A stretch of DNA of 64,000 bases from Candidatus Woesearchaeota archaeon (GTDB lineage Archaea; Nanobdellota; Nanobdellia; Woesearchaeales; WJIZ01): positions 14,330 to 78,329 of the forward strand of contig WJIZ01000044.1 of NCBI GenBank assembly GCA_014729995.1, written 5' to 3'. The notes beneath the pieces were generated by a model that did no database searches, had not been told where the DNA came from, and saw only the letters and a program-made list of their open reading frames with translations. Position numbers and translations under genes: made by a program. The number at the start of each line of letters is the position of its first letter. The stretch's first letter is position 1. Of the stretch, positions 1 to 64,000 are shown one piece after another.

Positions 1-1
1 C

Positions 2-271
2 AGGCATAGGAGAAGAAAGATGAAAAGAACTAATATAGAAATAGTGGTTGAAGAAGGAAAAACAGGTAAAAGAAAAGGGAGAAAAGGAAAAAAAGCTCTG
101 CCTGAAGCAACAGATAAAAAAATAAATGATAAGCAGGAAATAGCTGCTGAAAAAAAGCCAAAAGCTGAAAAAGAGAGCAAGGAAAAAGAAGAAGAAAAAG
201 ACGAAAAATCAGGGAAAGATGCACAAATGCCTGTAAAAGAAACAGAAAAGAAGGCAGGGGATAAGAAGTGA
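2..271 (+). CDS. rpl22: 50S ribosomal protein uL22, 3' part (5' end outside window) with Lys/Glu-rich tail
   Basis: Frame is open from nt 2 (RHRRRKMKRTNIEIVVEE), resembling the conserved C-terminal strand of uL22. It lies directly upstream of uS3, as in archaeal S10/spc clusters. The tail is low-complexity K/E. Confidence 0.6.
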   Translation, partial: RHRRRKMKRTNIEIVVEEGKTGKRKGRKGKKALPEATDKKINDKQEIAAEKKPKAEKESKEKEEEKDEKSGKDAQMPVKETEKKAGDKK

Positions 272-305
272 TATTCAACCTTAATTTTATAGAAAAGCAT
301 CAGGG

Positions 306-1028
306 GTGTTTTTGTTGATAGAGAGAAAATTCATGGCTTCAAATATGAGGGAGTATATGGTGGAGGAATTCATATCAGGCAGTCTGAAAGGTGCAGAGCA
401 CAGCCATACAAAGCTCCAGCGTACTCCGCTAGGAGAAAAGATTGTTATTTACTCATCAAAGCCCGGTTTGATTGTGGGAAGAAAGGGTCAGAATATCAAG
501 CAGCTCACCAGGATATTAAAGAAAAAATTCAATTTGGAAAATCCTCAGATAGAAATATCAGAAGTCCAAAATTTCTATCTGGACGCTAATATAGTGGCTG
601 AAAGGATTGTAAACTATCTTGAAAAATTTGGCACCTCTAAATTCAAAGGCATAGGGCATAAGACAATGTCTGAAGTAATGAATGCGGGCGCTATGGGGAT
701 AGAGATACTTATCTCAGGAAAAATTCCCAGTTCAAGGGCAAAAAATTGGCGGTTTTATCAGGGCTATCTCAAGAAATGCGGAGACATAGCGCTTACTGGG
801 GTAAAAACAGCCTATGCGACAGCCAAGCTTAAGACCGGCATAATAGGCGTTAAGGTAAAGATAATGCCTCCGGGCACAAAATTGCCTGATAACGTGGAAT
901 TGAAGGCAGAAAAAGAAGAAAAAATAGAAGAAGTAAAGGAAGGCCAAAAGTCGGCAGAAGCTGAAGAAACCGGCAAGCAGGAGAAAGAGTCAAAAGAAAA
1001 GGAAGAATCTGAAAACAGGGAAAAATAA
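306..1028 (+). CDS. rps3: 30S ribosomal protein uS3
   Basis: KH-domain signature LIVGRKGQNIKQLT and an archaeal uS3 N-terminus (IERKF...EEFI). GTG start at 306. K/E-rich C-terminal tail. Confidence 0.95.
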   Translation: MFLLIERKFMASNMREYMVEEFISGSLKGAEHSHTKLQRTPLGEKIVIYSSKPGLIVGRKGQNIKQLTRILKKKFNLENPQIEISEVQNFYLDANIVAERIVNYLEKFGTSKFKGIGHKTMSEVMNAGAMGIEILISGKIPSSRAKNWRFYQGYLKKCGDIALTGVKTAYATAKLKTGIIGVKVKIMPPGTKLPDNVELKAEKEEKIEEVKEGQKSAEAEETGKQEKESKEKEESENREK

Positions 1029-1035
1029 TCTGAAG

Positions 1036-1257
1036 ATGGTAAAGAAAAAAGAATTATGGAGCATGAATAGGGAAGAAATGGAGAAGCAGCTGGATAACCT
1101 AAAAATGGAGTTAATCAAGGCAAACTCACAGGTGGCTTCAGGCACTGCCCCAAAAAGCCCGGGCCAGATAAGACAGTCAAAAAAAACAATAGCAAGGATA
1201 CTGACCATATTAAAAAATAAAGAAAAAACTAAGGAGGAAAAGAAAAAGCATGAGTGA
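1036..1257 (+). CDS. rpl29: 50S ribosomal protein uL29
   Basis: 73 aa with the typical uL29 helical hairpin (EEMEKQLDNLKMELIK...QIRQSKKTIARILT). Position after uS3. Confidence 0.9.
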   Translation: MVKKKELWSMNREEMEKQLDNLKMELIKANSQVASGTAPKSPGQIRQSKKTIARILTILKNKEKTKEEKKKHE

Positions 1258-1558
1258 AATTTGTCCTAAATGCGGCTTGCCCAAAGAGCTTTGTGTTTGT
1301 GAAACAATAGCCAAAGAAAGCCAGGAAATAAAAATTTCCCTTGAAAAGAAGAAATTTGGGAAACCATATACAGTGATAGAAGGCATCGACGAAAAAGAGA
1401 TAGACATGGGCGATTTGACGAAAAAACTCAAGACAAAGCTCGCCTGCGGCGGCACGTCAAAAGACGGAAAGATCGAGCTGCAGGGAAACCATATCCAAAA
1501 AGTGAAAAAAATACTGTTGGATATCGGATTCAGCCCCGACACAATAGTTATCAGGTAA
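1250..1558 (+). CDS. sui1: Translation initiation factor aIF1 / SUI1
   Basis: CPKCGLPKELCVC zinc knuckle plus the SUI1 core (KPYTVIEGI...KLACGGTSKDGKIELQGNH). AAGGAGG Shine-Dalgarno upstream. 8-nt overlap with rpl29. Confidence 0.9.
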   Translation: MSEICPKCGLPKELCVCETIAKESQEIKISLEKKKFGKPYTVIEGIDEKEIDMGDLTKKLKTKLACGGTSKDGKIELQGNHIQKVKKILLDIGFSPDTIVIR

Positions 1559-1615
1559 TGCATTGGGATTCAGCAAGATTGTCAAAGAGATTCGCATATA
1601 GAGAGAGATGAGAAT

Positions 1616-2056
1616 ATGAAAGCAAAAAATATAGGATTTAAGGTAAACCCCCCTAAGAAAAGGTGCAGCGATACAAAATGTCCTTTTCATGGGAGCTTGA
1701 AAGTAAGGGGAAGAATATTCACCGGGACGATAATAGCCTCAAGGATGCATAAGACAGCAAATGTAGAATGGGCCAGGAAGATTAATCTTCCCAAATATGA
1801 AAGGTTTGCCAAAAAAAGGACCAGAATAAAGGCGCACAACCCCGACTGTATAAAAGCAGACCAGGGCGACATAGTCAGGATAATGGAATGCAGGCCGCTG
1901 AGCAAAACTGTAAATTTCGTCATCATCGAGAATCTAGGAAAGGAGAAAGGGTTTGCCCAAAGAATGGAATCTTTAGAAGAATCCAAGGCAGGCTTCAGGC
2001 CTGAAGAAGAGCAGGAAAGAAAGCCGGAAATAAAAGAAAATAAGGAGCAGGAATGA
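1616..2056 (+). CDS. rps17: 30S ribosomal protein uS17 with acidic/basic C-terminal extension
   Basis: CPFHGSLKVRGRIFTGTIIASRMHKT...VRIMECRPLSKTVNF is the uS17 OB fold. Followed by an E/K-rich tail. Confidence 0.9.
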   Translation: MKAKNIGFKVNPPKKRCSDTKCPFHGSLKVRGRIFTGTIIASRMHKTANVEWARKINLPKYERFAKKRTRIKAHNPDCIKADQGDIVRIMECRPLSKTVNFVIIENLGKEKGFAQRMESLEESKAGFRPEEEQERKPEIKENKEQE

Positions 2057-2454
2057 AATCAATACTCGCAAATATAACACAGGGATTAAACTTCGGTGCA
2101 GAAATCCCTACTTGTGACAATTCAGGGGCTAAAGTAATCAAGATATTCGGAAAAAAAGGCTCTAAAACAGTTAAAGGAAAAATGGGCTCTGCAGGTGTAG
2201 GTGATATGGTCCTTGCATCTGTCATAAAAGGCAGGCCAGACATGAGAAAGCAGACAGTATTGGCAATCATAGTAAGGCAAAAAAAAGAGTATAGGAGAAA
2301 AGACGGCACAAGGATAAAGTTTCAGGATAACGCAGCAGTGATTGTCAAAGACGAAAAAGGAAATCCAAAAGGTACAATACTAAAAGGAGCTATAGCCAAA
2401 GAAGCCGCTGCGCGCTGGGGCAATCTCGCAAAAATCGCAAAAATCGTGGTATAA
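2053..2454 (+). CDS. rpl14: 50S ribosomal protein uL14
   Basis: CDNSGAK motif and conserved uL14 length. ATGA overlap with rps17. Confidence 0.95.
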   Translation: MKSILANITQGLNFGAEIPTCDNSGAKVIKIFGKKGSKTVKGKMGSAGVGDMVLASVIKGRPDMRKQTVLAIIVRQKKEYRRKDGTRIKFQDNAAVIVKDEKGNPKGTILKGAIAKEAAARWGNLAKIAKIVV

Positions 2455-2456
2455 AA

Positions 2457-2843
2457 ATGAAAAGCTGGTCAAATTACTGGAAGTCAAGCAGGAATCCGGG
2501 AAAACAAAGAAAATACAGACTCAACGCTCCGTTGCACATAAAAAGAAAAATGTGCTCATCCCATATCTCCAGGGAACTGAAGCAGAAATACAGCACCAGA
2601 AGTATGCCTGTGATTTTAGGTGATAAAGTAAAGGTTGTAAGGGGGCAGTTCAAGAACCGAACCGGCAAAGTTGAGAAAATAGACCTGAAAAAAAACAGGA
2701 TTATAGTATCAGGCATCGAAATAGAAAAAAAAGACGGCTCAAAAACAAAATATCCTATAAATAGCTCAAACCTTGTAATAACTGAATTGAATTTAGAAGA
2801 TAAAAAAAGAAATGCTATACTTGAAAGAAAGAAAAAAAAGTGA
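2457..2843 (+). CDS. rpl24: 50S ribosomal protein uL24
   Basis: KOW motif GDKVKVVRGQFKNRTGKVEKID. Position after uL14. Confidence 0.9.
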   Translation: MKSWSNYWKSSRNPGKQRKYRLNAPLHIKRKMCSSHISRELKQKYSTRSMPVILGDKVKVVRGQFKNRTGKVEKIDLKKNRIIVSGIEIEKKDGSKTKYPINSSNLVITELNLEDKKRNAILERKKKK

Positions 2844-2847
2844 TAAT

Positions 2848-3534
2848 ATGGTAAAAAATCATTTGAAGACAATTACGGCCCCGAAAACTTGGCCTGTAAA
2901 AAGGAAAGGGACAAAATTCCTGCTTAGGCCGAATTGCGGCCCGCATAGGATGAAGGATGCTGTTTCATTAAACTTTTTATTAATCAACATGCTGGAAATA
3001 ACCAAGACAAAAAAAGAAAGCAAGTATCTTCTCCATAAAAAACAGGTTGAAATAAACGGAAAAAGGCGGAAGGATATAGCTTTTCCTGTAGGCATCTTTG
3101 ACGTATTGCATATAAGGGACATTGATAAGAGCTTCAGGATAAAAATAGACAGCAGGGGAAAGCTGGGGGCAGACGAGATAGATAAGAAAGAAGCAGGGCT
3201 GAAGCCGTATAAGATAGCAGGCAAGTCTCTGTCAGGAAAGAAAATCCAGCTGAATTTCTTGGACGGCTCTAATATGCTGGTTGATAAGGATAACTACAAA
3301 GTGGGAGACTCCTTAGTGATTGCATTCAAAGATAGCAGCATAAAGGAGCATATAGCTCTTAAAAAGGGAAATCTGATATTTTTAACAGCAGGAAGGCATC
3401 GCGGAAGCACAGGAAAAATAGAAGATATCATAGGCAAAAAGATTATTTACAGGATTAATAAAGAAATACATGAGACTTCAAAAGATTATGCTTTTGCTAT
3501 AGGAAAAGATAAGCCTGTGATTAAGATTGATTGA
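2848..3534 (+). CDS. rps4e: 30S ribosomal protein eS4
   Basis: MVKNHLKTITAPKTWPVKRKG is the eS4 N-terminus. The ATG at 2848 is preferred over the longer ORF-track start at 2812. Confidence 0.9.
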   Translation: MVKNHLKTITAPKTWPVKRKGTKFLLRPNCGPHRMKDAVSLNFLLINMLEITKTKKESKYLLHKKQVEINGKRRKDIAFPVGIFDVLHIRDIDKSFRIKIDSRGKLGADEIDKKEAGLKPYKIAGKSLSGKKIQLNFLDGSNMLVDKDNYKVGDSLVIAFKDSSIKEHIALKKGNLIFLTAGRHRGSTGKIEDIIGKKIIYRINKEIHETSKDYAFAIGKDKPVIKID

Positions 3535-3539
3535 GTAAA

Positions 3540-4055
3540 ATGAACCCAATGAAAAAAATAAAGATAGAAAAGATAACATTGAACATCGGTGGAGGTAAAG
3601 ATCAGAATAAGCTGGAAAAGGGAATCCGCTTATTGAAGAACATTACAGGTATAGAGCCCGTAAAAACAGTCACTCAAAAAAGGATAGCTGCATGGGGCTT
3701 GAGACCCGGCCTGCCCATAGGGTGTAAGCTCACCTTAAGAAAAAGCGCCGCTCTTGAATTGTTGAAAAAGCTTCTCGAGGCAAAAGACTTCGCATTGAAA
3801 GAGGCCCAATTTGATAATTCAGGAAATATTGCATTTGGCATACATGAATACATAGACATACCCGGCATAAAGTACGATCCCAAGATAGGGATAATGGGGC
3901 TACAGGTATGCGTCACTCTCGAAAGGCCCGGTTTCAGGGTAAAAAGGAGGGCCTACAGAAGGGCAAAAATATCTAAAAAGCATTCCATAAGCAGGCGGGA
4001 GGCAGTGGAATTCATGAAAAATAACTTTAAGGTAAAAATTGGTGAACCAGCATGA
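3540..4055 (+). CDS. rpl5: 50S ribosomal protein uL5
   Basis: [19 protein letters not shown] is a typical archaeal uL5 N-terminus. The TTG at 3531 is an alternative start. Confidence 0.95.
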
Positions 4056-4282
4056 GCTATAGTAATTATAAAAAAGTTTTCAAGCAGTTAAGGTCCAAGC
4101 CTGTCAAATTAAAGAAATATATAAAGCACAATGCTCCCCTAGAAAGGTCTTGCGGAAGGGCTTTGAAAAAATGCCAGAGATGCGGCAGGATAAGGGGCCA
4201 CATAGATAAGTACGGTCTCAACTTATGCAGGCAATGTTTCAGGGAAATCGCATCAAAAATAGGGTTTAAGAAGTTTTCATAG
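4052..4282 (+). CDS. rps14: 30S ribosomal protein uS14 (zinc-binding type)
   Basis: [25 protein letters not shown] gives a CxxC...CxxC zinc-ribbon. ATGA overlap with rpl5. Confidence 0.9.
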
Positions 4283-4290
4283 GTGAAAAA

Positions 4291-4683
4291 ATGGTCATGA
4301 ATGATATACTCGCAAGCGCATTAACTAAAATAAAGCAGTATGAAAAATTAGGCAGGTCGGTTTGTATCATCAGTCCGGTATCTGGTTTGGTTGCTGGTAT
4401 ACTTGGCATCCTAAAAAAATTCGGCTACATAGAAGGATATGAAAAAGTGAAAGAAGGCAATAAGCTGTCTTTCCATGTGAAGCTGAACGGAAATATCAAC
4501 AAATGCGGTGTTATAAAGCCAAGGTATTCAATTAAAAAAGATGATTTCGAAAGGTTTGAGAAAAGATATTTGCCGTCTAAGGATATGGGAATAATGGTAG
4601 TAACCACTGTAAATGGCATAATGGAGCACAACGCAGCCAAGAAAAAGCAGTTAGGAGGAAGGCTTATTGCTTACTGTTATTGA
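4291..4683 (+). CDS. rps8: 30S ribosomal protein uS8
   Basis: N-terminal DILASALTKIKQYE and a 130-aa length. AGGTGA SD upstream. Correct operon position. Confidence 0.9.
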   Translation: MVMNDILASALTKIKQYEKLGRSVCIISPVSGLVAGILGILKKFGYIEGYEKVKEGNKLSFHVKLNGNINKCGVIKPRYSIKKDDFERFEKRYLPSKDMGIMVVTTVNGIMEHNAAKKKQLGGRLIAYCY

Positions 4684-4685
4684 AA

Positions 4686-5249
4686 ATGAAAAAGAAAGAG
4701 AAAGGGCTTCAGGGATTTAAGACAGAAATAGGCATACCAGAAAAAGTAGGGGCAAGGCTCGATAATAATAATATTATTTTCAAAGGAGGCAAAGGTGAAA
4801 ATTCGCTTGATTTGTCAAATCCCGGATTTAATGTTGTAATAAGGGATAAAAAGATAATGCTTCATTCACTCAAAAACAGCAAAAGAGAGAAAAAAATCAT
4901 CAACACCTATGTCGCGCACATAAAAAATTGTATAAAAGGTGTCAGAGAAGGCCATAGGTACGAGCTAAAAATATGCTCAAGCCACTTCCCTATGAATGTT
5001 TCGGTAAACAATGGCCAGCTGATAATAAAAAATTTTATAGGCGAGAAATTTCCCAGGACACTCAGCATAAAAGAGGGAGTCAGCATAAAAGTGGACGGCG
5101 ACAAAATAACTTTGGAAAGTGTGGACAAATCCCTTGCTGGCACGGCGGCATCAGATATAGAGAAGCTGACCAAAAGGCCAAATTTTGATACAAGGATATT
5201 TCAGGACGGGATATATATAACAAACAAGGACGGGAAAAAAATAAAATGA
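4686..5249 (+). CDS. rpl6: 50S ribosomal protein uL6
   Basis: Two-domain uL6 pattern (IPEKVGARLDNNNIIFKGGKGE...). Operon position. ATG at 4686 (TTG at 4680 also possible). Confidence 0.9.
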   Translation: MKKKEKGLQGFKTEIGIPEKVGARLDNNNIIFKGGKGENSLDLSNPGFNVVIRDKKIMLHSLKNSKREKKIINTYVAHIKNCIKGVREGHRYELKICSSHFPMNVSVNNGQLIIKNFIGEKFPRTLSIKEGVSIKVDGDKITLESVDKSLAGTAASDIEKLTKRPNFDTRIFQDGIYITNKDGKKIK

Positions 5250-5812
5250 GTCTTTTAAGCAAAAGAAAAGAGATAAAGAAAAAAAAGCCTGATTTCATTA
5301 TGCAGGATGCCCACAAAAAAGCCAGGCTGAAGAAAAAATGGAGAAAACCCCGCGGAATAGACTCAAAAATAAGGCTTAACCTGAAAGGCTACAGAAAAAG
5401 CGTAGAGCCCGGTTACGGCTCCCCGAAAGAGGTCAGGCATCTTCATAACAGCGGGCTTGAGCCATTAATTGTATATGGCATGGGCGATATCAAAAATATA
5501 GATAAGGAAAAGCAGGGTATAGTCCTAAGCAAAAAGCTGGGAAACAAAAAAAGAATAGAGATGGTCAAGAAAGCAAAGGAGCTGTCAATAAGGGTATTGA
5601 ATATAAAAGACAGCGATGCATATATTAAAAAAGTGGAAAATGCGATTAAGGCGAAAAAAACTAAGAGAGAGCAGAAGAAGAAAAAGGCAGAAGGAAAGGG
5701 GAAGAAGAGTAAGAAGGAAAAAGGCCTTTCAGAAAAGGTAAAAAACGAAGAAGAAAAAGCTGGGGCAGAGAAGAGGGAGAAAGATAAGTTATTAACTAAA
5801 AAGGATATTTGA
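5246..5812 (+). CDS. rpl32e: 50S ribosomal protein eL32 with long Lys-rich C-terminal extension
   Basis: KKWRKPRGIDSKIRLNLKGY is the eL32 core. About 50 aa of K/E low-complexity tail follows. Confidence 0.9.
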   Translation: MSLLSKRKEIKKKKPDFIMQDAHKKARLKKKWRKPRGIDSKIRLNLKGYRKSVEPGYGSPKEVRHLHNSGLEPLIVYGMGDIKNIDKEKQGIVLSKKLGNKKRIEMVKKAKELSIRVLNIKDSDAYIKKVENAIKAKKTKREQKKKKAEGKGKKSKKEKGLSEKVKNEEEKAGAEKREKDKLLTKKDI

Positions 5813-5817
5813 TAAAA

Positions 5818-6267
5818 ATGGAATTAAAAGTTCAGAAAAGGCTTGCTGCAAAGTTGCTTAAATGCTCACCCAAAAAGATATGGATAGATTCAGCCAGGTT
5901 AGAGGAGATAAAGGAGTCTATAACTAAAAAGGATATACACAAGCTCATAAAAGATAAGGCCATAAAAAAGAAGCGGCTTTCTGAACATTCAAGGGCAGGC
6001 GCAAGGAAAGTAATGCAGCAGAAAAGAAAGGGAAAAAGAAAGGGGCCTGGCAGCAGAAAAGGGAAAAAGAACAGCACGATATCAAAGAAAGGCAGATGGA
6101 CATTAAAGATTAGGGCGCAAAGAAAATTGCTTAAAGAGCTTGTAAAAGGAAGCAGGATAGACAGCGAAACCTACAACTTACTATATATTAAATCTAAGGG
6201 GGGTTTTTTCAGGAGCAGGAGGCATATAATGCTTTATCTTGACGAGCATAATTTGATTAAAAAATGA
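5818..6267 (+). CDS. rpl19e: 50S ribosomal protein eL19
   Basis: MELKVQKRLAAKLLKCSPKKIWID is the eL19 N-terminus. Confidence 0.9.
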   Translation: MELKVQKRLAAKLLKCSPKKIWIDSARLEEIKESITKKDIHKLIKDKAIKKKRLSEHSRAGARKVMQQKRKGKRKGPGSRKGKKNSTISKKGRWTLKIRAQRKLLKELVKGSRIDSETYNLLYIKSKGGFFRSRRHIMLYLDEHNLIKK

Positions 6268-6845
6268 AATCAAATAAAACCCATACCATACAAAACAGGA
6301 GGAAAAGGGAAGGCAAAACTAATTATAGGAAGCGGCTAAAGCTGCTACTATCCAAAAGGCCTCGTTTGGTTATAAGAAAATCATTGAGAAGGATAACCGC
6401 CCAGGTAATAAAATACAATGAAAAGGGTGATAAAGTCATTATAACAGCTACAAGCGATAAGCTTAAGGATTTTGGGTGGGAATACAACTATGCAAATCTT
6501 CCCAGCGCTTATCTTCTTGGAATCCTGGTTGGAAAGAAAGCACAGGAAGCAGGAATAAAAGAGGCTATAGCAGATATAGGATTAAGCAGCCCTGTTCCCG
6601 GCTCAAAAATGTATGCTGTTATAAAAGGCAGCGTTGATGCTGGCCTGAACATACCTTATTCAGAATCAGTATTGCCCAAGGAAGACAGGCTTAAAGGAAA
6701 ACATATAGAGCAATATGCAAGTAAGCTCAGCGAAAATCCTGATAGCCTGAACAAGAGATTCAGCAGCTATATCAAAAAAAATTCAGACCCGCACAAGATA
6801 AGCGAAAAATTGCAGGAAATTAAGAAGATGATTATTGGTGCATAA
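6264..6845 (+). CDS. rpl18: 50S ribosomal protein uL18
   Basis: RRKREGKTNYRKRLKLL...RLVIRKSLRRITAQVI is the uL18 N-terminal signature. Confidence 0.9.
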   Translation: MKSNKTHTIQNRRKREGKTNYRKRLKLLLSKRPRLVIRKSLRRITAQVIKYNEKGDKVIITATSDKLKDFGWEYNYANLPSAYLLGILVGKKAQEAGIKEAIADIGLSSPVPGSKMYAVIKGSVDAGLNIPYSESVLPKEDRLKGKHIEQYASKLSENPDSLNKRFSSYIKKNSDPHKISEKLQEIKKMIIGA

Positions 6846-6846
6846 A

Positions 6847-7632
6847 ATGTCAGAAAAAAAATCTACAGCAAAGAGGGAGACAGAGCCCGCAGAACTGGAG
6901 AGTTGGCAGCCTAAAACAAGCCTTGGAAAAAAAGTCAAAGCAGGAAAAATAAAAAACATAGATGAAATACTTGATAATGGTGACAGGATTCTTGAGCCGG
7001 AGATAGTAGATACACTTCTTCCCGGGCTTGAGTCTGAATTGCTTCTTATTGGCCAGTCGAAAGGTAAGTTTGGCGGTGGTCAAAGGCGTGTGTTCAAGCA
7101 GACGCAAAAAAAGACCTGTGAAGGAAACAGGCCGCAGTTCGCTACATTGGCTGTGGTGGGAAACAAAAACGGCTACATAGGAATCAGCTACGGAAAAAGC
7201 CGTGAGACAGTGCCTGCCAGAGAAAAGGCCATAAGGAAAGCCAAGCTTAATATAATAAAAATCAGGCGTGGATGCGGGCACTGGCAATGCAGCTGCGGAG
7301 AGCCCCATACTATTCCTTACACAGCGAAAGGAAAAGCAGGATCAATAAGAGTCCGGCTTATACCCGCGCCCAGGGGAACCGGCTTATGTGCACATAAAGA
7401 GATACAGAAGATACTCGCATTTGCAGGGATAAAGGATGTGTGGTCAAAGACACTGGGTAAAAAAAATACTACAACTAATCTTATCAGAGCTGCAGAGCTT
7501 GCTTTAAGGAATATTATGAAGATAAAATATAACAACGCTATGAAAATAGTTGAGGGGGCTTTTGAGAGGGATATCAAAAAAGAGTTTGAAGAAGCCAAGG
7601 AAGAAACAGAAAAAGTTAAAGAGGAAGCATGA
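6847..7632 (+). CDS. rps5: 30S ribosomal protein uS5
   Basis: GQRRVFKQTQKKT...VVGNKNGYIGISYGKSRE is the dsRBD and S5 core. ATG at 6847. Confidence 0.95.
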   Translation: MSEKKSTAKRETEPAELESWQPKTSLGKKVKAGKIKNIDEILDNGDRILEPEIVDTLLPGLESELLLIGQSKGKFGGGQRRVFKQTQKKTCEGNRPQFATLAVVGNKNGYIGISYGKSRETVPAREKAIRKAKLNIIKIRRGCGHWQCSCGEPHTIPYTAKGKAGSIRVRLIPAPRGTGLCAHKEIQKILAFAGIKDVWSKTLGKKNTTTNLIRAAELALRNIMKIKYNNAMKIVEGAFERDIKKEFEEAKEETEKVKEEA

Positions 7633-8063
7633 TGACAAAAATCGCTGTTGTAAGGGTCAGGGGAAATATAAAGCTGAAGCATGAAATTAAGTCTGCTCTT
7701 AATATGCTTAGGCTGTATAATAAGAATTACTGTGCTGTACTGGAAAAAACACCCTTGAATCTGGGCATGATAAGGAAGGTAAATAATTTTGTCACATACG
7801 GGGAGATAGAAGACTCATTTTTCAACGAGATTATAGAAAAAAAAGGGGAAGAATACAAAGGAAGGGAAAAAGATGTTAAGGGGAAAATCAGCTATGGGAG
7901 AAGATATTTGGTTCACAATAATAAAAAATATAAGAAATATTTCAGGCTATCTCCTCCAAGAAAAGGATATGGGAGAAAGGGAACAAAGCAGCACTTCACA
8001 AGAGGGGGAGCACTGGGTTATAGGGGAAAAAAGATACACCAACTTATAAAAAGGATGCTTTAA
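7629..8063 (+). CDS. rpl30: 50S ribosomal protein uL30
   Basis: IAVVRVRGNIKLKHEIKSALNMLRL is the uL30 N-terminus. ATGA overlap with rps5. Confidence 0.85.
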   Translation: MMTKIAVVRVRGNIKLKHEIKSALNMLRLYNKNYCAVLEKTPLNLGMIRKVNNFVTYGEIEDSFFNEIIEKKGEEYKGREKDVKGKISYGRRYLVHNNKKYKKYFRLSPPRKGYGRKGTKQHFTRGGALGYRGKKIHQLIKRML

Positions 8064-8064
8064 G

Positions 8065-8496
8065 ATGACATTCAAAAAAAGAAAGAAGAATACTAGGCAG
8101 CGCGGGTCAATGAGCCATGGGTGGGGCTCGAAGAAAAAGCACCGCGGTAAAGGCAACAAAGGAGGTGCAGGGAAGGCAGGCACAGGTAAAAGGGGAGATG
8201 CCAAAAAGCCCTCCATATGGAAGTTAAGGTATTTTGGAAAGCGAGGTTTTAAAAAGAAAACTGCCCGCAAAAAAATTAAGCCTATAAATATCATGCAGCT
8301 GGAATACATGCTTCATAAGTTCAGGAAAGAAGGGGAACATTATATAATCGATATTAATTCAATGGGCTATAATAAGCTGCTCGGATCGGGAAATGCCAGA
8401 CATAAAATGAAAATAAATGTTGATTTTGCAACTAAGAAAGCGGTCGAAAAAATAAAGAAGGTTGGCGGTGAAGTTAAGCTTAAAAAAGAGGAATAA
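8065..8496 (+). CDS. rpl15: 50S ribosomal protein uL15
   Basis: Glycine/basic N-terminus (RGSMSHGWGSKKKHRGKGNKGGAGKAGTGKR). Position before secY. Confidence 0.9.
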   Translation: MTFKKRKKNTRQRGSMSHGWGSKKKHRGKGNKGGAGKAGTGKRGDAKKPSIWKLRYFGKRGFKKKTARKKIKPINIMQLEYMLHKFRKEGEHYIIDINSMGYNKLLGSGNARHKMKINVDFATKKAVEKIKKVGGEVKLKKEE

Positions 8497-8497
8497 A

Positions 8498-9922
8498 ATG
8501 TCTTTCTTAAAAGCAATAGTGTTTAATTTGCCCGAAGTTGCGGGGCCCACACAAAAAAAGCTTTCTTTCAGGGAAAAACTAAAATGGACTCTGATTATAT
8601 TGATAATATATTTTGTTCTCGGCCTGCTTCCGCTGTTCGGGTTAGGAGAGAATGCCTTGCAGAGGTTTGATTACCTTTCTATAATATTGGGAGCTAGTTT
8701 TGGTTCTATCATCTCATTAGGCATAGGGCCCATAGTTACAGCCTCTATTGTCCTGCAGTTATTGAACGGCTCAGGCATAGTCAAGTTTGACCTAAGCAGC
8801 CCCGATGGCAAGAAGTTATTCCAGGGGGTCCAAAAACTGCTGGCCATCTTTTTCATCATATTCGAGGCAGCAATCTATGTCTTCATGGGCGGCTTAGCGC
8901 CTGCAACGCAGTTCCAGGGCACGCCGGTTTATTTTCAATTGCAGCTTCTGCTGGTATTTCAGCTTATGCTGGGAGGAATAATGATATTATTCATGGACGA
9001 AGTTGTTTCAAAATGGGGATTTGGCTCAGGTATCTCCCTGTTTATAGCCGCAGGAGTTTCCCAGTCAATCTTCATCCAGGCATTCAATTGGCTGAAACCC
9101 ACTGCTGGAGGAGTAGCAACATCACAATATTCCATCGGGGCAATACCTGCATTATTTCAGGCCTTGGCAGCCGGAGATCCTACAACAGCGGGAATCAAGC
9201 TTGCTGCGCTTCTTTCGACAATCATAGTATTTATGCTGGTAGTATATATACAGGCAATGAAAGTTGAGATACCCCTCTCTTTCGGAAGAATAAGGGGGCA
9301 TGGAATAAGGTGGCCTCTGAGCTTCATCTACACTTCTAACATCCCTGTAATCCTGGTGGCTGCCTTGCTGGCAAACCTGCAGCTTTGGGGAAGATTGCTG
9401 CATAACTGGCTCGGCCCGAATCTCTTCGCAAGGTTCACTGAAGACGGCAGGCTGCTTGGCGGCTTTGTCTACTGGGTGCAGGCGCCAAACCCAAGCATCA
9501 TCGAATCCATAATAAGGCAGAAAACAGCGATAATAGGCTCAGATCCCTATCTGCAGGCATTAATCTATACCTCATTTATGATTATAGGAGCAGTTATATT
9601 TTCTGTTTTTTGGGTGCAGACATCCGGAATGGATGCCAAAAGCCAGGCTGACCAGATGATGTCTTCGGGACTGCAGATTCCTGGCTTTAGGAGAGACCCA
9701 AGAGTCCTCCAGAGCATACTTAACAGGTATATATGGCCCCTTACAATAATGGGCGGCGCAACTGTAGGCTTTTTGGCTGCTTTTGCAGACCTCACAGGAG
9801 CACTCTCAAGGGGAACAGGAATCCTTCTATCAGTTATGATAATCTACAGGCTTTACGAAGAGATTGCAAAACAGCATATGATGGATATGAATCCTATGAT
9901 GCGCAAGTTTATGGGTGGATAA
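8498..9922 (+). CDS. secY: Preprotein translocase subunit SecY
   Basis: Ten predicted TM segments with conserved SecY stretches (GIGPIVTASIVLQLL, YTSNIPVILV). ATG at 8498 is preferred over the track start at 8462. Confidence 0.95.
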   Translation: MSFLKAIVFNLPEVAGPTQKKLSFREKLKWTLIILIIYFVLGLLPLFGLGENALQRFDYLSIILGASFGSIISLGIGPIVTASIVLQLLNGSGIVKFDLSSPDGKKLFQGVQKLLAIFFIIFEAAIYVFMGGLAPATQFQGTPVYFQLQLLLVFQLMLGGIMILFMDEVVSKWGFGSGISLFIAAGVSQSIFIQAFNWLKPTAGGVATSQYSIGAIPALFQALAAGDPTTAGIKLAALLSTIIVFMLVVYIQAMKVEIPLSFGRIRGHGIRWPLSFIYTSNIPVILVAALLANLQLWGRLLHNWLGPNLFARFTEDGRLLGGFVYWVQAPNPSIIESIIRQKTAIIGSDPYLQALIYTSFMIIGAVIFSVFWVQTSGMDAKSQADQMMSSGLQIPGFRRDPRVLQSILNRYIWPLTIMGGATVGFLAAFADLTGALSRGTGILLSVMIIYRLYEEIAKQHMMDMNPMMRKFMGG

Positions 9923-9923
9923 G

Positions 9924-10679
9924 ATGGTTTTTGAAACTCTTCTCGATCCCATAATGAGCTCCTTGCTTGTTCTTCCTCCTCTTTTGGCAGTAGCAATCGT
10001 ATCGTTGGTTGTTTCTCTTATAATAACAATAATCTATAAGCTAACCACAAACCAGGATCTGATGAAGCAGCTCAAAAGCGAGATGAAAGAGTTTCAGAAA
10101 GAGATGAAAGAGCTTAAGGATCATCCTGAAGAGATGATGAAAGTCCAGAAAGAAGCCATGCAGACAAACATGAAATATATGATGCAATCATTCAAGTCAA
10201 CTATATTTACAATACTTCCCATTATCATAATCTTTTCCTGGATGAATGCAAACTTCGCTTACGAATCCATAAATCCCCATGAGCAGTTTGAAGTCATACT
10301 GAATTTTGACAAGGGTGCGTATGGGGATATTACAATAAATCCCCCTCAAGGAATACAGGTTGTGGGGGACAGCATCGAAGAGGTTATTGAGGGAAAAGCC
10401 AAATTCGCACTAAAGGGAGAGGAAGGCAGATACACAGAAGAAAATGCGCTGGAGTTCCTGTACAGCGACAAGAAAGCATATAAGGATGTTATAATCACAG
10501 ACGGAAAAAGATATGCAGAAAAAGAAAAAAGCGACGTCACGCCCCCGTTAAAAAGCATTGAAATAGATTATGAAAAAAAGAAGATTCTTCCTTTGCTGAA
10601 TTGGGGCTGGCTCGGAACATATATTTTATTCTCTATTCTGTTCAGTTCTGTATTGAGGAAGCTTCTCAAAGTCTATTAG
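9924..10679 (+). CDS. DUF106 / EMC3-TMCO1-like (archaeal YidC/Oxa1-type) membrane protein with an inserted ~115-aa soluble segment
   Basis: TM1, then a Met/Lys/Glu-rich coiled coil (KQLKSEMKEFQKEMKELKDHPEEMMKVQKEAMQTNMKYMM), then TM2 and a C-terminal TM. It occupies the conserved archaeal position downstream of secY. Confidence 0.7.
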   Translation: MVFETLLDPIMSSLLVLPPLLAVAIVSLVVSLIITIIYKLTTNQDLMKQLKSEMKEFQKEMKELKDHPEEMMKVQKEAMQTNMKYMMQSFKSTIFTILPIIIIFSWMNANFAYESINPHEQFEVILNFDKGAYGDITINPPQGIQVVGDSIEEVIEGKAKFALKGEEGRYTEENALEFLYSDKKAYKDVIITDGKRYAEKEKSDVTPPLKSIEIDYEKKKILPLLNWGWLGTYILFSILFSSVLRKLLKVY

Positions 10680-10714
10680 TAACTTTTATAAATTAAATAA
10701 CAATTCCGGATAAA

Positions 10715-10987
10715 ATGGTAAGGCGTGCATTAAGATCAAGGTCTTTTAGGAAAGTAAAAGTCAAGACACCAGGCAGAAGAATATTAACCCATTATAGGAA
10801 AAAGAAGCCCCGGCCCGCCCGTTGCGCCAGCTGCAGGGCTGTCTTAAAAGGAATTCCCAGGGAAAGGCCTAAGAAAATGATGAACATGCCAAAAACCGGG
10901 AAAAGGCCGGAGAGACCTTATGCTGGAGTATTATGCTCCAAGTGCACACGCACATTGATGAAACAAAAAGTGAAATCTCTTGAGTAA
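10715..10987 (+). CDS. rpl34e: 50S ribosomal protein eL34
   Basis: RSRSFRKVKVKTPGRRILTHYRKKKP..ARCASC is the eL34 signature. Confidence 0.9.
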   Translation: MVRRALRSRSFRKVKVKTPGRRILTHYRKKKPRPARCASCRAVLKGIPRERPKKMMNMPKTGKRPERPYAGVLCSKCTRTLMKQKVKSLE

Positions 10988-11025
10988 GCGGCAACGAACT
11001 CGCTAAAAGGGATTGGGGGAATAAA

Positions 11026-11454
11026 ATGTATGACATAGGAAGAATTTGTATAAAGGTTGCTGGCAGGGATGCTGGCAATGAAGCTGTTATTATTGATGTT
11101 CTTGACGATAAGTTCGTAATGGTAGATGGCAATGTAAGAAGAAGGAAATGCAATATAATGCATTTAGAGCCTTCTGAAAGGAAGATAGATATCAAGAAAG
11201 GCACTTCCCACGAAGCAATAAAAAAGGAGTTTGTCAGGATAGGGTTTCCGGTCTGGGAAACAAAGCCGAGAAAAACAGCTCAAAGGCCTAAGAAAACAAG
11301 AAAAAAGAAAAAAAAGCATTCAACAGACAAAAAGGCAGTAAAAAAAGAAAAAGATTCTAAAAGCGGGAAAAATACAGAAAAAGATTCTAAAAAAGAAAAT
11401 AAAAAAGAAAAAGGGCAGGCAGGAAATAAAGCAACACCTGAAAAAGCAGCTTAA
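11026..11454 (+). CDS. rpl14e: 50S ribosomal protein eL14 with Lys-rich C-terminal extension
   Basis: KOW-like GRICIKVAGRDAGNEAVIIDVLDDKFVMVDG. About 60 aa of K-rich tail with an internal EKDSK repeat. Confidence 0.85.
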   Translation: MYDIGRICIKVAGRDAGNEAVIIDVLDDKFVMVDGNVRRRKCNIMHLEPSERKIDIKKGTSHEAIKKEFVRIGFPVWETKPRKTAQRPKKTRKKKKKHSTDKKAVKKEKDSKSGKNTEKDSKKENKKEKGQAGNKATPEKAA

Positions 11455-11459
11455 GAATA

Positions 11460-11486
11460 AATACTGTTGAATTGGTCAACATTATT
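11460..11486 (+). terminator. Hairpin followed by a T-rich tract, downstream of rpl14e
   Basis: aatactgttga / tcaacattatt forms an 11-bp stem with one mismatch and a 5-nt loop. It starts 6 nt after the stop codon and is followed by ttctt. Confidence 0.3.
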
Positions 11487-11561
11487 TCTTAGAAATTTGC
11501 ATAATTATTGTATTCATTTGCAGGCTAAAACAGCAGTATTCTGCAAATTTGTAATAGGCCA

Positions 11562-11843
11562 TTATTTCTTCCCAACAATTGCCCCGACTATACTGCTCGT
11601 TAATGTTATCCAGATTATGCTTGTAAGAAAAACCTGCAATAGCACTGCCCATCCTTTAAGCCAGATAAGAACCATGCTTGCCCCCAGTCCCAGTGCTATA
11701 TTTATAGGAAGGATTTTTCTAAGTTTTGCTTTTAATGTATTGAATGCCTTATGCCTTTCCGCGCTCTTTAGTCTGTATTCCCTGATAATAGCTTCCTTAT
11801 AAAGCCGTAATTCGGTAGGCGTCATATACCTTCCTTTTTCCAT
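11562..11843 (-). CDS. Hypothetical small membrane protein (two predicted TM helices)
   Basis: Amphipathic N-terminus followed by two hydrophobic segments. GGGG precedes the ATG. Preferred over the overlapping + strand ORF 11467-11802, which reads as low-complexity hydrophobic sequence. Confidence 0.45.
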   Translation of the reverse strand: MEKGRYMTPTELRLYKEAIIREYRLKSAERHKAFNTLKAKLRKILPINIALGLGASMVLIWLKGWAVLLQVFLTSIIWITLTSSIVGAIVGKK

Positions 11844-11881
11844 GCCCCAATAATAGAATTAATAATTTTTAAATGTAATGT

Positions 11882-12301
11882 TTAAGAAAGCAGTTTAAGA
11901 TATTCCTCTCTTTCCGGATTTCCGCGTTTCGGTATCATAAGAAACCAGTCATGTATCCTTGCTTTCATCTCCTTCTGGATATCTAATTTATATGCAGGAG
12001 CGTCTCCGGTGTCTTGCGCATAGCTAATATTTTCTTTCTTATAATTATCCTCATTTATATATGTCTCTTTAATGTCCGATTCTCCCTCTCTTTCAGTCTT
12101 CCCCTGCTCTGTATCGAATCCCCCCATGGATTGTTTTATTTCCCCTAAATGACCCTCTTCAGGCTCAAGCTCAACAGCAATATTTTCTTTAACTAGCTCT
12201 TCATCTAGCTTAATCTTCCTGTTTTTGACCTTTATCCTGTTCTTCTTAATTTTTCTCTCCTTCATCCACAACTGCATAGCAATCTGCTTTATCGGTACCA
12301 T
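11882..12301 (-). CDS. Hypothetical protein (basic N-terminus, acidic centre)
   Basis: 139-aa ORF with no recognisable motif. Divergent from the Lrp-like regulator and co-directional with the 93-aa membrane ORF. Confidence 0.45.
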   Translation of the reverse strand: MVPIKQIAMQLWMKERKIKKNRIKVKNRKIKLDEELVKENIAVELEPEEGHLGEIKQSMGGFDTEQGKTEREGESDIKETYINEDNYKKENISYAQDTGDAPAYKLDIQKEMKARIHDWFLMIPKRGNPEREEYLKLLS

Positions 12302-12387
12302 TACATCAGCCTTGTATGAAGTTAATTGTACTCTTTATAAAGATTTCGTTTAATAAGAAAACTTTTTATTAAATATAGTTTCAAAAT

Positions 12388-12408
12388 AAAAAGTTTTATA
12401 TATAAATA
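12388..12408 (+). promoter_or_regulatory. Putative archaeal BRE/TATA box for the Lrp-like gene (probably a leaderless mRNA)
   Basis: aaaaagttttatatataaat is centred about 27 nt upstream of the ATG at 12427. There is no SD between it and the start. Confidence 0.35.
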
Positions 12409-12426
12409 AAAATAATTAGTTTCTAT

Positions 12427-12969
12427 ATGAAACTAAACAATAACGAAAAGAAATTATTGGGATTAATTGTTAATTCCCCGAAAATAAGCAATACTGAACT
12501 CTCTAAACATCTAAAGGTTACTGCCCAAGGCATAGGGAAGATAAAGAAGAACCTTATAAATAAAGGGATGATAAACAGATACGAAACCATATTAGACTAT
12601 GAAAAGATAGGAATCAGATTTTTTGTTTTTGCTCTGGTAAAGATAATGCCCAAGGCATTCAGGAAATACACCGAAGACATTAAGAAGATCTTCGCAGACC
12701 CTCATATAATAACTCTCATAAATATTCCGCAAACTAGCATTACAAATATCATTCTATTTGGTTTTCGTGATGTTAATGAATATGACAATTACTTTAAGTT
12801 CCTGCAGTCCAAGCTTCCGGGATTGATAGAGATAAAGGAGTCTTATGTTTTCTCTAACGACAGTTTTGTCAAGAACACCGCTTCTGGTTTATTTATCAAG
12901 ATGATAAAAGAGTTCGGCCAGAAAGAAGTGAAGTCTCCCTCCCCCCCGATGATAGAGCAGAATAAGTGA
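12427..12969 (+). CDS. Lrp/AsnC-family transcriptional regulator (wHTH plus RAM-like domain)
   Basis: N-terminal EKKLLGLIVNSPKISNTELSKHLKVTAQGIGKIKKNLINKGMI, then YEKIGIRFFVFALVKI and a beta-alpha-beta-like C-terminal half. Confidence 0.7.
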   Translation: MKLNNNEKKLLGLIVNSPKISNTELSKHLKVTAQGIGKIKKNLINKGMINRYETILDYEKIGIRFFVFALVKIMPKAFRKYTEDIKKIFADPHIITLINIPQTSITNIILFGFRDVNEYDNYFKFLQSKLPGLIEIKESYVFSNDSFVKNTASGLFIKMIKEFGQKEVKSPSPPMIEQNK

Positions 12970-13020
12970 TAGGTGAAAACTGAAAACCAAAATCTCCTGT
13001 TTGTACTCGCCAATATAAAT

Positions 13021-13052
13021 CATTCAATCAATAAAACCATTCAATCAATAAA
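13021..13052. repeat. Perfect 15-nt direct repeat (cattcaatcaataaa x2, period 17) straddling the pheT stop codon
   Basis: Copies at 13021-13035 and 13038-13052. The second contains the pheT stop (tca at 13041-13043 on the + strand). Confidence 0.8.
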
Positions 13053-14684
13053 TAGCTCGCTTAAATTCAGTTCAAAGGCAGCAGCAGGCATATCCAGCTC
13101 CCAATTAGAAAGCACAACAGGGTTTATCTCGCCGATATACGCAACTTTCTTATGCCCAACTAAAACTCTTCCTGCCCTTCCTGGAATAAAACTATCATGC
13201 GAAGCAGCTTCCATACTGTATTCTTTCCCGATCATCCTGAATAGGTAATCAAGCACTTGCTTGATTCTTGTATAATCCGCATCATCAGAGCAAAGTACAC
13301 AAGCCAGCCTTTCCTGCTCTAAAATTTTGGTCTCCTGCCTTTCATCTTTCTTAAAAACTCTGCCTATAGAAAAAACATTTTGCGGGTATTCGTGATGCTT
13401 ATTATTCTGCAGTGCCTCCATCAATAAGGGAATATTCCATGCAGCAAGTACACTATACTCCTGATTCAGAGCATTGGCCAGCTCAATTAATGGTATAGTG
13501 CAGTTCATCCTGTCGCTTTGGAATTCCTTGTTTGTGATAGTAAAGGTTTTGCATTCAATCAGGCCTAAACCAGCTAAAATTTCGCTTGTCTTCCTCTTGA
13601 AGACCTCAAACTTGTTCTCTTCTGCCACTGTTGCTACATCAGACATTTCCTCATCAATATTCTCATATCCATAGGCTATAGCAATATCCTCAACCAAATC
13701 AATCTGATGAAGAACATCTGCACGATAAGCAGGAACTAAAGCCCTGCCTTTCACATATCCATACCCCATCCTTGCAAGCAGCTTTTTTACATCCTTCTCT
13801 TTCAGGCTCAATCCAAGCCTCTTATTGATATAATCCAGATTTATTTTCATCTCCTTGGGCTTAAGAACAGGGCTAACAACTTTTTTCCCGTAGAGATCAA
13901 TCTCCATGGAATATATCTCTCCACCCATATCTGCTAATGCAGTGACTATCATATTAAGGCATTTAGCCAGCACTTCATAATCAAAGCCAGAGCATTCGAT
14001 AAACACATCTTTGGTATCATTGCTTATCTTACCTATATCATGGGAATTGATTATCGGGGGCATCGATAGTATCTTGTTGTTTGCATCAATAAAAATAGGA
14101 AACCTCTCCGCGCCTTCAAGAAGATGGCCGTAATTCCTGCCTGTTGGATGCTGTGAAAGTATCTGCAAGCCATTTAGTTTACGACTAGACTCAAGGGGCC
14201 TAAACTCTATTTTCCTTGGGTTCATGCCGATAAATCTTATCGGGGTCTTGATCTTTTCGAATGGGTAGATTCCTATGGCGACTTTCTTCCTGTTTCTTCC
14301 ATAAGTAACATGCAGTTTCTCCTGTATCTGTATAACTTCCTTAATCTTTTCCTCGTTAAACTTAAGGCCTTTCACGACGGCACATGATGTATATGGCCTC
14401 ACCTTCTTAACAGATTCTTCAGCTATTACTTTATCGGGACCTTTCTTAACATCGTACTTTCTCAGGCCCGTATTAATCCCAATAAATGAGCTTAATGCCC
14501 TGGCAAATCCCTGCTCAGAAAGCAGGTCAGGCCTGTTAGGCTCTATCTCCACCTGCACCTCCTCTTTACTCAATGCTTCGATGCTTGCGCCCAGATAAGG
14601 CACCCTGTCCTTTAATTTTGCATCAGTCAGCTTCTGGCCCACTAATTTCTCCATTGTTTTCCTGTTCAATGTTACAGTTGGCAT
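13041..14684 (-). CDS. pheT: Phenylalanine--tRNA ligase beta subunit (archaeal type)
   Basis: MPTVTLNRKTMEKLVGQKL...EIEPNRPDLLS is the B3/4-type N-terminus. 547 aa, typical of archaeal PheT. Confidence 0.95.
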   Translation of the reverse strand: MPTVTLNRKTMEKLVGQKLTDAKLKDRVPYLGASIEALSKEEVQVEIEPNRPDLLSEQGFARALSSFIGINTGLRKYDVKKGPDKVIAEESVKKVRPYTSCAVVKGLKFNEEKIKEVIQIQEKLHVTYGRNRKKVAIGIYPFEKIKTPIRFIGMNPRKIEFRPLESSRKLNGLQILSQHPTGRNYGHLLEGAERFPIFIDANNKILSMPPIINSHDIGKISNDTKDVFIECSGFDYEVLAKCLNMIVTALADMGGEIYSMEIDLYGKKVVSPVLKPKEMKINLDYINKRLGLSLKEKDVKKLLARMGYGYVKGRALVPAYRADVLHQIDLVEDIAIAYGYENIDEEMSDVATVAEENKFEVFKRKTSEILAGLGLIECKTFTITNKEFQSDRMNCTIPLIELANALNQEYSVLAAWNIPLLMEALQNNKHHEYPQNVFSIGRVFKKDERQETKILEQERLACVLCSDDADYTRIKQVLDYLFRMIGKEYSMEAASHDSFIPGRAGRVLVGHKKVAYIGEINPVVLSNWELDMPAAAFELNLSELFID

Positions 14685-15289
14685 TAATATCCTAGCTCCT
14701 CATTAACTATTATGACATGTATTCTATCAGGTATATTTTGGAACTGAACAACAGACAGGATATTGCATATCCTGTCGGGGCTGCGGCAGTCAACGCATTC
14801 TCCTTTCTCTGCACAGGGCGTGCCTTTGCCAAGCCTCTTGGTGTTCTTGGGAGAGGCAACTCTGGCTATTCTTTGCACCGCAGCATCTAAATCCTTAACA
14901 ATCTTATTCCTTCCAGCAACTATTATAACTTTCTCCGGACCGTAATTTATTCCATTTACTCTGTTGCCCCAGCCATCCATATTTACTATCTTCCCGTCTT
15001 CTGTAAGCGCATTGCTTCCCGAGAGAAATATCCCCTTATTGGCATAATTCTTCATGACCCAATGCTTCATATAAAGGTTGGGCTTTGCTAAGTCTCTGTC
15101 TATCAGTTTATATCCCCCCTTTCTCAATTCATCTAGAAGCCCTGTTTCCCTCAGAGTAACAGAGCCGGCAAAACTTATCTGCATGTCTTTATCTATCAAG
15201 CTAAGCGCTTTCTCTCTGGCTTCCTCCCTGTCCTTAACAAAATAGCCATTCATGTTTCTTGATTTTAGTGCAGCTATCACTTTATCCAT
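14684..15289 (-). CDS. LUD-domain (DUF162, LutC/YkgG-like) protein with a C-terminal Cys cluster
   Basis: LSGSNALTEDGKIVNMDGWGNRVNGINYGPEKVIIVAGRNKIV...TPCAEKGECVDCRSPDRIC. Its stop overlaps the pheT start (TAATG), and its start is 1 nt after the pheS stop. Confidence 0.8.
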   Translation of the reverse strand: MDKVIAALKSRNMNGYFVKDREEAREKALSLIDKDMQISFAGSVTLRETGLLDELRKGGYKLIDRDLAKPNLYMKHWVMKNYANKGIFLSGSNALTEDGKIVNMDGWGNRVNGINYGPEKVIIVAGRNKIVKDLDAAVQRIARVASPKNTKRLGKGTPCAEKGECVDCRSPDRICNILSVVQFQNIPDRIHVIIVNEELGY

Positions 15290-15290
15290 T

Positions 15291-16820
15291 CTATCCCATC
15301 CAAAAATTCATCCTGCGGATTTGCTTAAGGTCATTCCTGTACAGGTCCCTTAAGTCCTTGAGTTTCCAGTAATCCATGATTATCCTCCCCATGCCTTGTC
15401 CCCATGCAAGTATCGGGCATTCAAATCCAAGCAGGGGTTTCGTAACTTCGGGCCTGAATATGCCGCTACCTCCTAGCTCAATCCATTCCTTTTTCACTGG
15501 GTTATACACTTCTATCTCCATCGAAGGCTCTGTATAAGGAAAATGGCTGGGTTTCATCCGTACATCTGTATAGCCCATCTTAAGGTAGAATTCCTTAAGA
15601 TAGCCCTTTAAGTGCTTCAGATTAGCATCAGTGTCTACAACAATGCCCTCCACCTGGTAAAATTCAAAAAGATGCTTCCAGTCCAGTGCTTCATTCCTGA
15701 ATACCTTTCCCACCGAAAAAAACTTAGAAGGCAGTTTGTCTTTGCGGAGCTGGGCAATTGTCCGTGCACTTAAGACTGTTGTATGCGTGCGAAGAAGGTT
15801 CTCCTTCGCAAGTTCAGCATCCCATCTGCCTCCCCAGCCTGTGCTGCCTGTATTTCCGCCATTCTCATGCACTTTCTTTATCTTAGCAGCCAGCTTAGGC
15901 AGTCTTCCCTTTTCAGGATTCTTAATATAGAAAGTATCCTGCATCTGTCTTGCCGGATGGTCCTGAGGAACAAACAGGCAGTCTAAGTCCCAAAAACTGG
16001 TCTGCACCAAATCGCCGCTCATCTCCTTAAAGCCCATATCCAGCCATATCCTCTTTATATAATCAATAGCCTGGTTCACAAAATGCCTTTTCCCTCCGTA
16101 TATTCTCGGCACGTTGATGCTAACATCATAACTGCGGAATTCTTTGCCTTTCCAATTGCCCTTCCTCAGCATAGAAGCGCTTAATCTATCAATAATCTTA
16201 TTATCAGATATTCTTGTCTTGATAAGTATCCTGCCTAATTCAGTTAAAGAGATATTCTTAATTTTCTCCTTATTCAGTTCCACAATATCCTTTCTTTTCC
16301 TGAGATTTGCAAAAGCAAATTTCTCTTCATCCTCCAGTTCATCCATATAAACAGGAAAATCCTTTTTCAGGAACTTCTCTTCAAGTGTTTCTTTAGTGAG
16401 CAGGTTTTTTCCCTGCTCAGTTATGGAAAAAACCATATCTTTATCCTTCCTTATGTCGATAGCAGCCTTTCCTTTCAGCGTTCCTATACAGATATTCACT
16501 TCACCTTTCTCAAGGCCTGCTTTATTAATAATCTCGGGCAGGGCAAGAGGCTGATTTTTAATGGCATTCAGGAAGCTTCTCTCAGGCAGTCCTTTTTCTC
16601 TGTATAGCTTGCCGTTCCCGCCCAGTTCTATCATGTCCTTCTCTTCCTCCTCAATAGAAAGCATTTTCTTATTGGAAAGCCACTGTAAAGCCCGCATTAC
16701 TTCAACTTCCTTCATGCCGGTCTTGCCGACTAATTCCTTAAAGGTTGCAGCCTTATCCAGAAATGGGACTATCTTTCTCTCCAGCGGATGAAGGTTCTTT
16801 GCAGTTTCCTTTATGTTCAT
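15291..16820 (-). CDS. pheS: Phenylalanine--tRNA ligase alpha subunit
   Basis: Class II core (HPARQMQDTFY, FRNEALDWKHLFEFYQVEG, GGSGIFRPEV) with a long archaeal/eukaryotic-type winged-helix N-terminus. Confidence 0.95.
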   Translation of the reverse strand: MNIKETAKNLHPLERKIVPFLDKAATFKELVGKTGMKEVEVMRALQWLSNKKMLSIEEEEKDMIELGGNGKLYREKGLPERSFLNAIKNQPLALPEIINKAGLEKGEVNICIGTLKGKAAIDIRKDKDMVFSITEQGKNLLTKETLEEKFLKKDFPVYMDELEDEEKFAFANLRKRKDIVELNKEKIKNISLTELGRILIKTRISDNKIIDRLSASMLRKGNWKGKEFRSYDVSINVPRIYGGKRHFVNQAIDYIKRIWLDMGFKEMSGDLVQTSFWDLDCLFVPQDHPARQMQDTFYIKNPEKGRLPKLAAKIKKVHENGGNTGSTGWGGRWDAELAKENLLRTHTTVLSARTIAQLRKDKLPSKFFSVGKVFRNEALDWKHLFEFYQVEGIVVDTDANLKHLKGYLKEFYLKMGYTDVRMKPSHFPYTEPSMEIEVYNPVKKEWIELGGSGIFRPEVTKPLLGFECPILAWGQGMGRIIMDYWKLKDLRDLYRNDLKQIRRMNFWMG

Positions 16821-16859
16821 TTTTCCTTGTTATACTCTTATTTTTCAGCTAATTTATAT

Positions 16860-17669
16860 TCAATATTCTCTCGGATAACTCCCGAGTATCTGGATAAAAA
16901 AGTTTTTCTCTATAGCTTTAAGGGCCGCCTTGACTTCTTTATCATCCTTGTGTCCCTGCAGGTCTATAAAAAATATATAGTCTCCCAGCCGTCCCTTTGA
17001 AGGCCTCGATTCTATCTTCGTCAGGTTAATTTTCCTCCTGGCAAATTCTCCTATAAGCTGGTAAAGCAGTCCCGGCTTGTCCATATGCGGATATATCGAT
17101 ATGCTGGTGCGGTCATTTCCTGTTTTTTTAGCGCACTCCATATCAATAACCGCAAACCTGGTTACATTAAACCTGTTATCCTGTATATCTCTAGCCAGAC
17201 ATTTCAGCTTATATTTTTTCATTGCCGGATTAGGGACTATAGCGCCCGCCCCCTTTCTCTTGGCTTTGCTTAATTTCTCGGCAGAGACAGCATTGCTCGA
17301 TGTGGGGATAAACTCTATCTCATTTAGCTTATCCCTGATGAATTTTTCACATTGGGCAAATGTCTGCGGATGTGAATAAAGAAACTTAAGTTCATTTATC
17401 TTTGAATTGCCTGCAAGATTATGCTTTACAGGAATAATTATCTCTTTTATAATCTTCAGGCCAAAATGCATCAGGGAATCCAATGTTAGCCCGATAGTGC
17501 CTGACACAGAATTCTCCAAAGGAACAATTCCCTTGTCTACCTCATTGTTTTTTACAGCATCAAAAACATCCCATATTGTGTATTTAAATATAATTTCGGC
17601 TTCATTATCATACTTCAATACTGCTTCATGGCTGAAAGTCCCTTCAGGCCCCAAAGTGGCTATTCTCAT
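16860..17669 (-). CDS. pheA: Prephenate dehydratase (PDT plus ACT domains, no chorismate mutase domain)
   Basis: MRIATLGPEGTFSHEA, and an ACT region with TKIESRPSKGRLGDYIFFIDLQGH. Confidence 0.9.
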   Translation of the reverse strand: MRIATLGPEGTFSHEAVLKYDNEAEIIFKYTIWDVFDAVKNNEVDKGIVPLENSVSGTIGLTLDSLMHFGLKIIKEIIIPVKHNLAGNSKINELKFLYSHPQTFAQCEKFIRDKLNEIEFIPTSSNAVSAEKLSKAKRKGAGAIVPNPAMKKYKLKCLARDIQDNRFNVTRFAVIDMECAKKTGNDRTSISIYPHMDKPGLLYQLIGEFARRKINLTKIESRPSKGRLGDYIFFIDLQGHKDDKEVKAALKAIEKNFFIQILGSYPREY

Positions 17670-18529
17670 TTCAATATCTCTCCTTTCTTTCTTTTCTTGT
17701 GTACAAGCTTTTGTATCAGGTAATTGCTGTATTCCTCCGCTTCTTTCTTGAAATCGCCAAGATAATCCGCTGCTTCATTGAAATATTTGACAAATTCATT
17801 TAAATCTTTTCTATCTATTATATTGTACAGCCTATTACATGTTTTTAAGTATGCCTTTAAAGCTTTTGTTGTTTGGGGATTGGATATCTCGATATTTCCA
17901 TATAACTGGCCATCCTGGTTCAGTATCCTCCCTACCATATCCATCCTCAGCTTGTATACCGGGCTGGAAAACTCCTGGCATTCAGCAATATCAATATCCA
18001 GTTCCTTTAAGACATGGCTTATTGTTATAGAGCTGAAATGTATAACTCCCTGTATCACTGACATCATCTTGTCATGGTATTCCGGAGTAGTCACTTTTAA
18101 TTTTGCCCCTGCTTGCAAAAAAATTTTTTCAATACGTTTTAACCAGCTTGAGCCTCTTGCAGGGCATAATATAACGGTCTGGTTCATCAGACTGTCAACT
18201 CCCGGCCCAAACATAGGATGGGCCCCGACCACCTCGCATTGCGAATATTTTAACATGGCATCCACAGGCTCTTTTTTGACAGAAGTGAAATCCATAAGAA
18301 GCCCGCCTCTTTTCATCAATGGAGCAGTTTTCTTTATCACATCAATGGCGGCATCAATAGGCACAGATATAATAACCACATCACTCTGCCTGGCACAATC
18401 CTCAATACTCAGCTCTGTTTTTCTGCTTGCTATCAGGACATCATAGCCTCTGCTCGTAAAAAATCTCTCAAACCATCTTCCCATCAGCCCTGTGCCGCCG
18501 ATTATCCCCACTATAAGGTCAGGATTCAT
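17666..18529 (-). CDS. tyrA: Prephenate dehydrogenase
   Basis: IIGGTGLMGRWF Rossmann motif and HPMFGP. 4-nt overlap with pheA. Confidence 0.85.
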   Translation of the reverse strand: MNPDLIVGIIGGTGLMGRWFERFFTSRGYDVLIASRKTELSIEDCARQSDVVIISVPIDAAIDVIKKTAPLMKRGGLLMDFTSVKKEPVDAMLKYSQCEVVGAHPMFGPGVDSLMNQTVILCPARGSSWLKRIEKIFLQAGAKLKVTTPEYHDKMMSVIQGVIHFSSITISHVLKELDIDIAECQEFSSPVYKLRMDMVGRILNQDGQLYGNIEISNPQTTKALKAYLKTCNRLYNIIDRKDLNEFVKYFNEAADYLGDFKKEAEEYSNYLIQKLVHKKRKKGEILK

Positions 18530-19787
18530 TCTTTAATTTAATTTTAGCTCCCATCGCATTCATCTTCTCAACGAAGGCGGGAAAGCTCACATCGATGTTT
18601 CTCGCATTCTTAATTACTGTCTCCCCTTCCGCACCCATGCCTGCGCAGGCAAGGGCCATTATAACACGATGGTCATTATAGCCATTAACTGCCGCTCCTT
18701 TTAGCATTGACTGGTTTATTTCCAGTCCGTCCTTAAGCTCCCTGACAACAGCACCCATCTTCCTTAGTTCAGAACACATTGCTTTGATTCTGTCACATTC
18801 CTTTATCCTTGCCTGGGGGACATTTCTGATAACTGTCTCTCCGGAAGCAAAACAGCCTATAACAGCAAGCGCAGGAAGCATATCAGGATAAGCATTAAGG
18901 TCAACGTCAATGCCCCTAAGTTGTTTTATGTCTACTGCAATCTCCCTGTCCCTTACAGAAATATGCCCGCCCATATCTTCAATAAAACCTATAATCCTCT
19001 TATCGCCTTGTGTATCCTTTATTGACAGCCCCTTCAAGACAACTTTGGATTTCACCGCTGCTGCAGCACAGATAGGAAAAGCGGATGCTGACCAGTCGGC
19101 AGGGATTGCCTTCCTGAAATTCTTATATCTCTGATTGCCCTCGACGATGAATTCATTCATGCCTTTCCTTCTGTATTTAATGCCCTGCTCATCCAGCCAG
19201 CTGAGAGTCATTTCAACATAGGGAATTTCATTAAGCCTGCTGACACTAATCACCGTTCTCTGCCCGGCAAGGGGCGTTGAAAGCAGCAGGCTGGTAAGAT
19301 ATTGGGAGCTTTCTCCTGTTATCCTTGTCCTTCCTCCAGCTATCCTTCCTCTTACCTTAATAGGCGCGCATCCTTTTCTTGATTCGGCTTTGGCACCGAG
19401 CTCATTCAGAGAATCAATCAAAGGCTGCATTGGCCTTTTTCTTATGGAGGAGTCCCCGTCCAGGATAAATTCACCTTCCTGCAGGCCCGCCACTCCCGTC
19501 ATTATCCTTAATGTAGTGCCTGAATTGCCTACATATATTTTTCCCGGATTTATATTACCCCCGGTTCCCTTAACTACTATGCTTTTATTTTTCTTCTTAA
19601 CCCTTGCTCCCATTAAGATTATTGCATTCAAGGCTGACTCGCAGTCTCCATGCAGCAGCGGATTTTTAATAATGGATTTGCCTTCTGCCAATAAGGCTAT
19701 AGTCAGTCCTCTTATAGTATGCGACTTAGAAGGTGGCAGTTCTATTTCTCCGTGCAAATTCTCAACCTTTTTGCTTGCCAATATCAT
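18519..19787 (-). CDS. aroA: 3-phosphoshikimate 1-carboxyvinyltransferase (EPSP synthase)
   Basis: LPPSKSHTIRGL, GNSGTTLR and DHRVIMALA motifs. Confidence 0.95.
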   Translation of the reverse strand: MILASKKVENLHGEIELPPSKSHTIRGLTIALLAEGKSIIKNPLLHGDCESALNAIILMGARVKKKNKSIVVKGTGGNINPGKIYVGNSGTTLRIMTGVAGLQEGEFILDGDSSIRKRPMQPLIDSLNELGAKAESRKGCAPIKVRGRIAGGRTRITGESSQYLTSLLLSTPLAGQRTVISVSRLNEIPYVEMTLSWLDEQGIKYRRKGMNEFIVEGNQRYKNFRKAIPADWSASAFPICAAAAVKSKVVLKGLSIKDTQGDKRIIGFIEDMGGHISVRDREIAVDIKQLRGIDVDLNAYPDMLPALAVIGCFASGETVIRNVPQARIKECDRIKAMCSELRKMGAVVRELKDGLEINQSMLKGAAVNGYNDHRVIMALACAGMGAEGETVIKNARNIDVSFPAFVEKMNAMGAKIKLKNES

Positions 19788-20848
19788 CTTCTTAGCTGCT
19801 TCTGCGAAATATAGGCATCTGCAATAACAATAGCCGCCATACTCTCAATTACCGGGATAATCCTCGGGCATAAGCAGGGATCGTGCCTTCCCTTTATGGA
19901 TATCTTTCTCCTGTTTCCTTTAGAGTCAACAGTAAGTTGCTCTTTCTTTATGGATGATGCAGGCTTCACCGCTATCCTGAAAACAATATCCTCTCCTGTA
20001 GAAATTCCCCCTAAAATGCCCCCTGCATTGTTGGTTTTCATTCTGACCCTGCCCTTCCTGTAATCAAAGAGGTCATTGTTTTCAGAGCCTTTCAGCTTAG
20101 CAGCCTTAAATCCTTTTCCGAATTCAATTGCCTTCACCCCTCCTATGGATAATGCTGCCTTAGCAAGTTCCGCATCCAGCTTGTCAAAGACAGGCTCCCC
20201 GAGGCCTGCAGGGCAGTTTCTGATAACAACCTCAACTATGCCTCCTATAGAATCTCCTTCTTTCTTAACTCTGAGTATCTCTCTCTCCATAAGCTTGGCA
20301 GCTTTATTATCCGGGCATTTCACTCCGTTCTTTTCAATTTCAGCATAATCTATCTTGTCAGCCCTTATATCGCCTATCTGTAGGGTGTACCCAATTACCT
20401 TTATTCTCCCTTTTTTAAGTATCTTTCTTGCCAGCGCGCCCGCCGCCACTCTGCCCAATGTTTCCCTTCCTGAGGCTCTTCCCCCCCCTCTGTAATCCCT
20501 TATCCCATATTTCTTAAGAAAGGTAAAATCAGCATGGCCCGGCCTGAAAATATCTTTAAACCCTTCATAATCTCTGCTTCTTATATCCTTATTCCTGACA
20601 ATCATGCAGATAGGGTGTCCTGTTGTTTTTCCTCTAAAAATTCCGGAGAGTATCTCTACCCTATCCTTTTCTCTTCTCGGGCTGGAGATCCTGCTGCTGC
20701 CAGGCCTTCTCCTGTCAAGCTCTTTCTGTATCTCTGGCTCGCTTATTTTAATTCCCGGCTTCAAACCTTCTATAACAACACCTACTGCTTCGCCGTGAGA
20801 CTCACCAAAAGTGACTATCCTAAAATTCCTGCCAAAACAACTGCTCAT
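19784..20848 (-). CDS. aroC: Chorismate synthase
   Basis: FGESHG, RPGHADF and GGGRASGRETLGRV motifs. Confidence 0.95.
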   Translation of the reverse strand: MSSCFGRNFRIVTFGESHGEAVGVVIEGLKPGIKISEPEIQKELDRRRPGSSRISSPRREKDRVEILSGIFRGKTTGHPICMIVRNKDIRSRDYEGFKDIFRPGHADFTFLKKYGIRDYRGGGRASGRETLGRVAAGALARKILKKGRIKVIGYTLQIGDIRADKIDYAEIEKNGVKCPDNKAAKLMEREILRVKKEGDSIGGIVEVVIRNCPAGLGEPVFDKLDAELAKAALSIGGVKAIEFGKGFKAAKLKGSENNDLFDYRKGRVRMKTNNAGGILGGISTGEDIVFRIAVKPASSIKKEQLTVDSKGNRRKISIKGRHDPCLCPRIIPVIESMAAIVIADAYISQKQLRR

Positions 20849-21360
20849 TCCATCACCTTAATAATCTCATCCAGTATATCTTCATAGGATAAATTATCGC
20901 AAATAATGATATCATCGGCCACTGTTTTATACAGCAAATCTCTTTTTTTAAACAGGGTTTCAAAACTCTCCCGGGGATTATCACTGTCCATGAAAGGGGG
21001 CAGGCCCTGGTTCTCGATCCTTGAGAATAAAATATCCTTGTTGTTAAAAAGATAAATTACTTTTCCTAATCTCTTAATCCTGCTGCGGTTCTTTTCACTC
21101 TCCACCGCTCCCCCTCCCACAGCCAAAACAGTGTTTTCTGTCTTGATTGCATTAAGGGCATTTTTCTCTAATTCCCGAAAATACCTTTCCCCGTATTTAT
21201 TGAATATTTCCCTGCAGTTGATATTCTCCCTTTTTTCCTCGTCATGAAGCTGGACGATATAGCTGTCCAAATCAATAAAATCCATGCCCGTCCTTTTACT
21301 TAGTTTTCTTCCTATCGTGCTTTTTCCTGCAGCCTTGAACCCTATCAGGATTATATTCAT
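20845..21360 (-). CDS. aroK: Shikimate kinase, P-loop AroK/AroL (bacterial) type
   Basis: IILIGFKAAGKSTIGRKLSK..MDFIDLD, GERYFRELE and LAVGGGAV match the NMP-kinase-fold AroK pattern, not the GHMP-type archaeal kinase. Confidence 0.85.
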   Translation of the reverse strand: MNIILIGFKAAGKSTIGRKLSKRTGMDFIDLDSYIVQLHDEEKRENINCREIFNKYGERYFRELEKNALNAIKTENTVLAVGGGAVESEKNRSRIKRLGKVIYLFNNKDILFSRIENQGLPPFMDSDNPRESFETLFKKRDLLYKTVADDIIICDNLSYEDILDEIIKVME

Positions 21361-22829
21361 TGTGCAACATACTCCAGTGCCCTTTTCTCCATAAAATTCA
21401 GGTCCGGTTTCAACCCGGTAAACAGCTCATATTGCTTAGCAGCCTGATGAGCAAACATCTTTATGCCCGAGATTATTCTGCAGCCGTTCCTTTCAGCATT
21501 ATCCAGCATTTTGGTAATCAATGGGTTGTATATGGCATCAAAAACGACCATGTCCCTAAGATATTTTGATTCAACCGGAGATTCATTTATCTTTGGGGCC
21601 ATACCGATGGATGTAGCATTGATAAGCAAGTCCGCCTCCCGCCACTTTATTTCTTCCTTTTTCCTGAATTCTGCCCGCAGCTCCTTGGCGAGCCTTATGC
21701 CTTTATCCTCTGACCTATTATTTATGGTCAGTCTAGCGCCTTTCTCCATCAGGCCGTATCCTATTGCTTTTGCCGCGCCACCGGCCCCAATTATCACAAC
21801 ATTCTTGTTCTTAATGTCTATAGCCTCTTCTATAGCCCGCAATGCTCCGTAAGCATCTGTATTATAGCCTTTCAGCCTGCCGCCCGAAATAACAACAGTA
21901 TTAACCGCGCCTATCTTCTCTGCTGCGGCATCCGCCTCATCAAGATACTGCATAATAGCTTCCTTATACGGCATGGTTACACTGAAACCATTTAGCATTC
22001 CCCTAAAATTGCGGATAAAGCTCCCCAAATCATCAGCAGGAAAATTAATATAAACTGCATTCTGCTCATGCTTCTTCAGCATAAGGTTATGCACTATATA
22101 GCCTCTGCTCTCTGAAACTGGATTGCCCACTAAGCCAAATATCTTTAGGCCCTCTTTTTTAAGCTTATCAGCTCTATAAAGCCTTTTGAGGTGTTCCGCT
22201 TTGATCTGGCCGTGGGCTGTCCTCTTGTTTAAATATCCATAGCTCAGCAAAGAGCCGTAAGCAATCCCCAGAATCCTTGACATCCCTCCTTTATCTCCCA
22301 TACAATGGCCAATAATGTTAAATTTTTCTCTCCTTGAGCATTCTAATAAAGAAAGTATTCTTAGATTATCATTGAGGGAATTTGCTTTGCATGCAATTTT
22401 CACTATATCGGCTCTTGTTTTCCTCATTTTATTGCAAATATCAGATATGTCTGCAGGCAACTCATTAAAATTATGATAAGAAACGATTAATTTTCTGTTC
22501 CTGTTCTCTGCCAGGTCAGACAAACCGGAAATTACATCTTCGCCTGAACTATATTCTATATCAGCATAATCAGCTCCTTTTTTCAGGCATTCCCGGATAA
22601 TGCTAATGCGTTTGCTTTCCGTATCCTTAAATCCCCCTCCCTCTGCCTCTTTCCTGCAGGTTAAAATTAGGGGGCATGGCTTCTTTGATATGATTTCATC
22701 TATATCAGAAAAATCAAGGTCAGAAATGTAATCAAGCCTTATTTCCACAGCATCGGCTTTTCTCGATGCAATCATCATTTCTTCTAGGGCTTTTTCTTTA
22801 TCATCTGCTGCCACAGAACAGCATATCAT
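21357..22829 (-). CDS. aroD/aroE: Bifunctional 3-dehydroquinate dehydratase (type I) / shikimate 5-dehydrogenase fusion
   Basis: The N-terminal ~225 aa are AroD-like (DAVEIRLDYI...ILTCR...SYHNF). The C-terminal ~260 aa are AroE-like (GLVGNPVSES, SVTMPYK, NTD, IIGAGGAAKA Rossmann). Confidence 0.85.
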   Translation of the reverse strand: MICCSVAADDKEKALEEMMIASRKADAVEIRLDYISDLDFSDIDEIISKKPCPLILTCRKEAEGGGFKDTESKRISIIRECLKKGADYADIEYSSGEDVISGLSDLAENRNRKLIVSYHNFNELPADISDICNKMRKTRADIVKIACKANSLNDNLRILSLLECSRREKFNIIGHCMGDKGGMSRILGIAYGSLLSYGYLNKRTAHGQIKAEHLKRLYRADKLKKEGLKIFGLVGNPVSESRGYIVHNLMLKKHEQNAVYINFPADDLGSFIRNFRGMLNGFSVTMPYKEAIMQYLDEADAAAEKIGAVNTVVISGGRLKGYNTDAYGALRAIEEAIDIKNKNVVIIGAGGAAKAIGYGLMEKGARLTINNRSEDKGIRLAKELRAEFRKKEEIKWREADLLINATSIGMAPKINESPVESKYLRDMVVFDAIYNPLITKMLDNAERNGCRIISGIKMFAHQAAKQYELFTGLKPDLNFMEKRALEYVAQ

Positions 22830-23911
22830 TTAATTTCACCCAATGCTTTACTGACAATTTCATTGCTGGCTTCGAAATCTATTTCCGCAGCCCCTATCTT
22901 CCTCGGCAATACGTATCTCACTTTCGCTCCGGTATTTTTCTTATCATGCCTTGTGTTATCAATTATATTTCCGGTCTCCTCATCAGAAAGGCCTGTTTTG
23001 AATCCCGCTTTTCTTATGAGCCCGTATATCTTTCCTGCTTCCAATTGGTTAATAACACCCATTTCCTCAGAAATCTTTGTCTCTGCAACCATGCCTATAG
23101 CAACAGCAGCACCATGGCTTATTCCATAACTCCTGGATTTCTCGACAGCATGCCCTATGGTATGGCCGAAATTAAGCATCTTTCTCAGGGAAGCTTCTTC
23201 TTCATCCTGCTCTACTATCTTTTTCTTCAATATGCAGCTCCATTTGACAGCCTTTGTCAGAATATCTCCATGTAATGCAAGAATATTCTCTATGTAATCA
23301 TTCAAGAAATAAAAATATTTTCTGTCCAGGATTATAGCATGCTTTATCATCTCAGCCACGCCGTTGAGGATTTCCTGCCTGCTCAGGCTGTTCAATGTAT
23401 TCACATCGACAAAAACTTTTTTAGGTTGATAAAATGTGCCGATTAGATTCTTGCCTGCAGAAGTATTCACTGCTGTCTTTCCACCGATGCTGCTGTCCAC
23501 CATAGCGAGCAAAGTTGTAGGCACTTGAGTATAGAATATTCCGCGCATATATGTAGAAGCTACAAATCCTGCAATATCTCCTACAACTCCTCCGCCCAGT
23601 GCAATTATTAGCCCGTCTCTTTCCATACCGCTGGAAATAAGGATATCTTCTATCTTTTCCTTGGTCTGCCTGTTCTTATTTATTTCGCCCGCAGGGAAGC
23701 TAATCAACATAGCATCCATATTTTTTTGCTTAAGCATAGATAAGAAATTATTTCCATAAAGCTCTTTCACGTTGGAATCAGTAATTACAGCTATTTTCCC
23801 TATGTTCAGGTTGGCTAATCCATCTGTAATTTGGGGAAAAATATCCCTGCCTATAATTATATCATAAGAATCATCAATACGCTTAGCCAAGCTTAGCCTT
23901 ATCCTGTCCAT
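22826..23911 (-). CDS. aroB: 3-dehydroquinate synthase (canonical AroB type)
   Basis: LGGGVVGDIAGFVASTYMRGI, VDSSIGGKTAVN and FGHTIGHAVE motifs. Confidence 0.9.
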   Translation of the reverse strand: MDRIRLSLAKRIDDSYDIIIGRDIFPQITDGLANLNIGKIAVITDSNVKELYGNNFLSMLKQKNMDAMLISFPAGEINKNRQTKEKIEDILISSGMERDGLIIALGGGVVGDIAGFVASTYMRGIFYTQVPTTLLAMVDSSIGGKTAVNTSAGKNLIGTFYQPKKVFVDVNTLNSLSRQEILNGVAEMIKHAIILDRKYFYFLNDYIENILALHGDILTKAVKWSCILKKKIVEQDEEEASLRKMLNFGHTIGHAVEKSRSYGISHGAAVAIGMVAETKISEEMGVINQLEAGKIYGLIRKAGFKTGLSDEETGNIIDNTRHDKKNTGAKVRYVLPRKIGAAEIDFEASNEIVSKALGEIK

Positions 23912-24925
23912 TCATATCTTTCTCTCATTTATTCTGGCAATTTTCTTTAGGTCCTGCATTAGTTTCCTGAATTCTCCCGTACTGATAGTTTGGTCTGCAT
24001 CAACTATTGATTTCTCCGGGTGCGTATGCGTCTCCAATAACAGGCCGTCTGCCCCTGCAGCTATCGCAGCCTTTGACATGGTGCATACTAGGCTTCTTTT
24101 TCCTGTTCCGTGGCTTGGGTCAACCACAACAGGAAGGTGGGTAAGCTGCTTCAGCGCAGGAACAGCAGCAATGTCCAGTGTATTCCTCGTGTACCTCTCA
24201 AAAGTCTTTATTCCGCGTTCACATAATATCACTTCTCTGTTGCCCTGGGACATAATATACTCCGCCGCTAAAAGGAACTCATCATATGTTGCTGCCATGC
24301 CTCTCTTCAAAAGCACAGGCTTGTTTATCCTGCCTGCTTCCTTCAGCAGTGCATAATTCTGCATATTTCTTGTTCCTATCTGCAGTATGTCAGCATGCTT
24401 GCTTACAAGTTTAACATCCCTCGGATCCATGACTTCTGTAATTATTTTCAGCCCTGTTTTTTTTCTTGTTTTTGAAAGAAATTTAAGCCCCTTCTCGGCA
24501 AGCCCCTGGAAGTTATAAGGCCCTGTTCTCGGCTTAAATGCTCCGCCGCGCAGCACCCTTGCACCGCTTTTCTTCACTGAATATGCAATATCCAGAAGCT
24601 TCTTCTCACTCTCAACAGCACAAGGCCCGGCCATTATTATGATATCCTTGCCGCCAAATACTAAATCACCTACCCTTACTTTGCTTGGCTTCTTCTTCGC
24701 TTCCTTGCTGACCAGTTTGTAAGGCTTCAGCACATCCATGACATTCTCTACATCTGATATGGCCTGGAGTGCATCTTTATGCAGTATCCTCTCATCACCG
24801 ATTACAGCTACTACTGTTCTCTCTGTGCCATACAGAGGGACTGGTTTTAAGTTTGATTGCTTCACAAGCTCTATAACATCCTTGACAGACTTTTTCTTTG
24901 CCCCCCTCTTCATTACGATTATCAT
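23912..24925 (-). CDS. aroF: DAHP synthase, type I-beta, with an N-terminal ferredoxin-like regulatory domain
   Basis: Core motifs GPCAVES, RGGAFKPRTGPYNFQGL and DPSH. The N-terminal ~70 aa (MIIVMKRGAKKK...TVVAVIGDE...VLKPYKLVS) resemble the Thermotoga-type FL domain. Confidence 0.9.
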   Translation of the reverse strand: MIIVMKRGAKKKSVKDVIELVKQSNLKPVPLYGTERTVVAVIGDERILHKDALQAISDVENVMDVLKPYKLVSKEAKKKPSKVRVGDLVFGGKDIIIMAGPCAVESEKKLLDIAYSVKKSGARVLRGGAFKPRTGPYNFQGLAEKGLKFLSKTRKKTGLKIITEVMDPRDVKLVSKHADILQIGTRNMQNYALLKEAGRINKPVLLKRGMAATYDEFLLAAEYIMSQGNREVILCERGIKTFERYTRNTLDIAAVPALKQLTHLPVVVDPSHGTGKRSLVCTMSKAAIAAGADGLLLETHTHPEKSIVDADQTISTGEFRKLMQDLKKIARINERKI

Positions 24926-25869
24926 TCTCGCCCGCCCTTGTTTATAACAGAAACAGCTTTTTCATAGATAGCCTCTGACGTCAGGCCATATTTCTCATAA
25001 AGCTGCATTGGTCTGCCGGACTCGCCAAATTTGTCGTTTATCCCAATCTTGTTTACTTTGCATGGAAATTTGTCACAAAGCAGCTCTTGTACCGCACTTC
25101 CCATGCCGCCTATCACATTATGGTCTTCACAAGTGATTACTCTGCCGGTTTTCTTCACAGATTTTACTACCAGCCCACTATCCAGGGGCTTTATTGTATG
25201 TATATTTATGACCTCCGCAGAAACATCTTTCTTCTCAAGCTTTTCAGCAGCCTGAAGCGCTTCGTAGACCAGCGCTCCCGTAGCAAATATAGTTATATCC
25301 CTGCCTTTCCTTAGCAAATCGCCTTTCCCTAACCTAAACTTATAATTTTCTTTATGGAATATGGGCAGCTTAGCCCTTCCCAATCTTAGGTATACTGCCC
25401 CCTTGTATTTCGCAATTTCTTTGGTTGCTTTTTCTGCTTCAATAAAGTCGGCCGGCTGCACAACAGCCATACCAGGAATGGCCCTTAACATAGATATGTC
25501 CTCCAAAGACTGGTGGCTTGCTCCGTCCTCACCGGTAAGCAGGCCTGCATGTGATCCTATAATCTTTATATTAAGCTTTGAAATTCCCGCATGCAGCCTG
25601 ATCTGTGCATATCCGTTTCCAGTGATAAATACCGCAAAGGAGCAGGCAAAAGGAATCTTGCCTGATGCTGCCATCCCGGCTGCGGTCCCTATCATATCTT
25701 GTTCCGCGATGCCCATATTAAAAAATCTGTCAGGGTATTTTTCCCTGAATTTTGCCGACCTTGTAGACTCGCTTAAATCAGCATCAAGCACAACTATGTT
25801 CTTATCCCTGCCTATTGCGGCTATGGCCTTGCCAAATCCGTCTCTTGAAGCTTTCTTATCCGTCATCAT
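24922..25869 (-). CDS. tkt: Transketolase, C-terminal (pyrimidine-binding) subunit
   Basis: ASRDGFGKAI...VLDADLSESTR...FNMGIAEQDMIGTAAG. ATG at 25869 (the ORF track uses the TTG at 25884). Overlaps the end of the N-terminal subunit. Confidence 0.9.
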   Translation of the reverse strand: MMTDKKASRDGFGKAIAAIGRDKNIVVLDADLSESTRSAKFREKYPDRFFNMGIAEQDMIGTAAGMAASGKIPFACSFAVFITGNGYAQIRLHAGISKLNIKIIGSHAGLLTGEDGASHQSLEDISMLRAIPGMAVVQPADFIEAEKATKEIAKYKGAVYLRLGRAKLPIFHKENYKFRLGKGDLLRKGRDITIFATGALVYEALQAAEKLEKKDVSAEVINIHTIKPLDSGLVVKSVKKTGRVITCEDHNVIGGMGSAVQELLCDKFPCKVNKIGINDKFGESGRPMQLYEKYGLTSEAIYEKAVSVINKGGRE

Positions 25870-26680
25870 TAATCCCCTGGTCAAGATCTTTGAGGCATCC
25901 TTTAAGCTCTTCTGGAGTGCATGCCTTGCCGTGCCATTCCGCTTTATTTTCCATGCAGCAAATTCCCTTTCCTTTTATAGTATGGCAGATTATCATAGTA
26001 GGCTTGCCTTTTATAGAATCAGCTTTGTCCAGCGCCTCTTTGATTTGATTAAAATCATGCCCGTCTATTTCCATAGTATGCCAGCCGAATGCCTCCCATT
26101 TCTCCCTGATTGGCTTGATATTCATCACTTCTTCATTAAAGCCGTCTATCTGGAGGTTATTATTATCAAGAATTCCTGTTAGGTTATCTAGCTTATAATG
26201 CGAAGAAGTCATAGCAGCTTCCCATACTTGTCCTTCCTGTATCTCCCCATCGCCAAGCATCACATAAACCTTGTATTTTTTCCTGTCTGTTTTTCCCGCT
26301 AAAGCAATGCCGTTGGCAAAGCTCAATCCCTGTCCCAAGGGCCCTGTAGATGCCTCAACGCCCGGGCACCTTGCCATTTCCGGATGGCCCTGAAGCATAC
26401 TCCCCATTTTCCTTAGATTCATTAATTCCTTTCTTGGGAAATAGCCCGAATGCGCCAGTACAGAATATAATGCAGGGGCAGCATGCCCCTTGCTTAGCAC
26501 AAACCTGTCCCTGTCGGGCCAGTTGGGCTTTTTAGGATCGTGTCTCAGTTTATAAAAATACAAAGCTGTCATGATATCCGTAGCAGATAAGCTTCCTCCG
26601 GGATGCCCCGAGCCTGCTTCTGTAGTAATCCTTAATATGTCTAATCTTATCTCTTTCGCAATTGCGTGAAGTTGTTTCAT
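25856..26680 (-). CDS. tkt: Transketolase, N-terminal (TPP-binding) subunit
   Basis: SGHPGGSLSATDI, DRFVLSKGHAAPALY and GDGEIQEGQVWEA motifs. Confidence 0.9.
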   Translation of the reverse strand: MKQLHAIAKEIRLDILRITTEAGSGHPGGSLSATDIMTALYFYKLRHDPKKPNWPDRDRFVLSKGHAAPALYSVLAHSGYFPRKELMNLRKMGSMLQGHPEMARCPGVEASTGPLGQGLSFANGIALAGKTDRKKYKVYVMLGDGEIQEGQVWEAAMTSSHYKLDNLTGILDNNNLQIDGFNEEVMNIKPIREKWEAFGWHTMEIDGHDFNQIKEALDKADSIKGKPTMIICHTIKGKGICCMENKAEWHGKACTPEELKGCLKDLDQGINDDG

Positions 26681-26699
26681 TTTATTTGGCTGTATTCTT

Positions 26700-26730
26700 T
26701 CCTTGTTTATAATTTTTTATAAATTATAAC
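26700..26730 (-). promoter_or_regulatory. Putative TATA/BRE region for the tkt-aro-phe block
   Basis: On the minus strand, tttataaaaaattataaa lies about 26-47 nt upstream of the tkt ATG at 26680. Confidence 0.35.
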
Positions 26731-26744
26731 ATAAATGAACCGTA

Positions 26745-26765
26745 GTCTGCCAGAAAAAGGCAGAC
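26745..26765 (-). terminator. Hairpin between the trmB-like gene and the tkt promoter
   Basis: gtctgcc / ggcagac forms a 7-bp stem with a 7-nt loop. On the minus strand the loop is T-rich and an A/T-rich tract follows. Confidence 0.35.
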
Positions 26766-26830
26766 CTTACAGAAAATAAAAATTGCAAAAAGAAGGGAAA
26801 AAAAATTTTGAAAAACTTTGTTTAGTCATT

Positions 26831-27643
26831 TTATTTCTTTGCACTTACAGCCTTCATCTCTTTCCATGCCAAATCAAACAATGTTTCCATGGCAGCTGCA
26901 AAGAATGGCGTATTCACCCAGATTCCAACGTCATATGTAGGGTGTACATCCTCATCATGCATAACCATAAAGATTATTTCCTTCCCGTCTACAAGGATAA
27001 ATCTCGCATTCACCGGAGTATTTCTTATTTCAGCCACTCCCTGCAGGTCTTTTACCGCATCCTTATTATCCTTGGTAAGTGGAGCAGCTATCCTTATCTT
27101 AACTCCTCTTTTCTTTAGCTTCTCCAGAGTCGGCTTAAGCCCCTCTACCTTCCTTACCAGCCCCTGTCCTGTTGTCATTATGACTATACTTTCTTCTGCA
27201 TCCCTTATAGTCAGCTCCATGTGGTTATACAGGTTATGCCTGCCTCTGATGCTGCCTGAAAGGTCGCTTGGCTCAACAAGTTCAACACCCTGTTTATGTA
27301 GGGAATTCAGCTCTTGGATAACATCAGTGCCCTTTAATTCTTCCAGCCGCTTTATTTGATCCTTAGCATCATTCTGGACATTTTTCTTTACTCTCTCAAG
27401 AACCTCACTGGGCTCTACTGCAATATATTTTATGGGCTTGCCTAATTTCATCACTACAAAGCCCTTTTTTTCTAAGCTCTCCAGGACATCATAACTTCTC
27501 GACCGTGGAACATTAGCTATATCACTAAGCTCCCCTGCTGTTGAAACCCCCCTGGAAAGCAAAGCGCTCCAGATTTTTACTTCATATAGATTCAGCCCGA
27601 AATATCTGCGAAGCTTGCTTAAAAATTCATCTTTTACAATCAT
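26831..27643 (-). CDS. trmB: TrmB-family transcriptional regulator (paralog 1)
   Basis: LYEVKIWSALLSRGVSTAGELSDIANVPRSRSYDVLESLEKKGFV is the TrmB wHTH, followed by a C-terminal TrmB-type domain. ATG at 27643 is preceded by GGGGGGTGA. Confidence 0.85.
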   Translation of the reverse strand: MIVKDEFLSKLRRYFGLNLYEVKIWSALLSRGVSTAGELSDIANVPRSRSYDVLESLEKKGFVVMKLGKPIKYIAVEPSEVLERVKKNVQNDAKDQIKRLEELKGTDVIQELNSLHKQGVELVEPSDLSGSIRGRHNLYNHMELTIRDAEESIVIMTTGQGLVRKVEGLKPTLEKLKKRGVKIRIAAPLTKDNKDAVKDLQGVAEIRNTPVNARFILVDGKEIIFMVMHDEDVHPTYDVGIWVNTPFFAAAMETLFDLAWKEMKAVSAKK

Positions 27644-27999
27644 TTTTCTATTCACCCCCCTTTTTAACAAGAAAAATTCCTTGTTATAAAAGGGTAAATT
27701 CTAACTACTACTATTAATATGTTACTATTTTTTACCTCGTAACAGTACAGTAACTTCCAATAAGATACATATATTTTTTACTTTTAAGTTAATACAATTA
27801 AACATAACTTATATTTAAATATTTAGATAACAAATACCATATATCTTATCAAACATAAAGGCAGAAAATAGTAATGATATAAGAATAATCATTAGCCCAA
27901 TAACAGCAATGCACCATTTGAACTATTTTGTCATTTCAAAAAATTTATAAAACTTATGCTGATTATTTTTATAAAAAATTTTAAGGGGGAGGGTTTATA

Positions 28000-29244
28000 A
28001 TGGTAAAAATAAAGAACAGGTGGTTTGTGGTTATCGGTGCGGTGCTCATACAGCTTGCATTAGGAGCTATATATGCGTGGTCTGTTTTCACTAAAGCACT
28101 CCAGGAAGCCCCGTATAATTTCTCCACACCGCAAACCCAGGCTATTTTCTCTGCTGGCTTATTTACGTTTGCTCTGGTCATGATTTTCGCAGGAATTAAG
28201 ATGAAAAAAACAGGACCCAGGCCCATGGCTGTTGCCAGCGCCATTGTGTTAGGCCTTGGCTATGTATTAGCTGGATTATTTGGAACTAAGTTCATCACGC
28301 AATTGATCTTTATAGGTATTATTGGTGGAGCAGGTATTGGTCTTGGTTATGTAGTTCCCATAGCAGTAAGCATGAAATGGTTTCCTGATAAAAAAGGACT
28401 TATCTCTGGATTAGCAGTTGCTGGATTCGGATTCGGAGCTACGATATGGGTCAAAGTAGCTGGATCATGGTTCGGCCTTATAACAAAATATGGCATACAA
28501 TCAGTCTTTCTGTGGTATGGGATAGCCTTCGCAGCACTCGTGCTTATAGGTTCTATCTGGATGGTAAACCCTCCTAATAACTATAAACCAAAAGGCTATA
28601 AAGAGCTGGACAAGCAGAAGAAGAAGATTGAAAAGCCTGTTGCAGATTTAGAATGGAAACAGCTGCTTTCCAAATACGGATTTTGGGCTATATGGTTTAT
28701 TTTTATCGTAAGCGGAGGCGCTGGTTTGATGGTAATCGGCACAATCAAGTTGTTTGGCATTGACGCCCTCACAGGAAAGATAGGCGCATTAGCAGCTGGT
28801 GGTGCTGCAGGCACAGCCATGGCATGGTATGCTATCTTCAACGGTCTCGGAAGGATTGTCTGGGGAAAAATCTCAGATAACATAGGCCCAAAATGGGCGA
28901 TCTTTCTTATGACTCTGATACAGGGAATATTGATGTTGACTTTCTTTAAGGTAGGTACAACAGCAGTCACGCTTGCTGTGTATGCCAGTGCAATTGGGTT
29001 TAATTTTGGTGGAAATTTTGCCCTATTCCCTGTAGCTACAGCAAAACTCTTCGGTACAAAGAACGTAGGCAGTAATTATCCGTTTGTCTTTACTGCATAT
29101 GGCATAGCAGGAATAGCAGGACCCTTACTTGGTGGATTTGTCAGGGAATCAACAGGCTCTTTCCTTATGGCCTTTATTCCGGCAGGAATAGCATGCATAG
29201 TTGGAGCACTGGTTGCTCTCACGATTAAAACCCAGAAAAATTAA
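28000..29244 (+). CDS. MFS transporter, oxalate/formate antiporter (OFA)-like
   Basis: 12 predicted TM segments. N-terminal RWFVVIGAVLIQLALGAIYAWSVF is typical of the OFA family. GGGGGAGGG SD upstream. Confidence 0.8.
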   Translation: MVKIKNRWFVVIGAVLIQLALGAIYAWSVFTKALQEAPYNFSTPQTQAIFSAGLFTFALVMIFAGIKMKKTGPRPMAVASAIVLGLGYVLAGLFGTKFITQLIFIGIIGGAGIGLGYVVPIAVSMKWFPDKKGLISGLAVAGFGFGATIWVKVAGSWFGLITKYGIQSVFLWYGIAFAALVLIGSIWMVNPPNNYKPKGYKELDKQKKKIEKPVADLEWKQLLSKYGFWAIWFIFIVSGGAGLMVIGTIKLFGIDALTGKIGALAAGGAAGTAMAWYAIFNGLGRIVWGKISDNIGPKWAIFLMTLIQGILMLTFFKVGTTAVTLAVYASAIGFNFGGNFALFPVATAKLFGTKNVGSNYPFVFTAYGIAGIAGPLLGGFVRESTGSFLMAFIPAGIACIVGALVALTIKTQKN

Positions 29245-29264
29245 ATATTTTTTATTATTATTTT

Positions 29265-31952
29265 CTACTTTTTCTCTAAATCATAGACAACATTATATAT
29301 ATTCTCATCCTTGTCAAAAGTCAGATTACACCCTTTCTTCTTGAAAAGATTTATCATCTTAGTGTTACCTGCTAATGCAGCAGCAATCATCCTCTTCCAC
29401 CCTTTATCGCGTGCAATGTCCATTATATGGTCAAATAGAATTTCTCCCAGTCCTTTGCTCTGCCATTCATCCCTAAGCACTATAGCAAATTCAGCTGTCT
29501 CATGATTTGCGTCTCCTGTCATCCTCACAACTCCAAGTATCTTTTTCTTTCCTTCTTCCCCTATGACAGGAACAATAGCTATCTCCCTGCTATAATCATT
29601 GAAAGTATATCTCACCCTCTTATTATGGGGCATATCTTTTATTATATGAAAAAAACGATATCTCATCGTCTCTTCAGAAAATGAATTGAACATATCGATC
29701 CACATCGGCTCATCCTCAGGCTTTATAGGCCTTAAGACCATCTTTCTGCCTTCAAACTCGATCTTCTTAACATATTGTTTCGGATAAGGGCTTATAACTA
29801 GATGATCATGTGGGTGTACATCCTTATTTTTGAAATAACCCTCATCCAGTACCATCCTAGCATCTAGAGCAACGCAATGTTCATCGCATATTTTTAGAGG
29901 ATTTAGGTCTATCTCTTTTATCTCAGGAAGCTCAACAAGAAGCTTAGAGAATTTTACAAGTACTTCTTCGAGCAATCCAAGATTCGCAGGGTGGATATTC
30001 CTATATCCTTTTTTTAGAAAATCATATATTTTAGTGCCCTCCATCAGCCTCCTTGCCAAGGTCTGGTTGAGAGGAGGCAATCCAATGGTCTTATCTTTCA
30101 AAGCCTCGACAGCCACGCCCCCCATTCCAAATAGCACAACAGTTCCAAATAAGGAGTCTTTCTTGCTGCCAACGATGATCTCATAGCATTTCTTCGCAGC
30201 CATTCTTTGCACAGTGATACCATCTATCCTGGCATCTGTTTTGAATTTCTTAGCATTATCTATTATCTCATCAAATTTATTCTTTGCATCCTGTTCGCCT
30301 TTTATATCAAGAACAACACAGTTAGCGTCGGACTTATGTGTTATGTCCTCGCTTTGTATCTTCATGACAACAGGAAAACCTATTTCCTTAGAAAGAGCAG
30401 CAGCTTCATCCCTATTCTTTGCTAACTTAGGTAAAGTTGTCTTGATACCATAATTTTCAAGAATTTCCTTAGATTCTAGTTCTGATAATGTTGTTCTGTT
30501 AGAATCAAAGATATTTCTAAGTTTCGACTTGATTTCTTCATTAGATATCTCTGCTTCTGATATTTCACTTGGAGTTTCATACAATAATTCAATATTTCTT
30601 GTATATTGATACATATTAAGAAATGTCTTGACAGCTTGCTCTGGAGTATCATATTCTGGGATATTACCCTCCCTTAACGCCTGTCTACCTTCAGTGACTA
30701 AAGAAGCGCCCATCCACGAAGCCAATATTGGCTTCTTATGCCCTTTTGCTTTTTCAACCAATAATTTAGCTGTCTCTGTTGATTCAGTCATAGCCTGAGG
30801 TGTCAAGATAACTAAAGCCCCATCGATATCTTTATCTTGTAAGCAGATATCAAGAGCATCTGCGTACCTTTTTGCACTCGCATCTCCTAGTATATCTACA
30901 GGATTTGACCTAGACCAAAATTCAGGTAATGCATCATTTAACCTATTGATTGTACATTCAGAGAGTTCTGCTAGTTTTCCACCATGTTTGATTAAAGAAT
31001 CAACAGCCATCACCCCCGGACCGCCTGCATTTGTTATTATTGCCAGCCTATTTCCATAGGGTCTTGGCTGTTTTGCTAAAGTCTCTGCACAGTTGAACAA
31101 ATCATCTACCTCATCTACTCGTACAATGCCTGCTCTTTTGAAAACTGCATCATATATATCATCTTCTCCGGCTAGTGCTCCTGTATGGGATGCCACAGCT
31201 TTAGCTCCTTCTGCTACTCTTCCTGATTTGATTACGATGATTGGCTTGTTCATAGCAAAACCACGGGCTGCGCTCATGAATCTTCTTGCTTCTGTTATAG
31301 ACTCAATATAAAGTATGATGCTATCAGTGCTATTATCAGCTCCGAAATAATCTATCATATCCCCAAAATTCACGTCCAGCATACTTCCTAACGATATAAA
31401 ATTGCTGAAGCCTATATTATTAGATAAAGCCCAATCCAGGATTGCTGTTCCTAATGCTCCGCTTTGGGATATAAAAGCGATCTTTCCCGGAGCAACAGTA
31501 TTCTTAGCAAAACTAGCATTCAATTTTATCTTCGGCCTGATAACACCGAGACAGTTTGGGCCGATTACCCTTAGATCATATTTTTTTCTTATCTCCTCAA
31601 TCTCTCCCATGGCTCTCCTGCCTTCTTCCCCCATCTCAGCAAATCCTGCAGAAATTATGACTATGCCTTTGATACCATTATCCCCGCATTCCTCGACCAG
31701 CCCAGCCACAGTAGGGGCAGGTGTGCAGATAACTGCCATATCGACCTTTTCAGGCAATTCGGAAGCAGATTTAAAAGCCTTAACTCCCTGCACACTATTG
31801 CGCTTTGGATTTATAGGAAAGACAACTCCATCATATCCCGAGCCTATCAGGTTATTGAAGATTATATAGCCCACGCTTCCCTGCCTATCAGAAGCCCCTA
31901 TAACAGCTATACTCTTAGGATCGAATATTTTTTCAAGATTTCTTGTTGACAT
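29265..31952 (-). CDS. ADP-forming acyl-CoA synthetase-like (CoA-binding / CoA-ligase / ATP-grasp) protein fused to a C-terminal GNAT acetyltransferase (Pat-like)
   Basis: N-terminal KSIAVIGASDRQGSVGY CoA-binding motif and SHTGALAG phosphohistidine-loop motif (His codon at 31185-31187). ATP-grasp in the middle. C-terminal GNAT (AIVLRDEWQSKGLGEILFDHIMDIARDKGWKRM). Confidence 0.85.
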   Translation of the reverse strand: MSTRNLEKIFDPKSIAVIGASDRQGSVGYIIFNNLIGSGYDGVVFPINPKRNSVQGVKAFKSASELPEKVDMAVICTPAPTVAGLVEECGDNGIKGIVIISAGFAEMGEEGRRAMGEIEEIRKKYDLRVIGPNCLGVIRPKIKLNASFAKNTVAPGKIAFISQSGALGTAILDWALSNNIGFSNFISLGSMLDVNFGDMIDYFGADNSTDSIILYIESITEARRFMSAARGFAMNKPIIVIKSGRVAEGAKAVASHTGALAGEDDIYDAVFKRAGIVRVDEVDDLFNCAETLAKQPRPYGNRLAIITNAGGPGVMAVDSLIKHGGKLAELSECTINRLNDALPEFWSRSNPVDILGDASAKRYADALDICLQDKDIDGALVILTPQAMTESTETAKLLVEKAKGHKKPILASWMGASLVTEGRQALREGNIPEYDTPEQAVKTFLNMYQYTRNIELLYETPSEISEAEISNEEIKSKLRNIFDSNRTTLSELESKEILENYGIKTTLPKLAKNRDEAAALSKEIGFPVVMKIQSEDITHKSDANCVVLDIKGEQDAKNKFDEIIDNAKKFKTDARIDGITVQRMAAKKCYEIIVGSKKDSLFGTVVLFGMGGVAVEALKDKTIGLPPLNQTLARRLMEGTKIYDFLKKGYRNIHPANLGLLEEVLVKFSKLLVELPEIKEIDLNPLKICDEHCVALDARMVLDEGYFKNKDVHPHDHLVISPYPKQYVKKIEFEGRKMVLRPIKPEDEPMWIDMFNSFSEETMRYRFFHIIKDMPHNKRVRYTFNDYSREIAIVPVIGEEGKKKILGVVRMTGDANHETAEFAIVLRDEWQSKGLGEILFDHIMDIARDKGWKRMIAAALAGNTKMINLFKKKGCNLTFDKDENIYNVVYDLEKK

Positions 31953-32002
31953 TTTATCAAAAGGGAGATAAGAACTTAGCTTAAAGCTTTCGGTTTTGGG
32001 TA

Positions 32003-32968
32003 CTAATTAAGATTCCAGTAAGGCTTAAGATTCTCCTTCAGCTGTGCAAAATTATCCTCGAATTTCTTCCTGTTGTATGCGATTGTAGTTGTTTTTGGAT
32101 CATCATTAAATTTCGGCTCTGCGCCATTTACTCCGTCCTTGAAGCTCATGGCACATTTAGCAAGCCACACCGGGTCATATCCTCCTTCTAAAGTCGCAAA
32201 AGATTTCTTAAAATTTTCTCTTAACAGTCTGCCTGTTTCATAATATGCATGCAGGCTATAGCCCAGATCACATATAGGATCAGAATGATGGCCGTCAAAT
32301 CCTGCTCCGCAGCATACGATATCAGGCTTGAATTGGTCCCTGATCATAGGGATGAAAAAATTCAGAGTCTCAAAATATATATCATCTCCTGTCTTCGACA
32401 CTATAGGGATATTGATAGTGTGCCCCTTGGCATCTCCTGCTCCTATCTCATTTACAAAGCCATTTCCTGGATAATAAGGATACTGATGCAGTGACATATA
32501 TACGACACTGGGATTTCTATAAAAGATCTCAGCAGTGCCATTGCCATAATGGCAGTCAAAGTCAAGGATGAAAACCTTTTTTCCTTCATTCACTAATTTC
32601 TGTACTGCTATAGCAGTACTATTGAAAACACAGAAGCCCATTGCCCTATCAGCAGTTGCATGATGCCCGGGAGGCCTCACTAAAGCAAAATCTCCTTTAT
32701 CAGCAGCCTGGATAGTTGCTCCCACAGCATAACACGCTGCTTGATATGTTTTTGGGCATGTTTTGGTATCAGAGTCCAGATCCCTTGATTCAGAGCATGC
32801 TTTTTTGACAAAATCAATATATGTTTTAGGATGAATAAGAAAAAGATATTTCTCACCATTGGTTATCTTACTTTCTTTCACGTTCTTCAGATAATCGAAC
32901 CTTCTTATGCTCTCCGGATGAATCCCTGTATCATGCTCAAGAAATATTCTATTGTAGACAAATTCCAT
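32003..32968 (-). CDS. Zn-dependent histone-deacetylase-family (AcuC/HDAC-like) deacetylase
   Basis: RPPGHHA, DFDCHYGNGT, GAGFDGHHSDP and LEGGY motifs. The Zn ligands and catalytic Tyr are present. Confidence 0.85.
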   Translation of the reverse strand: MEFVYNRIFLEHDTGIHPESIRRFDYLKNVKESKITNGEKYLFLIHPKTYIDFVKKACSESRDLDSDTKTCPKTYQAACYAVGATIQAADKGDFALVRPPGHHATADRAMGFCVFNSTAIAVQKLVNEGKKVFILDFDCHYGNGTAEIFYRNPSVVYMSLHQYPYYPGNGFVNEIGAGDAKGHTINIPIVSKTGDDIYFETLNFFIPMIRDQFKPDIVCCGAGFDGHHSDPICDLGYSLHAYYETGRLLRENFKKSFATLEGGYDPVWLAKCAMSFKDGVNGAEPKFNDDPKTTTIAYNRKKFEDNFAQLKENLKPYWNLN

Positions 32969-33007
32969 AAATTTGTGTAATTTTCAGAAATTTAAATACT
33001 TTTTCTA

Positions 33008-33556
33008 TTATTTAACTATCTTAGAAATTTCCTTAAAATGCTCATCCTTGCTGTCCTCAATCATCTGGAAAATAATCATCTCGGCAGTCACTAATTTCAC
33101 TCCTTCTCTCTCCAGCCTTCGCAATACAATATCATAATCGCTTTTCTTTCTTGAAGAAACTGCATCAGAAGCTAGATAAACAAAATATCCATCTTCCAAT
33201 GCACTCAACGCTGTCTGAAAAACACAGACATGAGACTCTATCCCGCATATTATTAGATTCTTTTTCCCTTTTTTTCCAATTAATTCTAAAAATCCATTAT
33301 CATTAAAACAATTAAAACTTACTTTCTCAATCTTTTCGCTGTTTTTTAGCTCTTCCCTTAATTCCTTTACTGTTTCCCCCAATCCTTTTGGATATTGCTC
33401 TGTAACTATAATTGGAATTCCCAAGAGATTAACAGTCTTGATAAGCTTCCTGGAGTTATCAACCAGCTCGCCAAACTCATAAATAACAGGCCTGAATTTT
33501 TCCTGTATATCAATAACTAGCAGCAAAGAATTGTCTGCGCTTATATTATCCTCCAT
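33008..33556 (-). CDS. Isochorismatase-family (cysteine) hydrolase
   Basis: LLLVIDIQEKF (Asp), ...K..., LIICGIESHVCVFQTA (Cys) gives the family's catalytic-triad pattern. Confidence 0.85.
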   Translation of the reverse strand: MEDNISADNSLLLVIDIQEKFRPVIYEFGELVDNSRKLIKTVNLLGIPIIVTEQYPKGLGETVKELREELKNSEKIEKVSFNCFNDNGFLELIGKKGKKNLIICGIESHVCVFQTALSALEDGYFVYLASDAVSSRKKSDYDIVLRRLEREGVKLVTAEMIIFQMIEDSKDEHFKEISKIVK

Positions 33557-33589
33557 AAGAAATAGAAATAAAAAGATAAATAAAAAACT

Positions 33590-35554
33590 TTACTTTCTGT
33601 CCTTAATCAAGACATCAACAACAGATGGGTCAGCTAAAGTTGTCGTGTTGCCTACATCATCCTTGCCTTCTGCAAGAGCCTTAAGAATTCTTCTCATGAT
33701 CTTCCCGCTTCTTGTTTTCGGCAAAGCATCTGCAAACTGTACCTTATCAGGCTTGGCTATCGGTCCTATTTCCTTTCCGACATGATTCCTCAGTTCAGTC
33801 ATCAGCTCTTCAGACTTTTCCACTCCTTTGTTCAATGTTACGAAACAATAAAGTGCCTGTCCTTTTACATCGTGCGGAAAAGGAACAACAGCTGCCTCAG
33901 CTACAGCATCATGGCTTACCAAGGCGCTCTCCACTTCAGCAGTCCCTATCCTGTGCCCGCTTACATTAATAACATCATCGATTCTTCCCATCAGCCATAT
34001 ATCGCCGTCCTCATCAATTCTCGCGCCGTCTCCTGCTGCGTAATATCCCTTGAATCTGCTCCAGTATGTGTCGATAAATCTCTGGTGATCCCCATAGACT
34101 GTCCTCATCAGGCCCGGCCAAGGCTTTTTCATCACCAGATAGCCGCCCTCGTTAACATCTGCTTTTGAACCATCCTCACGCAATACGCCGGGCTCGATTC
34201 CGAATAATGGCCTTCCTGCACAGCTCGGCTTCATTGTTATCGCTCCTGGTAAGGTTGTAATTAAGATTCCTCCTGTTTCTGTCTGCCACCATGTATCAAC
34301 TATAGGGCAGTTCTCTTTTCCTATATTTTTATAATACCACATCCATGCTTCCGGATTAATCGGCTCTCCCACTGTTCCCAGGAGCTTTAAGCTCGACAAA
34401 TCATGCTTATCTATAGGCTCAGTTCCAAATCTTGCAATAGCTCTTATTGCTGTTGGCGCTGTATAGAATATATTTACCTTGAATTTCTCGACAATCTGCC
34501 AAAACCTGTCATTATCCGGATAAGTAGGCACTCCCTCAAACATCATTGAAGTCGCTCCATTGGACAATGGCCCGTACACGATATAGCTGTGCCCTGTTAT
34601 CCAGCCCACATCAGCTGTGCACCAATAAATGTCTCCGTCATGATAGTCAAACACATACTTGAATGTCTGTGTAACATATGTTAGATATCCTCCTGTGGTA
34701 TGTAAGACGCCTTTGGGCTTGCCTGTTGTTCCTGACGTATACAATATAAACAACGGGTCTTCAGCATCCATATGCTCTGCCTCGCACTCATCTGAAATAT
34801 CACCTGAATTTAGCTCATCTTCCCAGTAATAGTCTCTTCCTTCCTTCATATTATGCTCCGCTTCCGCTCTCTTTGCAACTATCACAGATTCGATGCAGTC
34901 GACTCCCTGCAACGCTTCATCTGCGATCTTTTTCAGGGGAATCTTTTTCCCGGCGCGAAGGCCTCCGTCAGCAGTGAGCAAAATTTTACAGGTCGAGTCA
35001 AGAATCCTGTCCTTCAGGGATTCAGCGCTGAAGCCTGCAAACACGACAGAGTGCATTGCTCCAATTCTTGCACAGGCAAGCATCGCGACTGCTGCTTCCG
35101 GAATCATGGGCATGTATAAGCATACCCTATCACCTTTTTTTACCCCTTTCTTCTTGAGGACATTGGCAAATCTGCAAACTCGTTTGTGCAGCTCCTTGTA
35201 AGTTATCTTCTGCATATCATCTTCCGGCTCGCCCTGCCATATTATAGCTGTTTGGTCTCCTCTTTCATCAAGGTGCCTGTCCAGGCAGTTGTAGCAGACA
35301 TTTGTCTTACCTCCCTTAAACCATGTAAACTTGACATTTTCCTTGTCCCATGTAAAAACATCATCCCATTCCTTGAACCAATGCAGCTCCTTGGCCTTCT
35401 CGCTCCAGAATTTCCCAGGCTCCTTGATTGACTCTTCATAAAGCTTCTTATATTCCTCTTCAGATTTAATATAAGCTTTATTCCTGAAACTCTCTGGTGG
35501 CTCTATTCTTCTCTTCTCCTGGCTCATAGATTTTATAGTATTTTCTTCTGGCAT
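33590..35554 (-). CDS. acs: Acetyl-CoA synthetase (AMP-forming)
   Basis: [12 protein letters not shown], and C-terminal [14 protein letters not shown] containing the conserved regulatory Lys (codon 33701-33703). GAGGAGGGG SD upstream. Confidence 0.95.
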
Positions 35555-35663
35555 AAAATCCCCTCCTCAAATTAATATCAAAACGTATCTGGAAATTGTT
35601 TATAAGGTTTTTGGAAAATTTAATATATACAATAAATTGGTATTCTAAAAAATTTTTATATTA

Positions 35664-36867
35664 GTGACTTATAGAATTATTATGCATATCAATATCTTAA
35701 AAATTCTTAAGGAACTTGAAATCCACAAACTCGATACAGACTCATCGATTGAATGGCAAGACGAAAAAAGGAAGAAACAGATAAGAGAATTAATTGAAAG
35801 TTTGGAGGAACTAATAAAAGAAGGAGAGGTATCCAGTATAGATTTAAAACAATGTGAAAATCTAATTCTGTTCCTAAGAAAAGTACAGGAAGCTTATAAG
35901 GGAGACAAGAAAGCGAATGGGTGGATATCACAATTTCCGAGCGTTAAGACTGTTTATGAAATCGATTCAAAAATTGATACCATCGTTCATAACCTTCACT
36001 CTAAACTTAAACACTTGCCCTCTATAACCATTGTCATTTCAATGTACAATTCTAAACAGAGTGTAATTGATATCACTAGGGCCCTATTGTTTGATAGCAT
36101 TATAAAAAATGTTCCATCAGATGTAGAGATTATTTTAATAGACGATAATTCTCCATTAAGAAAAGAAACAGATCTAATCGTCAGAGAATTAATGAGTAAA
36201 AGAAATATTGTTTTTATTCGTAATAGCCTCAACTTAGGATTTTCAGGTAGCTACAATATCGGTTTAAGACGGGCGAGGGGAGATATAGTCTTCATGGCAA
36301 ATAGTGATATAAGAATAACACCGGGGTCAATTGAATCCATATCTGAAGTCATGCGATACCATCCAGGATGTGGCATTATTGGATGCATCTTTTCTGATAC
36401 GATGGGATACAAACCACAATTTAGTCCATATAAATTAGAGTCTTTAACTCAAGAAGAGATATCTAAATTGGACGCCTTCGCACAGAAATTTAGAAAAACC
36501 CATAATGGCTCAAGAGTTGTCAACTGGGTAATTGGAAGTTTTTTGGAATTCATAGAGATGTAATTCAAACAATAGGATATCTTGATGAAAATTTTAAGTT
36601 TGGTTATCATGAAGAAAGTGAATATTGCATACGTGCAGGAAAAGCCGGATTTTCATGCTTAATAGACAATACTACTTTTCTATATCATGTTGGAAGGCTA
36701 CTTTTAGTACTGTGCCGGTAAAAGCAAGTTTAGCAATGGCAACAAACACACTAAAATTAACAAGAAAATACGGCATTCTGAATTTGTTAAGATTTAGATG
36801 GCAATGGCATCTCTCCAAAAATGACAAAGGTAAGAATTCTAATAATCAATCCTATACCTCAAAATAG
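35664..36867 (+). pseudogene. Family-2 glycosyltransferase disrupted by two single-nucleotide frameshifts
   Basis: The GT2 core (ITIVISMYN...ILIDDNS...MANSDI) is in frame 0 up to 36563. The continuation GSFFGIHRDVIQTIGYLDENFKFGYHEESEYCIRAGKAGF is in a second frame, after a T6 run at 36539-36544. The tail ATFSTVPVKA... is in a third frame from about 36695. Confidence 0.6.
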
Positions 36868-37894
36868 CTCCAATCCCGCCAAGCCCATCCAATTTCTTTC
36901 CGCCTTCATGACCTGAAGATATTATATGCACCTTAGCATCCATAGAATCAGCATTTTTCATAAGCTGGTCTAATTTTTCATACTCGTTCTCCAGCCTTAA
37001 TCTTTCAATCAAGGAATCTGTAACCAGTAAAATGCCGGCCGCGCCGCTATTAACCGCATTCTCGACATCTTTTAGCCCATAGCTTGCTTTGCCGCCTGCC
37101 TTGATTTCCTTCATCAGTTCCTCAACAAGATTTATTTCACTTGTTATCCTGTCAGAAGCCAGCACTTTCTTTACTTCATCTCTTTTCAGCACTTCATTGA
37201 TAGCTGTCTTTCCTGCAGAAGAGCAAGTAGCCATTACCATTTTTTTCCTTAAGCTATCATCATTCAGGTTCTTCAGCAGCTCATCTTTCCAGAATGCGGG
37301 GCTTGCCATGATTATATTATCAAGCTTATAGCGCCGGTCATATTCCTTGAGTTTGCCTATTATCTCATTATAAAAATTGCTGGTCTTGGTCTCAACATCT
37401 TTCTTGGCTACATTGCCCTCAATATGTCCTAATATATCATAGCCGTATTTCTTCATCATTGCGAAAAAAGCCTCTTCCCTGTCAAAAACAACAATCAATA
37501 TGTTAGATATCTTTGAGCCGAAAGCCTCATTCAGCTTGTCTTTCTGGTAATTCAGCCATTTTTCTTTTTCAATGGAAAGCTCTGTCCCCTCCTCAACATT
37601 GAAAGAATGGTGTTCCCCTCTGGATATGTCCTCGGGCCCGCCTTCAATCACTCCCAGAACTCGAAGATTAGCCTGCCCTAACTCGACTTTCTCGGTCCTG
37701 ATCTTGATAAAGACGGGCTTCTTTGCTGTTTTCTGCTTCCTGTCCTCTTCCCCCCTTATCTTAATCTTCCTTATAGTCCTGCCGCTGACTAAATCTCCCT
37801 GCTCAATGACTTGGCTTAAATACCAGAGGTCATCCCGATTCTCTATCTTTATTTTCACATTCCCTTTACGAAAATCTGCATTAATTCTTTTCAT
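36839..37894 (-). CDS. pelA: Pelota (aDom34) mRNA surveillance / ribosome rescue factor
   Basis: IKIENRDDLWYLSQVIEQGDLVSGRTIRKI N-domain and an eRF1-like C-terminal part. Confidence 0.9.
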   Translation of the reverse strand: MKRINADFRKGNVKIKIENRDDLWYLSQVIEQGDLVSGRTIRKIKIRGEEDRKQKTAKKPVFIKIRTEKVELGQANLRVLGVIEGGPEDISRGEHHSFNVEEGTELSIEKEKWLNYQKDKLNEAFGSKISNILIVVFDREEAFFAMMKKYGYDILGHIEGNVAKKDVETKTSNFYNEIIGKLKEYDRRYKLDNIIMASPAFWKDELLKNLNDDSLRKKMVMATCSSAGKTAINEVLKRDEVKKVLASDRITSEINLVEELMKEIKAGGKASYGLKDVENAVNSGAAGILLVTDSLIERLRLENEYEKLDQLMKNADSMDAKVHIISSGHEGGKKLDGLGGIGAILRYRIDY

Positions 37895-38030
37895 ATGTTT
37901 TTTTTTGATATTCTAAAGTTTATATATTTTGTCAGTCCATTTTTGCATATTCTGGCCAATGGATAATTTATAGACGATAACACTACAGGAAAATAGAAAA
38001 ATTTAAAATGGTTGGGTTTATCAAAAAAAT

Positions 38031-39752
38031 ATGCTTGAAAGCTTATTTATTGAACTCAGCCTGATTATCATCTTAGCTACACTAATTGCAGCCATAGTAA
38101 GATTATTGAAACAGCCCCTGATTATTGCATATATACTCACAGGCATTATTGCAAGCCCGTATGTATTGGATATTGTGCCTCCCCCTGAAAATATTGAAAC
38201 TTTTGCCCATATAGGCATTGCATTGCTTCTATTTATGGTAGGATTAAGTCTCAATCTGAAAAACATAAAAGATGTAGGCAAGGTTGCAATTGCTACCGCT
38301 GTAGGCCAGGTAGTTTTTACAACTTCAGCTGGATTTCTAATCGGAAAATGGCTGGGATTTTCAACCATATCTTCAATTTATATCGCAATTGCCATTTCAT
38401 TTAGTAGCACCATTATAATTATGAAGCTGATATCAGATAAGGGAGATATAGAATCACTTTACGCACGTATAGCAGTTGGTTTCTTAATCGTGCAGGATAT
38501 AATAGCAGTATTTGCACTGCTCTTCGTTTCCTCTATATCAAAAGGCGCTGACTTTGCAAATCTCATAACCAACCTTCTCTTTGTGGGAGTGGGTCTGACA
38601 GTAGGATTATTTCTTATGAGCATCTACGTATTGCCAAAAATAACCAAATTGGTGGCAAAATCACAGGAGTATCTTCTTTTATTTTCACTTGGGTGGTGTT
38701 TTGCTATCTCTTCCATCTTCTATTATTTTAATTTTTCAATCGAAATTGGGGCATTATTAGCAGGAATCAGCCTGGCAGCATCTCCCTATAGATATGAAAT
38801 AAGCTCAAAACTCAGGCCGCTCAGGGACTTTTTTCTTATACTTTTTTTCATTTATCTTGGTGACCAGTTGATTTTTGGAGATATCAAATTGTATATTTTA
38901 CCGGTAATAATTTTATCAGCTTTGATTTTATTTGGCAATCCGTTAATAGTCCTGATATTGATGGGATTATCAGGATATACTAAGAAAAATAGTTTTTTTG
39001 CTGGATTAACAGTAGCCCAAATAAGCGAATTCTCACTGATACTCATTACTTTAGGTGTTGCAGTAGGCCATATTGATAAATCACTTTTGACCATAATTAC
39101 AATGATAGGCCTTATAACAATAACTGCATGTACTTATATGGTAACTTATTCAAAAAACATATATTCACATTTATCTAATTTTTTATCCATATTTGAAAAA
39201 AAAGGGGCAAAGATAGACGAACATAAATACCACCATGAAAAGGGATATGACATTCTATTGCTAGGTTACAATAGAATAAGCTATGACCTGGTTCATTCTT
39301 TGAAAAAATTAAGAAAAGATTTTCTGATTGTTGATTACAACCCGGAAACAATCAAAAAACTGGCGGAAGAGGGCCTTCATTGCAGGTATGGGGATGTCGG
39401 CGATATAGAACTTTTAAATGAGCTAAACCTGACAAAAGCTAAAATGGTAATTTCTACTGTGCCTGACTTTGACACAAACCTTCTGTTAATATCAAAAATA
39501 AGGGAGAGAAATAAGAAAGCAATAATCATTGTAATATCTCATCAGATAGATGAATCCTTAAAACTCTATGACGAAGGAGCAAGTTATGTAATAATGCCGC
39601 ATTTCCTTGGGGGGAGCCATGCGTCTGCAATGATTGAGGAAAACAAACTCGATATTAACAAGTTCCTTCAGCATAAGATAGCACACATAGAATATCTCAA
39701 AGAAAGGGATAAGCTTAAGAATATTCATCCAGCCCATGACCGGAAAAAATAA
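38031..39752 (+). CDS. Monovalent cation:proton antiporter (CPA2/Kef-type) with C-terminal RCK/TrkA-N domain
   Basis: N-terminal LIIILATLIAAIVRLLKQPLIIAYILTGIIASPYVLD and about 12 TM segments. A soluble Rossmann-like C-terminal domain follows (ILLLGYNRISYDLV...). Confidence 0.85.
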   Translation: MLESLFIELSLIIILATLIAAIVRLLKQPLIIAYILTGIIASPYVLDIVPPPENIETFAHIGIALLLFMVGLSLNLKNIKDVGKVAIATAVGQVVFTTSAGFLIGKWLGFSTISSIYIAIAISFSSTIIIMKLISDKGDIESLYARIAVGFLIVQDIIAVFALLFVSSISKGADFANLITNLLFVGVGLTVGLFLMSIYVLPKITKLVAKSQEYLLLFSLGWCFAISSIFYYFNFSIEIGALLAGISLAASPYRYEISSKLRPLRDFFLILFFIYLGDQLIFGDIKLYILPVIILSALILFGNPLIVLILMGLSGYTKKNSFFAGLTVAQISEFSLILITLGVAVGHIDKSLLTIITMIGLITITACTYMVTYSKNIYSHLSNFLSIFEKKGAKIDEHKYHHEKGYDILLLGYNRISYDLVHSLKKLRKDFLIVDYNPETIKKLAEEGLHCRYGDVGDIELLNELNLTKAKMVISTVPDFDTNLLLISKIRERNKKAIIIVISHQIDESLKLYDEGASYVIMPHFLGGSHASAMIEENKLDINKFLQHKIAHIEYLKERDKLKNIHPAHDRKK

Positions 39753-39838
39753 GCCAGGCACCGACAGATTTATATATAAAGATATTCATTTTTTAACTAT
39801 TCAATAGATAAAACTCTATAATCCAAAAGGTGAAAATA

Positions 39839-41041
39839 ATGAAATCGCAAATATTCGAAAGCCGTAAGAAATCCCAGTCTGGAATGAATGCTGCTGTGCT
39901 TGTAGCGATACTCGCTGCCTTAATTATCATTTACATAATATTTCTGCCATCCAATGAAAGGCTCGAGCTGGTTGACAATGAATCAGATTTCGGGGGTTCA
40001 GGGGAAGATGAAGACGATATCCTGCTTGAGGACAAAGAAATCATTATGCAGGTAATCGGCCAGGATGAGATAGAGCATGATTTCCCCTCTGTCAATCTCT
40101 ACACAAGCACAGAAGCAGAAAAATTAAGGGAAGAAAATTCAGTATATGTAAAAAACGGTTTGTTTGATGAGCAAAGCAAGCAGATAGATTTCAAGGTTAA
40201 AGACCCAGACAACACTAAAAACATACTGCTTAGCTTCGAAGCTAAAAAAAGGAAAGGTAGGCTAATAATTGTCCTGAACGACTATGAGATATATAACAAT
40301 AAAGTTGAAAAAGTTAATGTAGACCCCATAAAAATATCCAATGATTACATTGGAGAAGACAATCAACTCAGCTTGAGCGTTTCCGGAGTGGGGGCAGCGT
40401 TCTGGTCAACTAATGAGTATCTTCTCGAGAATTTTAAGATAACAGCAGATATTACAGACACCTCAACAAGAGAAGCAGAAATAAAGTTTGTGCTTTCGGA
40501 AGGGGAGGCAGGGAATATAGAAAAGTCAGAGCTAAGGTTCGTTCCTGACTGCCAGCCCGCTAACGTCGGCTTGCTGACCATACTCATAAACAGAAATGAG
40601 ATTTATTCTTCTGTGCCTGACTGCGGCATAGCCCGGCCTCTTGAATTTGCCCCCATGTATTTGTTAAGGGGGGAAAATAAGCTTACTTTCAGCACAGAAA
40701 GGGGCAGATATCTTATAGACCAGATAAAAATCACCAATGACTTGGAAGAGCAGCCTTCCTATACATATTTTTTCGAGCTAGAAAATGATGAGCTTGAGGA
40801 TATCGAAGATGAGCAAAAGAAAGTTAATCTCACATTCTACTTTGTGGATGATAAGGAAGACAAGGAAGCTGAAATCGTGATAAACGGCATGCGCAGCCTC
40901 TCCATGAGATTTCATGATGCTGCTGTCTGGAGCAGGATAATTCCCGCTGACTTCCTGGAAGCCGGCTCAAACTCGCTGAAGATAATACCCGAGGAAAGGA
41001 TGGAAGTAAGGAAGCTGCAGCTAACCCTGGAAGATGATTGA
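39839..41041 (+). CDS. Uncharacterised envelope protein P1 (N-terminal signal-anchor TM, acidic linker, beta-rich ectodomain with paired Cys)
   Basis: AGGTGA SD 4 nt before the ATG at 39839. One TM (NAAVLVAILAALIIIYIIFL). PDCQP...PDCG cysteine pair. No recognisable family motif. Confidence 0.6.
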   Translation: MKSQIFESRKKSQSGMNAAVLVAILAALIIIYIIFLPSNERLELVDNESDFGGSGEDEDDILLEDKEIIMQVIGQDEIEHDFPSVNLYTSTEAEKLREENSVYVKNGLFDEQSKQIDFKVKDPDNTKNILLSFEAKKRKGRLIIVLNDYEIYNNKVEKVNVDPIKISNDYIGEDNQLSLSVSGVGAAFWSTNEYLLENFKITADITDTSTREAEIKFVLSEGEAGNIEKSELRFVPDCQPANVGLLTILINRNEIYSSVPDCGIARPLEFAPMYLLRGENKLTFSTERGRYLIDQIKITNDLEEQPSYTYFFELENDELEDIEDEQKKVNLTFYFVDDKEDKEAEIVINGMRSLSMRFHDAAVWSRIIPADFLEAGSNSLKIIPEERMEVRKLQLTLEDD

Positions 41042-41076
41042 TTTTTAAGATGAAAAAAGAGGTCAAAGTTTAGAAG

Positions 41077-43590
41077 ATGTCATTATCATCCAGAGTCAGG
41101 GACGGCTACCGCACTAACAGGGACGCTGGCAGAAACAGGGCTGTTTCTTTTGTAAGGGCACCATTTACAGGTGCATGGCAAAGTGCCCGTGAAAGATGGA
41201 TAATCCTTATTTTTATTTTAGCAGCAGGCATAATCAACCTCTTTCTGGAAGTGTTTTGGCCGCAGACTCTGGGGTTCTACGGCATAAGCCTAAGCTACTT
41301 CACAAATACTATCCTTTCCACTGACTGGATAGGGCTGTACAATATTTTTCATTTTAACATTTTTTTCCTGTTGTTAATATTCATAATTATTAACATGAGA
41401 AACAATCGCCCCCACACATTAAGAATCTGGCTTACCTTCATCCTGATTATCTATCTGTTAAGCGCCATTCCCATCTTAAACACCTACATGGGAATAAGAA
41501 ATTTCTTTGAGCTGTTCTTATTGCTTGGAACAGCCATATACATGATGCGTCAAGATTTAGATGGCGAGGACTTGGTAGCCACTGTAACGTTGCTCTGGGT
41601 TTTCTATAATCTGTATATGTTCGGCATCCCTCTTAATATGGGAGGTCTAATCCATTTCTCGTTCTTTGTAGTCTTCTTTCTGACTTTCGGGATAAGCAGG
41701 TTGTTTGAACAGGACAGGACTCAGGTTAAATGGTGGCTCTTGTTTATAATTATTTTCGATGTCTTTATGCCTGCTTTTTTCGCAGATATCTATCCAAACC
41801 TGCCTATATCAACTTTACCGTTTCTGTTATTTGGTACATTAATCTTTGCACAGGCCTTTGCGCCATCCGGATGGAGCACTGCAGGCATCATTGTTGTAGT
41901 AGCTTTCTATTTTCTCCAGTTTGCCGCTGCCTCAGAAGCATTTCAGGATATGATTCCACAAAGGCAGGCAGGTGATTCTGAGATGGAACACAGAAAAATC
42001 TGGCATCTGGGCTACTGGTCATCAAAAATAGCAGGCATGATGAACCGCTCTGTTTACCATGCCTCAGGCCAGGACTACTATGCAAGCCAGGTTGACAGGA
42101 ACTCAAAGAAAAGGCTTGGCGTATATTTAGATGACATAAGCAGCAATTCCAAATACTATTATGATAACGAACGTATAATCATTGACGCCACTCTTACCGC
42201 AGAAAATTTTGTAACAGACGAGAAAGACCCTGTCTTCGAGGAAATAGGGATTTTATTGGGATGCGAAGCATGTAATAGGGATAAATGCATCAAAGGGGAA
42301 ATCTATCCAAGGTCAGAATACCAGATAGAAAGCTATGAAGTAGAAAACATACAGTGCATATTCCAGCCCTGGCAGATGAAAAAAGGCAGCTATGACATAA
42401 AATTCATGGCAGAATTTAATTTCCGCACAGAAGCATACCTCAAGCGCTACTTTGTTTCAAAGGAAAGGATAGAGTCATTGAGAAGAAAGCAGCTCATCAA
42501 AAAAGATGAAGACATCTTAAAGATAAATGATATTTCTGACAGGAATCCAGTTGCCAAAAACAGCGTGGGACCGGTACAGATAGGGGTTTCAGACAGAATT
42601 CCTGTAGTTATAAAATTAGACAGCCAGAGCACCAATGAGCATCTCTTCGGGATACAACTGGTAAATGAATGGAATGGAGAGATAGGCAAGATAACAAACA
42701 TGGAGTTTTACCTGCCCGAAGGCATAGAACTGGTTGGGGGCAAGTGTGATTTCCACATGGAAAATGCCCCTATAGCAGAAGAAAGGTTCGAAGGCTATGA
42801 AAGGTACCAGCTAACTGACAGATATAACCCCAAATTATATAATAAAATACAAGACAGGACTGAACAGGACTGCTGGATAAAGATAGACCGTGAAGATATC
42901 GGGAATGTTTTGCAGCCAGGAGACATAACAACAAGGTACTTTCGCATGCTCACAGAATATGAATACATCCTGGAAGAGTCTCTTCCAATAACAATAAGAG
43001 AGCCCGAAGGCTTCAGTGTAAAAATAACAGCGGCCGTAAATGAGATTCTTGACTCAACCTCAAAAATAAAATGCACAGCAAAAAATGACAAAGAATTCCC
43101 TAGTGACGTAACTTTCACATTATACAAAAATGGAAGTAAAGAATCATCAAAAAGCAAACAATGCCTTGACAATAAATGCGAAGATATCTTTAAATATAGC
43201 TTTAAAGCAGGAACAAACCTGAAATGCGAAGCAGGCTACACAGAAGATGATGAACAAAGGCTGGTAGCAGCATACACAACAGTAGAGAACTCACCAGCAA
43301 AAATAAAAAATATTGAATTCGAGAAGGAGAAAGTAAATAAGGGAGAAAACCTGGTCTGCAGTGTCGAAACAGCAGACAAGGACAATGATCATGTAACGGT
43401 CAGGTTTGAATTTGAAGGCCTCTACATAGCCTCCTCGCAAAAAGCATGTAACAACAAATGTAAAGTCGAAATCCCGACTGGCAGCGCTGAAAAAGAAACA
43501 GTAGTAACATGCATAGCAACAGCTTATGACACCCAAAAAGGAGAACAGGGCTCAGCAAAAGCAAAAATAATAGTGCAAAATGATCAATAA
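41077..43590 (+). CDS. Uncharacterised polytopic membrane protein P2 (~10 TM) with a ~530-aa Cys-rich extracytoplasmic C-terminal region
   Basis: Hydrophobic segments between about aa 40 and 295, then a soluble region ending in two tandem ~90-aa four-Cys modules. Its stop overlaps the start of P3. Confidence 0.6.
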   Translation: MSLSSRVRDGYRTNRDAGRNRAVSFVRAPFTGAWQSARERWIILIFILAAGIINLFLEVFWPQTLGFYGISLSYFTNTILSTDWIGLYNIFHFNIFFLLLIFIIINMRNNRPHTLRIWLTFILIIYLLSAIPILNTYMGIRNFFELFLLLGTAIYMMRQDLDGEDLVATVTLLWVFYNLYMFGIPLNMGGLIHFSFFVVFFLTFGISRLFEQDRTQVKWWLLFIIIFDVFMPAFFADIYPNLPISTLPFLLFGTLIFAQAFAPSGWSTAGIIVVVAFYFLQFAAASEAFQDMIPQRQAGDSEMEHRKIWHLGYWSSKIAGMMNRSVYHASGQDYYASQVDRNSKKRLGVYLDDISSNSKYYYDNERIIIDATLTAENFVTDEKDPVFEEIGILLGCEACNRDKCIKGEIYPRSEYQIESYEVENIQCIFQPWQMKKGSYDIKFMAEFNFRTEAYLKRYFVSKERIESLRRKQLIKKDEDILKINDISDRNPVAKNSVGPVQIGVSDRIPVVIKLDSQSTNEHLFGIQLVNEWNGEIGKITNMEFYLPEGIELVGGKCDFHMENAPIAEERFEGYERYQLTDRYNPKLYNKIQDRTEQDCWIKIDREDIGNVLQPGDITTRYFRMLTEYEYILEESLPITIREPEGFSVKITAAVNEILDSTSKIKCTAKNDKEFPSDVTFTLYKNGSKESSKSKQCLDNKCEDIFKYSFKAGTNLKCEAGYTEDDEQRLVAAYTTVENSPAKIKNIEFEKEKVNKGENLVCSVETADKDNDHVTVRFEFEGLYIASSQKACNNKCKVEIPTGSAEKETVVTCIATAYDTQKGEQGSAKAKIIVQNDQ

Positions 43591-44566
43591 AACAATTGCA
43601 GCATTAATCCCTTTTTTGCTAATCATAGCTTCATGCTCTCCTCGTGCAGATAATACGGAAGAAAAGCTGCAGGCAGGCACAGCAGGTCTGGAATTGGAAT
43701 TTATAAAGCAGGGAATTCCAAAACAAATAACAGAACAAAACCAGCTCTACGGCATGATCGAATTAAGAAACAAGGGCTACTATGATATAAATGATGCGCT
43801 GCTGGTTCTTTCACTGGAAAAGGATTTATTGGAAATCGATTCATGGGACATGCCTGAAACTTTCAGGAAAAATTCTGACAACACAGTATCTTTCAGCCTT
43901 AAGGGCAAGTCACTTTCCAACAGCAACGGGGAAAAGCAGGTAGTAACCGCAGTAATAAATTCAAGAGAAATAGATGAGACAAGGAACAAGATAGAGTCAA
44001 TAATATCTGCAGCAGCATGCTACCCTTATTCTACTGTCTTCTCAGGCACTATATGCATAGATACAGACCCCAATAATTTGCGCATAGCTGAAAAAACATG
44101 TGAAACCAGGGATATATTAGCCTCAAGCCAGGGCGCGCCCGTAGCAATAACCAGGATTGAACAGAAAGTATTACCAGGAAGTTCAAGCAGTAATATAAGG
44201 CTTCAGTTTACTGTTTATGCAGAAAATAAAGGCAGGGGCATAATCATAGATCCTTATAGGTATAAAGAAATTTGTTTAGGAAAAAATATCAGAAAGCAGG
44301 ATTATAATTCACTTATTATGGAATCCTTCGAATTTTCCGGCTATATGTACGAATATGGTGAGGATTACGAGATAGACTGCATCCCAAATCCAATGAAAGA
44401 GACAAAAGATAGCTATTATACAAAATGTACCTTAAAAGAAATCTCTTCTATTCCGAAAAGCAGGCTTACTTTCGAAACACCTTTAGTCATACAGCTTTCC
44501 TATGGGTACAGCACAACAGAAACCCACGAGATATCCATACTTAATAATGAACAGGAAATTATTTAG
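43580..44566 (+). CDS. Uncharacterised lipobox lipoprotein P3 (paralog family with P4 and P5)
   Basis: Signal peptide ending LLIIASC (lipobox). Shares motifs with P4/P5 (AAACYPY..ICID, SQGAPVAITRI, FTVYAENKGRG). Confidence 0.65.
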   Translation: MINKTIAALIPFLLIIASCSPRADNTEEKLQAGTAGLELEFIKQGIPKQITEQNQLYGMIELRNKGYYDINDALLVLSLEKDLLEIDSWDMPETFRKNSDNTVSFSLKGKSLSNSNGEKQVVTAVINSREIDETRNKIESIISAAACYPYSTVFSGTICIDTDPNNLRIAEKTCETRDILASSQGAPVAITRIEQKVLPGSSSSNIRLQFTVYAENKGRGIIIDPYRYKEICLGKNIRKQDYNSLIMESFEFSGYMYEYGEDYEIDCIPNPMKETKDSYYTKCTLKEISSIPKSRLTFETPLVIQLSYGYSTTETHEISILNNEQEII

Positions 44567-44612
44567 TTCAGCGAAACTTTTATATACAAATTTATTAGGT
44601 AATAGTAAAAAA

Positions 44613-45563
44613 ATGAAAAAGGTCATATTTTGCTTGTTTTTGGTTTCATTACTCATATTTGCTTCCTGCAATAGGAGCAGAAACAGGGAGGGAGAAGACC
44701 TGAATGATGAAGAATATAGAAGAGGGGACAAAGGATTAAGGCTCGAATTCGTAGAGGGTGCTCCTCCTGACAGGATATATACCGGTAATGAGATGGATAT
44801 CATTGTGGAAGTCAGGAATATGGGTGCATATCCAAAGACAGATTCCTTTGACGGCAGGCTTGAAATATATGGTTTTGATGAGAAAGCTTTCTCGGGAGAA
44901 AGGTGGGACGGCTCTCCTTTCCTGAGCCCCGAATTGCAGGGCAGGAGCCCCCGCTCCCCCAGGGGCGGCAGGGATGTCAAAAGGTACCAGATCGATAGGG
45001 TGGATACTTTGTTCGATTCAGAATTCTATGAGCCTACAGTCATAGCAGCAGCCTGCTATAAATATAGGACAATAGCAGACGCTTCTATATGCGTAGACCC
45101 TGAACCGTATTCTATTTTCGATGAAGACAAAGTATGCAATCTGAGGGAGGGCGGGGAAAGCTACTCATTGGGAACGCAAGGCGCTCCTGTTGCAGTTACC
45201 CGAATAAAAGAAGAAATCGCCAGCCAGGGTATACATTTCAGCATTTATATAGAAAATGTAGGAAAAGGAAAAGTAATTGATGAAAGGGCAATAAACGAAT
45301 GTCCTCTTGAACTGGATTATAATGATGTAGACAAAATTTTGGTCAGGGTCAGCCTGCCCTGGGATTCTGCCCCAGACTGCCAGCCAAAGGGCGATTACCG
45401 CGATCCTGTGAGGCTGGATGAGAGCGGAACCGGCTTCATCTTTTGCACATTCAGAAAACCGGATTCAAAGTCTGCTATCGAAACAAACTTGCATATAGAG
45501 CTTGATTACCGCTATCTGGACTGGGAAGAAAAAAAGATAAGAATAATCAATCTGGATAGGTAA
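44613..45563 (+). CDS. Uncharacterised lipobox lipoprotein P4
   Basis: MKKVIFCLFLVSLLIFASC lipobox. Motifs AAACYKY..ICVD, TQGAPVAVTRI and FSIYIENVGKG. The ATG at 44613 is chosen over the track start at 44502, which would overlap P3. Confidence 0.65.
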   Translation: MKKVIFCLFLVSLLIFASCNRSRNREGEDLNDEEYRRGDKGLRLEFVEGAPPDRIYTGNEMDIIVEVRNMGAYPKTDSFDGRLEIYGFDEKAFSGERWDGSPFLSPELQGRSPRSPRGGRDVKRYQIDRVDTLFDSEFYEPTVIAAACYKYRTIADASICVDPEPYSIFDEDKVCNLREGGESYSLGTQGAPVAVTRIKEEIASQGIHFSIYIENVGKGKVIDERAINECPLELDYNDVDKILVRVSLPWDSAPDCQPKGDYRDPVRLDESGTGFIFCTFRKPDSKSAIETNLHIELDYRYLDWEEKKIRIINLDR

Positions 45564-45609
45564 GCTTTATATAGTTAAAAATTTCATTTTTAAAATGGAG
45601 GCTGTTACG

Positions 45610-46548
45610 ATGAAATTAAAAACTCTGTCAATAATGTTCATTATCGCAATATTTATACTCTCGGGCTGCACGCAGGAGGATGATTCCGGCATCAAAACAA
45701 AGGATCCCTTCATAGGCGGAACAGAAGCTGTGCTTATAAGTTTCCTGGAAGATGCCCCCCTTCCTGAAGTCAGGGCTGGCGGAGATTTCCCGTTTGATGT
45801 TGTAGTCAGGCTCAAGAACGAGGGCGAACACGCCATACCAAAAGATGAGCTTACTGTCACAATCTCAGGAATAAATGCGCAGGAATTTAATAAAGAAGAA
45901 TCTGAATTGGTAAAAAGTCCCGAAGAAGACTTAGATGCAAGAAGAAAGGAGAACAGCGATATAATAGATTCTAATCCTGTCTTTGTAGAATATCAGGATT
46001 TCAACAGGGCAGAAGATTTCTCAGGCAATACCTACACTATCAGGGCAGATGTGTGCTATGGATATGCAACAGAAGCAGTATCTACTATATGCATAAAATC
46101 AAACAATCTCGATGATAAGGAAGGGGTATGCACAGTTAACGAAGACAAACAAGTTCACAGCTCCGGGGCGCCTGTTAAAATGGAAAACATGAAAGAGACA
46201 GCTACAGCCAAAAACAAGGTAAGGTTCAGTTTCGATATTGTGCACAAAGGCAACGGCAGGATTTATAAAAAGGATTCAGACTGTGGAAAAGAGGACAGAA
46301 GGGCAAATGAAGACAAGGTTTGGGTAGAGGTAAGCACCGGTCTGGAAGGGCTGGAATGTACAGGCCTTAGCGGCGGAACAGGAAATTCCGGGTTCGCTAC
46401 GCTGTACAGCGGAGATAAGAGGATAACCTGCACCCAGACCGTGGACACAACCTCAGACTATGAAAAGACCGTGGAAATAACAGTGGAATATGAATATGAG
46501 GATAACGCAGAAACATCTGTTACAGTATTAAGTGCAGCAGGGAATTAA
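45610..46548 (+). CDS. Uncharacterised lipobox lipoprotein P5
   Basis: MKLKTLSIMFIIAIFILSGC lipobox. GGAGG lies 8 nt upstream of the ATG at 45610 (an ATG at 45595 is also possible). Motifs ADVCYGY..ICIK, SSGAPVKMENM and FSFDIVHKGNG. Confidence 0.65.
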   Translation: MKLKTLSIMFIIAIFILSGCTQEDDSGIKTKDPFIGGTEAVLISFLEDAPLPEVRAGGDFPFDVVVRLKNEGEHAIPKDELTVTISGINAQEFNKEESELVKSPEEDLDARRKENSDIIDSNPVFVEYQDFNRAEDFSGNTYTIRADVCYGYATEAVSTICIKSNNLDDKEGVCTVNEDKQVHSSGAPVKMENMKETATAKNKVRFSFDIVHKGNGRIYKKDSDCGKEDRRANEDKVWVEVSTGLEGLECTGLSGGTGNSGFATLYSGDKRITCTQTVDTTSDYEKTVEITVEYEYEDNAETSVTVLSAAGN

Positions 46549-47504
46549 TTTCTTTCACCTATAAGGCCAACCTCTGCAAGAAATGCCTCCAATTGGACAA
46601 ATTCATCGCTTCCTTCTGTGATTCTGTATTCTGCTTCCCCGCATTTACTGATAAGCTCAAGCTGTTTTCTTCCGGTAATCTCCAAGTTGAGTATTTCCTT
46701 CTGGATCTGCTTGATTAAGTCAATCCCCGAAAGCCCATGTTTCAGCATAGTGTCCAGAAGCTTTTTCCTCGCATCAATAAAATTGTTATTAAGAGCTAAT
46801 TTCAATATATTGATAACTTCCTTCGGCTTGGCAGAAGACGCGATTGAAAAAATCTTTTCTTCAGTAATGTCTTTCCCAAGCACAGAGCTTGCCTGTAATA
46901 TGTTCTCTAATTTTCTGCAGTCCCCCCCTGAGACTTCGATCAGCGCATCCTTCCCCTTACCCTCTATTCTCAAGCCCTCTTCCCTTGCTATTTTATCTAT
47001 TATTAACATTAAGTCTTTCATGTCAAGCGGCTTAAACCTGAAGACCGCGCATCTGCTCTGTATAGGGTCTATTATCTTGCTTGAATAGTTGCAGCCAAGG
47101 ATAAACCTGCACGTAGCAGTATAGTTCTCCATTGTTCTCCTTAATGCCTGCTGCGCTTCCTTGGTTAAGGCATCAGACTCATCAAGGTATATTATTTTAA
47201 AAGGCACATCCCCGATGGACTTTGTCCTTGCAAAATCCTTGACCTTAACCCTGATAACATCTATCCCTCTTTCATCAGAAGCATTCAGCTCTAGAAAATT
47301 CTGCCTCCACTGCTCTTTATAAAGCTGCTTTGCAATGACAAGTGCAAGTGTGGTCTTCCCCACTCCTGCCGGGCCGGCAAATAATAGATGCGGCATATTC
47401 TGCTGCTCTACAAAGCTCTTTATCCTGCTGACTATCTCTTTCTGCCCCTTGATATCAGAAAAATTCTGTGGCCTGTACTTCTCGGTCCAGATTGCATGCT
47501 CCAT
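46545..47504 (-). CDS. rfcS: Replication factor C small subunit
   Basis: WTEKYRPQNF, GPAGVGKTT, DESD and SRC (IQSRCAVFRF) motifs. No intein. Confidence 0.95.
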   Translation of the reverse strand: MEHAIWTEKYRPQNFSDIKGQKEIVSRIKSFVEQQNMPHLLFAGPAGVGKTTLALVIAKQLYKEQWRQNFLELNASDERGIDVIRVKVKDFARTKSIGDVPFKIIYLDESDALTKEAQQALRRTMENYTATCRFILGCNYSSKIIDPIQSRCAVFRFKPLDMKDLMLIIDKIAREEGLRIEGKGKDALIEVSGGDCRKLENILQASSVLGKDITEEKIFSIASSAKPKEVINILKLALNNNFIDARKKLLDTMLKHGLSGIDLIKQIQKEILNLEITGRKQLELISKCGEAEYRITEGSDEFVQLEAFLAEVGLIGERN

Positions 47505-47549
47505 ATGTCAAAAGAAACAAAACTATATTTAAATAATTATTGAATAAGG

Positions 47550-47813
47550 CTATATTATGTCTTCCTCAGATATAACCAGAAAATCGCCCACGGCTATAAC
47601 CGATGAGAAAGGAATCAAAAGTTTTCCTTCCTTATCCTTCTCAAGTTCCAATTTCTCTGTATAGGATGTAGGATTGGCTAAAACAAGATGTATCAGTTCC
47701 CCGCTTCTGGTTTCAAAGATTATGTCTCCCACTTCACCGAACTTCTTGCCTGTCTTGCTTACAACCGTCTTGCCAAGAATTTGTTTTGCAAATTTTTTAT
47801 CTTCATCAGCCAT
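47550..47813 (-). CDS. PRC-barrel domain protein
   Basis: 87 aa. ILGKTVVSKTGKKFGEVGDIIFETRSGELIHLVL fits the PRC-barrel pattern. Confidence 0.65.
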   Translation of the reverse strand: MADEDKKFAKQILGKTVVSKTGKKFGEVGDIIFETRSGELIHLVLANPTSYTEKLELEKDKEGKLLIPFSSVIAVGDFLVISEEDII

Positions 47814-48029
47814 AATTACCCACCTTGATCATGATTTTTATTAACAAAGATTAAAGACCTATATATTTAAATGTTTTGTTTTTGGCGAGTGAGTACAAAA
47901 ATGACCTTTTTAAATCATCTGACCTGTTAAAAATACTCTATAACATTCTATAAATGAAAAAAACCTATCGAATAGTTTGCGATAATCAACCACAACCTTT
48001 TAATAGATAATAAAATTTTAATAAAAAAA

Positions 48030-49109
48030 ATGGGCACACGTGAAAAACTCGAATTAATCAGGCAGGTAGGCGAAGAGATCGTAAAAGAAGATGAACTTAA
48101 GTCTGTGCTTGAAACTAAATCTAATCCAATTGCTTATGACGGATTTGAGCCTAGCGGCACTAATATCCATATAGCGCAGGGGCTTTTAAGGGCTATAAAC
48201 ATTAACAAAATGACAAAAGCAGGCTGCAAGTTCAAGATACTTGTAGCTGACTGGCATGCATGGGCCAATAACAAGATGGACGGAAATCTTGGGCATATAC
48301 AGGAAGTCGGAAAATACCTTATTGAAGTGTGGAAAGCCTGCGATATGGATCTGGATAATGTTGAGTTTGTATGGGCAAGCCATTTGGTAAAAGATGACAA
48401 CTACTGGAAAAAAGTCATGCAGGTAGCAAGAAATTCAACTGTAAAAAGAATATTAAGATGCTCCCAAATTATGGGAAGGAGCGAAAATGAAACTATGCAG
48501 GCTTCTCAGGTTCTCTATCCATGTATGCAGGCTGCAGATATTTTCCATTTGAAAGCGGATATCACCCAGCTTGGCATGGACCAGAGAAAAGTGAATATGC
48601 TGGCGAGGGAAATCGGGGAAAAGCTGGGCTATTGGAAGCCTGTGGTTGTCAGCCATCATATGCTGATGGGGCTTGGCCAGCCTCCTGCTTCCGGTCTGAA
48701 AGGCGCTGAACGCGGAATTGAGTTGAAGATGTCAAAATCAAAGCCAGATACTGCCATCTTCATGACAGATTCAGAGCAGACCATTAAAAGAAAAATAAAG
48801 AAAGCATATTGCCCTGGAGGAATAAAACAGGACAATCCAATTCTGGAATATTGCAAGTACATATTATTCGAAAGATTTGATAAACTGCTTATTGAAAGGC
48901 CTGAAAAATGGGGTGGAAATTTAGAATTCAGCTCCTATAATGAGCTGGAAGATAAATTTTCAAAAAAAGAGCTTCATCCGATGGACCTGAAAAACTCTGT
49001 TCACAAATATCTCAATGAGTTGCTTGAGCCGATAAGAAAAAAACTGGAAAAGAGCAGGACAGCTGATAAGCTGGCAGAAGAGATTAAGAATTTCAAAGTA
49101 ACCCGTTAA
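48030..49109 (+). CDS. tyrS: Tyrosine--tRNA ligase (archaeal/eukaryotic type)
   Basis: Class I motifs: GFEPSGTNIHIAQG (HIGH region) and KMSKSKP. Also QVLYPCMQAADI. Confidence 0.85.
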   Translation: MGTREKLELIRQVGEEIVKEDELKSVLETKSNPIAYDGFEPSGTNIHIAQGLLRAININKMTKAGCKFKILVADWHAWANNKMDGNLGHIQEVGKYLIEVWKACDMDLDNVEFVWASHLVKDDNYWKKVMQVARNSTVKRILRCSQIMGRSENETMQASQVLYPCMQAADIFHLKADITQLGMDQRKVNMLAREIGEKLGYWKPVVVSHHMLMGLGQPPASGLKGAERGIELKMSKSKPDTAIFMTDSEQTIKRKIKKAYCPGGIKQDNPILEYCKYILFERFDKLLIERPEKWGGNLEFSSYNELEDKFSKKELHPMDLKNSVHKYLNELLEPIRKKLEKSRTADKLAEEIKNFKVTR

Positions 49110-50324
49110 TTAATGCTGCTCAATAACAGCCATAGTATAGTTCTTTGTCAGGTATTTTCGGGCTGCTCTCAATATGTCACTTTTAGTGACTTTCTTTATC
49201 TTTTTAAGGTAACCTCTTTCAAGATCTGCAGATTGGACCATTTCCCAATAATTAAGGATATCCGCCCTTTCCTGAGTATCCTCATTATCTAATATGTACT
49301 TGCCCTCCACATAACCTATGCTTTCCCTGATTTCTTTTTCAGTCAAAGAATCCAGCCTGCTTATTTCATCTAGAATCAGCTTCTTTATCAGCATTAGGTT
49401 TTCCCTATCAGAGCTCAGGTAAATTGCAAAATACCCGAAATCGGTGCTGCACTCGTGCTGCACGCCAACTTCGTACGCTAATCCTCTCTTGTTCCTTATT
49501 TCATCAAATATCTTTCCTGACTGCCCTCTGCCGAATATAGCCTGTATTACATCCAGGACGTAAGAGTCAGGATGCAGCCTTGGAACAGTCTTATACCCGA
49601 AAACCATGTATGAGTTGCTGTTTTTTCTTTTTATACTTGTAATTTTGGGCTTGCTTGATGCCTTTTCATGAAATTCAGCAGCTTTCTGCCTCTTGCCCTG
49701 CCTGAAACTGCCAAAATATTTTTCAAGCACATCCTTGCTTGCAGGAACATCCCCTACAACAGAGATTATGGTGTTGCAGGCCGAATAATATCTATTAAAA
49801 TAGCTTATTATCTGCTTCCTGCTTATATTCGCTACATCCTCCCTCGAGCCGTACACCGGATACTTGGAAGGGTGGTTGTCATAAAGGTATCCTAAAAATA
49901 ATATCCATTGGTAATATCTGGATTCATCATTGAATATGTTTATCTCCTTCAGTATGACCTTTCTCTCTTTTTCCATGTCTTCTTGCCTGAAAAGGGGATT
50001 AATCAATATGTCGGACAGGATTTCAACAGCCTTTATAAAATGCTTTTTAGGCACTTTAATATAAAAGCTTGTCCTCACATTATTTGTAAATGCATTCAGC
50101 TCCCCGCCAAGGCTTTCGATCTCGTTGCTTATCTCCCTTGAATTTTTCCTGTTTTTCGTGCCTTCAAAAACCATGTGTTCAATAAAATGGCTTACCCCTC
50201 TTATTCCCTTTTTCTCATAATTAGAGCCTGACTTGACGCTTGCCTCTATAGTGACAGTATCAGAGTGCTTCTTTTCTTCAATAACAGTAAGCCCGTTCCT
50301 CAGAAAATACCTTGCCATGCACAT
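49110..50324 (-). CDS. M16-family (pitrilysin/insulinase-like) zinc peptidase
   Basis: Inverted zinc motif HFIEHMVFEG (HxxEH) and a downstream Glu (ELNAFT region). Confidence 0.85.
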   Translation of the reverse strand: MCMARYFLRNGLTVIEEKKHSDTVTIEASVKSGSNYEKKGIRGVSHFIEHMVFEGTKNRKNSREISNEIESLGGELNAFTNNVRTSFYIKVPKKHFIKAVEILSDILINPLFRQEDMEKERKVILKEINIFNDESRYYQWILFLGYLYDNHPSKYPVYGSREDVANISRKQIISYFNRYYSACNTIISVVGDVPASKDVLEKYFGSFRQGKRQKAAEFHEKASSKPKITSIKRKNSNSYMVFGYKTVPRLHPDSYVLDVIQAIFGRGQSGKIFDEIRNKRGLAYEVGVQHECSTDFGYFAIYLSSDRENLMLIKKLILDEISRLDSLTEKEIRESIGYVEGKYILDNEDTQERADILNYWEMVQSADLERGYLKKIKKVTKSDILRAARKYLTKNYTMAVIEQH

Positions 50325-50426
50325 CAGCCATCCTTATAATATAAAAAATTATCCCATTATGCAGGCTTGGGGTGTCAGTTTGGGCCAATAACAAGCTTTT
50401 TAAATTCTTCCGTGATAGAAAAATGC

Positions 50427-51500
50427 ATGAAGATAAAAAAGATGCAGGATTTTCTGAAAAATAACAATATCGACATAGCTTTATTCTATGCACTCTCCAA
50501 CAGTATTGACATCAATATGTATTATTTCACAGGATACAGGGGAAAGGGCTGCCTCATAATACCAAAAAATGCTGTGCCGTTTCTTCTTGTCCCACTCATG
50601 GAATATGAAAGGGCGCAAAAAAGCAGCCGTATAAAAGTGATTAAATGGGAAAAAGAAAAAAAACTCTTTGAAGCTGCTGCTCTCTGCTTAAAGAGGGATA
50701 AGATAAGGAAAATAGGCATATGCTACAGCAGCTTTACTTTGGCTGCATACAAGTCATTGAGAAAATTTTTCAGGAAAAGAAAATTCAGGGACATAACAAA
50801 GCACATTATTCAGATAAGGAAAATCAAAACCGAAAAAGAAATTTCCCTGGTAAGAAAATCAGCAGAAATAACTTCAACTGTCTTGGAAGAATGCATCAAA
50901 AAATTTAATAAATTGAAGACAGAAAAAGATGTAGAGGCTTTCTTGCATAAAGAAACTATAAACAAAGGCTGCACATTAGCTTTCCCACCTATAGTTGCAT
51001 CAGGAAGTTCATCCAGCATGCCCCACTGCGATCCTAAAAAGGTTAAGCTAAAAAAGGGGTTTTGTATAATTGACTTCGGCGTGGTATACAGGGGATATCA
51101 TTCAGACATAACAAGGACAATTCATATCGGCAGGCCTGTAAAAAAAGAGGCTGGCTATTACAGCATGCTTTTGGATGTGCAGGAAGCAGTGATAGGTTGC
51201 ATAAGCCCCGGGAAAAAATGCAAAGATATTTACGAAAAGGCAGTTCATCTATTGAAAGATTGTTCAAAAAACTTTACTCACGGTTTGGGCCACGGCATCG
51301 GCCTTCAGATACATGAGCTGCCTAACCTTACTCCAAATTCAGAAGACATAATAATGGATAACATGGCATTTACAGTAGAGCCGGGGATATACTTTCCGGG
51401 AAAATTCGGCATCAGGATAGAAGATGATATTTTGGTAGCAAAAAATAAGGTAGAGGTTCTTACAAAAGTTCCCAAAAAATTAATTATCAAGGGGAGATAA
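50427..51500 (+). CDS. M24B Xaa-Pro aminopeptidase / prolidase
   Basis: DFGVVYRGYHSDITRT, HGLGHGIGLQIHELP and FTVEPGIY pita-bread motifs. ATG at 50427 is preferred over the track start. Confidence 0.85.
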   Translation: MKIKKMQDFLKNNNIDIALFYALSNSIDINMYYFTGYRGKGCLIIPKNAVPFLLVPLMEYERAQKSSRIKVIKWEKEKKLFEAAALCLKRDKIRKIGICYSSFTLAAYKSLRKFFRKRKFRDITKHIIQIRKIKTEKEISLVRKSAEITSTVLEECIKKFNKLKTEKDVEAFLHKETINKGCTLAFPPIVASGSSSSMPHCDPKKVKLKKGFCIIDFGVVYRGYHSDITRTIHIGRPVKKEAGYYSMLLDVQEAVIGCISPGKKCKDIYEKAVHLLKDCSKNFTHGLGHGIGLQIHELPNLTPNSEDIIMDNMAFTVEPGIYFPGKFGIRIEDDILVAKNKVEVLTKVPKKLIIKGR

Positions 51501-51501
51501 T

Positions 51502-53271
51502 ATGGAAAGATATGATATGAAAAAGCTTGAAGACGCGGTAAGAACATACAGGGAAATATTCAAAAAAATAAAGGGGAAAACAGTTTTGGTGGTTTTGGAC
51601 ATAAGCCAGGCAAAAGCATTTTACTCACTGGCGCCGTTGTCAAAAGCAATCCATGAGCTGAATGCCGACATGAATGTGGCTGTAATAAAAAAGCAGTCAC
51701 CAAACCTTAATGTGCTGAAGGATGTCTGGAGCTGTCACACCAGCCTAAAGCACGGGTTAAGAAACAGGCACACAAAAGCGCTTAATGATTTCATAGCCCT
51801 TGCAGATAAGAAATGCGAAAATAATATAAGAAAGATATTCGAGCCTCCCGAGATATATCTTAATGCTTCTAAAAACAGCTTTGAAGGCTCTTTCTCCCTA
51901 CCTTACTCTGTTTCATGGTATAAAGATTACAGGAAAAAAGACCTGGAAAATACCGCAAAAATCATCTGGAAACAGGTATTCAACATAAGAAAAAATGAAA
52001 AAATCGCGATAGGTTTCGAATTGCTAAGAAAAAAGTCAGATATGGGCCTGCCAATTCAGGATTATCTTGACTCATTTCATATAAGCTATGCTATGATGTC
52101 AGCAGTAAAGGATCATGAAATATCCATGTCAGCTTCAACACCAAGGAAGTCCCAGCTCGCAGATCCAGAAAGAATATCAGAATTGAAAACAACCCTGCTG
52201 GGCTGCGAGATTTGCAAGGAAAACAGCGCAGCCGTCTTCAGGAAATTTAAGATCCTGTCTTCTCTCCTGAAGATTAACAGGCTGGGAATACCCGGCGCTG
52301 TTTTTGGGATAAGGGGGAAGGGATACTCAGGCAGGCATTATTTCGGGGAATATATTGGCTATCCCTCCAAAAACAAAAAAACAAGATGGCTCTCCCCCGA
52401 CCAGATGCTTTACAAGCTGGATTACTACCCCCAGACTGCATTGGATGACACTCCACCTAAGTCAAGAGTGGGGTTTACCGAAACTCTGCCCATAGATACT
52501 TTCATAAAAACAGGCAGTATAGACTGGTTAAAGATGCAGAAAAAAGATCAAAAAATCGTTGACATTATCTGCAAATCGCAGTATATCATGGTAGAAGGCA
52601 AAAAATTCGGAAAATACCGTACAAGATTAAAGGTAGGGATCGTTTCTCCAGGAGAAAAGAGAAGGCGTTTCCGTGGTTCAGATGTTGAAACCCGGAATTT
52701 GATAAATCCCTATTTCAGGAAAAAAGGGATATTAGCTGGAACAATGGCCAACATACCCGGAGGAGAGGCTTTCGGCACGCCCGAATATGTCAGGGGCCAG
52801 TTCATTGGTGATGTAGTTATAAGCCTTGATCAAAGCTATGTGCTTTCTGCAAAAAATCCTATCATTGTTAACTGCCGCGGAAACAATTACACAGTCATTA
52901 AGGGCCCGAAAAATATCATAACTAAATTTAAAGAAAAGAAAAAAGATGCCTGGGAGAAATTGCTAAAACAGGAAAAAGCAAGGTCTTTGCCGAAAAAAGT
53001 TATAGATATCAATAAGAAAAACTTTAATAATATAGGCGAATTCGCAATCAATACAAATCCTGAAGCAGAATTATGCAATTATCTCATTGTTAATGAAAAA
53101 ATAGCTAATATGATTCATATAGCGCTTGGCTCAGGTTTTGACGCTGACCGCGCCACATACTATCATACAGATATTGTGATAGACTCGCCAAGGCAGCAGC
53201 TCGATATATACGGTGTAAGCAGAAATGGGGAAAAGTATTGGATACATAAAAAAGGAAAATTTGTTGTTTAA
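51502..53271 (+). CDS. Expanded M29-like (aminopeptidase T/S family) protein
   Basis: The C-terminal third aligns by eye with the next gene and with M29 motifs (NIPGGEAFGTP, NIGEFAINTN, IHIALG, YHTDIVIDSP). It has about 250 extra N-terminal and inserted residues. Confidence 0.6.
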   Translation: MERYDMKKLEDAVRTYREIFKKIKGKTVLVVLDISQAKAFYSLAPLSKAIHELNADMNVAVIKKQSPNLNVLKDVWSCHTSLKHGLRNRHTKALNDFIALADKKCENNIRKIFEPPEIYLNASKNSFEGSFSLPYSVSWYKDYRKKDLENTAKIIWKQVFNIRKNEKIAIGFELLRKKSDMGLPIQDYLDSFHISYAMMSAVKDHEISMSASTPRKSQLADPERISELKTTLLGCEICKENSAAVFRKFKILSSLLKINRLGIPGAVFGIRGKGYSGRHYFGEYIGYPSKNKKTRWLSPDQMLYKLDYYPQTALDDTPPKSRVGFTETLPIDTFIKTGSIDWLKMQKKDQKIVDIICKSQYIMVEGKKFGKYRTRLKVGIVSPGEKRRRFRGSDVETRNLINPYFRKKGILAGTMANIPGGEAFGTPEYVRGQFIGDVVISLDQSYVLSAKNPIIVNCRGNNYTVIKGPKNIITKFKEKKKDAWEKLLKQEKARSLPKKVIDINKKNFNNIGEFAINTNPEAELCNYLIVNEKIANMIHIALGSGFDADRATYYHTDIVIDSPRQQLDIYGVSRNGEKYWIHKKGKFVV

Positions 53272-54238
53272 CAAGTTAGATAAGGCAGTTTCTATAATAA
53301 TAACCAAAAACCTCGGAATCAGGAAAAACGAGTCTTTATTAGTAGTCTATGATTCAAGGCAGCATGAATTAGCTAAAAAATTCAGTGAAGTAGCGTCAAA
53401 GTCATTAAAAAAAGTCGATATGTTGAAAATACCCGTAGCAAAGGTAAATGGCCAAGAGCCGCCGAAAAAAGCAGTGCATAAGTTCCTGCAGTATGATGTG
53501 CTTATATTCTTGACCACAAGGTCTTTGTCCCACACAAAAGCAAGAAGGGAAGCAACAGCGAAGGGTATAAGGATAGCATCCATGCCTGGCGTCACCCCTT
53601 CTGTGTTAAGGAGAAGTATAGATATCGATTACGATAGACTTAAAGCAACAATCAAAAAAGTTGCAGCAAGGTTGAACAAAGCCAAAAAAGTAAGGATAAA
53701 AACATCTCTCGGGACAGACATAGAATTTAGCATAACAAAAAGAAAAGCCCACGGCTTGTCTGCAGGAATCTACAATAAAAAGGGAAAATGGGGCAATCTT
53801 CCTGAAGGAGAAGTCTTTATCGCTCCGGTAGAAGGCACAGCAAATGGAATATTTGTCGTAGACGGCTCATTAGCCGGCTTTGGGAAAATAACCCATCCGT
53901 TAATCTTTTTTGTAGAAAACGGCTACGTAACAAAAATAACCAACGGCAGAAAAATACCCAGGATAAAGAAGATGCTGGACAGGGTGGGGAAAAAAGCAGG
54001 AAATATTGCCGAATTTGGAATAGGCTTCAACAGCAGGGCAAAGGTTACAGGAATAGTATTGGAGGATGAAAAAGCTGCAAAAACCTGCCATTTGGCTCTT
54101 GGAAACAACATTGGCTTCGGAGGAAAAACAGATGTTCCTTTGCATATTGACTGCGTTATAAAAAAACCAACCATGTTTCTGGACAATAAGCCTATAATTA
54201 AGAAAGGCAGGCTGAATATACAAGGCAAATATATATAA
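53225..54238 (+). CDS. M29-family aminopeptidase (AmpS/PepS-like)
   Basis: NLPEGEVFIAP, NIAEFGIGFN, CHLALG and PLHIDCV motifs. The start is uncertain: ATG 53225 overlaps the upstream gene by 47 nt, and TTG codons near 53261 are alternatives. Confidence 0.75.
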   Translation: MGKSIGYIKKENLLFNKLDKAVSIIITKNLGIRKNESLLVVYDSRQHELAKKFSEVASKSLKKVDMLKIPVAKVNGQEPPKKAVHKFLQYDVLIFLTTRSLSHTKARREATAKGIRIASMPGVTPSVLRRSIDIDYDRLKATIKKVAARLNKAKKVRIKTSLGTDIEFSITKRKAHGLSAGIYNKKGKWGNLPEGEVFIAPVEGTANGIFVVDGSLAGFGKITHPLIFFVENGYVTKITNGRKIPRIKKMLDRVGKKAGNIAEFGIGFNSRAKVTGIVLEDEKAAKTCHLALGNNIGFGGKTDVPLHIDCVIKKPTMFLDNKPIIKKGRLNIQGKYI

Positions 54239-54261
54239 AGGATTATTTATTACCGTTTTCA

Positions 54262-55404
54262 ATGGTAGCAAAAGACAAAAACATAATTGATTCTGTGCTT
54301 TACAGCTACACATCGGCTTCTAACTTTCTCGAAGAAGAAAACAAAGTATTAAAAGAAACCGTAAACAAGATGAAAGAGGAGCTGGACAGGCTGAAGCATC
54401 CCCCGCTTATGGTGTGCGAAGTCATAGACGTTATGGAAAATAACGCAGTTATAAAAATACCTAACGGCAATCAGTTCTATGTTTCGTATAACAATGATTT
54501 AAATCTTAAGGTGGGCCAAAGCGTGCTCTGTGACCAAAAAAACCTGAATATAATAAAGCCTATAGATACCTCGAAGAAATTCAATGTAGAAAAATTTGTC
54601 ATACTAGAAAAGCCAAAGGTTAAATGGAGCCAGATAGGCGGGCTTAATGAGCAGGAAAACGAGATAAAAGAAGTGATAGAACTGCCCTTAAAAAAGCCCG
54701 AATTATTCAAAAAAGTCGGCATCACTCCCCCTAAAGGCATTCTCTTGCACGGTCCGCCCGGAACAGGAAAAACTCTTTTAGCAAAGGCCGTAGCTTCTTC
54801 TACCAATTCCACATTCATAGAGGTGGTAGGCTCTGAACTGGTGCAGAAATTTATAGGAGAGGGGGCAAAGCTTGTTAAGGAGATATTTGAGCTTGCCAGA
54901 AAAAAAGCGCCTTCGATAGTATTCATAGATGAGATAGACTCATTGGCTGCAAAAAGGATGGAAGTCGGCACCTCAGGCGAAAGGGAAGCCAACAGGACAT
55001 TCATGCAGCTCCTTGCAGAAATAGACGGGTTCAAGTCATTGGATAATGTAAAGATAATAGGCGCCACTAACAGGAAAGATATACTTGACACAGCAGTGAT
55101 AAGGCCCGGAAGGTTGGATAGGCTAATACATGTGCCCACCCCCACTAAAGAAGCAAGAAAAGATATATTCGATATTCACTCGGGAAATATGAGCCTGGGC
55201 GATGAGATAGACATAAACTCGCTTATCGAAAGGATGGAGCATTTTTCAGGTGCGGAGATAAAGTCTGTATGCACAGAAGCAGGATATTTCGCTATCAGGG
55301 CAGACAGGACTGTAATAAGCAGGAAAGACTTTTTAGCAGCCATAGAAAAGGTAAAAAGGGAAGAAGAGCTCAACAAACAGGACTATATCCATATGTTCGG
55401 CTGA
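54262..55404 (+). CDS. pan: Proteasome-activating nucleotidase (PAN, AAA+ ATPase)
   Basis: N-terminal coiled coil, OB segment (PLMVCEVIDVMEN...), Walker A GPPGTGKT, Walker B FIDEID, and a single AAA module. Confidence 0.9.
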   Translation: MVAKDKNIIDSVLYSYTSASNFLEEENKVLKETVNKMKEELDRLKHPPLMVCEVIDVMENNAVIKIPNGNQFYVSYNNDLNLKVGQSVLCDQKNLNIIKPIDTSKKFNVEKFVILEKPKVKWSQIGGLNEQENEIKEVIELPLKKPELFKKVGITPPKGILLHGPPGTGKTLLAKAVASSTNSTFIEVVGSELVQKFIGEGAKLVKEIFELARKKAPSIVFIDEIDSLAAKRMEVGTSGEREANRTFMQLLAEIDGFKSLDNVKIIGATNRKDILDTAVIRPGRLDRLIHVPTPTKEARKDIFDIHSGNMSLGDEIDINSLIERMEHFSGAEIKSVCTEAGYFAIRADRTVISRKDFLAAIEKVKREEELNKQDYIHMFG

Positions 55405-55442
55405 CGCAATATATTTAAACAGTATCAATAATATTTCTTTAA

Positions 55443-57206
55443 ATGCTAATGAAAAATTTATTTTTAATAGTAATTATTTTAGCTGTAATCCTAAGCTACA
55501 GCAACATATTCAGCAATGAATTTGTCTGGGATGACATCTCATTTCTTCATGAATGGAGCGACATGAAAAACTTCAATCTTGCCCGGCTTGTTTCAGGCTC
55601 GCTGCCAAGAGGCCACGAAGGCACTTACAGGCCCGTGAGAAGCATTATAACAGCAGTAAGCTATCAGCTTTGGAAAGAAAATCCTGGCGGCTATCATGCC
55701 TTCTCGCTGTTAATTCATTTGGGCTGCACATTATTAATTTACTTCATTGTTCTTGAAATAACAAAAGAAATAAATCTGGCATTTTTCACCGGCTTACTCT
55801 TCGGCCTGCACCCCATACACACAGAAGCAGTTACTTTCATCACAGCAAGCTTCGACATAATCGGGGTCTTATTCCTGCTAATTTCGTTGTACCTGTATAT
55901 TAAAGACAAAAAGTATTATTCAATGGGCTTTGCTGCTCTTGCTTTTTTTACCTACGAAATCGCACTCGTTCTTCCTGTTCTGCTGATAGCTTATGATTAT
56001 TTCTTCAGGAAAGAAGTATATTGGAAAAGATATCTTCCTTATATTTCAATTATGCTGGCATATTTGATGATAAGGACATTTATAATAAAGGTCCCCGCCA
56101 GGGGAAGCTATCTCGGCGGAAGCCTTTATTTGACCATGCTGGCTATTTCTAAGGTAATCCTGAAATATATTTCTCTTCTCCTATTTCCGATAGGCCAGAA
56201 TGTCAACCATCTCATATCAAAGGGCATTTTCTCTTACAGCTATGCAGAAAACATGTATGGGGTTTCCGGGCAGAGTGTCTTAGATTTTCATATACTTATA
56301 TCTTTGGCAGTAATAATAATGTTGTTTTATTTTATTTACAAATTTAGAAATTCTTCTCCTAATGTCTCTTTCTCAATAGCTTTCTTCTTTATATCTTTGC
56401 TTCCTGTACTTGGGTTCCTGCCGCAAGCAATACTGCTTGCTGAAAAATACTTATATCTGGCTTCCTTTGGATTCTGTTTTTTTGTTGGTTATATTATATC
56501 ATTGTTGTATAAAAACAAGAAAACGGGCTTCGTGACATTAGTTATATTTATTTTGTTGGCGGCATCTTATTCCTTCCTGGCTATAAAGAGGAATACTGTC
56601 TGGCAGGATGAGATTTCGCTGTGGCAGGATTCCATAGGAAAAAACCCTAATGTGCTGGCTTACAACGGCCTTGGCTATGCCTACACCAAAAAAAGCAATG
56701 TAGATTTAGCAATCTATAATTATAAAAAAGCGATCAGGCTGAATCCCTACTATGCTGTAGCCCATATGAATCTCGGCCTTGCTTACATGGACAAACACAA
56801 CATATCTTTAGCAATAGAAGAATTCAAAAAAGCAGCAGAATTTGATTATTTCTTCTCTCCTGAGACTCATTTTCTCCTTGGCTCCGCATATCACGATTCA
56901 GGAAACCTCGAACTGGCAATAAGCGAATATGAAAAAGCCCTTGCTATTAATCCCGATTACGAACGTGCACTCCATGATTTGGCTGTAGCGCACAGCCAAC
57001 TTGGGAAATACGGCACAGCAATAGGATATTACAAAAAAGCCCTTACTATTAATCCCTCTAACATAGATGCTCATTACAACCTTGGCCTCTTGTATTACAA
57101 CCAAAAAAAATTCGATAAAGCGGGACAGCAGCTGCAACAGGCTTTGTCAATAAACCCTGATCATAAGAAGTCTAAAATATTGCTTGGAAGAATAGAAAAG
57201 AATTAA
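55443..57206 (+). CDS. Polytopic membrane protein with C-terminal TPR repeats (TMTC/PMT-like GT-C candidate)
   Basis: N-terminal FVWDDISFL motif in the first loop and about 10 TM segments. Then 5-6 TPR units (AIRLNPYYAVAHMNLGLAY..., ALAINPDYERALHDLAVAH...). Confidence 0.65.
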   Translation: MLMKNLFLIVIILAVILSYSNIFSNEFVWDDISFLHEWSDMKNFNLARLVSGSLPRGHEGTYRPVRSIITAVSYQLWKENPGGYHAFSLLIHLGCTLLIYFIVLEITKEINLAFFTGLLFGLHPIHTEAVTFITASFDIIGVLFLLISLYLYIKDKKYYSMGFAALAFFTYEIALVLPVLLIAYDYFFRKEVYWKRYLPYISIMLAYLMIRTFIIKVPARGSYLGGSLYLTMLAISKVILKYISLLLFPIGQNVNHLISKGIFSYSYAENMYGVSGQSVLDFHILISLAVIIMLFYFIYKFRNSSPNVSFSIAFFFISLLPVLGFLPQAILLAEKYLYLASFGFCFFVGYIISLLYKNKKTGFVTLVIFILLAASYSFLAIKRNTVWQDEISLWQDSIGKNPNVLAYNGLGYAYTKKSNVDLAIYNYKKAIRLNPYYAVAHMNLGLAYMDKHNISLAIEEFKKAAEFDYFFSPETHFLLGSAYHDSGNLELAISEYEKALAINPDYERALHDLAVAHSQLGKYGTAIGYYKKALTINPSNIDAHYNLGLLYYNQKKFDKAGQQLQQALSINPDHKKSKILLGRIEKN

Positions 57207-57334
57207 AAGCAGGTAATATTCTAATAATGTTGAAGGAAATTCCTTCAGAAGTGCAACAGCTGATAGATTAGTGAACACCCTCTGAGTGAAAGCGATGATG
57301 AACGGAAGTAACTTATCTGGGCTGCATAGTTTCT

Positions 57335-58156
57335 TCAGTATATTTTTGCATCTAGACAAATCCTGAATTTGCCGGGCCCATATTGCCCGCACTTGGTGAA
57401 ATTTAGAATTCTTGCTTTTTTAGCTGCTTCTTTTACTTTTTTTTCAGATAACCCAAAATCATTCTCATGCAGGAAATCATAGAAATGCAAAATTCCTCCT
57501 TTCTTTACTTTAGTTAAAGCAATATCCAGAAAATCTTCTGCAGATTTCGGCAAAGGCATCAACACCCTGTCGAATCTTTTTCTAATCTTAGGCAAAACCA
57601 TATTCACATCTCCTAAAAATAGATTCACATTATTCGCCTTGTTTAATTCGATATTTTCCAATGCATATCTATGAGCAATAGTGTTTATTTCTACTCCATA
57701 TATCTCATTTGCTTCGGAATTTTTTGCAATATTAACACAGTAAACTCCGCAGCCCGAAAACATCACCAAAACATTTTCACCTTTCTTCACTAATTTATTT
57801 ATCCTTTCCCTTTCATGACCCAGCCTCGCTGAAAAATAAACCTTTTCTACATTAAGTTTAACTCTAATTCCATTCTCACTGTGAACAGTTTCCTTCCTTC
57901 TGTTACCTGCTATTATCTTCAGTTTCGGTGTCCTGAATTTGCCGCCGTATTTTCCAACTTTTTTTGTAACAACCCTAACATTCTTGAAATTGTTTAGAAT
58001 AGTTTCTCCTATGATTTTTTCTTTTTTGTTTAGCTCTTCAGGAAAATCAGAAAAGATTAGAATATCACCTACAACATCAAAACTGGTCGGCATTATAGCT
58101 AGCTGTTTTTTTGTTAGTTTTCTTTCTAGGAGTTGTTTAAGTTTTTTTGGTTTCAC
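57335..58156 (-). CDS. trm5: tRNA (guanine37-N1)-methyltransferase Trm5 / Met-10+ family
   Basis: FDVVGDILIF, VYFSARLGHERERI and VLVMFSGCGVY (SAM motif I). 273 aa. Confidence 0.8.
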   Translation of the reverse strand: MKPKKLKQLLERKLTKKQLAIMPTSFDVVGDILIFSDFPEELNKKEKIIGETILNNFKNVRVVTKKVGKYGGKFRTPKLKIIAGNRRKETVHSENGIRVKLNVEKVYFSARLGHERERINKLVKKGENVLVMFSGCGVYCVNIAKNSEANEIYGVEINTIAHRYALENIELNKANNVNLFLGDVNMVLPKIRKRFDRVLMPLPKSAEDFLDIALTKVKKGGILHFYDFLHENDFGLSEKKVKEAAKKARILNFTKCGQYGPGKFRICLDAKIY

Positions 58157-58432
58157 AAATAGGTTAGAGTATGTTAGGGTTTTTTAAGGTTTGGGTGATA
58201 GTAAAAATCATAGGTATGGGCTTGGAAATTTAGGATGTGGAGAAGGTGTATAGCTGAAATAATCGAGGATTCTTAATATTGATTCATGCATTTACCCAAA
58301 GAACCTGATAGCATTTTTAAAAAATTATTATTAAAGATATGCATTAACAAACTAAAAATATATCAAGGCATTGGTGATAATACGACAAAGTAGGGGCTTT
58401 ATAGAGAATATAATGATTGATTTGGGTCTGTT

Positions 58433-59467
58433 TTAAAGAAACTCGCCCAAATCCTTCTGCGTCTGTTTCTCTTTCTCAGCCGAGATCTTGTCTAACGTAG
58501 AATTCACTCTCTCTTCAGAAAAATCATGCTCCTCGACCAGTATCTCATATACCTTGTCCCTGTTAACCTTATCCCAGTTAAGGAAATAATCGTCACTAAC
58601 CGGCATCTTCTTGATCAGGTAATAAACCTCGTTCCACGGAATTTCAAAATTATCATCCCATTTTGCATCCTTAAACATATTATCAAAGTCATTGCCGTAT
58701 TTCTTAACAAGCTCAACAGCTTTTTTAGGGCCAATGCCTTTTATCCCTTTATTATTGAAGTCGGTCCCGACCAGCATGCATAAGGCTATAAGCTGCTCCT
58801 GGTCAATGCCTAAACTATTCAGTGTATCAGAAAGATTGACTATCTCGGGCTTGATAGCCTCATAGGCAAGCTTGTTGCTCTTTTTTCTTTTTCCTGAGAA
58901 AGACAGGTTTCTTATCAGCTTGGGGCACCCGAACATAAGGGAATCCGCATCCTGCGAAGCAGAGGCAAATGCCTTGCCCTGCTTAACTATATATGCAGCC
59001 TGCGCCTCTGCTTCCGAAGGTGCAACAATAACAGGAATCCCCATGCCTGCGAGCAGTTTCTTAGCCTCTTCTATCATATCAGAGCTCAGCTTGGAAGTCC
59101 TTGCGGCATACTTCTTCATTTCATCCAAATCTTTCTTTGCTTTTGCCTCCTCATATTTCACAGAAGCATCTTCTTTCAGCTGTCTTCTCTTCTGCCTTTC
59201 CTTCATCTTCAACTCAGGGGATTTGCCGTCAAAAACATAGCATAGCCTTAGCCCTTGCTGCATCAGCTTTGCATTCCTAGTAAATAATCCTGTAAGATGG
59301 GAAGTGACCCTGCCATGAGAATCCATAAGCAGGCCGCCGTCTCTCTGCCTGATAGTAGTTAGGAACTGATAAAGAAAAAGATGTGCATCCACCGCAATTA
59401 TCCTGTTCCTCAGACTGGCTATTTCAATTTCTTTTTTCAACAATAACTCGCTTATATTTACTCCCAT
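58433..59467 (-). CDS. fen: Flap endonuclease 1
   Basis: MGVNISELL...IAVDAHLFLYQFL...VFDGKSPELK, plus the H3TH region GIGPKKA. ATG at 59467 is preferred over the track start at 59509. Confidence 0.95.
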   Translation of the reverse strand: MGVNISELLLKKEIEIASLRNRIIAVDAHLFLYQFLTTIRQRDGGLLMDSHGRVTSHLTGLFTRNAKLMQQGLRLCYVFDGKSPELKMKERQKRRQLKEDASVKYEEAKAKKDLDEMKKYAARTSKLSSDMIEEAKKLLAGMGIPVIVAPSEAEAQAAYIVKQGKAFASASQDADSLMFGCPKLIRNLSFSGKRKKSNKLAYEAIKPEIVNLSDTLNSLGIDQEQLIALCMLVGTDFNNKGIKGIGPKKAVELVKKYGNDFDNMFKDAKWDDNFEIPWNEVYYLIKKMPVSDDYFLNWDKVNRDKVYEILVEEHDFSEERVNSTLDKISAEKEKQTQKDLGEFL

Positions 59468-59468
59468 A

Positions 59469-60311
59469 TTAAACTCCCTTAAACTGCATTCCCTTGAACT
59501 CCTTTTCAAGCATTTCCTCGGCTTTCTTAGTTAATTTTCCCTTGCCCAAAAATAATGCAGGCAGCCTCTTGGTCTGCGCCCGGATAAAAACAGAGCTTAA
59601 GTCGCCGTCATTCACCCTCTTCTTGCTCTTGGCCTTTACGAAGTATCTTAAGCTGCCCACAGCGCTTGGCACATCAACGATAAATTCCATATCAGAATTC
59701 TTCCTGATTATATTTTCCTCAATCACATTTATCTTATTCTGGATGAAATATTCATTTACGTCTCCGTAAAAATTGCTGCTTTTCTTCGCTGCTTCCTGTG
59801 CCGCTTCCTTCGTATCTTCAGGCTTTTCAGCTTTCTTTTTCTCAGTCTCTTTTTTCTTCTCAGCTTTCATGCCTAAAATGCCCCTTACGGTTTTCTCAGC
59901 TTCCTCATTGCTTATGAGGTACCATTTCCAGAATATTTCCTTGTTTCCTCTATAGTTCACGGTAAAGGGAAAGGCAAAATCCTTAAGGCTTCTTATAGCA
60001 GCCCTGAAAACAGGCACCAGCTTGGAGTCTCTCAAAACTTTCTTCTCCTTGAGAAGCTCGTAAACTTTTCTTTCCTTCTCCCCGAGGTTTTCAGAAAAAT
60101 TTTGCAGCTGGCTTTCCTGCCCTGGGAGGTAATATAGAGGGCTTCCTCCCCCTACCTTGATGTGGGATATCTTTATCCTGCCCTGTCCTTTTAATTCAGA
60201 AAGATGCGCTGAAACAAAAAAGCTGTCTGCTTGTATCTCCTTCGCTATTGTTGTAGGCAAAGAAGGCCCCCTCATCCTGATAAAGCCTAATATCCTGTCC
60301 TTATCGTCCAT
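59469..60311 (-). CDS. Uncharacterised protein: two winged-helix-like N-terminal modules, a K/E linker and a possible PD-(D/E)xK-like C-terminal domain
   Basis: ILGFIRMRGPSLPTTIAKEI...GRIKISHIKVGGGSPLYYLP (wH1), KVYELLKEKKVLRD (wH2) and MEFIVDV...YFVKAKSKK at the C-terminus. Its stop is 1 nt from the fen start. Confidence 0.5.
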   Translation of the reverse strand: MDDKDRILGFIRMRGPSLPTTIAKEIQADSFFVSAHLSELKGQGRIKISHIKVGGGSPLYYLPGQESQLQNFSENLGEKERKVYELLKEKKVLRDSKLVPVFRAAIRSLKDFAFPFTVNYRGNKEIFWKWYLISNEEAEKTVRGILGMKAEKKKETEKKKAEKPEDTKEAAQEAAKKSSNFYGDVNEYFIQNKINVIEENIIRKNSDMEFIVDVPSAVGSLRYFVKAKSKKRVNDGDLSSVFIRAQTKRLPALFLGKGKLTKKAEEMLEKEFKGMQFKGV

Positions 60312-60351
60312 TAGAAAAAAACAAGCCCGCATTCTTTATATACTTTATGCA

Positions 60352-60918
60352 CTAAGGCCTTACCCACCTGATTTCCCAGTATGTCACACTATTCTCCTCG
60401 TCAACACAGCCTATCAGCAGCCTTTTTCTCGTTGAATGAGCGACTCTGTTCTTGGCAGAAAATTCATACCATGTCAGTATAGATGCCTCATAAACAGGAA
60501 AAACTATCCATTTTGCATGATCCTCGCCAGGCCTTATTCCCCTGTCATAAACCCGGAAATCCGCGCCAAATTTCATGGCTGTCTTGATAATATACCCCCT
60601 GTTGCGCATATCCTTGAAAACACAGTACCTAATCCAAAAATTAGGCTCCAGCTTTTGTGCTTTCTTAATGAATTTCTCGAATTCTATTTTACTGTTTCTG
60701 CCGTCCAATAGGTCTATCTTTCCTTTCTCTGACAGGTAAGCTGCTTCAATAAGTGAAAGTTGCACCTTGCCTTCATCAGCTAAGGAGCCGTATCTGCTCT
60801 GATTATACAGCTCTCTTGATTCATTAGAGCTTTCGGTAATAACCCTCTGTTTCATGAAAACAGCCTTGACCTTGGGGTCTTCATTCTTCTCTGTTTCCTT
60901 TTTTTTCTTTTTCACCAT
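60352..60918 (-). CDS. endA: tRNA-splicing endonuclease
   Basis: VFKDMRNRGYIIKTAMKFGADFRVYD...HAKWIV...AHSTRKRLLI is the conserved catalytic C-terminal domain. Confidence 0.9.
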   Translation of the reverse strand: MVKKKKKETEKNEDPKVKAVFMKQRVITESSNESRELYNQSRYGSLADEGKVQLSLIEAAYLSEKGKIDLLDGRNSKIEFEKFIKKAQKLEPNFWIRYCVFKDMRNRGYIIKTAMKFGADFRVYDRGIRPGEDHAKWIVFPVYEASILTWYEFSAKNRVAHSTRKRLLIGCVDEENSVTYWEIRWVRP

Positions 60919-61039
60919 ACTGGATAAATAAAATTACTTATGCTTTAAAAAGCTTGCTTAATTATGATATTTATTTACATTATAGAAAATAAATAACTAT
61001 TCCCGAACATTTAAATAACCATTTCACAACCTCATAGCT

Positions 61040-61936
61040 ATGATAGAAATAATATTCCTTGGAACTTCCTCAATGGTTCCTACAAAAGAGAGAAACCAAA
61101 GTTCGGTCTTAATCAGCTGCAACACACAGGGAATTTTGGTGGATTGCGGCGAAGGCACCCAAAGGCAACTAAAGCACGCGAACATCCCTTTATCCAGGAT
61201 AACCAAGATACTCATCAGCCACTGGCATTCGGACCACACCCTAGGATTAGCCGGGCTGATCCAAAGCATGGGCTCATCAGAATACAGCAAAAAGTTGGAA
61301 ATATATGGGCCTACAGGCACCAAAAAACACATGGAATACATATTTAAGGCATTTTTGATCGAAAAAAGGATAGAGATGGAAGTTTTCGAGATAAAAGAAG
61401 GAAAATTCTTCGAAAACCAAGAATTCATCCTTGAATCCTATTTTCTGGAGCATGGGATAAAGGCGCTTGGCTATAATTTCATAGAAAAATCAAGAAGAAA
61501 GATACAGCTTAAAAAAATAAAAAAACTCGGATTGCCCGAAGGCCCTCTGTTGGGAAGATTGCAGAAAGGAAAAAGCATAACTTTTAAGGGTAAAAAAATC
61601 AATCCTGACAATGTCACCAAAGCCATAAAAGGAAAAAAAATAAGCATCATCACCGACACGCTGCTGTGCGACAGGTGTTACTGTATGGCCAAAGATGCTG
61701 ATTTGTTAATATGTGAATCAACTTATTCTTCAAAACTGGAGGAAAAAAGCGAGAATTACAATCACATGACCTCCAAACAGGCTGCATTAATAGCTAGTAA
61801 AGCAAATGTGAAAAAGCTTGTTTTGACGCATTTCAGCGCCAGGTATAAGTCTACTTTTGAGCTTAATGAGGACGCAAGAACTTACTTCGATAATACAGAA
61901 TGCGCATATGATTTGATGAGGATAAAGCTGAAATAA
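61040..61936 (+). CDS. rnz: Ribonuclease Z (tRNA 3' endonuclease)
   Basis: Metallo-beta-lactamase motif ISHWHSDH, LGTSSMVPTKERN and THFSARY. Confidence 0.9.
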   Translation: MIEIIFLGTSSMVPTKERNQSSVLISCNTQGILVDCGEGTQRQLKHANIPLSRITKILISHWHSDHTLGLAGLIQSMGSSEYSKKLEIYGPTGTKKHMEYIFKAFLIEKRIEMEVFEIKEGKFFENQEFILESYFLEHGIKALGYNFIEKSRRKIQLKKIKKLGLPEGPLLGRLQKGKSITFKGKKINPDNVTKAIKGKKISIITDTLLCDRCYCMAKDADLLICESTYSSKLEEKSENYNHMTSKQAALIASKANVKKLVLTHFSARYKSTFELNEDARTYFDNTECAYDLMRIKLK

Positions 61937-61975
61937 AAAAATTTATATTGTATTCTCCTGTCTTCATTTTGTAAA

Positions 61976-62362
61976 ATGTCAAGAAAATCAAAAGGCATAA
62001 ATGCTGAAAGGTCTCTGATACATAAATTCTGGCAGGAAAACTGGTGTGCTGTTAGGATAGCCGGCTCAGGCAGTTGCAGGTATCCCTCCCCCGATATCCT
62101 TGCAGGAAACAACCTAAGGAAGCTGGCAATAGAGTGCAAGACATCAAAGGATTCTGCAAAATATTTAACAAGCAAAGAAATACAGGAGCTGCTTGAATTC
62201 TCTAAACTTTTTGGTGCAGAAGCATGGATAGCTATAAAATTCGATAAGTTAGAATGGTATTTTCTTACTACAGAAGACCTGAATAGGACAGAAAGCCACT
62301 ATGTAATAACTGCCGAAAACGCAAAAAATAAGGGATTATTATTCAGCGAATTGCTGGGCTGA
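61976..62362 (+). CDS. hjc: Holliday junction resolvase Hjc
   Basis: KGINAERSL...RIAGSGS...PDILAGNN.RKLAIECKTSK gives the E / D / E-x-K nuclease motif. Confidence 0.9.
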   Translation: MSRKSKGINAERSLIHKFWQENWCAVRIAGSGSCRYPSPDILAGNNLRKLAIECKTSKDSAKYLTSKEIQELLEFSKLFGAEAWIAIKFDKLEWYFLTTEDLNRTESHYVITAENAKNKGLLFSELLG

Positions 62363-62566
62363 TTATCTTTTCTTTTTCCTCTTGCCCTCCACTTCCTTCT
62401 CAATCTTGATTTCTTCCTTGATGACTTTCTCGACCACTCTTTCAATGTGCATCTCGATTCTTGCCACTCTCCTTTCCATAGAAACAAGAACTCTCAAGGA
62501 ATATACTATAGCAGCAAGTGTTCCCATTATAACTGCCAGTGTAACTTCGGGCACAGTAAGTTGCAT
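62363..62566 (-). CDS. Hypothetical small protein (one TM helix plus a charged coiled-coil tail)
   Basis: 67 aa: VTLAVIMGTLAAIVYSLRVLV followed by an E/K/R-rich helix. Preferred over the overlapping + strand ORF. Confidence 0.4.
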   Translation of the reverse strand: MQLTVPEVTLAVIMGTLAAIVYSLRVLVSMERRVARIEMHIERVVEKVIKEEIKIEKEVEGKRKKKR

Positions 62567-62624
62567 ATGATCACCTCTTTTAGTGTCTAGACTGGATATT
62601 TGTCAATTCCCTATTTAAATCTTT

Positions 62625-63440
62625 TCATCTAAGCGCTTGTACAGATGTACCCATATTCTGCCATTTGCTGTCAAATACTTTCTCAAAAGTGCTTACAAAG
62701 AACTCAGAATTTACCCATATGCCAACATCATAGCTTGGGTGAACAATCTTATCATCCAAAAGCATGAAAATTGCTTCCGTGCTGTTTATTAGGCAAAACC
62801 TCCCTCTGATATCGGTATGCCTTATTTCAGCATATTTTGACATCTCAGAAACAATGTCCTTTATATCCCGCTTAAGCTGGGTGGCAATCCTCACTTTGAT
62901 GCCCTTTTTGCTCAGCTTCTTTATAGAAGGCATCAAAAAGCTGTATTTTCTTTTAAGCCCTTCAGGAGTTGTAAGTATGGAAACAGAACTTGTTGCTTTT
63001 TTTATCCTTGACTCAATATGGTTGTTAAGGTTGTCCCGACCCGTTATTGATCCTGTAAGTTCAGTTGGCTCTATCATCTCTATACCCTGGGAATGAAGTG
63101 TGTTCAGCTCCTTAAGGATAGCACTTTCCTTCAGCTCATTTATAATGCTTAGCTGGTTCTCAGTAGATTTCTTCACCTTGGCCTTTACCCTCTCTAAGAC
63201 CTCTTCGGGCGGAACTGCTGTATATTTAATGGGCTTTCCTAATTTTCTTATAATAAATCCTTTCCTTTCCAGACTCTCCAGTACATCATATGTCCTGCTC
63301 CTGGGAACGTTTGCTATATCCGAAAGCTCGCCTGCGGTAGAGCTTCCTCTGGAAAGCAGAGCAGTCCATAATTTAGATTCATAAGTATTAAGGCCGAATT
63401 CCCTAAGCTTGTTCAAAAAGTTCTTTTGTACTATCATCAT
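62625..63440 (-). CDS. trmB: TrmB-family transcriptional regulator (paralog 2)
   Basis: Roughly half of its residues are identical by eye to the 26831-27643 protein, including TAGELSDIANVPRSR.YDVLESLE.KGF and HP.YDVGIWVN. Confidence 0.85.
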   Translation of the reverse strand: MMIVQKNFLNKLREFGLNTYESKLWTALLSRGSSTAGELSDIANVPRSRTYDVLESLERKGFIIRKLGKPIKYTAVPPEEVLERVKAKVKKSTENQLSIINELKESAILKELNTLHSQGIEMIEPTELTGSITGRDNLNNHIESRIKKATSSVSILTTPEGLKRKYSFLMPSIKKLSKKGIKVRIATQLKRDIKDIVSEMSKYAEIRHTDIRGRFCLINSTEAIFMLLDDKIVHPSYDVGIWVNSEFFVSTFEKVFDSKWQNMGTSVQALR

Positions 63441-63734
63441 ATCACTCCCTGTTTGTTATAACCCACAGCAAAGGAAGTAAACTGAATTTATAAAAGTTTC
63501 TATATTTGCTACTACAAAAGGGCAAATTATTGTTAATGAAATTAATTCTTAAGAAAAATTCATTCATGGCAGAGATGAGTCTAGTTGTCCCTTACAGTAT
63601 GCCGTAAGAATTTTGCAAAGCAAATGGCTGTCCCGGGCCAAAATGAAAGGGTTTTTCAAATTAATTTTCATTATTAGGGCAAAGTCAACTTAAATGAGGA
63701 AGATAATATCTATCTATTTCTTAAGAATACTTAG

Positions 63735-63787
63735 CAGTCGAGAATGCCTAGAGGTAATCAGCTCTAGGCAGTAAAACTTCTCGGCTG
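63735..63787. other. Compound imperfect hairpin (10-bp outer and 9-bp inner helices, 8-nt loop, 7-nt 3' bulge)
   Basis: cagtcgagaa-tgcctagag-[gtaatcag]-ctctaggca-[gtaaaac]-ttctcggctg. The outer helix has one G-U pair. It is followed by an A8 run and lies in an ORF-free region. Confidence 0.6.
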
Positions 63788-63867
63788 ACTAAAAAAAATG
63801 GTGATGTTATATGATACAGACTGATTTATATAGCTTTAGCTTTCAGCAAAGAAATTTAGTTCCTTAG

Positions 63868-64000
63868 TGGAAGAAATGCGGAGCAGAGAATGTCTACAAA
63901 GACGGAAAAAACAAGCACGGAAAACAGCTGTACAGGTGTAGGAATGCGGTTTCAGGTTTGTCTGGAGCTCGGACCTGCCAAGAAGAAACTTTTTTAGCAA
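63868..64000 (+). mobile_element. Remnant of an IS-type transposase N-terminal zinc-finger (frameshifted, no start codon, runs to the window edge)
   Basis: One frame reads KKCGAENVYKDGKNKHGKQLYRCRN and then, after a 1-nt shift at about 63943-63945, CGFRFVWSSDLPRRNFFS. Together these give CxxC-x17-CxxC, as in IS1/IS6-like transposase N-termini. A stop codon precedes it at 63865-63867. Confidence 0.4.

Follow-up and report, generated by a model that had tools for sequence, protein, structure and literature searches.

Four intact, co-directional genes on the minus strand of the window (the whole 64,000-nucleotide stretch of DNA analysed) encode an acetyl-CoA synthetase of the AMP-forming type (Acs), an isochorismatase-fold hydrolase, an HDAC-family deacetylase and a Pat/PatZ-type protein (Table 1). 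From homology and gene linkage we judge, with moderate confidence, that the locus forms a module by which acetate activation is controlled through reversible lysine acetylation.

Layout of the locus and its host

All four reading frames and the neighbouring MFS transporter gene were found exactly where the initial annotation had placed them. The transporter gene is convergent with the Pat-type gene, the two stop codons being 20 nt apart. The gaps within the four-gene cluster are short, as had been proposed, but measure 33, 39 and 50 nt instead of 34–51 nt. A GGAGG Shine-Dalgarno-like motif stands 8 nt ahead of the acs ATG. When the sequence was read, no Shine-Dalgarno motif was found in any of the three intergenic gaps; all three contain TATA-like boxes and a T-tract follows the acs stop codon, so a single operon is not established. 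The window also encodes the RFC small subunit, Pelota, TrmB, ribosomal protein S4e and an archaeal PheRS, and the named relatives of PheRS-alpha are all Woesearchaeota, Nanoarchaeota or Nanobdellota. These genes uphold the archaeal origin assumed from the outset; the host is a Woesearchaeota-like DPANN archaeon.

Table 1. Features of the acs-Pat locus and its surroundings, in window positions.
Feature	Position	Strand	Basis
Acs, acetyl-CoA synthetase (AMP-forming), 654 aa	33590-35554	-	TIGR02188, NF001208, Pfam
Acs K618 codon AAG, A10-motif Lys, presumed acetylation site	33701-33703	-	codon check and bacterial homology
Isochorismatase-fold cysteine hydrolase, ISOC/MAR1-like, 182 aa	33008-33556	-	PF00857
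Zn-dependent HDAC-family lysine deacetylase, class II-like short form, 321 aa, presumed eraser	32003-32968	-	PF00850, AF2/Foldseek
Pat/PatZ-type class I-alpha (type I) lysine acetyltransferase, 895 aa, presumed writer	29265-31952	-	PatZ alignment
ACD (NDP-forming acyl-CoA synthetase) module of writer, residues 1-705	29838-31952	-	TIGR02717
GNAT domain of writer, residues 735-880	29313-29750	-	Pfam Acetyltransf_1, Acetyltransf_3
MFS monocarboxylate (L-lactate/SfMCT-type) transporter	28000-29244	+	NF049980
TrmB-family transcription regulator	26831-27670	-	Pfam TrmB, Regulator_TrmB
AT-rich region 5' of acs, common to divergent GT2 gene, presumed promoter	35555-35663	-	sequence read, inferred

Target, writer and eraser

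Acs passed the NCBIfam equivalog TIGR02188 (1022.6 bits; cutoff 725), scored 1061.7 bits against NF001208, and contains the Pfam domains ACAS_N, AMP-binding and AMP-binding_C together with the full set of Acs catalytic residues. The motif [11 protein letters not shown] begins at residue 612 and its lysine is K618; the codon at which a conserved target lysine had been predicted is indeed the AAG of this residue. In bacteria, regulation acts on the homologous lysine (PMC6640162; PMC11255334), and the Acs of E. coli, Salmonella and R. palustris is acetylated by Pat homologues (PMC6640162; PMC12184503). The conserved motif is by itself no guarantee of acetylation, since Acs of Streptomyces lividans is reported to resist Pat in vitro (PMC4053389).

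Pfam assigned CoA_binding(_2), Succ_CoA_lig, Ligase_CoA_2, ATP-grasp_5 and Acetyltransf_1/3 to the 895-aa protein, the domains and the Pat/YfiQ order that had been predicted. Its residues 1–892 align end to end with residues 1–880 of E. coli PatZ (PDB 9it0, E = 1.4e-175); identity over the ACD region is 38%, and this region was placed inside the ACD-GNAT fusion clade, which includes PatZ. In the GNAT domain the catalytic residue, E821 (codon 29490-29492), is kept, as are K872 and the P-loop for acetyl-CoA, Q831-x-x-G834-x-G836; E821, the G834/G836 loop and K872 align with PatZ E809, G822-G824 and K860, the functions of which have been described (PMC12184503). The acetyl-CoA-binding residues, on which the initial annotation had made its reading depend, were thus found in place by alignment. 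The catalytic residues of the GNAT domain match those of the ACD module in strictness of conservation, and the GNAT domain is therefore under selection.

The ACD catalytic set of the writer is also intact (E217; H256, codon 31185-31187; H539, codon 30336-30338; D682). In the alignment, ASHTGALAG falls on the His254-alpha loop of ckcACD1, a stretch that is deleted in PatZ together with its His; the His of HKSD (beta-His) is present, and the alpha-His is kept in 151 of the 151 related ACD-GNAT fusions sampled. E. coli PatZ and Salmonella SePat lack the alpha-His, a loss said to abolish ACD activity (PMC12184503; PMC3195501). Describing the N-terminal part as ACD-like, as had been done, therefore captured the relationship and was too weak, the full catalytic set of true ACDs being kept. 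Because this set is complete, the writer may be bifunctional, its residues suggesting an additional job as an ADP-forming acetyl-CoA synthetase.

The deacetylase scored 234.9 bits against PF00850 (Hist_deacetyl) and has the tandem His H102-H103, the zinc ligands D138/H140/D225 and the catalytic Y264; its RPPGHH and EGGY motifs are invariant across 65 relatives. RPPxHH and xGGY motifs mark acetyl-specific deacetylases (PMC11532494). The top 50 Foldseek matches of its AF2 model (pLDDT 95.9) are HDA15, HDAC6, HDAC7 and HDAH (TM 0.84–0.89), and by sequence as well as structure the closest relatives are the class II enzymes HDA15, HDAC6 and HDAC7 and bacterial HDAH. Given these relatives, the AcuC-type identity first proposed was rejected in favour of a class II-like one, membership of the Zn-dependent HDAC family being retained.

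The hydrolase matched PF00857 (Isochorismatase) with 122 bits, and among proteins of solved structure its best match is 2b34, a MAR1/ISOC-like protein of C. elegans (120 bits). D16, K78 and C111 form its probable catalytic triad. Assignment as a nicotinamidase was rejected (19 bits; cutoff 174). The transporter passed NF049980 (SfMCT L-lactate/monocarboxylate; 351.5 bits, cutoff 320). It had been called an adjoining, convergent OFA-type carboxylate transporter; position and MFS membership stand, and the OFA identity was rejected (190 bits against the OFA family model, cutoff 374.85) for an MCT/lactate-like one.

Conservation of the neighbourhood

HDAC and Pat genes adjoin in eight distinct lineages of related archaea (the window, L005/L006, L004/L016, L109, L007, L001-L003/L096, L094 and L008), separated, depending on the lineage, by nothing, DUF134 or a 155-aa ORF. 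The HDAC of L008 is a different, non-orthologous 394-aa paralogue, only 30% identical. Acs is linked to the pair in half of the lineages (4/8), and four lineages preserve the order Acs-(Iso)-HDAC-Pat-MFS at 69–76% Pat identity, L109 even though an IspH gene has been inserted there. The arrangement is not due to chance, as it is found again in relatives whose proteins have drifted to 57–86% identity. The hydrolase gene adjoins acs in three lineages, following it in L005/L006 (65% identity) and L109 (57%) as in the window, whereas four of the eight have no isochorismatase-fold gene. In L005/L006 (53% identity) and in L109 (75%) the MFS gene again comes after Pat in convergent orientation, and in L007 (52%) it lies 5' of HDAC; the TrmB regulator shows 90% identity in L005/L006 and 77% in L004, its gene in the latter coming immediately after Pat. 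Some close relatives carry HDAC alone (L091/L092/L097, L093, L098) or Pat alone (L107, L108). No HDAC or Acs was found within 8–10 kb of 20-odd ACD-GNAT loci outside the clade (Bathyarchaeia, Nitrososphaerales, Methanoperedens, Iainarchaeum, bacteria). The cluster conservation that the initial annotation had asked about thus extends to relatives and stops there: among the loci sampled, gene linkage is confined to one DPANN clade.

A model for reversible acetylation of Acs, and its alternatives

Acetylation of Acs by the writer, erasure of the mark by the HDAC and the physiological signal are all inferred from sequence. When acetyl-CoA is plentiful, the GNAT domain would move the acetyl group from acetyl-CoA onto K618, and Acs would be switched off because K618 is the A10-motif lysine required for the adenylation half-reaction. 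The class II-like HDAC would hydrolyse the acetyl-lysine, freeing acetate and turning Acs on again. The MCT-like transporter would carry a monocarboxylate (acetate or lactate), and the TrmB-family regulator, a tentative candidate for control of the cluster, might govern transcription. The writer-eraser pair probably has further targets, possibly including the writer itself.

The 895-aa protein could instead serve mainly as an ADP-forming acetyl-CoA synthetase, with which a fermenter would turn acetyl-CoA into acetate and ATP, so that the cluster would be an acetate-metabolism island covering both directions plus transport, with an accessory GNAT domain and with Acs acetylation not the reason for the linkage. 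It passed TIGR02717 (ACD alpha; 577.7 bits, cutoff 567), its H256, E217, H539 and D682 match ckcACD1 and other true ACDs, and the MCT/lactate-type transporter is a conserved neighbour. Nevertheless, full-length ACD equivalogs failed by a wide margin (515.8 vs 1200; 621.3 vs 1300), the strict conservation of the GNAT residues equals that of the ACD residues, the steadiest neighbour of the writer gene is a deacetylase and not an acetate enzyme, and the HDAC would be left unexplained. We regard this explanation as unlikely. Slightly less probable, in our estimate, is a reading of the HDAC-Pat pair as a general protein acetylation system with its main targets elsewhere, the adjacency to Acs having no regulatory meaning. 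The lineages in which Acs does not adjoin the pair, the diverse array of E. coli PatZ substrates (PMC12184503) and the small genomes and compact gene order of DPANN archaea speak for it; the four-lineage order, maintained at the Pat divergence given above despite the IspH insertion, and the fact that, of the Pat substrates in the reviewed bacteria, Acs is the best established (PMC6640162; PMC12184503) speak against it.

Least probable of the three is a catabolic cluster in which the HDAC-family enzyme and the hydrolase would both be amidohydrolases of small molecules, for example of acetylpolyamines or other N-acetyl compounds, and Acs would salvage the freed acetate. PF00850 does take in acetylpolyamine amidohydrolases as well as xenobiotic amidases, both with the RPP motif (PMC11532494), isochorismatase-fold enzymes are, by family matches, typically small-molecule amidases, and acs and the hydrolase gene adjoin repeatedly. 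In L001, L091 and L092 the HDAC gene lies a few kb from genes for ornithine/arginine decarboxylase and glutamate dehydrogenase, but the decarboxylase genes are >5 kb off with opposite-strand genes between. Moreover, the nearest HDAC relatives are protein lysine deacetylases, acetylpolyamine amidohydrolases scoring lower; its constant partner in eight lineages is a protein acetyltransferase, even through one non-orthologous replacement; and half of these lineages lack the isochorismatase-fold gene. Reversible acetylation of Acs remains our preferred reading.

Comparison with known systems

The novelty claimed in the initial annotation is overstated. A Pat-type writer with an HDAC-type eraser had been offered as new on the ground that it is described for neither Salmonella nor Bacillus, but Rhodopseudomonas palustris already pairs the multidomain GNAT RpPat with the Zn-dependent LdaA (PMC6640162; PMC6456759). 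There, RpPat acetylates the conserved C-terminal lysine of Acs (K606, as presumed for K618 here), and both LdaA and the sirtuin SrtN can take the acetyl group off (PMC6640162). That system is bacterial and experimentally shown, involves the sirtuin as well as a second writer, KatA, and also targets other AMP-forming acyl-CoA synthetases, whereas the window belongs to a DPANN archaeon and its contiguous genes are known from sequence. To our knowledge, the R. palustris writer, eraser and target genes are not clustered.

Nor is the grouping of target, writer and Zn-dependent eraser in one locus new, as Bacillus subtilis acsA-acuABC is so arranged, and acetyl-CoA-dependent acetylation of the A10 lysine there inactivates AcsA, which a deacetylase reactivates (PMC11255334). 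In Bacillus, however, acsA is divergently transcribed, the writer, AcuA, is a type IV GNAT, small and with one domain, and not a Pat-type fusion, and AcuC is class I-like (cluster 2c) rather than class II-like; the CBS/ACT sensor AcuB has no counterpart in the window cluster, which has in addition the isochorismatase-fold gene and the MCT-like transporter. The example is therefore new and the principle is not, such a switch being already known from bacteria.

Like the ACDs (ckcACD1, Pyrococcus ACD and the Nitrosopumilus ADP-forming 4-hydroxybutyrate-CoA ligase), the writer has five subdomains, ASHTGxxAG, HKSD, and the Glu and Asp; it differs in being a single chain to which a C-terminal GNAT domain is added, in failing the full-length equivalogs, and in grouping with the Pat fusions and not with proteins that are ACD only. 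With Pat of Salmonella enterica and E. coli (YfiQ, PatZ), whose canonical substrate is Acs (PMC12184503), it shares family, domain order and GNAT catalytic residues. In those bacteria the genes are unlinked and the eraser is the NAD+-dependent sirtuin CobB, whereas the genes in the window are linked and the eraser is of the HDAC family. Two of the three allosteric acetyl-CoA residues of PatZ, R26 and R81 in the CoA-binding domain, are not conserved in the writer (S26, T81). The real twist lies in the ACD module: PatZ and SePat have lost its His (H254 to L245 or a deletion; PMC12184503; PMC3195501), whereas the writer in the window keeps every catalytic residue of an ADP-forming acetyl-CoA synthetase.

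Host and organization of the cluster

The window reads as an ordinary archaeal chromosome, with an S3/S4e/S5-SecY ribosomal block and genes for both PheRS subunits (alpha and beta), for the synthesis of shikimate and Phe/Tyr, for a split transketolase, and for Pelota, the RFC small subunit, FEN-1 and a tRNA synthetase of Tyr/Trp type. Because the named relatives of PheRS alpha (58-66% identity) were all Woesearchaeota, Nanoarchaeota or Nanobdellota, we conclude that the host is a Woesearchaeota-like DPANN archaeon. A LUD-domain gene separates the PheRS beta and alpha genes, and a run of five successive co-directional ORFs lies elsewhere in the window. Rfam and tRNA scans of the window returned no matches.

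The initial annotation had described a co-directional cluster of four genes, for acetyl-CoA synthetase (Acs), an isochorismatase-fold hydrolase, an HDAC-family deacetylase (the presumed eraser) and a Pat-type ACD-GNAT fusion (ACD, ADP-forming acetyl-CoA synthetase; the presumed writer). The ORF list and Pfam reproduced its gene coordinates, order and domains exactly, and all four genes are intact; opposite-strand ORFs within them are antisense shadows. The intergenic gaps are 33, 39 and 50 nt, and 20 nt separate the writer stop codon from that of the convergent MFS gene.

Features of the window and of related loci
Feature	Locus	Coordinates	Strand	Description
Acs	window	33590-35554	minus	654 aa; ACAS_N, AMP-binding, AMP-binding_C (Pfam)
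Isochorismatase-fold hydrolase	window	33008-33556	minus	182 aa; Isochorismatase (Pfam)
HDAC-family deacetylase	window	32003-32968	minus	321 aa; Hist_deacetyl (Pfam)
Pat-type writer	window	29265-31952	minus	895 aa; CoA_binding(_2), Succ_CoA_lig, Ligase_CoA_2, ATP-grasp_5, Acetyltransf_1/3 (Pfam)
MFS transporter	window	28000-29244	plus	converges on writer gene
TrmB-family regulator	window	26831-27670	minus	
TrmB-family regulator	window	62625-63440	minus	
LUD-domain gene	window	14684-15289	minus	LutC-like, lactate utilisation
Five successive ORFs	window	39830-46548	plus	403, 837, 328, 353 and 317 aa; no Pfam match
PF00850 deacetylase	L008	8505-9689	plus	394 aa
Pat homologue	L107	8001-11051	plus	1016 aa
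Nicotinamidase/pyrazinamidase	L107	6965-7630	minus	divergent from Pat homologue
Membrane H+-pyrophosphatase	L005	12538-14490		between MFS and TrmB
Membrane H+-pyrophosphatase	L006	6239-8191		between MFS and TrmB

A GGAGG motif stands 8 nt upstream of the ATG of both the Acs gene (upstream stretch 35555-35570) and the MFS gene, and no motif of this type was found in the three internal gaps (31953-32002, 32969-33007 and 33557-33589). TATA-like boxes (TTTAAA or TTTAAG) occur ~27 nt upstream of the ATG in two of these three gaps, and downstream of the Acs stop codon lies a T-tract, all of which is the reverse of the usual archaeal operon pattern. The genes may therefore have leaderless transcripts of their own, in place of a single operon. 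Scans for sigma-70 promoters and intrinsic terminators gave the same counts as shuffled sequence, the models being bacterial and unsuited to archaea.

Acs, the transporter and the hydrolase

Acs passes the AMP-forming equivalog model TIGR02188 (NCBIfam; 1022.6 bits, cutoff 725). The motif [11 protein letters not shown], starting at residue 612, includes the A10 lysine and presumed acetylation site K618 (codon AAG at 33701-33703), so that the target lysine proposed at the outset is indeed kept. The neighboring transporter had been called OFA-type, an assignment that we revise: it fails the corresponding model (TIGR00890, 190 bits, cutoff 374.85) and passes the SfMCT L-lactate/monocarboxylate model NF049980 (351.5 bits, cutoff 320). 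The hydrolase is of the cysteine type and has the isochorismatase fold; D16, K78 and C111 probably form its triad, and its nearest kin are eukaryotic MAR1/ISOC-like proteins. Its identity as a nicotinamidase (PncA), which would have tied it to sirtuins, was rejected (NCBIfam; 19.1 bits, cutoff 174).

The eraser is a class II-like deacetylase

The deacetylase matches PF00850 with 234.9 bits and has the tandem histidines H102/H103, zinc ligands D138/H140/D225 and catalytic Y264, together with the motifs 98-RPPGHH-103 and 261-EGGY-264; the catalytic residues and both motifs are invariant in 65 relatives. Its AF2 model (pLDDT 95.9) superimposes on Arabidopsis HDA15, HDAC6 CD1/CD2, HDAC7 and Pseudomonas HDAH with TM scores of 0.84-0.89, and every one of the best 50 structural matches is a class II enzyme or HDAH. 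Sequence scores were 120-131 bits for class II versus 102 bits for Aquifex HDLP, and class I HDACs were absent from the best 60 sequence matches. The predicted fold and these scores together class the eraser as class II-like, and in no more than a loose, COG-level sense can it be called 'AcuC-like'. The AcuC-type label of the initial annotation is therefore not retained, AcuC being class I-like (cluster 2c) and class II matches outscoring HDLP in a comparison that is indirect, as no AcuC structure exists. The closest short-form structure by sequence is PDB 5ZMP, a 307-aa 'lysine deacylase', for which a literature search found no paper.

The writer keeps both GNAT and ACD residues

By Pfam, the 895-aa writer has the domain order of the Pat/YfiQ/PatZ class (class I-alpha, type I lysine acetyltransferase, as defined in PMC6456759). 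An alignment with E. coli PatZ spans it from end to end (PDB 9it0; residues 1-892 versus 1-880, E 1.4e-175). A rough NJ tree placed the ACD-GNAT fusions, the window protein among them, in one clade separate from ACD-only proteins; PatZ stood with alphaproteobacterial fusions, and the fusions of archaea (DPANN, Bathyarchaeia, Nitrososphaerales, Methanoperedens) came together. The acetyl-CoA-binding residues of the GNAT domain, on which the initial annotation had made the assignment depend, are present, and so is its catalytic Glu: E821 (the Glu) aligns with E809 of PatZ, the acetyl-CoA loop Q831-x-x-G834-x-G836 with G822-G824, and K872 with K860 (PatZ residue roles from PMC12184503). Two of the three allosteric acetyl-CoA residues of PatZ, R26 and R81, are replaced by S26 and T81 in the window writer.

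While the Pat/YfiQ domain order thus stands, the accompanying term 'ACD-like' was incomplete, as the full ACD catalytic set is kept: H256 (alpha-His), H539 (beta-His, within HKSD), and E217 and D682, which we take, from the Pyrococcus ACD literature, to be the catalytic alpha-Glu and beta-Asp. The writer sequence ASHTGALAG matches the ASHTGSxAG motif of true ACDs. In the ACD ckcACD1, the alpha-His is His254-alpha, located on a swinging loop (PMC12184503); this residue corresponds to L245 in PatZ, and its loss in PatZ and in Salmonella SePat is said to abolish ACD chemistry (PMC12184503, PMC3195501). In contrast to these two proteins, PatZ having no His at the aligned position, the window writer retains H256.

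Among 151 sampled archaeal and bacterial ACD-GNAT fusions, down to ~31% identity, alpha-His and Glu were present in all, beta-His in 148 and Asp in 146. The comparison covers the ACD module of the window (29838-31952) and loci L001-L032, L087-L090, L094 and L107-L109. Since all 151 keep alpha-His, an inactive ACD domain without it is, by this residue count, a trait of enterobacterial members and not of the Pat class; the His-less Pat of E. coli and Salmonella looks like the exception. ACD-GNAT fusions are common in archaeal MAGs (DPANN, Bathyarchaeia, Nitrososphaerales, Methanoperedens), nearly all with the ACD catalytic residues. This raises the questions of whether the 'inactive regulatory domain' that textbooks give to Pat is an exception and not the rule, and whether metabolic reconstructions wrongly count fusion genes as plain ACDs that form acetate. 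Several Bathyarchaeia fusions are annotated at source as 'acetate--CoA ligase alpha subunit' and may be counted in this way.

Conservation of the writer-eraser linkage

Window proteins were mapped onto 109 fetched loci (handles with L), and gene tables were read for eleven relatives. HDAC-Pat adjacency was found in eight distinct lineages, with Acs linked in four.

Gene order at the cluster in the window and in relatives
Locus	Pat identity	Arrangement
Window		Acs-Iso-HDAC-Pat-<MFS
L005/L006	76%	Pelota-Acs-Iso-HDAC-Pat-<MFS-PPase-TrmB
L109	69%	Acs-Iso-<IspH-HDAC-Pat-<MFS
L004/L016	69%	Acs-HDAC-DUF134-Pat-TrmB
L007	72%	MFS-HDAC-Pat
L001-L003/L096	62%	HDAC-155 aa-Pat
L094 (Nanoarchaeota MAG)	52%	HDAC-Pat, 15-nt gap
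L008	60%	different PF00850 protein upstream of Pat, in HDAC position

The conservation expected for a genuine cluster was borne out, acs lying beside writer and eraser genes in L005/L006, L004 and L109; chance clustering was rejected because the arrangement is conserved in relatives. The host itself is absent from the species representatives scanned, whose best Pat match was 72%. In L008, the PF00850 deacetylase is only 30% identical to the window HDAC and represents a non-orthologous replacement. This replacement, together with the variation of intervening genes, argues for selection on the writer-eraser linkage.

The linkage has its limits. HDAC occurs alone in L091/L092/L097, L093 and L098, and Pat alone in L107 and L108. 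Beyond ~60% Pat identity, neither HDAC nor Acs was found within 8-10 kb of Pat, a second HDAC query agreeing; these unlinked loci were from Chitinivibrionales, Iainarchaeum, Methanoperedens, Ignavibacteria, Desulfobacterales, Alphaproteobacteria, Bathyarchaeia and Nitrososphaerales. A metagenome scan with the HDAC query yielded 12 loci, four of them informative. A hidden conserved partner beside HDAC was considered and rejected, the unannotated flanking proteins of L001 (483 aa) and L094 (469 aa) being unrelated to one another. L091/L092 and L001/L002 have a common neighborhood (Fic, aminotransferase, HDAC, glutamate dehydrogenase, HTH regulator, ornithine decarboxylase, tautomerase), in which the 155-aa ORF and Pat are present in L001/L002 and missing from L091/L092; the same neighborhood with and without Pat indicates that the writer was gained or lost as a unit beside a resident HDAC.

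The L107 Pat homologue (62% identical) carries a C-terminal extension of ~120 aa, and HDAC was not found near it. The divergent nicotinamidase gene (NF008623, 180.1 bits, cutoff 174) encodes a protein unrelated to the window hydrolase though of isochorismatase fold. Nicotinamide is a sirtuin product and is removed by nicotinamidase, so this gene hints at a sirtuin-based eraser in the L107 lineage. Acs releases pyrophosphate; the closest relative (L005/L006) has a membrane H+-pyrophosphatase gene, absent from the corresponding place in the window. Of the two window TrmB-family regulators, the cluster-side one shares 90% identity with its counterpart in L005/L006 and 77% with that in L004. Conservation of the writer is lower in both (76% and 69%), and so is that of Acs in L005/L006 (86%). 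Beside the Pat homologue of L088, a Nitrososphaerales MAG, there is likewise a TrmB gene. Two loci carry bacterial labels: L007 (Puniceicoccaceae bacterium; Pat 72%, HDAC 73%, MFS, of DPANN type) and L009 (Chitinivibrionales bacterium; Pat 59%), which points to mis-binning or lateral transfer.

A probable acetylation switch and its alternatives

We consider it probable that the cluster is a reversible-lysine-acetylation switch on Acs, in which the writer would acetylate K618 with acetyl-CoA as donor and the HDAC would take the acetyl mark off again. The parts, their catalytic residues and their linkage are shown by the analysis; from them we infer the choice of substrate and the physiology. 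Less probably, the 895-aa protein might be chiefly a working ACD. It passes the ACD alpha-domain model TIGR02717 (577.7 bits, cutoff 567.15) and falls below the full-length ACD equivalogs NF045494 (515.8, cutoff 1200) and NF045493 (621.3, cutoff 1300); across the 151 fusions the ACD residues are conserved as strictly as the GNAT residues. Woesearchaeota are described as acetate/lactate-producing fermenters (PMC11606122), which fits both an ACD role and an MCT-like transporter. A literature search found no tested ACD activity in any ACD-GNAT fusion. Another, likewise less probable, reading has both hydrolases salvaging acetate from small N-acetyl compounds. RPPxHH and xGGY are hallmarks of acetyl-specific deacetylases acting on protein lysines or polyamines (Graf et al., PMC11532494), and since polyamine deacetylases have them too, they are no proof of a protein substrate for the HDAC; for the ISOC/MAR1-like isochorismatase-fold subfamily the literature search found no activity. 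HDAC-Pat could also, again less probably, be a general acetylation system without relation to Acs, a view to be set beside both the relatives with the pair and no linked acs and those in which acs adjoins it.

Combining the ACD alternative with the switch on Acs gives a bifunctional writer, which we regard as a rather unlikely proposal: as an ACD it would convert acetyl-CoA into acetate with a gain of ATP, its GNAT domain would silence the opposing Acs, and the deacetylase would reset the system. Were this so, silencing Acs would avoid a futile acetate/acetyl-CoA cycle, simultaneous ACD and Acs activity costing a net one phosphoanhydride bond per turn. The His-less Pat of E. coli and Salmonella would then have degenerated from an enzyme whose ancestral state was bifunctional, and many archaeal 'acetate-CoA ligase' calls in metabolic reconstructions would be writer-enzyme fusions.

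Relation to known systems

Bacteria and eukaryotes are well known to control Acs by reversible lysine acetylation. In the literature searched, no archaeal Acs writer or eraser was described; the acetyltransferases studied to date in archaea are small GNATs of a single domain, and a 2025 paper treats the ACD-fused form as bacterial (PMC12607858). The locus and its relatives offer a concrete, testable archaeal candidate for Acs acetylation control, and retention of an 895-aa regulator in a small-genome lineage implies that it has real value. The combination of a Pat-type writer with an HDAC-type eraser had been put forward as undescribed, a claim overtaken by Rhodopseudomonas palustris: as tabulated in PMC6640162, Acs K606 there receives its acetyl group from RpPat and loses it through the Zn-dependent LdaA and the sirtuin SrtN. 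In Bacillus acsA-acuABC, target, writer and eraser are likewise clustered (PMC11255334), and the window resembles it in having acs beside writer and eraser genes. The two differ in that Bacillus uses the single-domain GNAT AcuA with the CBS/ACT protein AcuB, whereas the window writer is an 895-aa fusion and no CBS or ACT gene was found in or beside the cluster (ORF list, Pfam). What is new here is the domain of life and the lineage, the assembly of a Pat-type writer, class II-like eraser, ISOC-like hydrolase and MCT-like transporter in one cluster, and the predicted intact ACD chemistry of the writer.

Follow-up and report, generated by a model that had tools for sequence, protein, structure and literature searches.

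A conserved set of predicted membrane- and lipid-anchored proteins, one with an exchangeable tip, in Woesearchaeota-type archaea, and its possible role in cell contact

Genes at the locus

Within a 64,000-nucleotide stretch of a Candidatus Woesearchaeota contig, referred to here as the window, five genes (P1 to P5) follow one another on the forward strand between positions 39839 and 46548 (Table 1). An earlier reading of this DNA, made from its letters alone (the sequence-only reading), had proposed five closely packed genes of the same orientation, and both their open reading frames and their spacing were confirmed: the end of P2 overlaps the start of P3 by 11 nt, while the remaining gaps measure 35 nt (P1-P2), 46 nt (P3-P4) and 46 nt (P4-P5).

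Table 1. Genes, protein regions and candidate expression signals at the locus (positions in the window)
Feature	Position	Strand	Description
TTTATATA box (archaeal TATA-like)	39769..39776	+	63-70 nt upstream of P1 start
Shine-Dalgarno-like GGTGA	39829-39833	+	ahead of P1 start
P1	39839..41041	+	400 aa; N-terminal signal anchor, acidic linker, then three beta-pattern repeats
P2	41077..43590	+	837 aa; membrane-embedded base, external stalk, distal module
P2 membrane domain	41137..41946	+	residues ~21-290; ~9 helices; K/R-rich N-terminus predicted inside, C-terminus outside
P2 conserved ectodomain core	42088..43011	+	residues 338-645; two beta-sandwiches (348-461, 500-641)
P2 distal module	43012..43590	+	residues 646-837; two Ig/PKD-like sandwiches, eight Cys; swappable position in the family
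P3	43580..44566	+	328 aa; predicted lipobox lipoprotein, IIASC, Cys19; paralog of P4/P5
TTTATATA box	44579..44586	+	27-34 nt upstream of P4 start
P4	44613..45563	+	316 aa; predicted lipobox lipoprotein, IFASC, Cys19; two beta-sandwich domains
TTTATATA box	45566..45573	+	37-44 nt upstream of P5 start
GGAGG site	45597-45601	+	ahead of P5 start
P5	45610..46548	+	312 aa; predicted lipobox lipoprotein, ILSGC, Cys20; alternative start 45595

None of the five products had been recognised as a member of a characterised family, and this is borne out by database comparison. P1 to P5 have no match above threshold in Pfam, NCBIfam or PHROGs, and profiles of P1, P2, the P2 membrane domain and the lipoproteins find no significant match among PDB sequences, weak similarity to Ig light chains being the most that was returned. 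No confident match to a known system came from the family, PDB-sequence or Foldseek searches, and our search of the literature found no description of the five-gene cluster. An origin from a phage or mobile element was considered and rejected, there being no PHROGs match and the chromosomal housekeeping context being constant. The evidence supports the description of the locus as an uncharacterised extracytoplasmic gene set whose products are anchored partly in the membrane and partly by lipid.

The membrane base and conserved stalk of P2

The largest of the five proteins, P2, had been described as polytopic, with about 10 membrane helices and a Cys-rich ectodomain of ~530 aa, and this picture holds with small corrections. 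Hydropathy gives eight peaks and the AlphaFold model about nine helices, and the ectodomain, of ~540 aa, contains all 14 cysteines of the protein. Four of these (396, 427, 557 and 599) are family-wide and lie in the ectodomain core, together with the motifs FxFxT, GP(V), NxWxG and YxY; in the AlphaFold model each of the two core sandwiches closes with a long hairpin. The beta-rich character claimed for the soluble parts is seen in the models of P2 and P4. Foldseek searches with both models against the PDB, and with P2 also against BFVD, returned only generic tandem beta-sandwich matches with TM-scores of 0.1-0.2, among them integrin legs, macroglobulins, FN3 strings and phage tail proteins. 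Conservation in the P2 family is concentrated in the stalk core and not in the tip, and is lowest in the membrane domain.

Across the family the membrane domain is weakly conserved, with H193 at 81% and P248 at 88%. The recurrence of this His and of a DFF motif raises the possibility that the domain is itself active, whether as a glycan polymerase or ligase, in lipoprotein processing or as a channel for the import of wall fragments, with P3-P5 as its substrates or binding partners. The three lipoprotein genes that follow P2 (in 14 of 16 loci, see below) would suit such a role, as would the names 'EpsG family protein' and 'MFS transporter' that NCBI attaches to single homologs. These labels, however, could not be reproduced: EpsG, Wzy and MFS gave no match in Pfam or NCBIfam at E<=1 to 10 for the homologs so named (P0113 and P0186) or for the membrane domain of the window's P2, nor was any other family recovered, and the membrane domain queried alone belongs to no Pfam or NCBIfam family and has no PDB sequence match. 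With the low conservation of the domain, and with no ATPase or binding-protein fold in the cluster, a membrane enzyme or transporter is improbable, although a pure anchor role does not explain the conserved His.

The lipoproteins and P1

P3, P4 and P5 had been taken for three lipobox lipoproteins, and they are indeed mutually paralogous (BLASTP 7e-32, 9e-15 and 3e-8), P5 being the most divergent. Their signal peptides end in the lipobox sequences IASC, FASC and LSGC, respectively. The F at -3 of the P4 lipobox is a mild deviation, its orthologs carrying L, I or V, and the lipobox Cys is conserved in orthologs of all three proteins from six related loci and reaches at least 90% in an alignment of 24 sequences of the lipoprotein family. 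Since orthologs and lipobox agree on it, the start of P4 is placed at 44613 although its reading frame opens at 44502. The lipidation predicted from these features would resemble that of archaeal lipobox lipoproteins, which depends on AliA/AliB and yields thioether-linked archaeol (PMC12462473): P3-P5 and their orthologs share with these proteins a Sec-type signal peptide and the pattern [LIVF][ASTI][GAS]C, and AliA is reported in DPANN archaea (PMC12462473). They differ from them in their mature parts, which match no described lipoprotein family.

The AlphaFold model of P4 (pLDDT 86.4) is a double beta-sandwich with six conserved Cys beyond that of the lipobox. An idea of the sequence-only reading, that the cluster might capture substrates, gains no support from this fold, which is not the two-lobed alpha/beta architecture of a solute-binding protein, of ABC or other type; nor does anything in the cluster match a binding-protein, permease or ATPase family.

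P1 carries a single N-terminal hydrophobic helix (residues 18-36 by hydropathy), in agreement with its proposed signal anchor, and its three repeats, of ~100 aa each, occupy residues 78-203, 204-306 and 307-400. Homology links repeat 1 to repeat 2 (hhalign 95%, E 3e-8), and two Cys, 238 and 262, are conserved. The N-terminus of P1 contains a conserved segment, …MNAAVLIAI…, preceded by a variable residue (G, A or Q), and a class III (pilin-type) signal was considered for it; the cluster contains no gene for a pilus ATPase or platform protein.

A fold common to all five proteins had also been suggested, partly from a PDCQP motif found in P1 and P4. The string is present in both, but the profile-profile probability that the two proteins are related is 0.2%, and in this region only the Cys is invariant among P1 orthologs, so that by sequence comparison the coincidence is at chance level. 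Homology of P1 with P2 was likewise rejected by profile comparison, and a shared fold is therefore unsupported for P1, which has no profile relation to P4 or P2. The GPV segment of P2, whose resemblance to the GAPV of P3-P5 had been noticed, falls in register with it within a collinear profile alignment, but the alignment reaches only P = 0.06-0.01, and default hhalign gives the P2 stalk and P3-P5 a probability below 5%. In the AlphaFold models, the order of secondary-structure elements, strands and terminal hairpins included, is the same in the P2 core and in P4, and P2 plausibly shares its build with P3-P5.

Promoter-like boxes and transcription units

The five genes were at first read as a single operon, which is made doubtful by conserved internal promoter-like boxes ahead of P4 and P5. 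The window contains 14 copies of the TATA-like motif TTTA[TA]ATA, of which the TTTATATA boxes of Table 1 are instances, where 5.7 would be expected, and boxes precede P1, P4 and P5 in most of eight related loci, that of P1 recurring in seven of the eight and that of P4, at -15 to -47, in all of them. Ahead of P3 a box is never found in the window or the eight related loci, and ahead of P2 there is a single weak variant, while the overlap or abutment of P2 stop and P3 start is kept in nearly all related loci compared. The boxes may serve as promoters, the one before P4 probably as a promoter of its own, and their conservation suggests three transcription units, namely P1-P2-P3, P4 and P5. A scan with a sigma-70 promoter and terminator model, which is inapplicable to archaea, gave chance-level counts.

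Conservation of the gene set

The gene set is strongly conserved and nearly universal in Woesearchaeota-type DPANN archaea, and is thus kept far beyond its source genome. The order P1-P2 followed by three lipoprotein genes recurs in 15 distinct loci of metagenome-assembled genomes (MAGs). Further metagenomic loci were collected with a back-translated motif, which gave 66 matches, 10 of which were excluded (nine without a match to the P2 core, and L039, with only short fragments of it), leaving 56. A lipoprotein paralog lies directly downstream of P2 in all 32 of these loci in which this could be tested, down to ~20% identity; three lipoprotein genes are present in 14 of 16, and in 26 of 30 the gene immediately ahead of P2 is P1, one sub-lineage having no P1 at the usual position. 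The P2 family comprises 2124 cluster representatives in an exhaustive profile search (E<=1e-3), and all its named members are from Woesearchaeota or Nanoarchaeota. The tiny family (13 proteins, six genomes) returned by a word-indexed homolog search and a scan of reference genomes was, by comparison with that profile search, an artefact of sensitivity.

The neighbours of the cluster are conserved as well. Pelota and RFC adjoin it nearly always, and pelota, RFC, a PRC-barrel protein, TyrRS and an M16 peptidase flank it in conserved order; with so constant a housekeeping neighbourhood, the conservation of gene order must in part reflect general synteny in the lineage. It might then be argued that the five are independent surface proteins with no common function, adjacent only through strong regional synteny, the more so as P4 and P5 probably have promoters of their own. 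This we judge quite improbable: the adjacency outlasts changes in the flanks (L014, L016 and L035/L076/L079), a lipoprotein gene follows P2 in 32 of 32 loci down to ~20% identity, the coding overlap of P2 and P3 is conserved, and three of the genes are paralogous while a fourth plausibly has their domain build.

The exchangeable tip of P2

In the window's P2, the distal module that follows the conserved core is modelled by AlphaFold with strands spanning residues 647-735 and 742-832, and finds only sub-threshold matches (weak Ig light-chain, FN3-like). Giant PKD-annotated proteins carry 13-32 copies of its domain, which scores there as PKD_3/PKD_2, and some P2 relatives match PKD or fn3 profiles in their C-terminal extension. 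This extension is the variable part of the family: about 30 of 140 members have just 0-22 aa there, most have ~200 aa, and the longest extension reaches 560 aa.

Tips of different kinds are swapped at this C-terminal position. Among 93 extended members searched with Pfam, SLT was found 16 times, NlpC/P60 three times, Amidase_2, M23 and Glucosaminidase twice each and Amidase_3 once, besides PKD and fn3, and about a quarter of the extended relatives end in an intact murein hydrolase, always C-terminal to the core. In the eight SLT segments compared, ES is retained in seven and G(L/I)MQ in all, and both HxxxD and HxH are intact in the M23 domain. The hydrolase-tipped proteins belong to the same cluster: an SLT+M23-tipped and a glucosaminidase-tipped P2 both lie in the cluster beside pelota, the latter with RFC on the opposite side. 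In two of the loci read, L016 and L018, the hydrolase-tipped protein is a positional ortholog of the window's P2. The window's P2 itself has no peptidoglycan hydrolase domain by Pfam and is homologous to the carrier part only, and the tipless relatives (the roughly 30 of 140 above) still retain the gene cluster.

Hydrolase tips that span the enzyme types with which bacteria turn over their own wall (transglycosylase, amidase, endopeptidases) might also be thought to remodel a murein- or pseudomurein-like polymer of the archaeon itself, as part of a machine for growth or division. We consider this highly improbable, as no wall-synthesis genes occur in the window or in the related loci examined, the window's P2 and many of its relatives are free of hydrolases, and archaeal peptidoglycan hydrolases, as reported in PMC12352652, come overwhelmingly from lineages without pseudomurein.

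Archaeal murein hydrolases have been reported before. 'Large lytic murein transglycosylases' were noted in Woesearchaeota (AR20, Lake A MAGs) and interpreted to mean that bacteria are attacked (PMC9723730), and peptidoglycan hydrolases are described as prominent in Nanoarchaeota (PMC12352652). The hydrolase-tipped relatives of the window's P2 are very probably the proteins that these papers counted by catalytic domain. As far as they were read, the papers describe the hydrolase domain alone, and not the nine-helix base, the double-sandwich core, the partner genes or the optional status of the tip; the window's P2, for its part, differs from the reported enzymes in having no hydrolase domain.

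Comparison with known surface systems

With tipless relatives and a hydrolase-free P2 in the window, the core function must be independent of the tip, and a purely structural one is conceivable. The cluster would then form an envelope coat, a membrane-proximal, S-layer-like lattice or scaffold that maintains the envelope and has no dedicated role in contact, displaying the variable tips of P2 as accessory cargo. Several observations point this way, since the cluster persists in the same form when the distal module of P2 is missing, conservation sits in the stalk core, and the set of one base and three paralogs is near-invariant and looks stoichiometric. N-glycosylation sequons are usually abundant in the S-layer glycoproteins of archaea, whereas P1 to P5 have only 0-2 in each protein. 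Strings of beta-sandwiches, a place on the outer membrane face and a lipid anchor are nonetheless features that the predicted proteins would have in common with Ig-like S-layer proteins such as csg of Haloferax volcanii, whose structure 7ptp is among the Foldseek matches. This match is generic (TM-score ~0.12, within a range that is unspecific) and comes with no sequence relation; no S-layer domain was found in P1-P5 by Pfam or NCBIfam, and the system described here is made up of five proteins, one of them a polytopic base. Woesearchaeota MAGs reportedly express separately annotated S-layer genes (PMC11606122), which further counts against a coat, and this reading is unlikely on balance, if far from negligible.

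The reading that we advance in its place, tentatively and as one nearly evenly balanced between right and wrong, is that of a cell-contact surface module found throughout Woesearchaeota-type DPANN archaea, with lineage-specific tips and, in the window, an adhesive and non-lytic version. P2 would sit in the cytoplasmic membrane by its ~9 helices, N-terminus inside, and carry on its outer side a stalk in which two conserved beta-sandwiches, held by disulfide bonds, lead up to the exchangeable distal module. P3, P4 and P5, presumably anchored to archaeol through their lipobox Cys and each a double beta-sandwich with the element order of the P2 stalk, would most likely pack alongside that stalk, forming a hetero-oligomer outside the membrane at its surface, and P1, which spans the membrane once and has three beta-rich repeats, would be a frequent fifth partner. 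Such an assembly is suggested by gene adjacency and by the shared build of the models.

The working end of the module would be the distal end of P2. The two PKD/Ig-like domains at the tip in the window lead us to propose a binding role there, and the intact hydrolase motifs at the tips of orthologous loci lead us to propose the cutting of bacterial peptidoglycan; on this basis the module can be read as an apparatus for contact with a partner or prey cell. An adhesin or host-contact function had been among the guesses of the sequence-only reading, and it gains new support from the hydrolase-ended P2 orthologs at the same locus, although the function itself we only infer.

A related arrangement is known from Gram-positive conjugation, in which VirB1-like hydrolases (PrgK, TraG of pIP501, CwlT) have a membrane anchor followed by SLT and NlpC/P60-type domains and make local openings in peptidoglycan for a machine at the surface, a role to which that of the hydrolase-tipped P2 may be likened. 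Those proteins have one helix and are part of ATPase-driven secretion systems; here, by contrast, the base has nine helices, no ATPase or coupling protein is encoded in the cluster, and the context is one of archaeal chromosomal housekeeping genes.

Implications

For databases and structural work, the results correct the misleading names ('EpsG family', 'MFS transporter') of P2-family members and add five sizeable unannotated protein families as targets. They also recast the 'large murein transglycosylases' reported earlier, very probably the same proteins, as enzymes that a conserved surface platform may or may not carry at its tip.

Few archaea are as diverse, or as poorly understood, as the Woesearchaeota-type DPANN; to our knowledge, almost none has been brought into culture, and it is not known which hosts they have or how they attach. 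In its boldest form, which we hold to be doubtful though worth keeping in view, the proposal is that the locus encodes an unrecognised, order-wide contact machine, with a P2 base and stalk, three lipid-anchored paralogs around it and an exchangeable tip that decides what the archaeon binds or breaches. Tip type should then track the host, bacterial or archaeal, the platform should be found at contact sites, and hydrolase-tipped ectodomains should digest bacterial sacculi. If this is true, lineages that live or prey on bacteria would be recognisable by tips that cut peptidoglycan, and for a huge group of uncultured archaea the type of host could be predicted from the genome through the type of tip.

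Gene organization and chromosomal setting

The five plus-strand reading frames first noticed from sequence, P1-P5, are all present, with an 11-nt overlap between P2 and P3 and remaining gaps of 35, 46 and 46 nt. Although the P1 frame opens at a GTG (39830), the ATG at 39839 is preceded at 5 nt by a GGTGA site and is the favoured start. Further housekeeping genes flanking the cluster encode a PRC-barrel protein, TyrRS and an M16 peptidase. Elsewhere in the window lie SecY, both PheRS subunits, a shikimate-pathway operon and two acetyl-CoA synthetases; the surroundings are those of an ordinary chromosomal region and not of an island.

Positions of the cluster genes, their flanks and other features in the window
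Feature	Position (nt)	Strand	Remark
PheRS genes	13041-16820	-	
Long co-directional gene run	16860-25884	-	beside PheRS genes
EPSP synthase	18519-19787	-	in the run
Fused dehydroquinase/shikimate dehydrogenase	21357-22829	-	in the run
ADP-forming acetyl-CoA synthetase	29265-31952	-	
AMP-forming acetyl-CoA synthetase	33590-35554	-	
Pelota	36839-37894	-	housekeeping flank
Cation/proton antiporter	38031-39752	+	flank
P1	39839-41041	+	ATG start at 39839
P1 residues 16-36	39884-39946	+	
P2	41077-43590	+	
P2 H193	41653-41655	+	
P2 D228-F229	41758-41763	+	in DFF motif
P3	43580-44566	+	
P4	44613-45563	+	ORF opens at 44502; all orthologs begin at MKK… signal peptide
P5	45610-46548	+	alternative ATG at 45595
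RFC small subunit	46545-47504	-	flank
589-aa ORF	51502-53271	+	no Pfam match

On related contigs, DAHP synthase and DHQ synthase adjoin the shikimate genes, a pathway notable for a presumed reduced-genome DPANN archaeon. The two acetyl-CoA synthetases lie near each other, the ADP-forming enzyme (CoA-binding and ATP-grasp) carrying a fused C-terminal GNAT acetyltransferase domain. In the same relative position as the 589-aa ORF, the related locus L002 has a 586-aa gene without family matches, following an M24 peptidase.

Transcription units

The octamer TTTATATA fits the archaeal TATA-box consensus and occurs at 14 sites in the window against 5.7 expected, spanning 4118-63832 (for example 12395, 37919, 39769, 44579 and 45566) and tending to precede gene starts closely. 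This organism probably uses it as its TATA box, by which transcription units could be mapped over the whole window. Copies precede P1 (by 63-70 nt), P4 (27-34 nt) and P5 (37-44 nt). Of the P1, P4 and P5 genes at eight related loci, nearly all follow a TTTA[TA]ATA box, which mostly sits at -30 to -47; no P3 has one, and a single P2 has a weak variant. From this pattern we infer three transcription units, P1-P2-P3, P4 and P5, which would make this a conserved cluster and not the single operon proposed in the sequence-only reading.

Architecture of the five proteins

P1 has a basic N-terminus, a single hydrophobic helix (residues 18-36) and an acidic linker, followed by three segments of ~100 aa with a recurring beta-pattern and, in all, two invariant Cys. 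Homology is clear between repeats 1 and 2 (hhalign 95%, E 3e-8) and only suggestive for repeat 3. The N-terminus (…MNAAVLIAIxSALIILYIIFLPS, residues 16-36) is conserved, also in orthologs, to a degree unusual for a mere anchor; it loosely resembles a class III (pilin-like) signal peptide, against which stand a variable preceding residue and the absence of pilus genes nearby.

The central protein, P2, has a K/R-rich N-terminus and eight hydropathy peaks. Its AlphaFold model (mean pLDDT 77; ectodomain 85-90) has about nine membrane helices at residues 21-290, which places the C-terminal part outside. After a linker of low prediction quality come two beta-sandwiches, at 348-461 and 500-641, each of which terminates in a long hairpin, and then a smaller Ig-like pair of sandwiches at 647-735 and 742-832. 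The ectodomain holds all 14 Cys. Within the poorly conserved membrane domain, H193 and a DFF motif recur and are invariant in close relatives, which is beyond what a pure anchor role explains; across the wider family only H193 (81%) and P248 (88%) are kept.

P3-P5 are paralogs (BLASTP 7e-32, 9e-15 and 3e-8), and their Sec-type signal peptides terminate in a lipobox. The lipobox Cys is kept in the orthologs read at six related loci and hardly varies across the family alignment; another six Cys are conserved as well. P4 is confidently modelled (pLDDT 86.4) as a double beta-sandwich. Archaeal lipobox proteins bear thioether-linked archaeol via AliA/AliB, and AliA is present in DPANN (Hong et al., PMC12462473).

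Relationships to known families and to one another

None of the five proteins scored above threshold in Pfam, NCBIfam or PHROGs, and profile searches of PDB sequences found no match for P1, the lipoproteins or the P2 membrane domain, the P2 tail yielding weak Ig light-chain matches and nothing else. The P2 membrane domain may instead act as an enzyme or transporter, a less likely reading that no match to the profile of such a family supports. Foldseek returned only generic beta-sandwich strings (TM-scores 0.1-0.2), including integrin legs, macroglobulins, FN3 receptors, Haloferax S-layer and phage tail proteins.

The sequence-only reading pointed to a PDCQP motif in both P1 and P4 and proposed that one fold might unite all five proteins. 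The motif fails as a link (profile-profile probability 0.2%; in P1 orthologs the Cys alone is invariant), and P1 has no detectable relation to P2; the argument for one fold in all five does not hold either. The likeness of P2 to P3-P5 fares better: both families have four invariant motifs in the same order (FxFxT, GPV, NxWxG and terminal YxY in P2; CYxYxT, GAPV, NxGxG and terminal YxY in P3-P5), and when aligned by a greedy profile method, the P2 core and the mature lipoproteins are collinear over ~250 columns. The alignment brings these motifs into register but reaches only P = 0.06 (0.01 with broader profiles). The P2 and P4 models also have a common order of secondary-structure elements. 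A common double-sandwich build is likely; common ancestry is plausible but unproven.

Conservation of the gene set

Word-indexed searches recovered 13 relatives of P2 and 29 of P4 (58 with a profile), all unnamed or 'hypothetical' and from Woesearchaeota or Nanoarchaeota MAGs. The order P1, P2 and three lipoprotein genes holds on every contig read, even at 20-27% lipoprotein identity to P4, nearly always with divergent pelota on one side and convergent RFC on the other. A back-translated motif scan of metagenomes added 56 loci with a P2 core, so that the set is clearly conserved outside this genome. Where flanks sufficed, a lipoprotein paralog lay directly downstream of P2 on the same strand in 32/32 loci, P1 directly upstream in 26/30 and divergent pelota upstream in 16/20; exactly three lipoprotein genes separated P2 from RFC in 14/16, with four once and five once. 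The five-gene set is near-universal in a large archaeal lineage.

In one sub-lineage (loci L035, L076 and L079) a FEN1-like gene takes the place of P1, which is therefore not obligatory upstream of P2; L076 and L079 have a shorter lipobox protein (250-261 aa) further upstream. In L014, a divergent relative whose RFC is no longer adjacent to the cluster, a 504-aa opposite-strand gene (7387-8901, minus strand) with a faint CARDB match lies between the first and second lipoprotein genes.

A P2 family with a swappable tip

Used as the profile of an exhaustive search, the P2 alignment returned 2124 cluster representatives at E<=1e-3 (479 at E<=1e-30), far above the indexed-search yield. The 150 best matches pooled with the 13 indexed proteins gave 156 distinct proteins, of which 140 have the double-sandwich core, on whose motifs and four Cys conservation is centred. 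The NCBI names 'EpsG family protein' and 'MFS transporter' on two members (P0113 and P0186; MBW2989477.1 and MEA2037888.1) are reproduced by neither Pfam nor NCBIfam and are probable misannotations.

Beyond the core, length varies from 0-22 aa in ~30 members to ~200 aa in most and up to 560 aa. Among 93 extended members, Pfam assigned SLT to 16, NlpC/P60 to three, Amidase_2, Peptidase_M23 and Glucosaminidase to two each and Amidase_3 to one, besides PKD and fn3 domains; wherever there is a hydrolase, it follows the core on the C-terminal side. Nearly all of eight SLT segments read keep ES and G(L/I)MQ, and most AYNxG, while an M23 tip has HxxxD and HxH intact. A P2 with an SLT+M23 tip lies in the same cluster adjoining pelota, and one with a glucosaminidase tip in the same five-gene cluster between pelota and RFC, which makes these proteins positional orthologs of the P2 in the window. 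The distal module is swappable and, judging by its motifs, an intact murein hydrolase in many lineages.

The tip of P2 in the window comprises two Ig-like domains, a domain that recurs 13-32 times in giant PKD-annotated proteins. These (P0074, P0079, P0086, P0088 and others; 2000-3600 aa, the copies in tandem) look like giant adhesins, P0079 combining the repeats with MopE metal-binding motifs and a C-type lectin domain.

Proposed role

P1-P5 form an extracytoplasmic set anchored by membrane segments and lipoboxes. P2 and the three lipoproteins may assemble as one complex whose distal end would meet another cell; the module of this genome would be adhesive, not lytic. The main rival is a scaffold with a purely structural role in the envelope, on which the tips are simply displayed. 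It finds support in the tip-less P2 members, but the absence of any S-layer signature and the small number of glycosylation sequons weaken it.

In Woesearchaeota, Vigneron et al. report 'large lytic murein transglycosylases' and propose that bacteria may be preyed upon (PMC9723730), and Strock et al. describe peptidoglycan hydrolases as prominent in Nanoarchaeota (PMC12352652); our literature searches found neither the P2 carrier architecture nor the gene cluster described. The finding is real and exceeds what the sequence-only reading could see: a conserved, undescribed surface module, which its relatives would link to attack on bacterial cell walls.
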